In this document: in pieces, positions 1-64,000 of the stretch
Layout: every line of letters starts with the position of its first letter
How positions within the stretch are numbered: position 1 is the first letter of the stretch
From: Nemertoderma westbladi
Taxonomy: Eukaryota; Animalia; Xenacoelomorpha
DNA length: 64,000 nt
Direction: 5' to 3'
Assembly (NCBI GenBank): GCA_032718475.1
Contig: JAUCBJ010000785.1
Span: 57,837-121,836 of the forward strand
The notes under the pieces: model-generated
The model's database searches: none
The model's input: only the letters and a program-made list of their open reading frames with translations
Told to the model about the DNA's origin: nothing
Translations under genes and position numbers: made by a program

Positions 1-252
1 TTAAGCTGTTGTTGGAAATTAGCTTAAATTTTACTGCTATTCCGAAGTCTTTATTGATCCAATTATATTCAAGGTCGTCCGCCCTTGTAATTTCTATCAT
101 TATTGTAGAGTTACGCTGCCATGGTAATGGTCAGTTTTAAACTGCAATTGGGTGGTGCACTCCATACCAACATTACCTTTTATAACAGGTATTATGTATT
201 TTAAATTTTCCTTTTAGAAAAATATATATAACTATGTTACAACTAAACTTAC

Positions 253-356
253 CTTTCCAGCAAACAATCCACACAAAGATACTATAAATAGAATATTGAA
301 GACAGCGCTACCAACTATAGTTCCAACACCAATATCACCTCCAGTAACAAAAACGG
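253..356 (-). CDS. SLC24-A coding exon 4 ([35 protein letters not shown])
   Basis: tgcag acceptor, gtaagt donor; 104 nt, same length as exon 4 of paralogue B. Confidence 0.92.
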
Positions 357-1921
357 CTGCAAAAATAAAGTATACTTTGCTGTAAAAATAATCTGGAATA
401 AAAAAATCAATTACATGATAAAAATATATATGCAAACAATTTACTTATAGTATAAAGATTCGTAATTAATTTAATAATTTATAATTAATTTATTTAATAA
501 AGTTTACTGACCAAATATTGAAGTGAATAGTTCTGGAGCAGAACTACCAGCAGCCATGAAGGTTGCCCCAGCAACATCTGGTTCCAAATTCAAACCTGAA
601 AAGAAAAATTATTTTTATATTATTCAACAAATTATCTAAAAAATGTAACATTAAAGAAATGTACACGAGGCGTGGCATTTTACTTAACTCACTTGTAATA
701 TTTTAAATTAAATATAATACTATTAGTGGTTATGTTCCAAAATTATGCTAATAATATTCAAACATTTGTTATTCACTATTTTTGATGAATTATTAAACAT
801 TATTTATTTCATGGGTGAGATAACGGCGTAGATTGACCACAATCACCAAAAAATAACGGACCGGTACATGTTTTTGCAAAGATCCTGAAATTTTTAGAAT
901 CAGGTTCCTTATTATATTTCAAACTAACATAATAACTAAAAACCAGTAACTAGTAACCTACTCACTAACTTTCACATATCACCTCCAATGTTGGTACAAA
1001 ATAATCGTCACACACAATAGCTAATCCAAGGAACAAGTACATGGAGATTAAACAATGAATGATAACTCCTCCTTGTTTCCGCTCCGTCTGGGTAAAGAAA
1101 TCTTCGGGAAATTCTGCGATCGTTGGGTTGGTACAATTTTTATTCTTTTTACTTTCCGAGTCGCTTTCATTCTGACTAACTAGCGCCTCATCAGCAGCAA
1201 CGAGCAGATTTCGGGAATGGACAGCATCATATCCACCTGCATTAGTGTAAAATTGTAAAGTGAAAAGCGATTTGTAATAGAAAATATAAAATAGTTAATT
1301 AATAAGAAGTCTTCCATCAGTAAGAGTGTCGATAGAGGATAATGATTGAAAGGGGTTATTTATTGCCCTATGTTAATAATTTCTTTGACTATTCAATTCA
1401 ACAATGTGTGATATGTTCCCCTTATTTGGGTGAATTTGTTTTCAAAAACTTAAACTTAAACGTTCAAAAACAGTAAAGCTACCATGACGCTGCCTTGAGA
1501 ATGCATATGAAATCGAGATGAAATCGTGAGTTTATAGGGAGATAGATGTTGTTGTGAAATTTTTTGATGTGCCGACATTTTATTCTCAATGTAGCCTCCA
1601 TGCAGAATTGCAGCACTGCACCCCCCAATATAGATAGAAAAGCCCCACCCTATATGAATATCAAGATTATATTGTTCTACTCTTGAACAACTATTTGTAC
1701 AACTATATTACATCTAGGCTAGGTATATAGATATAATACTTTTGGTGACATTATATACAGATAACTATTAACTCACCTTCAAAGTGTGGTTCAAAGGGGT
1801 GGATTTGTGAGAGTAGAGAAGACAAGGCGCAAACTGCTATGAAATATCCAATAATATATGGAAGCAGTTTGATTCTTTGTCTAGGTCGCCATTTGATTCC
1901 ATTATTGTTAAGATGCCACAT
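253..1921 (-). CDS. SLC24A: K+-dependent Na+/Ca2+ exchanger (SLC24/NCKX family), paralogue A; 5' part, gene continues left of the window
   Basis: Exons 1921-1777, 1236-970, 595-512 and 356-253 have GT/AG boundaries and splice in frame (phases 1,1,1,0). Translation: [27 protein letters not shown]...CTNPTIAEFPEDFF...[85 protein letters not shown], the NCKX alpha-1 repeat. Confidence 0.93.
512..595 (-). CDS. SLC24-A coding exon 3 ([27 protein letters not shown])
   Basis: ttcag acceptor, gtcagt donor; 84 nt; alpha-1 signature. Confidence 0.93.
970..1236 (-). CDS. SLC24-A coding exon 2
   Basis: tgcag acceptor, gttagt donor; encodes FPEDFF...[15 protein letters not shown]. Confidence 0.92.
1777..1921 (-). 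CDS. SLC24-A coding exon 1 (basic residues plus hydrophobic signal/TM0 segment)
   Basis: ATG at 1921; homologous to 21346-21505 ([19 protein letters not shown]...SQIHPFE); gtgagt donor. Confidence 0.8.
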
Positions 1922-2095
1922 ATCTGATGGCTATACGATATGTCCCAACATGGCAAGAAATATGATAGTGAACTGCTTTCCTCCCCCACAGAACATACTA
2001 CTCCACAATATTATTAACTGTCCTTATATATAGTTTTTGTTATAATATTATACTATAATACTTAACTTTAAATAATTTGTATACTGAAGAAAAAA

Positions 2096-2460
2096 TGCAC
2101 TTGAACAACGATTTGATGCTTGATTCTACACAAGACTACAAAGGGCAGCCCTAAACATCAGCTGGAGACAACACATGACAAACGCCGAGCTTTATGGTAC
2201 AATACCACCTGTATCAACCACCCTCCGTGAACGCGATTAATTTTCAGTGGGCACCGCTGGAAAAGTAAAGACGAGGTCATACCAGATCTACTTTTCTGGC
2301 AACAAACTCATGGAAAGCGTAGTCGTGGACGCGACCGGCCATAACATATTGAAAGGGATACTGAACTTGGGAGAAATGAAATTGCGACAACTATGGAGAA
2401 TCGGGAAGCCTGGAAGGATCTCATTTTCTCTGTCCGAGCGGCTGAGCCCACTGAGCGTAG
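2096..2460 (+). mobile_element. RTE-clade LINE, 3' fragment
   Basis: Near-identical to 34066-34430 (e.g. atcagctggagacaacacatgacaaacgccgagc). Confidence 0.88.
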
Positions 2461-2794
2461 GTACTTAGGTAGTAGTTAAATCATTTAATTAAGGACTTGA
2501 GACTAAAACTAATCTACTTTGTATACAGTATAATTTAATAATGCGTTTCTAACTGCCATGCTAGTTTCTTAGAATAGAGATAAATAGTGTAGGTGGTTCG
2601 AACTGCTACTGACAAGGTTGTTATACACTGTAGCTTTAATAATACAATACTTGAGAATTAGACGAGCACAGGAATTACACAGTGCCAAAATAATAGTCAG
2701 CAACGCCAGTTACAGAATCAGCTACAAGATAGAATCAGATCAATTAGTATCAGTATCAATTCAGTATCAATTCAGTATCAATTATCATGAAGGT

Positions 2795-2860
2795 AGACTT
2801 CCGCTGGGACTAGGATTCGAACCATGGACGAGGGGAACACAATCCGAGTGATTACATTAC
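2795..2860 (-). mobile_element. tRNA-derived SINE head fragment
   Basis: B-box GGTTCGAATCC on the minus strand; no complete cloverleaf. Confidence 0.4.
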
Positions 2861-3796
2861 AGTGACAAAATTACTAATCTGAATTAACATAACAGATACA
2901 TAACAACTATAAACTGTAAGCCTAATTAGTATTATTTATCATTTATTTGCTAAAAACTCAATCTATTAAAATTTCATGAGTCATTTAATACACAAATAAT
3001 TTTCTGATAATTGACAGTAAAGCAGTGACACTTTTACAGGTTTCCAGGTATCAGATTGCCTATACATTCTTATACAGTACATACCATAATACTACGACTT
3101 AACGCTATTACTGTTAAATACTAATTTGATACTGTGTAGGCTGCTGCAAGCTTCATTTATTAATATCCTAAACTATTCCTAAAAATATTCTGCAAAATAT
3201 TGCTAGACTCAATTAAGTTTGTTTTTATTTCGTTTCAAATAGACAATTCTGAAAGGAAAAATGTGAAAATTAAATAATGTTTTATCAATAACAATTTGGA
3301 ACATAAATATATTTGCAGAACATTTTGTTTATTATATGATATCATAGATTATAAACATCACAAATTATATTATTATAGATAATTCAGTACAAAGTACAAT
3401 CATTTTTTTTCTAAATCTCGGTATAATATTGTGTGTGTATTGTATTAGGATTATAATATAGCTAAATAGATGGGTCAAATTAGAGGAATACCAACATTTA
3501 ACAACAACATTAATTTATGCAATTTTCTCGGTATCTCAGTGCTAATTGTATTGGAGTTAAACTGAATGTGATTTCTTGAAATGTCTTTTGTACAGTAAAT
3601 TGTTCCATGTGTCAGAAATTTGTTTCCGAATAATATACACCAAAATTTCTCTGTCTAAAATTTACGAAATATGCCGATGTGATGGATATGAGCAGCACGG
3701 CTTTACATTTGGCATCTAACATTAGTTTAAATGATTTCAATACGACAAGAATGTTCAAATTTATCAAAAATACTCAAAGAGTAAGGGGAAGCTAAG

Positions 3797-3868
3797 AACA
3801 TTTCAATACCCCAATGGAACCAAAGCACAGCTGGATTACATCCTTATCAACAAAAAGTGGATGAAAAA
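3797..3868 (+). mobile_element. LINE apurinic endonuclease fragment (RTE-like)
   Basis: Translates TFQYPNGTKAQLDYILINKKW, an APE-domain motif. Confidence 0.6.
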
Positions 3869-4163
3869 CATGATTAATTTGTAAATAAATTTGTTAAAAA
3901 CAGCTCGTTTAACCTAATTGGTACGGGCCACATAATTGAGACTCAAATATGTAACTCATTTTAATTCAGAGCCATAATATTGTATTTAGATACTTCCGAT
4001 TTCATTAAAAAAATAAATTAATTGTGAGAAAGAGATAGATAACAGAAAAAAAAAATCAAAAAATAAATCAAATTAAAAGATGGAACTGAAAAATGGTATG
4101 TAAAAGCTAAAAGCCAGAAACTAAAAATATATTAACTGTGGCCTTTTTCTATTGTAGTTGCTG

Positions 4164-4548
4164 CTAGGTCGAGCGAGCGAACTCGGGCAGTGGAAATGAG
4201 ATCCTTCCAGGCTTCCCGATTCTCCATAGTTGTCGCAATTTCGTTTCTCCCAAGTTCAGTATCCCGTTCAAGTTGATCTATATATGTTATGGCCGGTCGT
4301 CCACGACTACGCTTTACTTGTGTTGGTTGCCAGAAAAGTAGATCTGGTATGACCTCGTCTTTACTTCGTCAACAGTGCCCACTGAATCTTAATCTGCGTT
4401 CACGGAGGGTGGTTGATACAGGTGGTATAATATAGTACCACCATAAAGTTGTCTCCAGCTGATGTTTATGGCTGCCCTTAGTAGTCTTGTGTAGCACCCA
4501 TCAATTTCACCCCCGTAAAAAACTTTCCACTGTTGTGGCTCGAATGAG
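4164..4548 (-). mobile_element. RTE-clade LINE, 3' fragment
   Basis: Reverse complement matches about 34005-34430, with internal deletions. Confidence 0.88.
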
Positions 4549-5752
4549 TTTTAATTTTTACAGTAACTACAGTACGTAACTGTTTGATGATAAAATATTT
4601 TTCATATTTCCTTAAATTAAAAATTATAATTAAATAGAATTATAGTTCTTTCAGTTTATATATCTAAAGATGATAGTTTCAACTAAACTGGGCTAACTAA
4701 AGGAAGATTCAGTTATCAGTCATCTTATAAATAATATTATCATAGCCTGAATTTATTATTAATTGTGATTAAATTTGTTTATTTTTAAAACCTGTAGTTG
4801 TTGTTCAATAACTGCAGCACCGATTACTGCCTAAAGCTAAGAAATTATAAGAGAACCAACCATTTCGCAGTTCCTTTTTTTCCTAATAGCAATAATTCCC
4901 GGCGAGTAAACGCTTGCTATTGGTCGTACAGAGTTTGACAGGTTGGATTTTATCCACTTAGAGGGAAGCAATAAATTATCACAAGAACGGAATTTAAGTA
5001 AGAAAGAGCCCTTAAAAACAACTGGAGACAATATTTACTGATTGGTTGTAATCTCACTCGAAGTAACAACCAATCACTTTAGGGCCTCTATTTTGCAACT
5101 AAAATGCACAGCTATGATTTAATATTTTAATAATATAACCTGCTAAAGACCCTCAATATTACTACCTCTTCATCCGTTCGTTTACTACTATGATTGACTG
5201 ATTAATTAAAATCTAAATCAGGTATAACATTGCATTTAAACTCCTATAAAAAAACTTGTTAATTTAATATTAATATTAATTAATATCAATTAATATTAAT
5301 AATTTAAATAGTTGATAATTCGAATCAGCAGTCAGAAGAGCAGAGCAGAGAGAGACCTGGTCGGAAAATAACCGTACCAAGTACCAACGTGAGATGGAGA
5401 ACTTTCATGTGAGACTTATAAACTTTGCGAAACTCTGCAAAGCAGCTATATAAACATTCGCCAATCGCAATTCCTCTTGTTAACAAACGGATAGCGTTTG
5501 TGTTTAAACAACGCATAGCACTGGGTGCCATGTATAATTATTTTAATCTATCATTTTCTGAAAAATATTTTCCAATATTAAGACAGTTGTAGTTCAGTGG
5601 CAGTCAGTGGGCGCCTGGGATGCTTTCAATGCAATTATGGGTGCTGTCGGGATTTAAAACTATGTATTCAAAAAATTAAGCCTTCTTATACAACTGTTGG
5701 CAAAACAAAACAAATTAGGTGGTGAGCTGGGTGAGTGACTCACATTTTGCAA

Positions 5753-5783
<31 letters not shown>

Positions 5784-6811
5784 TAAACCCACGGGGTTAT
5801 TTTTTTAATTTGTTTTTAAATTTCAAAATATGGTTGAATAATGCGCAAAAAAAAATATACCATCAAATAAGAGAATGACCTAAAGTGAAATTTTTTTTTA
5901 ATTTTATTATATTATTTTTTGACGGACCGTCAAATATAAGGAAAGCGCAGATCTTCTAGCTAAAGGTTTTTCTCTATGGATTTTCAGGGTAGCAGAATCC
6001 ATTTCAAGTCAGTTTCAACATTTGATGACTTACAAATTGTCTGCTTGGCGTCAGGTTGTCGGTTATATTTTGACGGACACACTGACAGACTTACGGACCG
6101 GAACGACGGCGCCAAATTTGAATACTGATATCAGGAATGAAGTCACGGAGCAAGAAAATCCGTATTGGAAATTTTTAAGACAGATAGTATGAATTCCATT
6201 GTTTTGACGGAGAGACTGACTTTAAAACGGAGAGACAGCCATATCTCGAGAAGTAAGACAGATCTTGCTAAACGGTTTTCATAATAGGAATCTTAAATAA
6301 ATTATGCTCCTAGATGAAAGTAAAAAATAAAAATGAAAATTTTAACCAGACGGTGGGTGGGGGTTGGGTTGGGTTAACTCCCTATTTGATATTATCAACC
6401 AAATAGTTCTATTGGAGGTTCTTAATAATTGGATCACCAAAATAATTGGTAACAAACACCAATTTAATTGACTTCCTCACTTCTCTGCTTCATCCCTTCT
6501 GTAGCTTATGGTTGCTTATTAGTTGGGACAATTTCTCATCTATTTTATGTGAATGATTTCTGCTACTTTGGATCGTGTCGGCTCGTGTTATGTGGAGATT
6601 TCCGTATTGGCAAAGTCTACACTCCACACAACCTATCCAGGTTCTCCATGGCAGGGGAAGCCCAATCTGGACTCTAACTGCTGAATATGGTGCAGCAGAT
6701 AATCACCACTCTCATGTATTTTATTGTGATTGATGATAGTAATGTAGAAATTGTTTGTTGTCACGGTAAATCATTTATTATTCAGTTGGTCGGATATTAT
6801 ACCGACTCCAC

Positions 6812-8997
6812 AACAACTATGCTTATTCCCCAGAAGTTAGTTATATTCCCAGTTATTTAACCCGCGGGCAGGAAACAACCCGAGGGCGAAGCCCGAGGGT
6901 GTTCCTGCCCAAGGGTTCTGGGAAAATAACTAACTTATGGGGAATAAGTAAGTTGTTACACATTTATTATGGTATGCATTTCGATTATTTTTGTCCCTTA
7001 ACAACTATTTACAGATTCTAAAAGGGCATTGTTTTGGGGAAGAGTTTACAAAATGGGACTTGGAAAGTTTTGGGGGTGTTTATATTGATTTTGCCCAAGG
7101 GAATTGGAAAATTTTCGGTGTGTTTCACTTTAATTCATTAATTGCATAGGTGTTATTTTGCCCAAGGGAATAATAACACCCAAGCTCCAAGGTAAAATAT
7201 TAACTGTGTCATGTGTGTTGTATAGCTCTAGGCTTAATTCATCCAATCGCCGTAAGATTCGATCATCAAAAAAGCACCTGAATTTGTTAGTGAAAATTGA
7301 TGTAAACTTATTTAAATGGTTTACATTCTAAAATTCCTATTTTCTTACATTGGCCGCTAGGAGTAACATTGCATAAACTTCAAATTGGATATATAACTAA
7401 GTTGGCTGAATTAATTGATTAGTATTTTTGGTGGACATGTCATGTATCCACTACCCACAGAAGGGGGGTGTATATCGTTCACATTAAATACATTTATTAG
7501 TATAAATAATTATTTAGTACTTAGGAAAATGTTAATTAATTTAATGGTTCTGGAATATATGAAGTTTATTAAGAATATATATTATATGTATATGAATAAA
7601 TATTAATATATATATATATTACTTACTATTGAGTTTCGGATTTTGCTCAAACTCCTTGGAAAGCTACAAACATTTTCTATTTCGAAGCTCTTTCAACACA
7701 TGTAATAAAGTTTAAGAAATTCCACGAAAAATATTTTCACATTTACATTTTTCGCCGGGAAAAGTAAGTTCAATGCAATCCTAGGCCTACTGTATGATTA
7801 ACTATTATTCCCTAGGGAAAAAAGTAGGAACTTCTTTTTCTCCACATTTTGAGCTATATTTGAGCTAACTAAATAGTAACATTATAAGAATAACATTAAT
7901 ATTCCCATAGTAAAGGGTTGTTATGCCAGTTTTAAAAGAATGATGTCACTTAGAGTCGACCAACAACACCTATCTCCGCTCCACTATATCAAAGTATGGT
8001 CTAGAAAATGTAGTTTTGGCTAAGAACTCCATAAAAGTAAAGTAAAGTTATATTCAAACGTGTAAGAAGAAACACCCGGGCAACAACCCAAAGGCTCCAT
8101 TCTCTTGGCTATTATCTGTAACGCAGGAAAGGCACCACACCACTCCCAAGGTCGAGTACTCTGGTTATCTAACCATATTCTTTACTCCTTAACTCATGAC
8201 AGGTTGCCATTAGCCTACAGTACAACTGGAAGCTAGCAACAATTTGGCTGTTCTGGGGCTTGAACACCAGACCTTCTGCTTAGAAGACCGGTTAATACTT
8301 TTTTTTACTCTACTTTAATATTAAAACGTTTCAATGTCTGTATTAAAAAGGAAAAGGCAGAAAGGGGCGAACGTATTTGAACGACATTCTTAGATATCTT
8401 TTTTTAACATTTAGGAGGAAGGAACTGGAGAAACGCCTCACTGCAGTACGAGGTAGTACGGTACCTTGCAGCCTATATAAATACAGGCCAAACTAGACCT
8501 ACCTGCAGGGCTGCAGGCTGCAGACCTGGTACGGTGAGACTCTGGACTGTGACACTATGTAGGCCTACTGTACCGGTACCTCTTAATTTGTTGTGGAAAT
8601 TGAAAGTTTTGTCATAGGTCAGTTCCGTCAGTATAAGTCGTCATTATGAGTATGACAATGAGGTGATTAATGAGACATAAATAGGCCTTGCTGTCTAGTG
8701 GAGCACAGCCCAATAATAATGAAACATGAAATACAAAACGCCCAATAATAATGAAACATGAAGTACAAAACTAGTTGGTGGTCTGAATACCTGATTTACA
8801 CCTGATGTGACACACAACAGACCTAAGACGAGTACAGCAGCATTACCGGTTCCTATGTTTGTATGTCAGTAGTATGTGGTGTCACGATAAACACTTCACT
8901 ACTAAGAGGGAATAACATGGTTATTTTGCCCTAGGGCAAAATAACTCTTTGCGCCGTCGCCAAGCATTAGGGATAGTTATCATTCCGCTAATAAATG
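6812..8997. mobile_element. Non-autonomous fold-back/HINE-like DNA element, split by the LTR element (other end at 20916-20924)
   Basis: ~145-bp imperfect palindrome at 6812-6957. The 18-bp gttgttacacatttatta (6952-6969) is the exact inverted copy of taataaatg|tgtaacaac, rebuilt across the LTR insertion. Recurring ttattttgccc(t/a)agggca-type palindromic units. Confidence 0.6.
8030..8295 (-). mobile_element. tRNA-derived SINE
   Basis: B-box-like GGTGTTCAAGCCC on the minus strand near 8255-8270; (TTTAC)n-like tail at 8033-8050. Confidence 0.45.
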
Positions 8998-10158
8998 TGT
9001 TCGCGCTTTTAGACTTTTAGCAGTTTAACCCGCTAATTTTAGGTGTCTTCTAATTTATAAATCGACTTTAGCCTACGACAATTTAGTATTACTGAAATAA
9101 CATTAGCCGAAGCCAGTCTATGCGCGACCATTCACCCACTGTTAAGGGAGACTGGATTCGGATGCTTTGACTTATTATTGCGTTGTAGACCTACTGTATT
9201 ACTCGATTGATCGTTACTATATAATCTCTGACAATATATTTACTTTCGGGGAAATATTAACAGTTCCTTTAGGACGTGGCGCTTTAAGTATAAAACAGAG
9301 TTATGACTTATACTAATCACAACTAGATGTCTATTGATTTACATAAAAGGCGCAGTCTTTAGGAGATGCTTTATTACCAGTCACATCACCACAAACAACT
9401 TCACACTGCTTCACACTTATCTGCCGACAGTTACTGAATTTGATCATATATAAGGAAGATAGCAACATGACACCTGTGGGGATTATGAAATAGCATTTAA
9501 TTCACACAAAACCCACTATAATGTAAGTCGCAATTGCTACCAGTAACCTGTCCTCTAACCTTCAGTAATCAATAAGATTGGGGTTTTTTGGGTTCTTTAT
9601 CGGTATTCGTCAAATATAACAATATATCCATCAACAGATATAACCATTAATAACAGACAGTAAAATAATGCAGTAATTGATTTGGTGCCGACGGATTTGT
9701 GCACCGGTGAGTCAGTACCGGTAATAGTTTATGTTTCGATAATCAAAGGCATCTAATGTTCTGGCCAAAGTCTGAAACTTCTACGGAAGTACAGAAGAAT
9801 CCTAAGCCGGTGTTCTGGCTTAGAAAGATAAACACAATTACTACTGACATACACAGACTTGCTCGGTTTACATAGCTCTTTTCCAAGAAAAAATGAAAAT
9901 TGCTCTGATTGGCTGAGCCTAGCTGAGCCGAACAAAGAACCCAGAGCACAAGGGAAAGTTCCACATCAGGAAATCAACTGACAGATTTCGTCATTTGAAC
10001 TACACTGTATTAAGAGTATTTTGACGCATTGCGGCATAAAATGGCTTGTTATGTCCGCTAAGTACACATACAGAAAAACGGCTTTTTATGTCCACTAAAA
10101 ACAACTACAGAGTACTTTGCGGGAAAAATGACTAGCCATAGCCGCAAAAGCTTTTACA
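8998..10158 (-). repeat. 3' LTR of the BEL/Pao element
   Basis: Direct repeat of 19750-20910 with ~22 substitutions by eye (~98% identity); short purine tract GGGAGCGG adjacent on the minus strand. Confidence 0.95.
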
Positions 10159-10236
10159 CCGCTCCCAGAAAATGGGATTTAATTCTATAAAATATAAAAA
10201 ATCACAGTTTCTAAAATATAAAAATACTCTAAACAG

Positions 10237-11209
10237 TTAGTCTTTCTTGCGTGGACGGCGTTTACGCAGTTTTTTTGAGGCTAGCAAGAGTCCTTTTCTC
10301 TTTGGGGCGAGCCACTTTACTAAGAGGGCTATAACTCCTGGGTGAAGGGTGCAATACAATTGCATCAGAAGGTTTAGGGTTACGGTCGGTGTCTCGTCCA
10401 ATTCGATATGCTTCTCCTCGAGCTGATTTTCCTCCGCTTGTCGTTGGATGCGTTCGTCCAAAACTCTCACGGAGAATAGGGTCGTCCAAGTTCGATAACT
10501 TCTTAGAGATTCTGGATTTCCCGATCGAACTGAGATAAAGCTAATTCGTTTACCGCTTGGACTTGCTGCTGCAATTTACGTTTATCTGAACAAACGTAGG
10601 TTCCTTTTCTGATCTTTTTTAGAATAGCGTCTAACGCGTTTCGTACAACGCTCTCCTCCACCTTGGTGACGGGTTGTATCGGGGTTGTTTGAGTTCTATC
10701 ATAGGGTCATGATGTATACCTTGAGGATATCGAGTTTCTAGATTTTGTTGACTGGCAAAATTGAGATATGTTTCTCTCAAGAATTCCAGATATTCGTTGA
10801 AGTTACTGCGTTTATCCGGCTCTTCAACGTCTTCTCATTCGAGTCGTTTTCGAATAGAATTCTCATGTTCGATTCTCGGTTTATCATTCCACCTCCGCTG
10901 GGTATGATATTTAAATAGAACCATTTCCATTTTGGTGTCTATATCGTCCATATCGTGTAAATCGATAGGATGACCAGTTGTTAAGAAGTCTATATACGTA
11001 CCATTACGATGCGTATGGCGAGCGGTGAATTTTCTATAGCCCAATTCACGCGTGAGTTGTTCCTTGGACATTGGCGGTTCGATATAACAACAATCGTCCT
11101 CCGTAGTAGCTGGACTAGCATCGCCGCGTATTAAGCTATCAATAAACGCTTGCAACGGTAGGGTATATCGCTCCCTGATACCAAGATCATCTTCTTTCAA
11201 CTCAGTCAT
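10237..11209 (-). pseudogene. Disrupted extra ORF (~320 codons, charged, unknown function) in the 3' region of the BEL element
   Basis: ORF pieces 10835-11209 and 10237-10470 are joined by coding-like sequence with stops and frameshifts; no hydrophobic TM segment seen. Confidence 0.5.
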
Positions 11210-11858
11210 CGTTGCTATATGAGTTTATCAATATTATAATTAATTATAATTAGGCTAGCAGTCGTTGCTGCCTACCCCTCAATGCCCCCGGACAGCGCAA
11301 GATCCTCAGCGCTGATATACTGTCGCCGCCGTGTCTATCGCCAACGTAGTAGCTACACAACGACAACAATACTCAGCGCGAGTCACTCCACTGTCCGTCC
11401 CAAGGCCCAAGATTTACTTCAGGTTCTTGCTACAGAGGTAGGGCTACTTTCACAACTGCGACTCGCTACTGTAAACACACCTTAGTAGTAACATTCACCT
11501 ATAAAAGCACAAATTCCACGCAACTGTCACAAATTGTACACATTCTGTCACACATTCGGGTCATTTGTTCGTTAGTCAAGTGCCTTCCAGAATGTCACGT
11601 TATCATTATGTATCTCTGGATACTAGCAGTGTGCTATCTATTCCGTATGCTATTCAATGGGCAAGCTTTTATTGTTCTTTTAACTCGCTTCTAATTCTAG
11701 CGTGGCTGTTGCTGTGGTGACATTATGGAAAGCTAGCAGTAGAATTAGGGTAATTCTCATGCATACAGATCTGGGATGCTATTTAATAGTAATTCTTTAA
11801 TTGTCAATATTCCCCTTTATATATGATTTTATGAATTTTATCGGCTATTGACTATATT

Positions 11859-12245
11859 ATATATTGGAGATTTTCTCACACTCATATACTTAATAGGGTG
11901 AATCTCCGCTCCCATGATCTATTAATTAATGGAATTTTGGGAATGCTATAAATTGTATAAAATAACAATTTATCGAATTCATGAGAGGACATGAATTTAA
12001 ATTTATTTCCGTAAAATTTATTATTTATCACTAAAATAGACACAATTTAATTGACTAGATATTGGAGATTCTCGCACACTAATATACTTAATAGGGTGAA
12101 TCTCGGCTCCCATGATTTATTAATTAATGGAATTTTGGGAATGTTATAAATTGTATAAAATAACAATTTATTAAATTCACGAGAGGATATGAATTTAAAT
12201 TTATTCCCGTAAATTTTATTATTTAATATTAAATAGACACAATTT
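11859..12245. repeat. ~199-bp tandem duplication inside the LTR element
   Basis: atattggagatt...taatagggtgaatctc...aaatagacacaattt occurs at ~11860 and ~12059; a second ~110-bp duplication lies at ~12245 and ~12415. Confidence 0.8.
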
Positions 12246-13065
12246 TATTCCAGAGCATGTCTGGGAACTAGGATTCTTAATTCTAGGACATTTGTCTTTT
12301 TAAGAATATCGGTAAGTTCTACGATATCTTAATCGACTAGAATTTTTAAAGGATAGGAATTTTGACAGATTTTTATAAATATTAAATAATTAATATTTAA
12401 GATGGGCACCGAATTATTCCAGAACTTGTCTGGGGACGTTAACCACTGATTCTAGAATTTTGTCTTTCAAGTATATCGGTGGGTGCCGCGATATCTTAAT
12501 CGACTAGAATTACAAATGGTCAAAGGGTTTAACAGATTTATTTTGCGTTTCACGCTACTGTTAAAGGGACATCACGCTACTATATGTATTATTTTAATAT
12601 ATGGTAAGAGAGCAATATCGCACGAAGCAATGTCAGTGAGAAGAGGCAAGTCGTTCCCAAGGTCTACCCAGAGCTTGGTTTAGCCGAGACACGAGGATCT
12701 GAACTTTGCATTCCTAATACTTTGCCTACCAATAATACTTGAATATAGTAGGAGCTTTATTGTACTTTAATAAGTACGGAGATGTCATCTTACTGTAGTC
12801 ACGTATTTGTAATATGATACTGACAGTAAGGAAAGAGAAAAAGAATTATTTCTCGCCGTTGCACTAAATATATATTATGAGTAAATTAAGTAATAAAACT
12901 AATATATATATGGCACTAGTCTACTAAATAATCGCTAAAATAACATTCTACTAAATAAAATTAAAGAAAACGATTATAATAAAATTACATAATAATACAT
13001 ACATAAATATAAAATAATAAAAACAAATATAAAATAATATAGTCACACACCCACTCCGTATGTTA

Positions 13066-14388
13066 TTACGTTATGGAGTCCCTAGATATTTGTTGGATTA
13101 GGGAGGTGGTCGTGGGAAGAGTATCTTGCCTTCCATAGTTTCTGGACAGTTCTCGGTCTCTTTCCAGTAAACATAGACGACCAACTGGGCGATTGAGTTG
13201 TTGTGTTTCGAATACAATTCCAGGTTTCTTCTTCGTCCTGAAATAGTTGGGTTTAGGTTTAGGATTAGGTTTAACTTTCTCCGCTCCCTTGGCTTGTCTA
13301 ATCTCAGCCGTGGTAAGATGAGGAGGCCATTCATCTTCTTCTTTACTTAGGAAGTCGGGTCCACCTAACCAGTCCGGAGTCTCTATCAGTTCTTGAAAAG
13401 TTGCTCCTCTGGAGTCGATATCGTCATTATCTGAGGAGTATGGTGTTCCCTCAGGTGTATTGTCTCCCTCACTGATTTCCTCTTCCCATTCACTCACCTG
13501 GTAAATTTGCTCCTTTGGTAGCCTTTCCATGAGTGTCCTACGGGAGGGACCAGTAAAGTACCAACCTACTCTAGTTCTTCCCGCATAAGTTTGTAGTGGT
13601 TGCGGTTGAGTAGGCCGTTTCTCTAATGTCTCCAGCGCCTCATGCGCATTTTGGCCGATGAGTATTTGTACCCCAGGGTAGTCTGTGTTGAATCTAGGTA
13701 TGTCATACTGTTGGGTGAAATCGTCTTCATCCCAGTTATAAGGTTCCACTTGGCTGGTAGCGAAGTTCTTTATAGCCACCATTTTTACTGACCTTATACT
13801 GTGTTCTCCTAGTTCGTCCTGGGGGGTGGACAAAGCGCCTACATAGTAGTCCGTGTGACAATCCCCATAGTATACTGTACGTTAATTGAAGAACTACATT
13901 GTGTAATATGTAATGTATATTGGTTGGTTAAGGCAAACAGCTGGTTATATACATTTTGAGTTAGTGCCTTAATATTGGTGAAGTATATTAGTATTATGAT
14001 GAGTATTAGTATTAGGAGTGTATAAGAATTATTGATATATGTTACTTAGTTTTTGATTATAGACATTTTTTGGATTGTAGAAAATTACCGAACCAGTGTT
14101 TTATATACTTGAACTGCCACAGTCCGTAGCTACTGTAGATTTCCAAACCTGCATAATTCCTGAAAGGTTCAACTTAGTTCGGAACTTAGGTTGTCCAGCA
14201 AAGATATCTTCGGCTAGTTCTTTATCGATGAATGTTCCTGTGCTGCCAGAGTCGAGAAGGGCGTTCACTATATAAATCTTGCATACGCCGTGGACTCTCA
14301 ACTGCACTACGGGAAATTCTCGGATTCCTACGTTGGAAGTTGGCATTTTCCAAGATGGTTGTCGGTCTGGAATAGTGAGGGGAAGCAC
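13066..14388 (-). pseudogene. BEL/Pao protease fused to remnants of pol; RT, RNase H core and integrase core absent
   Basis: NALLDSGSTGTFI, ILIGQN...TRVGWYFTGP (BEL protease), then WLGGPDFL...EWP and RPVGRLCLLE in one frame once the 268-bp insertion is removed. Confidence 0.85.
13854..14121. mobile_element. 268-bp solo LTR nested in the protease
   Basis: TGTGACA...TGCCACA termini and 5-bp TSD GTCCG (13849-13853, 14122-14126); removal restores the frame STVATDYYVGALSTPQ. Confidence 0.85.
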
Positions 14389-17300
14389 TTACCTGACTCG
14401 GGCTGTTTCTTTCGAATTCGGTGTGCAACAAAATATGATGTTTCGCGCCGCACTTCGCACACCTTGCGTCGGAGTAACAGGTTCGCTGTTGGTGTCCTTG
14501 TCTGAGACATTTATAACACAACCGCTTATCCCACATGACTTCGCGTCTATCTTTTAGGGATTTATTTAAGAACTCCTCACACACACTTAAACGATGGGGC
14601 CCGTCGCACAACATACATTTTGGTTTGATGTTACTTACTTTACCTTGGGTAATGTTATGCACACTCGTTCTTTCCTCTGGCTTTCTTCCATGAATTCTTT
14701 TAGGAGACGTGGGAGGAGTTTTTGTTGTATATTCTCTCCTGTCACTGGTTCGAGACTTTAATTTACTTACGTCTTTTGGTGCTTTGTTGACATAGTAAGA
14801 TCTTTCAGTGTCTCTCCCATTGCTCTCCTCTTGAGAGGTTTGGCTTTCGCCATCGTCTGTATAACACACTGGTGTTACCTTTCTCCTAGAAACGGGTTTT
14901 TCACTTACCTCACTTTCAGGAGTCTTCTCTCTAGACTGTTTTAGGAGTTGTAATCTTACCTCTCGGTTTAAGAATGACAGAAGGTCCATCATGGTTGGAT
15001 CTCTATGTTGTTGGTCCATCAAATAGAGAACCTTTTTGTCCCAGCGAGTACATACTTCACCCTTTGGAAAAGCTGATGCTAAGGCTCCTACAACCATAGA
15101 ATTCTGGTATTCATGAGACTTACCCAACCAGTCTAATTGTCTACAGATCTCCTGAATCTCATCGGAAAACTCTATAATCCCGCTGCTAAGAAACTTTCGG
15201 GGCGCCATTAATTTCGCATACAAATACCTAGCTATGTTAGTCCTATTACCATACCTGATGTTTAGTGTATCCCAAACTTGTCTTAATCCATATGGATGTC
15301 CAATAAACTTTAACGCCATTAACTTGGGAGGTCCTTCCAAGCACTCGATGAGGAATCTAAGTTTCTCTCCGTTAGCTAGTACAGAGTTCTGTATGTTATC
15401 CTTATAATATTCATTAAAAGGTAACCATTTCATCTCATCTCCATTGAACTTGACTATATCTCCCATCTTTACCGCTTGACGGGCTTCGGTTCTAGCCATT
15501 TGACGCGTAAAACTTTCTTGGGCCATCGTATTATTTAATATCGAGTATCGGTATATAAATTTCTCAGATTATGATCAGGTCTATATGGAATATCATTGTC
15601 AACAGGTTTTTACCCTTAATTACCCTTAATAGGGTTTACTATAGGAGTTTCTACTTCACTAGCAGTATAGATGCGTGTAGTCTCCACACCTTGCGCATGA
15701 AATACTTCAGACCTAACAGGTTGACACATTGTTACAGGAGGTGGTGGTATACCCTTTTGTATATTTACCAATTTATCACGTTCTAACGCGATACTCTGCT
15801 GCACTTCTTGCAACTCTAACCTACTTTCTCTTACTGTTCCCTTCAACTGCTGAACAGTCCCTTCAATCTCTCGGACTTGCTGTGAGGAACATACCTGGTG
15901 TTCCCTCAGCTTCCCGAGCAAGAGACCCATCTCCCGCCGTCCCTCAGCTACCCACTTGACCGCCGAAGCGGGAGTCGCCAACATAGTAGCAGACGAGCGA
16001 GAGACGACGGGCGATAAATTCTTGATATCTCGCTCGGCGTCCAGGACGGGTTTGGACTCGGGAACAGTCCTACTGGGCACAGGTAGTTTAGTACTGTGCA
16101 AAGGGAATTTAGAGGTAGGTTCTGGAAGTACAGGTGTCTCTATCACCGAAGGGGTGTCTTCGAGAACAGGCCTAATTATTTCAGGCTCATCTACTATAGT
16201 AGGGAGACTTTCTATTCTAATAATTTGGTCTGTGGGTTCTGTACTACCTAAGTCTGTGCTAGATAGTTGCCTTCTCACAGCTGGTAGATCTATTTCCTCC
16301 ACCTTCAGGATCTGTGGTGTCGCCTTCATCGGATGATGTAAATCCTTGTCTTTTGGGAGTTTTTTTACTTATCATCTGCCACTGACACGCTGTTCTCTGT
16401 TTATCGATGTAATCTTGCTTCTCTTGAAGATTTTCCAACTCTAGTTGGGCGGTCTCTTCAGACGCCTTTCGTTCTGCTTCTGCCACTGCTACCTTTATTT
16501 CTGCTTCTGCCGTTTTTCTTTCCGCTTCTGCCTCTGCCACTGCCACTGCTGCTGCTGCTTTTCTTTCCGCTTCTGCCTCTGCCGCTGCTGCTTTTCTTTC
16601 TACTTCCGCCGCTTTTCTTTCCGCTTCTGCCTCTGCCACTGCCGCTGCTGCTGTCTTTCTGTCATCTATACGTTTTTTCTTTACGTGTTCTTCTTGAACC
16701 CTAGCGATGCGGATGCTTTCATCAAATTTAGCTTGGTTCGCAGCTAACATTTCCGCATCTAATGCGTCCAACACCAACTTGGCTCCTTCACTATTAGGGC
16801 GAAGTCCATCTAACCGTCTCCTTAACTCTTCGTCACCTATAAATCGTTGATAGTCCGACAGATAGATGTCAATTGCGTCCCTCTGAGGTTTTTCTGCCGT
16901 CACTTCGCTTTCCACTTGAGAAAAGACAGCGTCGGTTGATTCTCCTTGAGTCGAGCGCTCAGCCAGCTGAAATTTCCACTGGGCCGTTCCTTGAACTTTG
17001 AGATCTACGCGCTGGAACCAAGTCTTCACAGCAACTTGCAACGACGTATCTTGGATTCTCTTCGAGGCCTCCTCAAAGGCTGAAAGAATTAGTCTGATCC
17101 GCAGAACTCATTCGCGAACTTGATAAAGCAGCTCTCCCTGCTCTTGAGGTCCTTGGGGTTGTTGAAACAGTTGTTCCTCTGATCGCTCCAGAGAGCTGAA
17201 GAATCTCTGCACATATCCTGCTGCCGACCTCTTCCACACAGCTGGATCTCTAGTGTCCATTAACACTCCCATCCGGTATAGATCTTTCCAGGCAGCTTCT

Positions 17301-17851
17301 GATAAGTTAAACGGGAGTCCGGATCCGGGGAAATTCCATTGCATCTCGACAATAGATGTCAGTTCCTCCTTCGTGTATCCCGCATAACTGTCCTTGGTCG
17401 ATCGCTGACCTCTCGCCCAATCCATTTGATGTTCCTCTACCGCAATCAATACTCTAGTGTGTACGGCTTCCGGGAGAATGAGAAGTGGATCCGAATAAAC
17501 CGCTTCTGCCATCTTTGCTCCGCGCTCGGGTGTCAGCTCTACAGTATCTGAACTACTGGAGCTATCGGGCCGCTGAGAAATAAGTTCTCGGCTCGAGTGT
17601 TTAACAGCTGCCTCTTGGTCCCGCTTGACTTGAGCCCGAGTGCCTATAATAGACCTATGGTGCTTTACTAGCCTAGGGTCTGATACTACTACTGGAGGGA
17701 TGACCTTTCTGACAGTAGGAGGGGACTTGGACTTTGGTCTAGGATGTTCTATACTTTGATCTTGGTCACAGATCTTTTTAAGACTCTGTCTAACAGTCAT
17801 TCTAACACTTTCTATGAGACTATCTGACAGTGTTTGTTGTGTGTCAGACAT
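14222..17851 (-). pseudogene. gag: BEL/Pao gag with long N-terminal coiled-coil/Pro-rich extension; disrupted
   Basis: ORFs 17108-17851, 16259-17041, 15616-16329 and 14222-15526. Capsid-like KFNGDEMKWLPF...EKLRFLIECLEGPP; knuckles CMLCDGPHRLSVC, CYKCLRQGHQQRTC and CAKCGAKHHILLH. Confidence 0.9.
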
Positions 17852-19749
17852 GTTTGATTATACAGTTGAATGCCTACTACTATAATGACAGTTAAAGTAA
17901 GTCTAGTAATTCAGTATCAACTAAAAGCCTAGTAATTAATTACCGATATTGTTACTCAGTGTAACGTGATATATATACAATATATTAAAATACCGGTATA
18001 CACTTATAGTATAAGTATTATTACAGACTAGGGTTTGTCACAAAAATACCGGTATATAATTCAGCGTAAATATATAAATATATAATAAGCCTTCCGTGAA
18101 TACCGGTATACAGTTTACACTTATAGTATATATAAGTATAATTATAGACTAAATTAATTACAGAATACCGGTATATGATTTCAGCATAAGTTTATAAAAA
18201 TAAATATAATAAGCCTATCGTAAATACCGGTATATCAATTATTTTAGAATAATTGAATTTCTGAAATTTAGGGTTACTTGGTTAGTTTACGTTACTTTAT
18301 AACCGTTATTTAAGCAGTGGTCCAACTGATATTAAGACCTAATTGATGGATGACAGGCCTACTATTTATAAATCGGTTTGAGTTGATTTATAATATATAT
18401 ACCCGTACAAGGGTTTTTTGCCAATATTTGAAACAAATGTTATTGTTTCTGGTTAAGGGTTCACTACACAGAAGCTAAACGCTCTCAGTGGAGTGCTACC
18501 TGTTGGACACTAAAACAAATAATTATACTTGACTAAGTTACTTATTACTACAAATTACTTACAATTATAGGGTGGGATTACAATCTCTAAATAAACAATA
18601 ACAAATTACACGTACAAATTTTAGGGTAATTTTACAGGGAATCTACAAACCAGTCTAACAAGGGTTAGAAGTCTAGTTATTACAAACGGACAGGATACTA
18701 CGGTATTTGAAAATAATTAAGCAGTAGTAAATACACTGTGTTGTCCAGATAAGAAATTACCACCGTCTGACAACTTATAGCCTTTTGCTTTACAGCACTA
18801 TAAGTACTACGTTATGTACCCGGAGTGTCCTTACCTAGAAGTTAATTACCGCAGCCTACCAGAGCTAACGTGCCTATTAACCACTTTACAACACAAATAT
18901 ACTGCCCACAAACTAATTACTTTCGGAAAGTATTGTACACTAAACCCTAGATTAGGTACAATTACTTGTATAACAAATAACCAGCAGTTAAATATACTTG
19001 AACAGCTAAAAGAACCACGGCATCTGCTGGAGTGACTAGCGCATAAAATCGCCGGTCTTTACCTACGCTGAGCAGCCCTGATGTAGTACCGGGGTTAATT
19101 TAACTATAACGGTATGTATAACAAGCACAATTACTGTAGGAATAAACTGGGGGAGTTTGAAGGTTGCGAATACTTGCATAAACTCTGAATAATAAATATT
19201 ACGCTACCCGTACAGACTACACAAACAAAATACAGTCCAAACGCTGGCAGACTACTGTCAAGCCTAAATAAACTACAGTATATGCAGACTCCGAAATGGT
19301 TAGTTAGTATGCGTTCTAACCGAGTAGTACGACTTATTCTTTCGGGGGGGATTTACATTACAACTCAAGATGCCCCTACTTTCCTAACTAGTACTTTATC
19401 GGACATACACTCTACACACACTGCAATCTCTTCAAACTTAACAACAGCTAGACAACAATCCAGCCTACAAATTATCTATACAATCTGAGCAGGTTTACAC
19501 GACCTCTGCTCAACATTACACTTACAGATAAATAAAACTGACAGAAATAAGTAAACCATACAAAGGAGTAAGGGGTGATCAATCCCTAATCCCCTAACAG
19601 CCTACAATATACAATATTTCACAATCGAACTAATACTGGTACCCGCAAGTACCGGTTCGGGTGATTGGGCAATTAGGCCTACAGGTTACCGTCTGACCGG
19701 TACATTCGAATTTATTGTCTACGTGCAATAAAGAAGTATAAACTATTAC

Positions 19750-20910
19750 TGTTCGCGCTTTTAGACTTTTAGCAGTTTAACCCGCTAATTTTAGGTGTCT
19801 TCTAATTTATAAATCGACTTTAGCCTATGACAATTTATTATTACTGAAATAACATTAGCCGAAGCCAGTCTATGCACGACCATTCACCCACTGTTAAGGG
19901 AGACTGGATTCGGATGCTTTGACTTATTATTGCATTGTAGACCTACTGTATTACTCAATTGATCGTTACTATATAATCTCTGACAATATATTTACTTTTG
20001 GGGAAATATTAACAGTTCCTTTAGGACGTGGCGGTTTAAGTATAAAACAGAGTTATGACTTATACTAATCACAACTAGATGTCTATTGATTTACATAAAA
20101 GGCGCATTCTTTAGGAGATGCTTTATTACCAGTCACATCACCGCAAACAACTTCACACTGCTTCACACTGATCTGCCGACAGTTACTGAATTTGATCATA
20201 TATAAGGAAGATAGCAACATGACACCTGTAGGGATTATGAAATAGCATTTAATTCACACAAAACCCACTATAATGTAAGTCGCAATTGCTACCGGTAACC
20301 TGTCCTCTAACCTTCAGTAATCAATAAGATTGGGGTTTTTTGGGTTCTTTATCGGTATTCTTCAAATATAACAATATATCCATCAACAGATATAACCATT
20401 AATAACAGACAGTAAAATAATGCAGTAATTGATTTGGTGCCGACGGATTTGTGCACCGGTGAGTCAGTACCGGTAATAGTTTATGTTTCGATAATCAAAG
20501 GCATCTAATGTTCTGGCCAAAGTCTGAAACTTCTACAGAAGTACAGAAGAATCCTAAGCCGGTGTTCTGGCTTAGAAAGATAAACACAACTACTACTGAC
20601 ATACACAGACTTGCTCGGTTTGCATAGCTCTTTTCCAAGAAAAAATGAAAATCGCTCTGATTGGCTGAGCCTAGCTGAGCCAAACAAAGAACCCAGAACA
20701 CAAGGGAAAGTTCCACATCAGCAAATCAGCTGACAGATTTCGTCATTTGAACTACACTGTATTAAGAGTATTTTGACGCATTGCGGCATAAAATGGCTTG
20801 TTATGTCCGCTAAGTACACATACAGAAAAACGGCTTTTTATGTCCACTAAAAACAACAACAGAGTACTTTGCGGGAAAAATGACTAGCCATAGCCGCAAA
20901 AGCTTTTACA
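19750..20910 (-). repeat. 5' LTR of the BEL/Pao element
   Basis: Direct repeat of 8998-10158; on the minus strand a CCAAT box (~20660), a TATA-like motif (~20620) and a TCAGT initiator-like motif (~20597). Confidence 0.95.
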
Positions 20911-21315
20911 AAATGTGTAACAACCTGTGTTATAAATACATTACTTAAATACTATTTCATCACTAATAGGTGAAACCCCATCGAATTAGTGTCACTTAGA
21001 TTAATGTCGTAGATTAATTAACTCGTAATACAATAACAGTAAATCAACTTTTTACATAGAGATTTACATAGAGCAATCAGTGAGAGACTATTTATTCTGT
21101 ACTTTGAACTTCTGTATCTTTAATTATTTATATTAAATCTGAACTTAATTAATGTGATTATGTGTACGAACTTCATTATTGTATAAAGAACTTATCAAAA
21201 ACAAACAAATTATTCAACAAATAAAATGTAAATATTTATTAAATATCGCTAATGCGCTATCAAATTTGCATTTATTCTCACAAAAGTCTTTGAAATACAA
21301 GTAGGTTGAAACCAC

Positions 21316-21505
21316 ATGAATATTTCGCACACAACAATCTCAAAAATGGATTTAGACCAGACCAGACCAGACCAGGTCAAAGGAATCAAACGGCGTCCTA
21401 GGCAAAGAATCATAATGCTGCCATATATTATTGGATATTTCATTGCAGTTTGTATGATGTCAATTCTACTCTCTCAAATACATCCCTTTGAAACACAACT
21501 GGAAG
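21316..21505 (+). CDS. SLC24-B exon 1 (start at 21316 or 21346)
   Basis: Homologous to exon 1 of paralogue A; gtgagt donor. Confidence 0.8.
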
Positions 21506-24500
21506 GTGAGTTAATATTATTAACAAATAATAAGAAATATTAAGTAATATTATGTGAGGGTCTAAGATGTGACTTATTATTAGAATTATTATATATATTA
21601 TTATTAAATTATTACAGCCCTATTATTAGTACCGTGCTATAAAATGTTGTAAAAAAATCCCCCCCCCCCCCCCCCCCCTAAAATCTATAAACTTTAACGA
21701 AAACGTCTGATTTTTTGTCGAAAAAAAAATATATCGAAAGAATGAAATGGGGTGGTTACTTTGCAGCACCAAAAGTTAAGTTGCCAGATCACTGCAACTC
21801 GTATTTTTCGGCGTAATATGTCAAATTTTGGTGCTAGCACCAAATTTCGTACCCAACACCAAAAAGTATAAGTTTGAAATGTCCAGTGCTGTTTTTTATT
21901 GATTTCATCGGATTTAGGACCCTCATAAATGTATAACTCAAGAAACAAGATGTTACTACCTATTGATCAATAAATAAAAAATAAAAAAAATAATAAATCG
22001 TGTAAATCATGTGCAATTAAAAAATATGTTATTACAAATCATATTTCTTGTAATGTAATTTTCAAAAACATCTCAAAATAAGTACCAAATGTAGGGCTAT
22101 AACTCGAAAACTTTCCAATATTTTTAAAAACCGTTTTGACTATTAGGAAGACAATAGCTTTTTAGGAAAAGTCAGAGTTTCAGAGTTATAACAAAAAACC
22201 ACAGGGGGGAGGGGGTGGGGGTCATATTGACCCCCCCCCCCGTGTTTAATAGGGTTAACGATGACTCTCCAGATATAACCGAGAGTCTCCCTAATGATCT
22301 ATAGATTTTGATACATTATGTCAACCAATCAGCCACCAGCTGATATTCTCGGTCTACGGAAAGCTGCAAAGTAATCACTAACTTTAGTAGCAATAAAACT
22401 CTAGAACACGTCTTGAGCATTCTCCATTGATGATAGCCATTGTGCTGTGGCCATAGTTTAATGTGTAAAATTATTTACCGTTCATTTGTTAGAGTAACTA
22501 CTGTACAGTTAATTTCATAAAAAGGATATGTATTTAATCAATATTCCTAAATATTACAATATTAATTTTAATAATTAAGCAATCAGAACGCCGATAAGAT
22601 GAATTGAGTTGAGCCGAGTCTGTATTTATGTTATGTGGGAGAGCAGAGAGGTACAGCGAGGGAGAATCAGTGATGGGGTTTAAATAAATAAATATACAAG
22701 GGTGATATACGCTGAATATAATTTATCCAGCAAGCTAATTTGATCCCAAATGGTATTCTATCATTAATTAATGGATATATATTTATGTAATTTGTAATTA
22801 AACCAGATTGATTGATCGCTTGCTATTTTTTTCCAGATTACCAATATAAAACAATTTAAATATTAAACACTAAAACAAGGAACTGGTAAATAATATATTA
22901 TAGTGTATGGTGTACGTGTAGTTACTACTGTATTTAATTCATTAAGTAATAGATAGGGCCTACTGATCAAACTGAAAGTAAATAAAAAGTAACTGAAAAT
23001 AGTGTAGCTGTGTAGTGAACGGCTATGATTTAGGGCTTGTCTAATCAGCACGATTTATGATTACCTAATTAAAAGTTTAAAAATAGTCTTAATGTGCTGT
23101 ACCAATTGCAACCGTTAAAATGGAGGGATAGCCTTATGCGGTGAACCGCGTTTCCATAAGGTTCCCAGTGAAATTCAAAATACAGAGGGCGATGAATATT
23201 ATTTAAAATACAAACAGAACGGATTGGTGAACGATTAAAATACAGGTGGAATGAGGCGGAGGGACTGACATATTTAAAAAATTTAGAAATGGGCGTTGAT
23301 AGTGACGATCTAAAACATGATTAAAATTCAAGTAGGTTATGGTTGTGGCGGTGAGAAGTTTAAGTGGTGGTGGGATTGATTAACTAAAAAATGATTAAAA
23401 TACAAAATGGGGGGCTGAGGCTGATGAACTTAAAAATAATTAAAAAGATAGGTAGACTGACAAATTTTAAAATTACCAAAATACAATTACATTTCGGGCG
23501 GTGAATATAAAAATACTCAAAATCCAAACATGGCTAATAATGGAGGTAGAATATGTGGATGAGGCTGATAAAAATAATTAAAACACACAACACAATTTGA
23601 AGCTGTGAGTTTAATTGAATTTGGCACGTTAACTGAAATGCAAATAAAATGTAGTTGATTGGATTAAAATCAAGCGAAAAGTTTGTAGAAAGGTATTTAA
23701 AAAAAAAAGTTATATTTATTGATTAGTGAATGGAGATTCGGTTTCATTAGTTATTTTTTCGAGGTAATACTTCTTAACTTCATGTTTAAAAACAATTATT
23801 GAACTGGAATTGGTTATGGTGGTGGGGAGATTATTCCACAGCTTGGGGCCGAGGAAACTGAATGAGATCTGGCCGTAAACCGTGTGTCTATGTGGAACGG
23901 ATGCCAGTTCACATGTTGATTGAAGGGAGTAGTTGGCTTCCTGGAAGTCGATGAGGTCCACTAGGTACTGGGGTGCTTGGCTGTGTTTGATTTTGTACAC
24001 CCACGCGAGAATTACGGCCTCTAGACGTTGTTTGAGAGGAAGCCAGTTTATCTCCACGAAATCCGAAGCATCGATGTGCGCTCTCGGCCCGAGGCCCATT
24101 GCAGAAGTGAACGCACTTCCACTGGAGGGCCTCGAGCTGATTCCGCAGTCTTGCCGAGATCGTGAAGAACCACGTGGAGGCCGCGTAGTCGAGGTGGGGT
24201 TGGATGAGAGTGTTACACAGCATTCTGCGGAGGGATCTATCGAGAACTGACCCGTTTCGGTGTAGGAATTTCAATCGGGAGTTGCCTCGCTTAATAATCT
24301 TCCTCGCCATTTCCTCGCCGTTTAGACTCTGGTTCAGTTCGGTCCCCAGGTAGATAACGGATTTGCGATTTGGAATTTTCTTACCATAGCAGTATACCTT
24401 TAAGTCGGGAGCAGTTGCACGTCTCTGGTGTTTACCAAACAGGATGCATTCGGTTTTATCATTGTTTTAATCTTTAGTTTGTTTTCCGTACACCATTGAA

Positions 24501-27500
24501 AGACTCTATCCATTGTGTTTGTTAGTGAATGGGATATCTTCACCAAACATTCGTCACTGTGTGCTAATCCGGAATCGTCAGCAAATACTGGAGCTAATGT
24601 GTCATCTTCGACGGTCTGGGGGAAGTCGTTTGTATCACTAATGTAGAGCAATACTCCAAGGATCGAACCTTGGGGAACTCCGTCGTCGTGAGTCCAGTGT
24701 ACGTACAGTCCGGTGGACTGTACATCTCCAATGGCCACATATTGCTCTCGGTTAGATAAATACGATGTGAACCATTCGCAAGTACTTGTAGCAGCTCCCA
24801 TCGCCTCAGTTTATTTATAACTGTGCGGTGATCCACACCATCAAAAGCTTTGCGCAGGTCTATTAGCACCATCCCGGTTAGCTTTCCAGAGTCGATGGAC
24901 ACCTTGATGTAGTTATCTAGTATCATAAGTGCCGATTATGTTGAAAAACCATGTCTATAACTGGACTGCAACTTGTTTAAAAGATTGTTAGAGACCAGGT
25001 AGCCCATCCATTGGTCGAATACGACTCATTCAAGGATTTTCGATAAAATTGGTAGTAAAGCAATGGGCCGAAAGTTTCCGCGAGCTATGTGAGATCGCTT
25101 TTCCTTGTAGATTGTGTTAAGGCGTGCTATTTTGTAGCCCTGTGGAAATGTTGAAGTTTGTATCGATAGATTCACAATATGTGCAACAGGTTTCACTAAA
25201 AATTCAATTCCATCTGTAATTACTCTAGCTGGAATCAGATCGGGTCCAGTCGCTTTCTTGCTGTCTATTTTATGGAATATTTTATCCACTATGCTTAATG
25301 TCACTGGTTTCAGTTCGAACAAGTCCTTCTCTACCCCTTGTCTGGAGTAGTATTCCTTGGTTACATCATTATTATATCGCCCACTAGCTGGTGTTAGTTG
25401 GGAGACCAGATCCTTGGCTATATTTGAACAGTAGTTGTTGAATTCTTCACATATAGTTTGTGTGTCTCGGCAGATTTTTCCATCAATGAGTAGACCACTG
25501 ATCGGGTTGCGTGCGCTTCCCTGTTTCTTTGTTGGCAGACCAATGGCTTTTAATGCCTTCCATAGTTTTTCACTGTCACCAGTAGCTGCCTGTAGGTATG
25601 ATTTTATATGTGAAACCTTTAGTTTACGTTAAGTTAACGTTTAGCAAGCTGGAATGTTTCAGTTCGTCAAGTAGGAGTTCACTCGTGTATTTGCTGAAAA
25701 CCCGGCATTTCATAGTCTTTGGTAATCCTGGCATTCTTTTCTGCCTTTTCCGAGTCGCGAAGACCTTGTAATGGTCACTAACTCTCTCTTTGATTACTCC
25801 GTGGTTGCTAATCATGCCTTCATTTGTAACAAAGACATGGTCTATAATAGTGGCTGTTTTTCGCTGTTCCATTATAACCCGTTTCAACCCATGATTGTTT
25901 GTGAAGTGTAGCAGCTTCTTCAGTTCAATATTGATCCCAGGTATAGATAGAGGGTATTTTTTGAGTGACCTTGAATTTATATCCACAACTGGTGTCATGT
26001 CGATATATGTGTCTCTCATTATGATAACTTCATTATAAGCTGAGATGTCAATACATGTTCTATGTTCTCAAACAGAGATAGGTCAGCATCATGTCTATAT
26101 ACTACTCCAGTTAGCAGCGGTTTTGTATCTGGTAGTAATAGTTCTCCGAATAAAATTTCAGACTGTGTTGCTTTTGAATATTCCAGCTCAATATAATGTA
26201 ACCTTTTGTGGACATACAAGACGATTCCACCACCACTACGTCCAGTTCTGTCTCGCCTAAACGAATTATAGTTTGATATATTAATGTTAACATTACTAAT
26301 GGTGTCATCGAGCCAAGATTCCGTTATTGCTAGTAAATCGATTATGCATGAATTCATTATAATTCGCAACTCGTCAATTTTGTTCTTTAAGTGACAGATA
26401 TTAACATACACAAAATGTATTCCCTTTGAATTGAAACTTGTGAGCCAGTCATAGGGATTATTGGTTGGTATATCTAAACTTTTGAATTCCTTGTTAGTAG
26501 TTTTATTGCTTACAGTGTGGTGTGATGTTGAGGTTAGTCAATCCAACCAGTCGGCTTCGGTTGTTGGTTTTTTGTGACGTTGCTGTCTGCGAAGCTGTCT
26601 CTCCTTAAACGCAATTTCCTGGTCATAAGGAGACAGATCTCGATCGAAATAAAAGCGCCTTGGATCATCATTGGGCGCAATAATGGTATTGAACGACTTT
26701 TCGGATACGATGCTAGCTGTAGCTTCTATAGATTGAAATATCAATCGTATTGGACATGGTTTACCGTCCTCTCGTCTGTTGCCAAGGTGGGAAATACCAC
26801 AGAATTCTAAGGTCCTCTCTAGGGCAGCGTTTAGGAATTGTGTATCGCTCCGTCGTTGCAATTCCGCAGAAGCTTCCACATCGCCTGGGATGCCACGGAT
26901 GATCACATTTCGTTTACGTTGCTCTTTTGAAGCAATGACCTTCTCAATACTCTCTGCGGTTGGTTGGGGTGGTTGTTCTGCCAATTTCTTCTGTAAATCG
27001 GTGATCTGGTTGGTGTTTTTCTGAACAATATCAGCCCATGAACCGTTGCTTGCATTTGGGTATGTGGTAACTGTGTTACAGGCATCTAGGTGCTGAGAGT
27101 GGGTTGCGATAATTTCGTCAACGTCAGCTTTTAGTGAATTCATGTCCAAGGATAGGATGTTTGTTTCTATGGAAGTTGAATCAGCAACAAGCTTTATTTC
27201 GGATTGCAAAGAATCTGTTTCGCTTGATCCTGCTTTGCTACTTAGCTCTTCATGTATATTTGCAAGTAGACCCTCCAGGTTCTTTATTTTACCTGCAGAG
27301 CGAAAACCGCAGAGGAATGGGGAAGTTGAGAGGAGAGTAGTTTTCTTTTTTCGAACCTCAATCTCGGTCCAAGTTTGCATGAAATCTGAGCACTCGACCT
27401 TGATTGTCTCCCATGTGGCTTGTTTTTGTTTAGTTCCATTCGTGTTGAGGTTCGAACGACGGTGGCTACTGTTACCGTTGTTATTACTCATATTGAACAA

Positions 27501-30500
27501 TGTCCGGTTATCAATCCAGGCCAGTAATACCTCATATAATTAAATAATTAAAATATATACCGGTACGGTACAACAGTATAGTACAGCAAAGTCAGACAGT
27601 AGTTGTACAGTTGGTGTTTTGGTATCCCAGTATCGTATTTAGTAGAGGTATAGGTTCGCCACTAGTAGTAGTTCAAATATGAAATAAGTACAAACCATAT
27701 AAATGGTTAATAAACCGTGTGCAGTAATATATGATAATAATAGATAATAATGATAATAGAAAGTGTTATTAAAGACTAAATGTAATAAGATGATGCCTGT
27801 GGGTAAGTATTTTTTATTTCACATCTCACATTTCACTTATTACATAAATGCAGGTGGATTACACGTCGTGCTTTCCCGAAATCTTCTCGAGGCCCGGCGG
27901 GTTAAACCAATTATATATAATCACAATGCTAGCAAAACTACAGAGAATTGTACAGATCCAACGATCGCAGACTTTCCGGATGATTTCTTTACCCAGAAGG
28001 AGCGGAAACAAGGAGGAGTTATCATTCATTGTTTAATCACCATGTACTTGTTCCTTGGATTTGCTATTGTCTGTGACGATTATTTTGTACCAACATTGGA
28101 GGTGATATGTGAAAGTTAGTGAGTCAGTCAGTCAGTTAGTTTGTTAATTAGGTAGATAGTATTATAAATATTATAAACAATAATACTGCTGTTTTCAGTT
28201 ATTATTTTTTACCAAACTCCTTGGGTGTGCAATCCCAGTGATCCTGGGAATGTTTATCTTTTAGGTTTGCATTTGGAACCAGATGTTGCTGGGGCAACCT
28301 TTATGGCAGCTGGGAGCTCTGCACCAGAACTATTCACGTCTATATTTGGTTAGTTATCTTTGAATTTTTATTTTCATTTGAATGTTGTTTAAAACCTTGA
28401 TATGTAGTGACAATCATTGATGAAATTAACTTGTGCTAAGTAACTTGTATGACATTTATTTATTACAAAATTTCAGCTTATCAGAGAGTTACATTAATAC
28501 CAAGAATCCTTAGATTTACCAGTACAGTGTGATGTATTATTTTATCGTTCAATAGGTTCTCATTTTAATTGCATTTGGTGTAGTAAACTAAACTAAAACT
28601 AAGGTCGTTCAATATAATAAAGACATGATTGTGTCCTGAACTACAGTAATTATTTGAGTGTTCATGCTAATAAATTCTGTACATATAATATAATATCAAT
28701 ATAATATATATGATGCATCTTTACCTAGATTTCGTAATATTACACGTTCTTCATCTAAATTACTAGTTTGTTTGTTCCATATTATATAATCTATGTACAG
28801 TTATGCTATATTACTTTGTAACGAAACTGCAGTATAAAGTATCATTATGTAACTAAAAGTAGAATGTAATTTTAAAAGATCCACTTGTAAATAAGCTTTC
28901 GAGCTTTAGAGGCTATCCTCTATAGATTATATTTTATACTTAGATATTGTGCACTTATTTCTTCTATACGGGTTTTTGTACGAAATAGGGACTTATGTTG
29001 ATTTGTGAATGTGAATGTGAATTTTTATATATATTCCTTTGTATAATTCTATAAATAAATAATAATAATAATTGTACTTTAGGGGTAAGAATGGCCTGTA
29101 ATAATAGATACTATAATTTATACTGAATCTAATGCAACCTATTTGGTCGTCTTGTCTGCAACCTTTTCCCAGAATATGGTGCATTTACAACCAACTGTTT
29201 ATACTCAAATTTGGTTGTCATGCCGTGTTCCAGAATATGCGGAATTTATTATATAGAATAAAATAGCCTCGTATAACGAATGCATATCAAATCAAATCGG
29301 ATCACGACCCTGTCGTCTGCTTATTAGACCTACGATCTGTGAAGAGCCCACAAACACAGCGCGAATATGATTCACATACGATGGTATATTACAGTTTTTG
29401 CAAAATCGACGTACTGAAAGCAACTCAAGTTTGCGCCGCACATCCATTTGTGTTAGAATATCCTATAGTAGATAATGTGGTGGATTATGACTTGATTATT
29501 GAAAAGTGGTACAAATGGATATATAAAGTAATTGACAGTTGTGTACCAAAACGGACCATCCACAGGGCATCTCAACCACCATGGATTTCACAAAAAACAT
29601 CCCACAAATTAAAACAGCTACATACAGTACAACGGAAAAACTCTAAATATAAATCACCTGCACTTACATTACAGATGAAATTTGATCAACTCCAAAAAGA
29701 CATTGAAAGTGACATTATAGAAGATCAAGCGCAGTATGAGACACGCCTTTCAAACTCGAGATCGATGAAACACTTATTTAAATACTTTAAAAGTCTCCGC
29801 AGATCATCACAACTACCACCAGTTTTGCATTAAAGAAATCACATTGCCTCCACGGACATTGAACAAGCTGAGCTTTTTAATGAATTTTTCCAATCTGTCT
29901 TTAAAACACCTCGACTACCTACTAGCAAGGTCTCCCCTCCAATTGATATTGTTGATCCCCCTAACTTCACAACGTCCAGCAACTATGATGTTTCCGGTAG
30001 AGACCGTGGAGAATATTCTGTCCGCTCTTGATGTTACTAAATCCCGAGGACCAGATAATATTTCGCCTGGGTTTCTTAAATCGTTAGGGAAAGTCCTTGC
30101 ACCTTCTTTGTCTACAATATTTAAAATACTGAAAAAAGTCAACTATTTTCCGATTTTGTGTAAACATGCATTAGTAAGTCCCCAACATAAAAATGGGAGT
30201 AAAATTAAAATAATTTTGTACCGTCCGATTTCACTTCTCGCAATCCCAGGGAAAGTATTCGAACGGTGTATATTCATTGCGGTATATGAACAGGTGAGGG
30301 AGCGACTACACAACGCCCAACATGGCTTTAGAAAATGTAGATCAACAATTACACAACTTCTTATTTTTTGGATAATGTATACAAAGGTATGGATGATGGA
30401 CAGTTGGCGGTGGAGACAGTTTACTTGGATTTTCAAAAAGCATTTGACTCAGTTAGCCACGAATCCCTACTTAAAAAGTTGTGGAGAATAGGAGTACGAG

Positions 30501-33500
30501 GAAATCTCTGGTATATTATTCGTAGTTATTTACCTGGAAGAACGAAGCAATATCCACCGCTAGAGACGTAGCTAGTGGCATGGCTCAGGGATCTCTCCTG
30601 GGCCCCCTGCTTTTCCTCATCGAGGACAATGACCACCCAGAAGTCTGTGGTGTCAGCATCCCTTATCTTCTCGCAGATGACTGTAAATTAATGTCGATAT
30701 CACCGATAAACGATCCGATAAACACCCTACTCGATATTGATCAACTTATTACTTGGGGTCTGGAAGCCGGGTTAGAATTCAATGCGTCGAAGTGTAAGCA
30801 GATAGTATTTCGTGGGGATATTGAAGGGCGCAGTATAAACTCAAAATTAATATCGCGCGTTGATAAATAAAAAGATTTGGGAATAACAATTACGTCTAAT
30901 TTGTCCTGGATGGCGCATATCAAGGAGAAATGTAAAAAGGGAAATAATGCATTTCAATTAATCCGAAGAAATTGTGCAGCAACACTTCCTATTCTGGCAA
31001 AATTGAATTTTGTAAAAATCCATGGTGTTACCCATAATTCTATATGGGTCGGCCTGCTGGTATCCAAACAAAACTGATTCCCATCTGGTAGAAAGCATCC
31101 AACGCAGAAGTACAATTTGGATATTAGGCAGTGATGAGTTATACATACACAGAAAGACTATTAAAACTAAATATACTCCCAATATCTTTATACCTCCAAT
31201 TATGTGACCTTCTAACACTATCAAAAATAATAAATAATAAATATGACATCGACTGGACCCAGCACATCAAAGTAAAGACGCACAATCGGGACAGGAATAA
31301 TCGTAGCACAAATCACCTTACATTCGATATATCGCAACCACGGAAATGTATTTCGAAGCAGAATTTTTGGTTCCGTGCGCCGCTTCTAGCTAATCAGTTA
31401 CCATCGCGAACTTAATTTTTTAACCATGTTGGACTAAAGGCTCGACTCCTAGACCTATTCTGGCGACACTTCCATAAACGATATGACGTAGATATCAACT
31501 GTACGTACATGGAGATTAAACTGCGATTGTGTCCAAATGAATTGTAATTTGTGTCTCCCGAATCTTGATGACCTACTCAACCCATAATGATTAATCATAA
31601 TCAAACGCCTTACTTAGACCTAAGTGGTATGGACCTACATCAGTTGTTATTTTGATGTAAATCATTAACTATTTTAAGTAAATACTGTACATATATAATT
31701 TTAATGCAATCGTTTTATTTAAAAACCAAACCATTTTATATTTTACTGCACTATGAATATTTTATTGAATTTTTAGTCTTTTAGTAAATATTGTACACTA
31801 TACAATTTTAATCCAATCATTTTACTTAGAAACTGTTTGTTATTCTTATGAATTTTACTGTATAGCTAAAATTTAAATGCAAGCACGTTGTCACAATTTT
31901 ATAGTACTTAGTTCTGTTATTTTTATGAAATTTTATTGAATTGACCTACTACTGTAGGTGTAATTTTACTTAATTTTATTGCATGGCCAATACACTTTAC
32001 TGTATGATTTATACAATGAGATACTGCTTGACATTTTAATGGTTTAACATCTTAAAACGCAAAAACATCTTTAACATCTTCTCGACCTTATTCACGAAAT
32101 CTTGACACTGACAGGTTTATCCTGTAGGCCACCTGATGTTTAATGTACATAAATAATCGATCCTAGACATGTGTTATATTGTACAATATAAACTCTCTTT
32201 CTCTTTCTAAATTCAATACCGTAAGATATTTTAGATAAATTTGTGCGTTGTAATCTCACTAGGGGGCGACCCCGTCACGTTATCGTGTAAATCCATTTTA
32301 ATAATAATAATAATATGCGAAACCACGCAAAAGAATTTCGAACGCCAATATATCATTTATAATATATTTACGGCCCATTATTCCAAACACCCTATCAACA
32401 TGGCATTTTGGTCACTTGTAGCAATATCGCCATCAAAATACCAAAACACCATGCCATGTCCATATCACACAGCAGTTATCCAAACCAACGTTTAATAATT
32501 TAAATTATAGCATTTAGACAAAATTGTTACAGTTTTGTATAGAGATACATTTCAACACAACATCATACACATACGATATATGTTATGTAAATGTGGCATT
32601 TGGTTTTTCGTAGAAATCGTTATATTTTGCAGCTGTATTTCTTACTGGTGGGGATATTGGTGTTGGAACTATAGTTGGCAGCGCTGTGTTCAATATTCTA
32701 TTTACAGTATCAATGTGTGGACTATTTGCTGGACAGGTAAGTCCGTTTTATTTAATTTAGTCCAAAATAAAAACAACTGAGACAATTTTGATATGGCATG
32801 CAAACAGCAAGAGTTGAATGCAGTCAGCTAATCGGTTGGTTTATCCCAACACAGATAATCTTTGACATTTCCAGAGCCTCCCCACCGAGGAATATACTCC
32901 CCAGTGGAAACTGCTACTCATATAGTGAACATGCCGAACTCAAAAGAAGCATTAAAAGCATGTCCAATAATAAAGCGAGTGGATTAGATGAAATCCCAGC
33001 GGAGGTATGGAAAACCGGAGCGCTAAATAGATAAATAGACCATTATTGAATGTTTGCAACCGGATGTTAATAGGGAAAAAGCCACCACCAATTTGGACTA
33101 AAGGTCAACTAAAGCCTCTCCCCAAGAAAGGAGACCTCGGCATACCAACAAACTATCGTGGGATCTGTCTGCTTGTGGTAGCTGCCAAAATATACAATAA
33201 AATGATTCTATATAGGATTAGGCCTCACATAGAGAAACTACTGCGTAAGAGCCAAAACGGATTTCGACCAAGTAGATCAACAATAGCTCAGATACTTGCA
33301 CTACGGAGACTGATTGAAGGAATTAAGTCAAAGATTCTCCCCGCAGTTATGACTTTTGTGGACTTCAAAAAGGCATTCAACTCCATTCATAGAGGTAAAA
33401 TGCTTGAAATCCTAAGAGCTTATGGAATACCAGAAGTATTTGTTGCTGGCATTGGATTGTTATATTGTGACACAGAAGCGCAGGTACTCTCACCAGATGG

Positions 33501-36500
33501 TGAAATGAGTTTTTCTCAATCCTGGCTGGCGTACTGCAAGGTGACACATTAGCACCATTACTATTTGTAATTGTGCTGGATTACGCAATGAGGACGGCCA
33601 CAAAGGGTGAAGATCTGGGATTCACACTTCAAGAACGCAGAAGTAGTAGATATCCGGCAACTACAGTCACAGACACCGACTTTGCGGATGACATCGCCCT
33701 GCTCTCTAATACTCTAGCTGATGCACTGCACAGCTTCTATTAAATAAAGTGGAGAGGGCTGCTAAGGAGGTTGGATTGCATATAAATGCTACCAAGACCG
33801 AATTCATGACCTTTAATGTTGATGGAAACTTGACAACCATTGATAATAATCAACTAAGGAAGGTCGATGACTTCCAGTACCTTGGATCATGGATAGAGAG
33901 TAGCAAAAAGGACATAGAAGTTAGGAAAGCAAATGCTTTGGTAGCTCTATCAAAAATGGATACCATCTGGAAATCAGATCTCTCCAGGCACCTGAAGACT
34001 AAGTTCTTTCGAGCCACAGTGGAAAGTGTATTTTTATACGGGGGTGAGACCTGGACACTGACTAAATCACTTGAACAACGAATTGATGGTTGCTACACAA
34101 GACTACTAAGGGCAGCCCTAAAGATCAGCTGGAGACAACACATGACAAACGCCGAGCTTTATGGTACAATACCACCTGTATCAACCACCCTCCGTGAACG
34201 CAGATTAAGATTCAGTGGGCACTGCTGGCGAAGTAAAGACGAGGTCATACCAGATCTACTTCTCTGGCAACCAACTCATGGAAAGCGTAGTCGTGGACGA
34301 CCTGCCATAATATATATAGATCAACTTGAAAGGGATACTGAACTTGGGAGAAACGAAATTGCGACAACTATGGAGAATCGGGAAGCCTGGAGGGATCTCA
34401 TTTCCACTGTCCGAGTTTGCTCGACCTAGTAGTAGTAGTATATAGTTGAAAGATAAGTGCATTTGTGTGCCTAAACTAATACTTTATAACTTATCCAAGA
34501 TAGATCGCAAATATACAATTTACCCGAGCCAAAATGAATGTTATATTTTTTATAAAATCTGCAATTTACCACTAAGATATGTATATCACATACCTATCTA
34601 TCCTCCCATGTGCTACAATGAATGTCTACCTAGTCGGATTTGTCGGTTTGTCAGTTAAGTTTTTGACTATTTTTAACTTCAGTTATCTTTTTTTCATTAT
34701 TATATCCGTTTACCACTACAGTAATTGAACAGAGTGATGTTTCGAAATCGTTAGTTTTCATCATATCTGCATTTCGCAATTAAAATTCATCTAAATTAAA
34801 AATCTTTCAAAAGTCACAATTGAAGTACAAATTTAAATTTCACCCCACCTGAAATTCACAATACAAAACTAAATACAGTCATATACCCAATATCGATACT
34901 ATATGAGTTCAGACCAGTTATTCCCCAAAGAGCTCACCTGTGATGGGCCGGAAAATTCATTGGCTGAAAAATCGTAATTCTGAAGCTATATGAGTTTTCG
35001 AGATCACTGATTACGATTTTTTTAAATTCGTGTTTGTTAACGTAAGTAAACTTGAATGTTAAACGAATTTGTTAAACTGCAACCTCCAAATTTATTTTCA
35101 ATTTGTGCTACCTATATTTTTGTTCTTTTATAATTTTATTATTTAATTCAATAATAAAAGAACGGATCGGATACGATATATTTGAATGTCATATTCGTGT
35201 GCAGCATCCCAGAAAACCCGTAAAATCACAAATTTAGTTTGATTTGCGTATGATTTTTGATTATCCAAATTTGTGAAACTTAAATTTTTGTGCCACTAGC
35301 TGCACATAATTGGTTGCTAGAATGGAGCAACAGCACGATAATTAACGTAGTTATTAAATTACAGTTTACACTTTTACAAAGCCCATTAAATTTTAGCCGG
35401 AAAATCTCGGTTTTACAAACAAACCTACCCAAAGAATTGTACAAATACAAAAAATTATGAAATTAAAAACTTCTAAAATTAAATTTGCCCCCCCCCCCCC
35501 CCCCCCCCCAACGAGGATATATTTATCCTCACACTTTAAACCCTCATGCTTGTAGATTATACATCAATGTGTAATAATGATATAGAGAGATATGATGAAT
35601 TTAGTAATTTGCTAAATTATTGATTATACAGTTTATTCTTTATAATTTTCTATTTGAAATAATTTTATGTTTTTCTTCCAGATAATAATTCTCAACTGGT
35701 GGCCAATGTTTAGAGACTGTTTCTTCTATCTGATCAGCGTCCTTCTCCTTATCATATTTCTAGACAACGACTACGTTCATTGGGCCGAAGCAACAACATT
35801 CCTTTGTGTCTACGTAGTTTATATTATAATAATGAAATTCAATGGTTTAATAGAAATAAAGATTCAATCATTACTGAACAACCACCTTCCAAAACTGGCT
35901 TCATGTTGTCCAGCGTTAGTATACGAATTATGGATTAGATGTAACTACGTTGTCCACACACAAAGCTGGACAGGACAGTTATTTTAATGTTTATTTTTGG
36001 TTTTTATTTTTTTAGGTGCAGTAGTTAGAGGGTTTTGTGTTCTTTTGTAGATACAGTTTTATTTTTAATTTAAATTAGACTTATTTTCAGTGCGGTCCCC
36101 CCAGAACTGTACTCCCCTGAGGAAACTCCAGTATTTCAAAAGAAAAGCAAACAGTCAGCCGAATCCGGAGACGACCCGAACGCTCCTCTTTCAATAGCTA
36201 CTAGGTAGGGGTGGGCGCTACTCCTATACCAAGAATTGCTCCCACTTATTTAACTGGTACTCATTTTATCGACCCCAGTGGATGACCTACAACCAGTAGA
36301 TTGAAGGCCCATCGCTCAGCCAACTGAGCTACCCCGCCTTGTACTCATTTAGCTACCACTTAAGGATGCAAGGCAGAGAGATGCGCCCTGGCTAGTCCCT
36401 TAGCATTCCTGATAAAACGAAAACTACCCAGGTCCATGTGAGGATCAAACCCGCGATCTATGAGAGATGTGAATTCAATGCAACCATGGCAACACCAAGG

Positions 36501-39500
36501 TGGACCCGTTAATGTCCATTAATGCTTGATGGGATGAAGCTATTTCCTGTGAGTTAACAGCTAATGAAAACTGGGCTGTTCCTTTTCTCTTTGTTCCTTT
36601 ACGACCTTCAGGTTGGAGACTCGATGCTAAATGATAGTTTTGATGGTATGATAGAGAATAAGTTGTATGTAGATGACTTCTGTTTCTTAGGAATAATGGA
36701 TACTAAAGTCAGCCAAAGACTTTTGCATACATGCCTTCCTAGGATGTGGAAGTCAAATAGAAAGTTAAGAATTGGAAGATCATTTTTTAATTATTTAGAG
36801 TTTCAGTAAATATCCTATACTCTTAAACAGGAGTCCATGCTGGACTTTAACTACTGTGGACACCAAATCTCTCATGGCACTTTTACAAGAATGATACGCC
36901 ATGTTCATTGCTTCATGTTCAAGACACACATTTCTTAAACTCCAGCATTGGAGGTTTCTCATTATCTACACTACACTTGCCTTGACACAAGAACAAATTC
37001 TCTTGCGATTTCAATTTGCAGGATATTGATGACAATTCACAATCTTGTTTCTTAACTTAAGCAGGTTTATGGAGAGAATGGTTGAAAGCCCATGACTTTC
37101 TTGAGACTCCTCAAAAAGGACACTGGTCTTGTAGTTACTGTTAATTTCGCGAAAATCTCAATAATGAAAATACCATGCAGTGTCTACTGCCTGCATTGCA
37201 GAATGCCAAATCTAGGAAGATAGACAACATAAATAATAGTTTACTATTTATCAATAAGCTAATTTACTATTCACAATATACAAATAATCATATTTCTAAT
37301 TTGGCCATATCGAATATATTTTTACAAATATTCTGAACCTAGGAAAAAAGGTGATGAAGAGAATACCCCATTAGTTGTAGACATAATTAGTGACAAAAAA
37401 ATAGAAGATGTTAATGCGTCGATCGATACTGAAGTGGATAAAAAGGAAGTTTTCATTCATCATTCAGGTAGATATAATATTTATTAGTTTATAGCATACA
37501 GACAGAGTAACAAAATGTTAGCGGATCCAATTTGCTGCGCCACCCAGCGGAAAATGGGGAAAGTCACGATTTATGGATCATGATTGGCTGCTGCAAAGAG
37601 CATTAAGACCAATCGTGCCAGTGGAGTAGATGGTGTTCCCCCTGAGGTCTTTAAAATACCTGAGTGTTTAAAGCTCATCTATCCCATCATAGTAGACATG
37701 TACCGAACAACAAGAGTCCCACAAGAAATGAAAACAAATAAGTTGGTGCCAGTTACCAAGAAGGGCAACCTAACACTCTATGGTTCTTTTCGTGGAATCT
37801 CATTGATCTCGATTGCTGCAAAGCTATACAATAGAAATCTATTAAATCGCATCAGGGATCCCATTGAGAGACTGCTCCGTGGAAATCAGAATGGGTTCCG
37901 TAAAGGTCGTGGGACCATGGAGCCCATTTTGGAACTTAGAAGGATAATTGAAGAGTTATAAAAAAAGAAAGACTGGCACCTGGCTGTTATTTTTATTGAC
38001 TTCTTCAAGGCCTTTGATTCAGTCTCTCGCTCACGTTTGTTCAGCATACTTTCATTATATGGGATTCCTGATGAAATTATTGCAGCAATCAGATCAGTAT
38101 ACGATGGTTCGACAACATGTGTGTCTACTGTTGATGGTGACACAGAACCATTTGAAGTGTTATGGGGCGTGCTCCAGGGAGACACACTTGCACCATTCGT
38201 GTTCATAATTGTTGTTGACTATGTTTCTATTCATGTCCTTAGATCATCATAATGATGATGGGGTGAAGATAACTCCACCTACTGGCTCCAGAAGTCGAGG
38301 AAATCCTGCCAAATACCTAACTGATCTAGACTTTGCTGATGACTTAGGAGTACTCTCATAATCACTAGAGGGAGCCCAACGGCTCCTCAGCTTATTGGAA
38401 CATGGTGCTTCTAGTGTTGGTCTTTTTATTAACTCCAGAAAGACCAAAATTTTGACAGTTAACTTTGAAAGTCCTCAGCAAGTCTCTGATCGGATGAGCA
38501 TAAGCTAAAAAGATGGTATGCTTGAGCATGTGGATGACTTCTGTTACCTGGGATCATGGTTCCGGAAGTCAGGTGAGGACCTTCGAATACGTAAGGGATT
38601 ACCATAAATTAATTGTGCATCCATTGGCTAGGCGAAAGTATGTAGGAATATATCCTATGTAATTATAATATAACCGTTACCTATATTGATTGTGGCTCAG
38701 TTGGTTAGAATTGAGTGTAGAAGTCATACAGTTTATAACCGTCGTCGTTGTGCTATTATTGTATCTGATTGTGCTATATTAATTACCTGACATTATGAAC
38801 AACTGTAACCATAAAACTCAGTTATTTATTCCGCCTTCGGTCTTCTCAGAACTACATCAGCCTTTCAGCAGCCAAGCGGACGTGGCGACGCGTATATACA
38901 TAAGACTCAAACACACACACACACAGTCAGGATCTTCGCCAACTCAGATTCCATCACACATAATCAATAATCCATTGTCATGTACCCAAATTGTCATTGT
39001 AGACCATGGTAGTCCACATTACGCATAAAGTCTACTTTCCTTGATGGCAGACAATAGAGAATAGGTTTAATGTGACAGGGGTTGTCATATAAAATTGAAA
39101 TGCTATAAACGTTTGTGAAACACTTACTACTAGAATTGACATGCTGCATTGCAGCTGTATTGTACTAAGAATGCTGTGCCAGCATGATGACAAAATCGTA
39201 ATTTGCTAGATCATCCGCATCTTCAAGGCCAGTGTCCTTTAAGATGCGAAAGCAATGTCCTTTCAAAGTGGAGGCGGCTTAGTTCTAGTGTCAAGCTTGG
39301 GGGGACCAATGAGACACCTCCAATGTTATATAGTGTCTGGTTGGAGATGTGTGCATTGTACTTGACACAGTGAACCCGGTGTAGCATTCTTGTGAATGTG
39401 CCATCCAGATATTTGATCTCCTCAGCAGTTGGAGTCCAGTATGGACTCCCATAGAGGAGTACTGATACTACTGCTGCTCTAAATAATTGGATCTTATGTT

Positions 39501-42500
39501 TCTGATGAATTCTGTATGACTTCCAAATCTTGGAAAGCCCATTCAAGGCTGCCCATGCCTTTTCCTTACGTATTTGAAGGTCCTCACCTGTTTTCCGGAT
39601 CCATGATCCCAGGTAATAGAAGTTGTACACATGCTCAAGCAAACCATCCTTTGAGCTTATGCTCATCTTTTTTGAAGTTATTTAATAGACCCACACTAGA
39701 AGCAGTCTGTTCTAATGCATGGAGGAGCCGTTAAAAAGTAAAGGCTTCCTCTAGTGATTCTGAGAGTACTCCTAAGTCATCATAATTGTCTAGATCAGTT
39801 AGGTACTTGGTAGGATTTCCTCGACTGCTGGAGCCCGTAGTGGGTGGAGTTACCATCACCCCATCATCATTATGATGATCTAAGAACATGCATAGAACAG
39901 GGTCAATCGCAATTATGAATAAGAATTGCGGAAGTGTGTCTCCCTGGAGGACTCCCCATAACATTTCGAATGGTTATATGTCACACAAATGTTGTTGAAC
40001 CACCATATACTGATCTGATTTCTGCAATAATTTCATCAGGAATCCCATATAATGAAAGTATGCTGAATATATGTTAGCGTGAGACTGCAACAAAGGCCTT
40101 AAAGAAGATAACAACCAGATGCCTCTATTTCTTTTTTTTCTTTTCTTTCTTTTTGGTTTCTTCTAAGTGCCAAAATGGGCTCCATGGTCACACGACCTTT
40201 ACGGAACCCATTCTGATTTCCACGAAGCAGTCTCTCAATGGGATCCCTGATGCGATTTAATAGAATTCTATTGTATAGCTTTGCAGCAATCGAGATCAAT
40301 GAGATTCCCCGAAAAGAACCATAGAGTGTTAGGTTGCCCTTCTTGGGAACTGGCACCAACTCATTTGTTTTCATTTCTTGTGGGACTCCTACTACATGTC
40401 TCCTATTATTGGATAAATGAGCTTCAAACACTCTAATTTAATTAATATAATTAATAGGTAATTTAAAGACCTTAGGGGGGACACCACCTACTCTACTGGC
40501 ATGATTGGCCATAATGCTCTTTGCAGAAGTCTCCACTTCAGCAAAGGAGATATCACCAATGGAAACACTGAATGCGAAACATGAATGCGAAACACTCACA
40601 CAATGCGGCTCTCTCTCTTTCTGGGTCAAATTGCCAAAAATGGAATATCATCCTTTACAATAACCAAGCAACCTATGTAAGCTATATACAAAATATATAC
40701 ATGAAAAGGTCCAAGTAAAGGTCCCTAGAAGAGACACAATTTTACAGCAATTAACATGCGACCATAATTTGAAAACATATTATTACTTATAAGTACAGCC
40801 TACTAGCCCAGGATTTTATTACCTAAATAACATTCAGGTATATGTTGGACCATCCAATGAATATATGTCCAAGTGCTGCATATATTGCTGCACTGCACAG
40901 GCTCCTTTCTAGCGTGAATTTAAGGAGGTCTGATTCTGGTCTGATATCCAGACATGGACTGCTTATTGATGCCAGAAAATGGTTCCTCTTTGACGATTAA
41001 TATGGGTTTCCATTTCTCTTATTTGTCTTATTGGACATCAACATGAATATCAGTTCATTCCACCAGAGAATAATTGTTGGTCAGAATCAATGTTAACTGG
41101 TAGTTTGTCCTTCTTGCTATGAATTGACAAAGATTCTGGACCTATTTTGGACTATGGAGGCAGCTTCTTCTAAGCGGTAACAAATCTTTGAGCTGCATAA
41201 AATGAATCTGAATGAGTGCTGCAAATACAGCCATGGAATTGCTAATTGAAATTGGTAATCCTGCCTTATCGATCCAATAATATCAGTGACACTGATTGGA
41301 GGATAACTGTAAACTATTACATATTTAGAAAATAAATTCTTTGCAACTGTCAGCAACTCTGCAACTGCAACCATACAGACCTACTGACAGGTTAAGCTTA
41401 TAGATATACTTCCAGAGAATTTATCTTTTACTCAATAAAAGCCACTATGTCATGTGATGCCAAACCCTGTTGCAATTATTATAAGAGGATGATGTGCATG
41501 CTTATCTTTGATCGTGGATTTACTAAGAATGATAGCTTCATTTCTATTGTTATCATATAGCCTAAATTCAGTGATGCCATGTTGAAGAATAACAAAGTTA
41601 GTAGCTTGGCTCCACCGAGACTAGCCCTGCACCTGAAAACGAACACGAACTTCCTCAAGGGACGCCATCCACCATGCAGCACAATAAGCTCGACCAGGAC
41701 ATAGTAAAGTCTCAATGGGATCCTTCCAGAGCGCATGTGAGACAATGTTCTACCATTGCCTCGCACATCTCTACCAGCCTATCACTGATGTGGTGGATGA
41801 GGATTTCTGCCATTGTATACCACACCGTTTCAGTCGAGTACTTAAGTAAACAACGAGATTCTTTGATCTTCGAAAACATCCTTGTAGTGTGCCTTCTTCG
41901 CCCACTGCCCATACCCTCTGCTCCAGGATAGACTCTTTAGATCAGTTGGCCTGGGTATATGAGGTGGTGTCAGGCTGAATATACCTTATGTTTCGGCGTC
42001 TAGGACCAGTACGCGCTAATCCTCGACACCTCATCAGCTGGACAGGGAATTAGCCAAGCCTAACTATATTGCACCATTGACCTAAATTAATCGCACCATC
42101 AACTCAGTTACCACTCAGCCCAAACAGACTTCAGACCTCAGAACATTGGAACCCTATAGGCCTACGGTAAGTAAACATGTTACCAATGGAAAACTGGTAG
42201 TTTGCTAGAGCAAACACACAGCACAAAAATTATATAAGATTTAACAACATGCAGTAATGCCGGAGTTCTGCTCTATCCCAGTAAAAATTCGGGATATTCA
42301 TATGTGATAATTGAATGTACCGACATACTGACTAACAGGGGGTTGTGATGTATATATTAAGGCTGTCCGTAAGTGTTTATTACTACACTGATTAATGACA
42401 CCATCCTCTGACCCCAGACCCCATTTACTTTTTACTTTACTTTACTTTACCCCCCCCCCCCCCCCCCCCCCACCATTGGCAATAGATCCGCCTGGACTGC

Positions 42501-45066
42501 ATGGACTGATTTCAAACCCATTTCCAAGTCCAGAAGGATAGGCCCAAACACTTCCCTAGGAGACAACTGTAATCAGGATCAAAGTAATCAAGCATCCGGT
42601 TTTCCAGAAACGCTTCTGGGCCCAGAGGTTGATGAATGGCCAGCTACTGATTCCTGTGTCCTCACCTACTCACCAATATGAAAGGCAGCGGTACATTGGA
42701 CTGTATCATTTTGGTTCATTAGCAGTCTCCAGATGCTGATTCCGCCATGTCACACTACGGGGAGTAGAAGCAACTCATTGTCATCCGGAATCATATAAAT
42801 TATAATTTAAATTAAAATGATTATTAAAATTATTATCAATTTAAATTAAAATTATTATCAATTCAAATTAAAATGATTATTAAAATTATTATCAATTTAA
42901 ATTAAAATGATTATTAAAATTATTATCAATTTAAATTAAAATGATTATTAAAATTATTATCAATTTAAATTAAAATGATTATTAAAATTATTATCAATTT
43001 AAATTTTTTTCATAAATTAATATATAATATGCTTTATTAAATAATTCCCATTTTAGGTGCACTTTTGATTAGTAGCATTGGACATAATATCAATCCATTT
43101 ATACCACCTGTTGGGAGATGTCAAACAGTTATATGGATATTATCTCTACCAATTAATCTACTATTATTTATTACCATCCCTGACGTCCGGAAAACAAGAT
43201 GGAAGAAATTATTTCCCATCAGTTTTGTTATGTCGACAATTTGGATTGCAGGATTGTCTTATATTCTAATATGGATGGTAACAATTATCGGTAAGTTATT
43301 TGGCTGGTTATCACCTTATGCACGTTAACCGTTTGTCTGTAATCTGCAAACAAGTATTGAGTTGTTTACTCACTTTAGCAGCTTAGCTTACAGTTTAGTT
43401 TACCTTGTTTTGAGGAGGGAGGAGTGGTTTGGCTTGTAGGGGATGGTTTGTCAACAGGATTCTCTGAACTGTTGGTTATAGCCCGAACTAAAACATTGTA
43501 GGCGAAGGTAGAAGTGAAACCGGCATTAGTTTCTGTGACTCTTTCATGAATAAAGATGATTGGGTGGGTTTTATATGATAAATATACAGTATGAATATAG
43601 ATGTACGATCTTTTAGAGTTTGTCTTAAAAACTCCTGGTTGCCCTGACAATATTCAGGGCAAATAACGATATAGTTAGTATCATATTTCGCTTTCAGGGA
43701 TTGTCTTGAAGCTCTAAGGTTACCTTGGTTACCATGTAAAATTGTCTACCAAACAACTAACAACTGAACTACAGTACTGCTACTATAATTCGTCTGCTGT
43801 GATGCAGCTGCACAGCATATTGAGATGCTCTGCTGGTAACAATATGTGAAAGGCGTAATGTGAATGTAGCGGCACAATATGTGCCGCCATCATGCAGTCC
43901 TAATTGGAACTCTGTAAATGTAATTAATGCATTAAGGCTATGCAGGCTAGCCGACAAAAGTATACTGCCACAACGGACTATCCCCCAACTGCCACAACGG
44001 ACTATCCCCCATGTCTTTCCTGGACAGTGTCCTTTAAGAAGGCGTCTCAAGTAAGTCATGGGCTTTTCACCATGCTTATTCACTCCGTGGTGGTGCGAAA
44101 GCACAACATTGTGCATAGAGTGGTTCTCTTGGCAAAAGCAAAAGCATACATAACCCAGCATTCAGAATGTCCATAAGAAGCCATGTGTTATGTCTTAGGA
44201 TTTCATTACACTGTTATTGTTATTAACACATAAAAAATAATTTAGCATTGAGAGGCTACTATATTTTTTATAAAACTTGTTAAAATAGTTATTGTCAGTA
44301 GTGGTTAAATATTGTTATATTCTTACAGGATTCACTGCAGGTATACCAGAAGTTGTTATGGGGTTGACATTACTGGCAGCTGGAAACAGTGTTCCAGACG
44401 CCATCAGTTCAATACTTGTATCTCGAGATGGTAAGTACTATATTTTGCAGTGCCTATAAATAGATGGTTTATTACCACTGGGTTGGGGAACTGTACTAAC
44501 ATTTTGTTTATGAGTACCAGTATGGCTATGATAAAACATTCTAGCACATTAAAGAGCTACTCAACCGTCAACAGTTCTTATTTCCAGAACCTTGGTTGCT
44601 TGATAATGAGAAACACAATATCTATGACAGAGAGCAGAACTCCTAATAATAAAAAAATGTTTTCAATTTTATATAAATAATAATTAGAATATTGCAGTGT
44701 TAAATACTTAAAATGTATATTAAGTGTCTTTTAATAAATATTCTAGGTTATGGCGATATGGCTGTTTCCAATGCTGTTGGTTCCAATATATTCGACATCC
44801 TCATCTGCTTGGGTCTACCTTGGTTTATCCAGACACTCTCTACCGGTAACTCAATATCCATTGCTTCACATGGACTAACTTACGACTCTATTATGGTTCT
44901 GTCTACAGTTGCTATACTAATAGTCTCTGTCTGTTCCAATAAATGGAGACTAGATGTGCGTTTAGGAATCATACTTTTAGTTTTCTATGTAATATTTTTG
45001 ATTTTAGCTAATCTGGTTGAAATGAATGTGTTTGGATATGTTAGACCACCTGTCTGTCCTTACTAG
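21316..45066 (+). CDS. SLC24A: K+-dependent Na+/Ca2+ exchanger (SLC24/NCKX family), paralogue B; complete, 10 coding exons, ~588 aa
   Basis: join(21316 or 21346-21505, 27854-28114, 28265-28348, 32633-32736, 35682-35914, 36091-36204, 37343-37467, 43057-43290, 44329-44430, 44747-45066). All introns GT-AG; 1767 nt in one open frame. Alpha-1 [16 protein letters not shown]; alpha-2 [14 protein letters not shown]...[15 protein letters not shown]. Confidence 0.93.
21679..22258 (-). mobile_element. MITE with a TTAA-CCCT terminus (piggyBac-like), internally deleted copy
   Basis: Ends ...taatAGGG-TTAA; both ends shared with the copy at 48232-49710. Confidence 0.65.
23716..27500 (-). mobile_element. 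Near full-length CR1/L2-group LINE (ORF1 + endonuclease + RT), disrupted, in SLC24-B intron 1
   Basis: ORF1 26538-27500 (coiled coil, [11 protein letters not shown]); [12 protein letters not shown]...RRDR...GGGI, SDHY; [29 protein letters not shown]; stops and frameshifts. Confidence 0.93.
26538..27500 (-). CDS. LINE ORF1p (intact 320-aa frame)
   Basis: SWADIV and [11 protein letters not shown] motifs typical of CR1/L2 ORF1; lies directly upstream of the endonuclease. Confidence 0.75.
   Translation of the reverse strand: MFNMSNNNGNSSHRRSNLNTNGTKQKQATWETIKVECSDFMQTWTEIEVRKKKTTLLSTSPFLCGFRSAGKIKNLEGLLANIHEELSSKAGSSETDSLQSEIKLVADSTSIETNILSLDMNSLKADVDEIIATHSQHLDACNTVTTYPNASNGSWADIVQKNTNQITDLQKKLAEQPPQPTAESIEKVIASKEQRKRNVIIRGIPGDVEASAELQRRSDTQFLNAALERTLEFCGISHLGNRREDGKPCPIRLIFQSIEATASIVSEKSFNTIIAPNDDPRRFYFDRDLSPYDQEIAFKERQLRRQQRHKKPTTEADWLD
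27854..28114 (+). CDS. SLC24-B exon 2
   Basis: [14 protein letters not shown]...[14 protein letters not shown]; ag/gt boundaries. Confidence 0.93.
28265..28348 (+). CDS. SLC24-B exon 3
   Basis: [27 protein letters not shown]; ag/gt boundaries. Confidence 0.93.
29300..31600 (+). mobile_element. 5'-truncated CR1/L2-group LINE (RT), degenerate, in intron 3
   Basis: [47 protein letters not shown]; frameshifted. Confidence 0.9.
32633..32736 (+). CDS. SLC24-B exon 4
   Basis: [23 protein letters not shown]; ag/gt boundaries. Confidence 0.93.
32790..34440 (+). mobile_element. 5'-truncated RTE-clade LINE (RT) with (TAG)n tail, in intron 4
   Basis: [58 protein letters not shown]; tagtagtagtag tail. 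Confidence 0.93.
35682..35914 (+). CDS. SLC24-B exon 5
   Basis: [13 protein letters not shown]...WAEA; acceptor at 35680-35681, donor gttagt at 35915. Confidence 0.88.
36091..36204 (+). CDS. SLC24-B exon 6 (cytosolic loop)
   Basis: ttttcag acceptor, gtaggg donor; phase-compatible hydrophilic sequence. Confidence 0.7.
36250..36500 (-). mobile_element. tRNA-derived SINE fragments
   Basis: A-box GGTAGCTCAGTTGG on the minus strand (~36320-36335); conserved-core-like GGGTCGATAAAATGAGTACC. Confidence 0.5.
36660..37140 (+). mobile_element. Highly degenerate RTE 3' fragment
   Basis: Similar to 39223-39666 (ggagtccatgctggact) and to 44010-44190. Confidence 0.5.
37343..37467 (+). CDS. SLC24-B exon 7 (cytosolic loop)
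   Basis: [13 protein letters not shown]...; phase 2 in and phase 1 out, fitting both neighbours. Confidence 0.7.
37583..38600 (+). mobile_element. RTE-clade LINE RT fragment (second family)
   Basis: [42 protein letters not shown]. Confidence 0.9.
39200..40570 (-). mobile_element. RTE-clade LINE RT fragment, inverted relative to 37583-38600
   Basis: Long identical stretches with the plus-strand copy ([38 protein letters not shown]). Confidence 0.9.
40850..42780 (-). mobile_element. Possible decayed DIRS-type (tyrosine-recombinase) retroelement
   Basis: Scattered minus-strand peptides PFINLWA...VWAYP (methyltransferase-like), RAYCAAWW...LSKSTIK, and HARKGAC...GWS (YR-like); heavily frameshifted. 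Confidence 0.33.
41985..42045 (-). ncRNA. Hammerhead-ribozyme-like core
   Basis: CUGAUGA, a 14-bp stem II hairpin, then GAAAC; stems I and III are not cleanly formed. Confidence 0.4.
42805..43005. repeat. 34-bp AT-rich minisatellite, about 6 units
   Basis: Unit aaattaaaatgattattaaaattattatcaattt. Confidence 0.9.
43057..43290 (+). CDS. SLC24-B exon 8
   Basis: [20 protein letters not shown]...[17 protein letters not shown]. Confidence 0.92.
44010..44190 (-). mobile_element. RTE 3' fragment
   Basis: [15 protein letters not shown]; matches ~37083-37125. Confidence 0.5.
44329..44430 (+). CDS. SLC24-B exon 9 (alpha-2 repeat)
   Basis: [31 protein letters not shown]. Confidence 0.93.
44747..45066 (+). 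CDS. SLC24-B exon 10 (terminal)
   Basis: [25 protein letters not shown]...[15 protein letters not shown] followed by a stop. Confidence 0.93.
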
Positions 45067-45784
45067 TATTGTGCAAGTTTCTAACTATTGTATTTGTATT
45101 TGTAAGGCAGGAAGTCTTTCCTTTACATTACAATTATATACAGTACCTATTTAAGCCAGAAGGAAAATAGTTGAGAGGGTTGCCTTGTTTCTGGTAAATT
45201 TTTTTATCAGTTATTGTAAGTAGTTTTGAATTTAGAGCTCTGTTAAAAAATTTTAAGATTTTGCATATAATTTGGTATTTTTTTAAATCATCTGAAATCT
45301 CCTTTATGGGTTATTTCTTCCCATATCAATTTCTTATTGTTATTTAATATAATAATACTAATTATTATTATCTTATTTTATTTTTTTAGTTCTGATCTTC
45401 CTGGTGAGTGCATATATAAATTTTTGTCTCTGTATTATTACCAAGGCAACCTTCTCGCTAAACAGTTCAGTAACTGTTCCCACTCTATTACGTTTCTATT
45501 AATATCTGACAAATATTTATTTAATTCTTTTAAAATTGGGTTGTATGAAAGAGCAATTTTGGAATTCTGGAATGATACCCAGTATACCTCCACTATGGAG
45601 TGTGACGTCACAAACTATCCTTCATAGATAAACTATCGTTTAGAATTTCCTGAAATAGGCATGCATTTATTCAACTTATTATTCATCAGACAGAGTCCAT
45701 ACAAAATCGATTTGAAAAGGTTTGGTCATAGATTTTGTTAATATTTGTGCAACATACGTATCATAAATGTTTGTTGCAGTATGA

Positions 45785-46042
45785 CATCCAGGATTGAGAA
45801 TAACTCAGTTTCAACATGTGGTGAGAGTACCTGAGTTTCTGTGTGTCACAATATAACAATCCAATGCCAGCAATATTTACTTCTGGTATTCCATAAGCTC
45901 TTAGGATTTCCAGCATTTTACATCTATGGATGGAGTCGAATGCCTTCTTGAAGTCCACAAAAGTCATGATTGCGGGGATATATTTTGACTTAATTCCCTC
46001 AATCAGTCTCCGTAGCGCAAGTATCTGAGCTATTGTTGATCT
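45785..46042 (-). mobile_element. RTE RT fragment (same family as 32790-34440)
   Basis: [28 protein letters not shown]. Confidence 0.88.
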
Positions 46043-47356
46043 ATAAAGTCAAAGTGATCTATAACTCGGGAACAAAAAAATATTTTTAAATTCTGCTTCT
46101 GTAGAAATAAAAATAACAAAAATGTAAAAAGTTTTATATTAGACTTTAGGTTTTGGGACTAATTGGTTTAATTGGATTTCCTTTGAACCCTTTATATATT
46201 TTCTACCTAAAAGTTAAAGGATTGATAGGGGGGTATACCCCCTTGGGAGTATAGGGGGTATAGGGGGTATACCCCCCGTAATGAGGATTACAAATCTGAA
46301 AACCCCTTAGTGAGACCTCTTTCAGTTCTCGAGTTATCACTGTTTTTCCGTATGACGGTCTGTCCGTCAAATTGTAAGAAAGACAGAAGACCGACAGACA
46401 GACAGATAGACTATATCCCACCAAAACTTAAAACTGCGACCACAAATCAAATCTGCGACAAAACAAATCAGCGACCCCGAAAACCCCAGTAATGAACATT
46501 TTAGGTCGTTGGTGTGCATCCTTCGTTCCAGAAATAATTAACCAACCAGAACAAAGACAGCCAATTTTGGCGGGGGACGGTTTAAACTTTGAAGAGCATT
46601 TTCTCGGAATGACATTTTTCATTTTCAAATTACTACTCCTCCGTCATGTTTCAACCAATTTTCTTCGTTTATGGCTCATTCGAACGAGCTTTGGAAGCTC
46701 TTTAAAAGTTATCTTATGGAATTTTGATAAATATTACCATTTTGTCTAGTTAGCCAATTTATTTAAAAAGATGATAATTAATTAATTTAATTAATTAATT
46801 AAAATAAAAATGGCTAATTATAAATTCTATAAGATATCTTTTGTAGAGTCGATCACGCTAAGTCCGAAAAAGAAATTTGGACAAAAATTGAGGGACTAGT
46901 AGCAATTTTAGGGAAATCTATAAATCCCCCGCCAGCCGCCTGGGGGATGCTACAAATTTTCAAATTTTACTATAAAGGCTATTTGGCATTCCATACAATG
47001 GTTGACCACGACAAAATATAAATTTTAATATTATCACTTAACACTAATTGACAGCCATTTTTAAAAAAGGTTCACGTTAAAACATTGATAATTTATATGG
47101 AGAACAACTATATACTGTAGCACTAAGAACAAACAATAATAGTTTCAAAGTTAATAGTTTCGATGATAAAGGATTCCACAACTAAAGAAAACTATGGACA
47201 TGTTGAAATTTTGAAATTTTGTTCAGTTTTACATTTATATAGGCCATTAGGCCTACTTTAGTTTGTTTGTTATACAAAAATCAATAAAAATAATATTAAA
47301 TGGTTCATTTATATATTTTGAAATACAGGTGTTACTGCACTGCAGTGTCACTGCAG

Positions 47357-48115
47357 TAGGACGGCGGTGTTTTTTTTATTTTTTTGATTTCATTTTCTAC
47401 CGGTGTGCAAAAGGTAAAAAATTAAGATAAAAATAATTTCTCTCAATTTCATATATATCTTGACTAATGCCAAGGGGGTTGAAATTTTGAGTCTTCGCGA
47501 TGCACCACAATTAAAATTATGGCACATATACAATATATTTATGACACATATTTATGGCACAAGATTTGGCACATGGCCAGATAAGAGGTTGCTGTCCAAT
47601 TTTTGTCCAATGGTTCAACCATAAACTGTTCGTTCGATTAGCTCTTGTTGGAGGCCTTATGACTCCTGCCACTGTCGGTTTTGTGGCGCGCCCGCCACAG
47701 ATATTACACTCGTTACAATGCAGCCTTCTACCGGACGATCTATCCCATCTGCGTCTCTCTTTTCACTTGCAGTCCTTACAAGACTCGTCACTTAATTTAT
47801 CTTAATTAATTCTTACTTTAATCATTTTACGATCTTTCTTCGACTTATTTATTTTATTGGTTTTATATATTGGTTTTATTTATTCATTTTAAACTCCCCA
47901 TTGGGTAAATAAAGATAACAATTTCATTAATGTGTTATATTGTTATAAATTTCATTGTGGTGCATTGCTAAGGCTCAAAATTTCAACCCGCTGCGGATAT
48001 ATCAAGTAAACAAAATTTAGGGAAATTTGTCTGTCTTACTTTTTTACCATTTGGTAACTTTTGCACACTGGCAGAACGATGAAATCGAAAAAAAAATCAA
48101 AAATGCACCGTGTTA
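47357..48115. mobile_element. MITE with long (~170-200 bp) imperfect terminal inverted repeats, TA-flanked
   Basis: ccggtgtgcaaaag pairs with cttttgcacactgg; aaattttgagtcttcgcgatgcaccacaat pairs with attgtggtgcattgctaaggctcaaaattt. Confidence 0.7.
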
Positions 48116-48231
48116 TACACAAGCCGTTCCATACAGGTATGTTGATCCGTGAATAACCAATCAGCTCACGGATCAATATTCCTGTTTTCATACAGGAATT
48201 ATTGATCCATTCAGAAGGAGTTGTCCCCCAC

Positions 48232-49710
48232 TTAACCCTATTATACCCGGGGGGGGGGGGGGTCAATATGACCCCCCCCCGTGGTATTTTTATTATAATT
48301 CTGAAACAGACGCAGTTGGGAATCTGAAAGTTTATGACTTTTCCTAAAAATCTATTGACTTCCTAGTAGTGAAAACCGTTTTCAAAAATATTGGGTAGTT
48401 TTCGAGTTATAGCACCATTTTTTAACCCTACATTTGTCACTTTTTTGAGACTTTTTTAAAAATTACATTTCATTAAATATGATTTGTAACTAATTGTATA
48501 TGATTGGGTGGAATTCATGTAAATTAATTTAGAAATTTCAAACTTGTTTTTTTCGGCGGGTGCCAAATTTTGGTGCCAGCACCAAATTTTGAATTATGTC
48601 AATTTGGAAATTGATTGATTTGGAAACTTGTTTTTTACGCAATTGGGGTTTTTTGGGGTTCTGGTTTCGATGGAATATATACGCATACGGGTTGCACCAA
48701 GCGTATCAAACTTGTATTTTTCGGTGCTGTGTGCAAATTTTGGTGCAAGCACGAAATTTTGAAAATACATTAAATTGATAAAATTGCTTGTGACAATTTA
48801 TTTATAGAGTTTTAGAGGTTTATGGCTGTTCTGAATTCAATGGAATATATAATTATCGAACTAGACATCTCAAACTTGTATTTTTCGGAAGTGGGTGCAA
48901 AATGTGCTGCCTCAGTAGCACCAAATTTTGAAAACCATCAAATAAATCAATTGATTGTGTCATCTTGTTTCTTGCGTTATACGGGTTCTGAAGGTTCTGA
49001 ATTCAATGAAATCAGTAAAAATTTCATAACAGTTTTCAAACTTGTATTTTTCGCCGGTGGGTGAAAATTGGTGTGCCAGCACCAAATTTTTGTAAATAAG
49101 CAAATTGATCAGAAGATAGTATCATCTTGTTTCTTGCGTTATACGGGTTTATGAGGGTCTTGAATCCGATGGAATCAATAAAAACAGCACTGGACATCGC
49201 AAACTTGTACTTTTTGGTGATGGGTAAGAAATTTGGTGCCAGCACCAAAATTTGCCATATTACGCCGAAAATGCAATTAGCAGTGATCTAGCAATTTAGA
49301 AATGTATTCCATTAGCGCCCCAGAAAACCTATAAATGTGAATTTACAACATTGTGAATTAACAAGTGAATTAAAAATGTTTTGTTCTAACGGAAAAGTGC
49401 TGGTTACTAGTTTTTTTCGTTTTTTTTTCCTACGCAGAGAGGACTAAACAGCCATTTATAGTAATCATACCATTTTTAAATATTTTCCAATGTATTCTGC
49501 GCCCCAGAAAATCTGTATTGAAAAACAATTAGCCGAAAAATGTAACTTTCAAATTTTGTGAAAATTGTGCACTACTTGTCATTTTCGTGCTGCAATATAA
49601 CCACCCCAGTAAATTTTTTCGACAATTTTCTTTTCGGTCAGATCCAGACTAGTGATACCTACGTACAAACAAAAAATCAGACGTTTTCGTAAAAATTTAT
49701 AGATTTTAGA
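48232..49710 (+). mobile_element. MITE with a TTAA-CCCT terminus (piggyBac-like) and internal gcaccaaaattt repeats
   Basis: Starts TTAACCCTATTA...gggggtcaatatgacccc; homologous to 21679-22258. Confidence 0.65.
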
Positions 49711-49857
49711 TTAATGGAGCAATATTACTGTACAGAACGGCTTCTTGTTATACTATCAGTAGAAATAAAATCAATGAACATTATTTTTATAATATTATTG
49801 CATTGCTTACAATAATTAGTAGTTATTTGCAGATTTTTGTATAACACAGAGCCATCA

Positions 49858-50412
49858 CTAAAACAAAATCTTCATTTCAACATGATAAGCCGAATTGGTG
49901 ACTGTAAACTTATACCAATATATTACTCCTCTCCAATCATTTGCACCATATTCGCCATTTAAGTTGCTATGTGAGCAACCTTTGAACCACCAGCCTCCTC
50001 CTCCCCCGTAATATGTTGAGCAGTTTATCGTTTCATAGGAATCATTATCGTTGTCCTTGGTAGAGAATGGCTGACCGTTGTTATATTCCAATGAGTCACC
50101 AGCAGTACCATGGTAACCGGAAACATGTAAGCGATAATTAGTTGCAGCTGATCCGATAGAGAAGTTGTCGTATTCCGCGTATTTGTGTTCGTTGTTGTAA
50201 TACCTTTTTTCATAATTGCTATTAACATTGGGATAAGCATATCCCTCTCCAGTGAACCACAAATCGACCCTCAACTTCACCCCGCCGTAACTCAGATTGT
50301 GGATCTTCTCCAACCCCAACCAAAAATTGGTATTCGGGTTTCCAAATCCTTCAACATATTCTAGCCAACTGCGATTGAAGTGGACGGTATCATCAATTCT
50401 TTGCTGTATCAT
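49858..50412 (-). CDS. Fibrinogen-related domain (FReD; ficolin/angiopoietin/tenascin-like) terminal exon
   Basis: tttcag acceptor, then IQQRIDDTVHFNRSWLEYVEGFG...FWLGLEKIH...FSTKDNDND...GGWWFKGCSHSNLNG...EMKI and a stop; open frame. Confidence 0.92.
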   Translation of the reverse strand: MIQQRIDDTVHFNRSWLEYVEGFGNPNTNFWLGLEKIHNLSYGGVKLRVDLWFTGEGYAYPNVNSNYEKRYYNNEHKYAEYDNFSIGSAATNYRLHVSGYHGTAGDSLEYNNGQPFSTKDNDNDSYETINCSTYYGGGGGWWFKGCSHSNLNGEYGANDWRGVIYWYKFTVTNSAYHVEMKILF

Positions 50413-51752
50413 CTGAAATTAAGTGAAATAGAACACTTGACTTCTAAAAATAATTAGGTGGAATTATGTAAAATATATTTTTCGGGTTCTTTACTTGCAA
50501 ACAATGCCTGTAAAAATCAATTGTACAACACACCCCCCCCCCCCCCCCCCCTCACTTGATACATTTTGGAATAATATAGGTAATTCTAATTGAAAGTTTT
50601 GTAAATATAAATTATATAATTTTTATAACATAAAAATATTAAAAACAACAATGGTATTTATTTATGTACCAGATCAAGTACCAGATCACCATCTAAACGG
50701 GGCCAACCAGTCTCTGCCATTTTTCAAATATTCTCAAACATCACCTTGAACAACTTCAACCGTACCATGTGTCTATTTATCATATCATTGTTGTAATGTG
50801 GAATGAATATGTTGCACATATCATAAAACACATGTTTGAACGAGTTAACGCAGCTCGATCGGCAATGCATGACAAAATTATCCAATATGATAGTAGTATA
50901 TTGTCATAATTAACATTCAAAATAATATGCAGGACAAACTAACTATAAATTTTCATCAGACATACATCAAAAACTTTAACATATTGGTTGTCGATACACA
51001 TTGGTTGTCTGACTGACCTAATACATACTAGATACATCCAGTAAGCAACCGAGGGTGGACTCTCTATAGCCGAGGGGCACTTAGATAATAACTAATAATC
51101 ACGAACCCCGTCCTCTTATAATATACACCTAACTCTGCAGTAGTCGGTAGTAGTAGTAATAGTAGTTAGTAGTGGTAGTAAGTACTTATAAAGGATATGA
51201 GTTTAAACCAAAGTGATAAAGTAACATTATTATATAACATAACCATATAGACAAAGTAGAATAAGATACGGATTCATAGTTATTTTATCAAACTCATGTA
51301 CTACTTACTTCAATGTGCCAATTGTAACAATAATTAAACATATTATTCTGATTAATCTGCGTTTGGCCCCATAAAATATTATACTGAAGGGTTTTATATC
51401 AATATATCCATGCGAGTAAACAAGAAGTGAAGTAAATGTTTATTATTTTAGTTTTAGAAATTGAGTAATATACCCAAGATAGTGAAATAGATAATATACC
51501 AGAAATTGCCATTTGATCAGATGTATCAAAGCGGCGTCTTTAGTATAATACAATTCACTCTGTTATACAATGTAAATATACTAAATGTATTTATAAATAT
51601 ATTATGAGCCCTACATTATATATTTATCCTACAGGTAGACAATGTAGTATGTTAAAACTTGATATAATTTGGTATAATGTATAACATATTAAAAATAAAA
51701 ATGAGGCAGCTAAACTATATTGCAAATAAATCAAATATCCTAAAGTAATATA

Positions 51753-53719
51753 CTAGACCCTCCCTCCACCCTATAAATAGTGTTCACCACCTACCCCACC
51801 CACCGCCCTTATTACTTCATTATAATGAAAGATAGTACTGGCGCTCCGGTCACTCCGTTCCCTCCGCTGGGGGGGTTAAGTAGTAGGTTCTGACACTATG
51901 CAAAATCCGAGCACAGAGTTAGAAGCGCATTGGATAGGCAAACATTTCTTGCAGTGAAAGTATTTCCATATCTGTTATAGTTTTCGAGATAGTCAGACAT
52001 GAGTAGCTAAAATTTGAATTTTTTTTCGGTAAAGTCTGATTTCACCGGTACCTGTCATCCGAAATATGGATTGTGATATATCGTTAGATGCGGGTTTACT
52101 AACTGTACATTCACATTTTTTCAAGAAAAAAATTCGATCAAGGGTTTTCGAAATATTTTCTAATTACCGGAAGCAGACTTTGGACGATCATATCTCCGGT
52201 ACCGGTAGGCCTAATGAGTCGAAATTTTTTTTAATCTACCTAGAACACTTCAGTGAATGTTTTTTAGTTTGAAAGTTTTGCCCCAAAATGCTCAGAAGTA
52301 ATTTCGAAAAAACTGATCATTTCGCGATCATGATCTTTTGACCCCTTAGAATTGAACTTTTTTATGGTCAAATTTTGGCTACCCCCCCTAATTCGAGGGT
52401 GAGGAATCTTTTTGTAATCTTAAGTTTTTTCATACGGTGAACTCACAGGACTTGGTCTTCGAAATAAAACCGAAAACATGATCTTTCCTGATCGCGGAAA
52501 ATCGGGAAAAACCAAAAAACACGATCTTTTATGATCAGGAAGCTGATCTCGAGAACCGGTTGACCGATCGAGCCAATTTTTTTTTAATCAACTCAGAATA
52601 GACCATTGAACATTTCTTACAATGAATGTTTATTAGAAAAATGCTTAGATTCGATTTTAAATAGACTGATCTTTTCGCGATCATGATCTTGAGTTTTGAC
52701 CCACTAGACTTGAACTTTTTTATGCCCAAATTTTGGCTACCCCCCATAATTCGAGGGTGAGGAATCTTTTTGTGATGTTAAGTTTTTCCATACGGTGAAC
52801 TCCCAGGACTTGGTCTTCGAAATAAAACCAAAAACACGATCTTTTCTGATCGCGGCCTGATCAAATCACTTTTTGAAAATTTCGAAATGCTTAAAAGTTG
52901 CCCCTTCTTATTAGAAGTCGATTCGTAAAAAAAAACCGGGGGTCTCGAACAAAGTTTTCGAGAAAATTGGAACAAACCGAAAAATATGATCTTTAATGAT
53001 CAGGTATCAGATCTCGAGAACCGGCTGTCCGATCGAGCCAATTTTTTTTTTTAATCGACTCAGGGCGGTGTTCTGAACGTTTCCTACAGTAATTGTTTAT
53101 ATCCAAAATGCTTAGTTACGATTTTACGAAGTCCGATCTTGACGCGATCATGATCTTGCGTTTTGATCAGGAAGAATTCACTTTTTTTTAAATCTTTTAA
53201 CGGGAATCATGACTAATGTGGGGTCGCTGAATCTTTTTGTAATGTTAAGTTTTTCGATTGGAGCAAGCCTTGAGTGTCCGATTGCTGATCAAAACTGATC
53301 TTTGCTGATCATGGTCAAGATCATGATCTGATCGCTCCAAAAAAAGTTACCTGAATGTAAACCCATATGCTGCCTATCGATTGGCGCCGGTCCCAAGTCC
53401 GTAGCATTAGCGGTTCTGGACTTATACGCATAGCAACGCGGTTGCTAGGGAGGCTGACTTTTTGACTCAAATTGGCCCTAGCCGGAGAACCGTAGACTTT
53501 TTAAACGTAATGTATATGGGAAAAAGTCTTCTGGATAAATTTTGGGGGGGGGTCTAGGAACATCCTATTGTTCGTTTTCGCTTAGTTGCTGAGATCCTCT
53601 CGTCCCAACAATTCCAGGATTCTATAAAGGCATTCTGCTGGACTAGTTCCGTGGCCGGAATAGTGTTCGGTGTTCTGCGAACAGAGAACCTAATCGGTTT
53701 AGGGCCGTGACCGTCTAGT
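51753..53719. mobile_element. HINE/Helitron-like non-autonomous element with internal 350-470-bp repeats
   Basis: ACTAGAC...GTCTAGT ends; subterminal cggtcac/gtgaccg inversion; cgcgatcatgatctt blocks repeated at ~52322, 52676 and 53143. Confidence 0.55.
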
Positions 53720-54454
53720 TAAAACATTAAATCATCAGTTAGCTTAAACATTTTTTTTAATAGTTTGCTTGTTTGAGTAAATAAATGTAATTAATAAATT
53801 TCAAGTATTATTAATTGTTAATATTATTGTTATAATGTTTTTAAACATCCATTTGGCACCCATCACCGATATTACTTCTTCGATTTTATGGCCAAAATAA
53901 ATTAATTTGTGTTATTTTCGATGCTGATCACGATTATAGAACCCAAATATATATAAAGCCCAAATATAAGCGCAAACTTTATCGAAGAGTTTAAATTGTC
54001 ATTACAGGAGAACCAATCTATGAAGGATCCAAATACATATTTGAGACCGTTTTGGGCCAAAAAGTTCTGAAATCATGTTGAAATTTGATTTATGTGCAGT
54101 CCAGACCATAAGCCACACGTATTTTTTTTTAAATTGAAAATCCTATTTCTGGAGAAGGTGTCACATAAGTGTCTGTTCATTGTTTGCATATTTTTCTTAG
54201 TTCTATGTGACTTCTACTTAACAAGTTATGGGGAAAGATATTGAAAAATTAGGCCTATCGCGAGAGAAATACGGTTCATTTTTCATTCAAAGTATCATAG
54301 AAAGAAAACTTTTCAATGAAACGTAAATAAAAATATTCAAATACTTCTCACATGAATTATCAAAGATAAAGGTATAGAAATCAGTTCAAAAATATAGATT
54401 ATATTTCAAAATTGGAGATCTGTGATGTTTTAATACACTATTATTTTCATTATT

Positions 54455-54698
54455 CATGGTAAACATGGTAAACATGGTAAACATGGTAAACATGGTAAAC
54501 ATGGTAAACATGGTAAACATGGTTAAACAAGGTAAACATGGAAAACATGGTTAAACATGGTTAAACAAGGTAAACATGGTTAAACATGGTAAACTTGGTT
54601 AAACATGGTTAAACAAGGTAAACATGGTTAAACATAGTAAACATGGTAAACATAGTTAAACAAGGTAAACATGGTTAAACATGGTAAACATGGTAAAC
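54455..54698. repeat. 9-10-bp tandem repeat (CATGGTAAA / CATGGTTAAA), about 26 units
   Basis: Directly visible; no unique spacers. Confidence 0.95.
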
Positions 54699-54727
54699 TC
54701 ACAAAATAAATAACAATAGTCATAATT

Positions 54728-56725
54728 TGTTACGATATATGGCGCTGTGTACCAATATTAGCCGTTATACAGTATAATCATTTAGATAAGCCATAATGAC
54801 GCGCAATTATATTTAGATAAGGTAAATAAAATGCCCATATTTGTGAATTTTATCCATTTTGTACAGTATGTAGTCCTACCTATGTAATTTTGTAGTAAAA
54901 TATAAATAAATAGTTCTACGGTAGCAAGTTTCCTATAAAACACTTGATGTAAGCTTGCTGTTATTAGTATCAATAGGACTAACTGTATATTTGCTTTAAT
55001 TTCCATTATATTTGCGCTAAATTAGATTTTATGTACCATGCTTTTAGTACCGCTAAATTAAGCAACGCCATTGTTACCATATATGGTGGTATATTGTGAT
55101 TCTGAGGGGGAATAGGTTCACAATCCGGCTTCCTTATTGGCCTAGCTGCTTCCAGGTTGGTCTAATGGTAGCGCGGATTGGTGAACCAATCAGAGGATTA
55201 TTGCATCATCCTCGATGAATCACATATAAATTGGCTGTATTTCCGGTATGTGCATCTCAGTCTGTGCATAATCTCTCATTCTGTATCCACAGTTTCTGTC
55301 TTTGATTCTCAGTTTATCTATAATTGCTCTACAGTTTGTTTCTTGCAATAATTCGCAAATTTGTAATTTCTGCTTTATATTTTGCTGTGTTTCTTAATCA
55401 ATCTTGATGGTTACTGCAAATTACAATCCGGACTATGATTTCTACCCTTTTGATTAATGGTTCTATGTGATTTAAGATGCGATAATCCCACGGGATTTTC
55501 TTTAGACTGTCAGACTGTTTTTGATTGCATGCGCCGTTATGGTAGCTATTCACTCTAATGGAGGGCTAAGATACCGGTACGCGCGGCGGGCGCACAGGGG
55601 GGTAGCGACGAAGGGAGTGCAGAGGATTCAAAAGCGAGCAACGCTGGCGGGGGATCGCCGTTGCGGTCGGAAGGCTAGCAGTGTAGACAGAGGCCAGTAG
55701 CCGGTACAGTAATTAGGGGGCTGACGATCCAGATTTTGTCTCTATTTTGTAATGTTAGGGGGGCGGGAATTGGGTTAGTTAGGAAGCCTATATGTACCCG
55801 GGAGAGGCCTTCGTATCTTACACTGCAAACTGTACATTGAGAACTGCTAACTGTTAAGTATTGGCTATTGATTGTTACGCTGATTTGTGTATTGCTAAAG
55901 TGTGCCTGATTAAATTATGAATGCTTAGATAGGCGCCCTTTTCTCTTGATTGATTTCTATTTCTTAGTTTACGATAAATAATTACTGATTAGGTCAAAAA
56001 TAATACGGTATTTAGGCTGTTACTAGTGTCACCCAGTGCGTAATTAATTAGAATTGCGCATTCTGGAACACTTAGTAATTAGTACACTGTTTCATATTTG
56101 TGACTGTAATTAATTAGTAAAATTAAGAATTTGTACGCAGCATAGCGGAGAGTAGTTAAGGTAATTATTTGGAGTAGTGTAAACTATTCACGCTGGGTGG
56201 TTATTTGAAAATAGCGGGCAATAAGCTAGATAGCAGTATCCAGTACGCAGTAGTAAGTTGCTGGCCTAAAGCCAGCCGAAGGCAAGTTTAGACCCACAGT
56301 ACCAGTCCCGATAGGACATTCTGTCACACTTTGAGTTATTTAAACATTCTCACATTCATGTATTCCGTTAGGGAACCCCAGTATTTACAATTAGAAAAGA
56401 CGCATTTATTTGCGTGTTTTAACAGTAAGATTAGGTGATAAGAGAACACTCTGAGTGTAAACCTCTCCCACACTCGTTTTAAGTAGCCTAGGGAGCCGTC
56501 TCGGGTTTATTGTTTTGGTTCTTCCCGTGTGGCTCATAGATTCGAACAGTTAGCTCTCTATCGAGTGATCGGTAGAGAAAGGAACAAGCGATTTGCAGGA
56601 GCCGTATAAAATTAGTAAAATATATTAGCAGACGGCAGGTTAGTGCCATCCAGCGGTAAGTAGCAGTTTTGTGTTTAGCAGTAGTGCAGTAATAATAGCG
56701 CGCTCCTGATCGCCCCTGTTTAACA
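54728..56725 (+). mobile_element. ~2.0-kb solo LTR
   Basis: TGTTA...TAACA inverted termini and 5-bp TSD TAATT (54723-54727, 56726-56730); CCAAT boxes, TATAAA (55225) and TCAGT (55257); no ORF. Confidence 0.75.
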
Positions 56726-59700
56726 TAATTGCCTACTACTCCTTATTTATGACTGCAATGCGGTATTTTGCCGGAAGCTTGAAGATGGCTTAACAAAATG
56801 CCCTGTTATTCAATAATCATAAAACAACTGCCTTCTATATCAAGATTGGATGCTCTTTTATGTCAAATTATCCATTTAAGTCTGAAAATTTACAGAAATT
56901 GAATGCAAACAACAATCTTCATCATATTTATCAATCAATACAAATACAAATAAAATTCATATTTCGTATTAATATAGCTCCTTCCCCGTACCTGGTTCGC
57001 TTACTGTTACTAAATTGAACTGTAAGTCAAAAACTACTCAGAATTTTTGAAAACGGTTTTCATCCCCTATAGAATTATATCCTCACAAAAGCCGTGAAAT
57101 TTCAAAATTTTATTTAGTTGGAATTAATTTGCATTATTTGATAGGTTCATATGTTATAAGATTACATTAAGTTCTCATTTGCATTTGGTATAGCTATTTG
57201 TACAACATTATTCAAGTGGTTCAGTAGCTCAGTTGGTTATGCGTTAGAAATTCGTTTGATAGGTATCGAGTTCAAATCCTAGCAGGTGTAAATTGTTTTT
57301 TGTGCCAATTTTCAACTTATTTGAATTGACCGCTATGATTGAATTGTATCTGCTCAAGGTAGATTAACCAATGTAATTGCAGTTATCTGACAGTAACCAA
57401 TGTCGTGCAAGTTATGTGTTTGTTGGACCAATGGTTATCTTTAAAAATGTAATGGAACCTATAGAATGATCTAGATTTGTCTAGATTATTGGCAGCACTA
57501 ATTTACTATATAAAGGTGCGTTCGTGCAATTAGTTATCTCATCTTCTTGATTCATTTACATCTACTAAATGTATTTCACTTCTTAGATTATTCACTACTT
57601 CGTCATAATTTGTATTTTATTTCGTAATTTTTGTTCGTTATTTGTAATAAAGTTAGAATTATTGTTACATCTGTTTTAACATGATTCACCACGGTGAACC
57701 CAACTGAGGGACAGATGGCAGGCTAAGCAGCGGGCCGCAGCAATGAACGGGAACATCGGCGGAATGTAGAAAGGAGACCACCCACAATATTGATTTATAG
57801 TTCTTCGCCCATCGCCTGAAAGGTTAGACAGCGTTTGATGCCTTGCTACATAAGTGTAAGACCTGAGATCAAAGGTAGACGTAGTGACACGCTGTGCGCC
57901 AAAATTTAAATTTAGGAACTGTACTGTTTTGATTCTGGCAGAACCCGAGGTATTCCTTCACATTCCTATGGGGGGAGATAGAAGAGAGAGAGAGAATAGA
58001 TACAGGTACACAGATAAGGACGCAGGCACACCATTACGGGGCATGCACATTGGTAGGATACATCAGAACTGTACGCCTAACTTATTTGCCGTGTATAGGT
58101 GCGCTTGTGGCTTATTTTGTAGTACAACGGTGTCCATTGCTTGTATTGGAGTCTGTAGGCCAAGAGAAAGTTACCGTGTCTTGTCTGAATCAAGATTGTA
58201 CCGTTCAGGCGGTTGGGCAGTTTATTGTGCTAGGCGCATTACAAATAGGGCTATTTGGGATACTAACACCTACCGTGTCCCCGCCGACATCCTGATAAGA
58301 AGTTGCCACGCCCACCTAGGCTACCAAAATTCTAGATAGGAGACCAGGCTAGCTATTGTAACTGTATGCCTACTGTAGTAAACTAACACATTTCTTTTTA
58401 GTATTAGGGACCTGGTAGATTTAAATTGCCGAATTCTGGCCGTAGTTACTAACCTTATGCCTGAATTTGAGTCCTGGAAATACACAAAGGGGGAAGGAGC
58501 CTTATCATCTGTGAGTATTAGACCTACAGACCACAAAATTTGAATATTTGTAAAATGCATACCGGACCCAGTAAATTATATAATATGAAGGAGTACAAAA
58601 CAAAAATTTGATTGTAAAATTCAACACACACGAGTTTAGGAATTATTTACACCTCGAAATATATAAAATAATTTTGTCCAAGCCGCAGTTCGTCCGCTAG
58701 TTAGATATTTAGCTAGCAACCCCCACCCCATATAAATCACACCGCGGCAAAGTATACGAACGCCTTTAGTCCGTCAGCAAGTCAGCATGATTGTTAGGAT
58801 TCGCTGCGCGGGATTTTGTATCATCGAAGTTTGTCCATTTGTAGACTGTTTTCTGCCTCACCGGTAAACGACACCGATACTGCAATAGATTCGCTTACTT
58901 AGAGTTTACTGTTTTGGTGAGAAGGTTGGATTTATGCTTTATGATTCACAGACTTTACAGTAGGATATTGCAGGATTCACATATAGTAGAGATGTGATTT
59001 CGGAATCTACAAGCAGTAGTAATAGGTTTGTAGATCTGGTCGATCAAACAGTAGGAATGTGATTATATTTTAACATATTCCAGAATGTGGTTATTTTAAC
59101 ATATTTCCTAAAACAGTAGGAATGTGTTATTTTAACACAGAATGTGTTTTACTGAACTATAGTTCAGTAGGACTAAAATTATTTTAGAAATTTTGTATTT
59201 TGAGGTAAAATTTGTATTTGATTAGCTAAGTGCAAATTTTTGAATAAAATTCATATTTTGAACCGTGTGTAAATATTTTGGAATTAAAATACCGGTGTTT
59301 AAAAGGGTTTAAATACCATATTGTACCGGTATAAAAATTTTTCGTAAAGTAAAACCAAACTCTTTTGTTTTTCAGGACTCAGAGCTCATTTCTAGACTGT
59401 AACGAGAGCAAGACCGTGTTTAGCAAGTTTGGGAGATTGATAACTCAACAATTTTGGTTGGGGAAAATCGCACTTCGTCCACAACGCTGCAAACGGAAAG
59501 GTTCACGTCCGGTTTGTATCTGGGAATCTGTTTTTCTGGAGAATTTTGGAGGTGGTAAGTTCGAAAAGTTGCATTAATCAGTTAGGCATTGCCGTATTAG
59601 TTAAAATTATTCTGGGTTCCACTGTCTCAAGTATTTGCATTCTGTACGATTTCTTTGTTTATTGCTGAATTAGTCCGTGTTATTTGTGTTTGATTTACAA

Positions 59701-59947
59701 TTTGATAACGTGTATCGATATCCGATTTATTTGTTATAAAATTGGCCGATAGGCTAATTTTATTATATACTTATACCGTGACATTTATTTGCTGTAAAAT
59801 TGGCCGGAAGGCTAATTTTATCCATTTGCTAAAAAATCGGCCGGTAGGCTAATTTTATATGTTTGAATTATAATTAGTACCGTTTTATATAAATACGGTA
59901 AGTTTGATACTTGACACTCACATTTTACTTGACTTACAACTACCGAA

Positions 59948-62900
59948 ATGAGTGACAAACAGGACTATACGAAAAATAGACCTACCGACTATGACTCATG
60001 TGACGCGGATAAGTCAGTAACGGAAGAACCACAAGGGAAGACTTGCGAGCCTACCGAACCAACACCGTGTGCGTCACCAGTACATCCAACGGGAGTACCA
60101 GATGCCGTAGTGCGAGGCGACGGCAGGACCGAGGGTTTTCTAACTGTTCCACAGCCTAGATACAGGGAAACGGATATGGTTAGTTCAGTAGGAAGCCAAG
60201 AGAGCGTTGTTAGAAGCGTCAGAGGATACATGGCGCATATTACTAGGAGTATTGGAGAAGGCCAACGCATATTAAACGAGTTGACCGCTCCGATGTCCTG
60301 GTTCGAGTTTTACACCTTACAGGTTAGAGTACAAAGTAAGGTACATAAGTCCGTAAGTAACCTAATCAGTCTACAAGATCTAGCTAGACAAAGACAGGAT
60401 GCGGACACTCAGTTTAAGATCCTCGAGAAATTAATGATCGCTAGGGAGAAACTAATTCAGTTTAAGATGGCCATTAGACTGATACAACAGGAACAAGCGG
60501 ACCAGTTGCTAGGTGAGTCAGTTTCCGACGAATTATTGCAGCCCGAGGAAGAACAAGAACTGTATAGACTGGATGGACAATTGAAATATCTGATGGATCA
60601 CTTACGTATGTGCGGCGAAGATGTTGGAGATTTGGAAACCGTGCCGGAGGCTACGAGGGAAACTTCACCCGTACAGACCGAACTGGCACCGGGAATAATG
60701 GATCAATCACTGGTAAGTATTCGCAGCAAAATTGGCAAGGTGAGTATCATAACGTCAGAAATTTCTCGACAACAGCAACAGTTTTACAGACAACAACAAG
60801 AGATTGAGGAACAAACTTAAATTGCTGACAGTACAAGCGGCTGTAGAGGAGGAGAAACTACGGGTAGCAAATGTTGCGAGAATCTCTCATCTACAAGAAG
60901 CAGCTGAACTAGAAGCAGCTGAGATGGAAAGGTTAGAGTTAGATATTGCGCAACAAGCGGCAGCAGCCGAGTTAGCGCAACAAATGGCAGCAGCAGAGTT
61001 GGAGCGACAAAGGTTAGTTTCAGAAGTGAGAGTCGAAATGAAAAAACTGCAAATAAAGGCTCAATCAGCTATATGACTAGCGGAGTTTGAGGCGCAACAA
61101 CAACAAACGGAACAACGCGAGAAAGAAGTTAAACTTCATTTCGAACTTGAAAGGAAGGCGAGAGAACTATCCAACGCCAAGGAAGATCTAGAGCTTAAGG
61201 CCTGCGATCGATCGATGAGATCTCGAGACGGACACGATCTAGACAGGATAGGGGTAAGGCATCGCCAAATTCAGGAATGAATAAAGGAAGGAAGTGTAGG
61301 AGCACCTGAGAGAGGAGGAGAATTAGTTAATGAATTATGCCAATGATTTCCTCAAGTAACTCCTATGTTTGCACCAATTACGTCTAAAAAACCTGTTTCG
61401 ATTGCGGGTAGCAGCAATATATCTCCTATCCACGATGCGACGGAATACAGGTTTGTTATTCCGGACAAGTTTATATCGCCAAGAGCAACGTCATCGCCTA
61501 TTCCAAAAGTCAAGGTAAGTAATCCGCCAATTACGGACCGTAGTAGTTTATTAGCCGGACCTACATTACTGACGACTAAACAGGTGAGTCAACCTTCGAC
61601 ACCCAAACCTGTCACGCACTACGCCAACCCAACCGTGTTTAGACCTACAAGGCCTTTAGATTCAAACGCCATTCTGCGACCACACATTCAGTTTACATCG
61701 CAATCTACGACTTCGAGGAAGACTTGTGAGCCTACCGAACAACAGAGACCAGTAGATACGCGACCACTCAACAAGTTTACATCGCAATCTACGACTTCGA
61801 GGAAGACTTGTGAGCCTACCGAACAACGGAGACCAGTAGATACGCGACCACTCAACCAGTTTACATCGCAATCTACGACTTCGAGGAAGACTTGCGAGCC
61901 TACCGAACAACGGAGACCAGTAGACGATGTTTCGAAACGAAGTGTTAGAATTCGGACGACACCACGGACGCGAGCACGTCGGCCACCGTATCCAGGTGAT
62001 AGTAGCACTTCGAGCGAATCGGATTATCCGGAACGTGAGGTGTTTAGAACAGGGGCGGCCAATCAATGCAAACGTGAGCGTTCAACAAATTCCTTTATAA
62101 ATGATCCTCCACAAAATACACCAACACAGAAAGCGTTACAACCAACAGACGCGATCAGTACTCAACAATTCGCCGATCTAATGTGACCAGTTGTTAACAA
62201 GTTGGCCCAGATTGAGGAACGTTTGGAGGAAGCTCAAACCGATAGTTCGAGAGTAAGTATGGAATTCGAACACACCAGACACCCGAAGGATCCGCAAAGG
62301 ACGGTACCCTCAGGAAATACTTTGTATCCGAAAAGACGTACAGGACAGGAGAAAATCAATTCGATTGCCACACAAGGACTCGAAACTTTGAATGTCGCTG
62401 AAGAGATAGCTAAATTCGCAGCCAGACAAGGACTACCAGTGCAGCAACCACCAAAGTTCTCCGGTAATTCTAAACATTGGCATACATTTGTGGACTATAT
62501 TGAATCTCAAATCGCAGCCTGCGCTTTTACATCGAGAGAGAAGTTTAATTATCTGCTTCAAACACTGACGGGAGAACCAAAACGTCTAGCAGAGACCTTT
62601 GTCGGTGTACCAGACGCCTTTGAGTTGGCTTATGATCGCTTAACTTCGATTTACGGCGGTACAGTAAGTATGGCCAAGTCGGTAATAGAAGAACTCTGTA
62701 AAGGGGGAGCCATTACCAAACCTGTGGACTTACTGAAGTTAGCCGACGAAATTAAGAATGCCATTACGACTTTACGATCAATCGGACAACTAGATTACGC
62801 AAACACTCCTACAGTCCTATTGAAAATAATTGGAAGACTACACCATCGACTTCGTAGGGAGTGGAGAAAGATTGAATACCAGCGAGAAGAGACTGGTGGG

Positions 62901-63470
62901 TTTTTAAGGTTAGAAGACGTTTACCTATTAATATCCAGGGAAGCAGTGGTCGAAACTCCGTCGAACTACACCGACCAACATATAGTAGCCGAGGGGATAA
63001 CATTGCCATCTTCTAACTGACAGAAACCACAGACGACATCCACAAGGACGGTCACTTACGCCACACCGACAGAAACCCAACAATTTTCCGACGGTTATAA
63101 AGTGTCCGCACCAATAGGGATCAAACAGAGCAGACAGCAACTAACTGCCGACTTCAGCGGTTGTCAATACTGCGAAAGAATAGGTAAGCGGCATACTAGT
63201 CATAAATTGAGAGGATGTAGACTATTCCGTGAGTTAAACTCTGAAGAACGATGGCTACAAATACGGCCATTAGATTCTTGTTGGAGGTGCACACAACACG
63301 GACATGTCCGTAAAGATTGTCCAAATACAGACACCTGTCCTTCTTGTGGACGCAACCATGACGCGTTACTAGGGAACCCAGAAGCTTCACCAGGGAACAC
63401 CCAGAAGCAGCCGCAAAATGTAATGCTGCATATAAAACACGAGAATAGAAAACAACACCAACCTTTGTGA
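59948..63470 (+). pseudogene. gag: BEL/Pao gag with long N-terminal extension; one frameshift and several in-frame TGA stops
   Basis: PKFSGNSKHWHTF...EKFNYLLQTLTGEP; knuckles CQYC...HKLRGC, CWRCTQHGHVRKDC and CPSCGRNHDALL. Confidence 0.9.
61690..61925 (+). repeat. 84-bp coding tandem repeat, ~2.8 copies, in gag
   Basis: FTSQSTTSRKTCEPTEQ.RPVDTRPLN repeated. Confidence 0.92.
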
Positions 63471-64000
63471 CGCATATACGGGGTTGTTTCCCAGAACAAT
63501 CCGGGTCTTCGGATGAAGAGTCGGAAGACGACAACGCGTATACTGGGGACGAACAACCATCAATTCCACTTCTGACGCCTGATCAACTGAAAGGATTCAG
63601 TGTAATTCCTGTCAAGATTACGGGCACCAAGGGGAGCAAACGTATTTACGCCATTCTAGACTCAGCCTCATCTCACAGCTACGTGGATGAGAAGGTAGCT
63701 GACGTCGTAACGGACCTTCGACAAGGTAAGAATGTCAGATATACTGTAAGTAGTATGCATGGACAACGTGCGATACCAGTGACAAGAGTTAAGTTGAACT
63801 TAGACACCCTTCTCCCAAAATCGCAACATAGCGGAAAGGAGAGGTCTTTGCTTCCTTTTAGGGATTTAACATTTGCGGCCACAAAGGACTTTAGTAACCT
63901 ACTGGGTCCAGTGCCAGAACAATCCTTGGAGGACCGTAAGTATTTTAGACACCTTGGTGTACCAGAATGTCCAGTTAATTACAGATCAGTAGCAATGTTT
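63467..64000 (+). pseudogene. BEL/Pao aspartic protease region (partial)
   Basis: VIPVKITGTKGSKRIYAILDSASSHSYVDE in the -1 frame relative to gag. Confidence 0.8.

Follow-up and report, generated by a model that had tools for sequence, protein, structure and literature searches.

In Tf1, Tf2, Tj1 and the Tf1/sushi group (Ty3/gypsy chromoviruses) no tRNA site is present and a segment of the LTR serves as primer, according to the available text of the sources (10.1101/2022.12.06.519325, PMC4600332, PMC5341516). In Tf1 the primer is freed by RNase H, as stated in the accessible part of PMC5341516 and in the title of Levin 1996 cited in PMC4600332. The sections of PMC6317226 that were available attribute self-priming to Tf1/sushi, Tcn1 and TAR Copia elements; for the plant TAR-lineage Copia elements (Houba, Osr-1) and the Tcn1 clade it was predicted from complementarity between LTR and primer site alone. 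In fungal GalEa Copia elements the tRNA site is replaced by a Conserved Hairpin Site (available text of PMC5445492).

The ICTV profile of the Belpaoviridae describes priming by a host tRNA, tRNA-Arg or tRNA-Gly, at an 18-nt site, and calls BEL/Pao replication poorly understood (PMC8742986). No report of self-priming in BEL/Pao elements was found in the accessible literature, subscription papers, Repbase Reports and supplements lying outside the scope of the search. A term search of the available text of four BEL/Pao surveys (PMC554778, PMC3118150, PMC6238403, PMC8556966) returned no discussion of the primer site, and the accessible parts of PMC3601003, PMC8220671, PMC5445492, PMC5443660 and PMC2864245 held no report of BEL/Pao self-priming. 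Self-priming has so far been described for other retrotransposon groups only. It has also been claimed that Cer7 of C. elegans encodes its own primer, which our literature search did not confirm.

We analyzed a stretch of 64,000 nucleotides of Nemertoderma westbladi DNA, referred to here as the window, which carries an element of the BEL/Pao lineage on its minus strand (Table 1). The features described below suggest, with a probability that we put at about 0.68, that this element primes minus-strand DNA with 12 nt of its own LTR RNA and not with a host tRNA.

Table 1. Positions of the features of the window element and of a second BEL/Pao element in the window
Feature	Position	Strand	Remarks
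Whole BEL/Pao-type element	20910 to 8998	minus	
5' LTR, TG...CA	19750..20910	minus	1161 nt
3' LTR	8998..10158	minus	98.1% identity with the 5' LTR
Target-site duplication CATTT, upstream copy	20911..20915	minus	5 bp
Target-site duplication CATTT, downstream copy	8993..8997	minus	
Predicted promoter	20595..20664	minus	CCAAT 20664, TATA-like 20626, initiator-like TCAGT 20599; predicted start ~20597
Predicted 125-nt leader domain	20473..20597	minus	closing stem: RNA 5' end with primer segment
Candidate self-primer ATAAACTATTAC	20473..20484	minus	fully complementary to the 12-mer in one uninterrupted piece; requires no intron
Candidate primer copy in the 3' LTR	9721..9732	minus	
AATAAA, predicted poly(A) signal	20122..20127	minus	in both LTRs
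Primer-binding position, 12-mer GTAATAGTTTAT	19738..19749	minus	abuts the 5' LTR; not TGG-initial
N-terminal gag-region frames	15616..17857	minus	disrupted by stop codons and changes of frame; without Pfam match
gag: DUF1759 domain and three Cys/His knuckle motifs	14222..15568	minus	E 6e-13
Aspartyl protease remnant (LLDSGS)	14101..14388	minus	different frame; E 0.0013, below the Pfam cut-off
Frame with short Pol remnant	13066..13881	minus	alignment falls immediately past Peptidase_A17 in BEL/Pao Pol
Candidate PPT	10159..10166	minus	short purine-rich tract preceding the 3' LTR
Second BEL/Pao element	59933-64000, leader 57958-59140	plus	cut by the window end; DUF1759 E 2e-12
Second element, candidate primer-binding position	59051..59062	plus	after ACA; ~900 nt before the gag ATG; candidate LTR end
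Second element, candidate primer	57958..57969	plus	11 Watson-Crick pairs and a terminal G-U with 59051-59062

Class of the element and its junction

The window element derives from the BEL/Pao lineage but is non-autonomous and not a complete member of it. TG...CA LTRs and a short target duplication, both BEL/Pao criteria, are present. The two LTRs align without gaps and are separated by 22 substitutions over 1161 positions (15 transitions and 7 transversions, K2P 0.019), and at 98.1% identity they mark the element as a young, recent insertion. The BEL/Pao identity given in the initial annotation was borne out by the DUF1759 gag with its knuckles, the LTRs and the duplication, but a complete Pol is absent and only remnants are present. 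The Pol remnant aligned to the profile with a probability of 78% over 38 columns. In profile searches of its frames, RT and integrase were absent and RNase H was not intact, losses on which the initial annotation is silent; since the window copy has no RT, it needs that of a helper element. A word-index protein search with the element gave only two weak matches. Among relatives scanned on the BEL/Pao gag criterion, DUF1759 was found in 18 of 18 and Peptidase_A17 also in 14. Two further minus-strand frames ahead of the 3' LTR (10237-11224; 129 and 112 aa) had no Pfam match, and the one that was compared with the BEL/Pao Pol profile showed no likeness to it.

The remainder of the window holds decayed LINE fragments at 23716-27539 (minus strand), 29267-30491 and 33031-34429 (both plus strand) and 37584-40529, the last including a LINE pair (37588-40529) that forms an inverted repeat of ~1 kb with 78% identity. 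From their translations, we take 44704-45066 (minus strand) to be an exon resembling the C-terminus of a K+-dependent Na+/Ca2+ exchanger and 49858-50418 (minus strand) to be an exon resembling a fibrinogen-related domain. The frames of the window outside the element point to an animal host.

The initial annotation had reported a 12-mer in the place of the usual primer-binding site, with an exact complement inside the LTRs and a duplex that stops at the LTR boundary, and all three statements were confirmed. The 12-mer follows the 5' LTR with zero gap, and no TGG occurs within 150 nt past the LTR end, so that the 18-nt site for a host tRNA 3' end is absent. All 12 bases are matched in both LTRs, and the match is exactly 12 nt long with no extension on either side. 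No tRNA gene was found in the 64-kb window, and Rfam gave no match in 17800-21000.

Matches of this kind are rare in the window. A complement of at least 12 nt within the preceding 1161 nt was found at 70 of 62,660 minus-strand positions (0.0011), and 11 of the 7,861 junctions preceded by CA, the window junction included, had such a self-complement. When the LTR was shuffled with its dinucleotides kept, the complement of the 12-mer arose in 4 of 20,000 shuffles. Only three of the 72 ACA/GTA sites in the window have a self-match of at least 10 nt: the junction of the element itself and a tandem pair ahead of the second BEL gag. A primer built by splicing was also considered for the window element and rejected, as no donor/acceptor split reached a match of at least 11 nt; the near miss combined the four bases before the primer with the bases past an acceptor-like position at 19843 (9 of 10 in the 3' LTR) and had no GT donor. 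The 15-base junction pattern matched 118 loci in metagenome contigs, none of which resembled the window element, and no relatives of it were found in viral contigs.

The second BEL element may represent another self-priming family. Its ACA/GTAG site at 59050, with a tandem duplicate at 59115, has a complement 1,093 nt upstream. This pair is unrelated to that of the first element and has a chance probability of ~2% over seven candidate sites; the site also lies in a strong local hairpin (z -5.6). On the same strand, an LTR-like stretch at 56719-57680 has TG...CA ends, TATATAAA at 57507 and AATAAA at 57646, with no target duplication visible by eye, and contains a tRNA-like insert at ~57215-57290.

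Other copies, control elements and relatives

Copies of the element were sought in four DNA runs, which represent at most three samples and of which X1 and X2 may derive from the source sample. Contigs matching the LTR numbered thousands across the runs; the family is high-copy in the host. Of the 32 contig pieces listed, eight reach across the end of the LTR and through the full 12-mer with an identity of at least 80%, and each of the four runs contributes to them; one is identical and the remainder carry 3-10 differences somewhere along the piece. The initial annotation had reasoned that sister copies with a TGG site would speak against self-priming, and these pieces from the four runs instead share the same non-TGG junction. 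From this it follows that the missing TGG is no deletion private to the window copy. Among the matches listed, the loose-end groups at the LTR end included none leading toward a TGG site, their flanks being mixed.

In a second junction type, the LTR end and the first four bases of the site (19746-19749) are kept and the sequence then diverges; this type is not TGG-initial and was seen in 11 contigs of X1 and 2 contigs of X3. One contig of X5 has an altered primer segment, and a matching change of the site was absent among the matches listed. In a divergent contig (X2, X3), 20 of 21 substitutions lie just 3' of the primer, with 6 gaps not placed. Contig depth is minimal just 3' of the primer and just 3' of the site, and depth cannot rank the parts of the element.

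As controls, 21 BEL/Pao LTR pairs with a TGG site were collected from the loci with a readable pair (19 of 36 and 2 of 8); the other 17 and 6 loci, together with L158, L159 and L160, had no readable LTR pair and were left out. L161 was rejected as a BEL/Pao relative, since it is a gypsy element. In all 21 controls, which are not independent samples and include six that are near-identical, TGG lies at most 7 nt from the LTR end and the best contiguous self-match is at most 6 nt. The best split match among 17 of the TGG controls was 9. A search for stray host BEL elements covered approximately 1,850 prokaryote assemblies, and two of its screens yielded new ones. Several GTDB assemblies labelled bacterial (e.g. 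Rubritalea, Nitrospirales, Ekhidna and Wolbachia; L119-L148, L162-L163) carry eukaryotic BEL/Pao elements with LTRs, which points to contamination with host DNA.

Three intact-looking BEL/Pao elements in stray host DNA of a single genome (G173), L155, L156 and L157, have a Peptidase_A17 Pol and no TGG. Their primer sites lie 1-2 nt from the LTR, the LTR boundary of L157 being deduced because its 3' LTR is cut at the contig end, and each pairs over 11 nt with its own LTR across a predicted splice junction, 3 nt coming from the end of predicted exon 1 and 8 nt from exon 2. The splice signals are canonical GT donors and pyrimidine-rich AG acceptors, and they delimit a predicted LTR intron in L155:1001-1900, L156:1001-1808 and L157 (338-1022 nt). 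Exon 1 extends over ~190 nt from the assumed start. In the split-match null, 2 of 7,849 control junctions reached 11. The absence of complementarity in related families, named in the initial annotation as a result that would count against its proposal, was not what these three relatives showed.

Alignment of L155 with L156 showed that two of the three exon-1 bases differ and that the primer sites carry matching changes. The covariation that the initial annotation proposed to test was seen as compensatory changes between these two relatives; within the window family no linked change appeared among the matches listed.

The Pol remnant of the window element gave its best score against L156. In a quick gag tree, the window element and L155-L157 fell on one side and all seven TGG rows apart (SH-aLRT 99). 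The window element is on a long branch (2.84) in this tree, and no starred set of at most half of the rows includes it. Lineage placement comes from such quick gag trees, the window copy having no RT from which to build an RT phylogeny.

These results, namely the shared junction, the TGG controls without a match and the compensatory 11-nt pairing of the relatives, indirectly support the self-priming proposed in the initial annotation, and the complementarity between 12-mer and LTR is real and probably functional.

Leader folding, proposed mechanism and alternatives

The CCAAT, TATA-like and TCAGT sequences, which we take to be promoter motifs, were found in both LTRs, in agreement with the promoter geometry used in the initial annotation, and the start at ~20597 stays a prediction. 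The spacing of these motifs equals that in another promoter-like stretch of the window (55186-55257). The predicted start is ~113 nt upstream of the primer segment. The initial annotation had seen this distance from the cap as a caveat, which stands insofar as the primer would be internal. The primers of the relatives, on an assumed start, look internal as well, so the distance probably characterizes the lineage rather than weakening the interpretation.

The predicted leader (20597-20473) gave folding z scores of -2.97 and -2.83 in the two LTRs, its ends having been picked post hoc, and 2 of 200 shuffles folded as well. At equilibrium the probability of the primer:site helix was ~0, forcing it cost ~5-9 kcal/mol, and the RNA 5' end competed for the primer segment. 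When nine hypothetical introns lying downstream of the primer were removed one at a time, the helix probability never exceeded 0.023. Because the covarying relatives score near 0 as well (at most 0.006), the folding test does not discriminate. As for flanking helices like those of Tf1, pairing of the U5 end was matched by 71% of random windows, and helices of 9 and 10 bp with the region 33-52 nt past the site were equalled by 7% of random windows.

We propose that transcription would start near 20597 and that folding of the first 125 nt would keep the primer segment paired to the RNA 5' end. Inside the particle, where Gag and the RT of an intact helper would be present, the segment could move to the primer-binding site, either on its own RNA or on one packaged with it. 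A cut after C20473, by analogy with Tf1 most likely made by the RNase H of the helper, would free a 3'-OH that would be extended onto the terminal ACA of U5, and the length of primer copied back would be limited by a second cut or by a stop once 11-12 nt had been copied. The relatives would reach the same 11-nt duplex by splicing out an LTR intron, the window family carrying its primer ready-made.

The simplest variant would be the mechanism of Tf1 itself, in which the packaged RNA begins at or just before 20484 and its capped 5' end is the primer. A single cut would then suffice and the 12-nt length would be explained, and alternative start sites are used by Tf2 (available text of PMC5341516). 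This variant is nevertheless improbable: the motifs in both LTRs indicate a start at ~20597, no TATA-like motif lies 25-35 nt upstream of 20484, and the primers of the relatives, on an assumed start, look internal as well. It is also unlikely, though slightly less so, that the pairing is structural (a switch, a dimer or a packaging contact) and that a host RNA matching the 12-mer, such as a half-tRNA or small RNA, does the priming. Half-tRNA primers exist in Copia groups (available text of PMC6317226) and folding predictions place the primer segment in the leader stem, where it is already paired. However, the site varies among the window element, L155, L156, L157 and the second element, each matching its own LTR, which speaks against a host primer because such a primer would not track these changes; the second junction type in the same host has only its first four bases in common with the window junction.

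There is little to recommend a primer processed from the 3' end of the element RNA by a cut at or near the poly(A) site. The segment is present in the 3' LTR too, and AATAAA follows the primer directly in L155 and L156 and after 7 nt in L157, but in the window element the AATAAA of both LTRs lies ~350 nt downstream of the primer, and we regard this origin as very unlikely. Equally slight is the likelihood that the match arose by chance or is a relic of an inverted duplication without function, in a copy whose normal tRNA site was lost. In its favor are the A+T-richness of the window, where such a match occurs at about 1 in 1,000 positions, and the defective state of the element; against it, the match falls exactly at the single position where one is expected, contigs of four runs show the junction again, the relatives L155 and L156 covary, and no TGG appeared among the loose-end groups listed at the LTR end, a weak test given the mixed flanks. 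This last explanation is largely refuted.

Self-priming from the LTR is therefore the reading that we retain for the window element. A wider proposal, which we put forward tentatively and consider possible rather than probable, is that a branch of BEL/Pao has swapped the host tRNA for a self-made primer internal to the leader, some members by splicing and the window family as the 3' end of a folded, capped leader of 125 nt. The leader piece would be unwound onto the primer site like the acceptor stem of a tRNA and would be a self-encoded tRNA substitute, a third tRNA-free route.

Comparison with known systems

If the self-primed BEL/Pao branch is confirmed, tRNA-free priming would have arisen independently in a third LTR superfamily, and retrotransposon copying would be coupled to host splicing through the splice-built primers of the relatives. 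Such a branch would also account for the failure of annotation tools that seek tRNA sites to find these elements or to label them correctly. The Tf1 model, in which the cap end sets the primer length, does not accommodate an internal primer, which would need a new way of defining its 5' limit.

The window element resembles the Belpaoviridae in its DUF1759 gag with knuckles, its Pol remnant, its LTRs (up to 1.2 kb in the profile) and its 5-bp duplication, but differs from the profile in having no tRNA site, no RT and no integrase. Like GalEa, it has no tRNA site although other members of its group are normally primed by tRNA; the GalEa replacement is a local hairpin without an LTR complement, whereas the site of the window element matches its own LTR. 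The TAR Copia and Tcn1 elements are similar in that their self-priming was likewise predicted from LTR complementarity, although they are plant Copia and gypsy elements and not BEL/Pao.

In arrangement the window element resembles Tf1/sushi, where an LTR segment is also perfectly complementary to a site just after the 5' LTR. Unlike those elements, the window element has a BEL/Pao-type gag and Pol remnant and not the Pol of a Ty3/gypsy chromovirus, its primer is predicted to lie inside the transcript and not at the 5' end, and its relatives are predicted to build their primers by splicing; the flanking helices of the three-duplex 'pretzel' of Tf1/sushi are not clearly present in it. As read here, the window element works like Tf1 but belongs outside the Tf1/sushi group.
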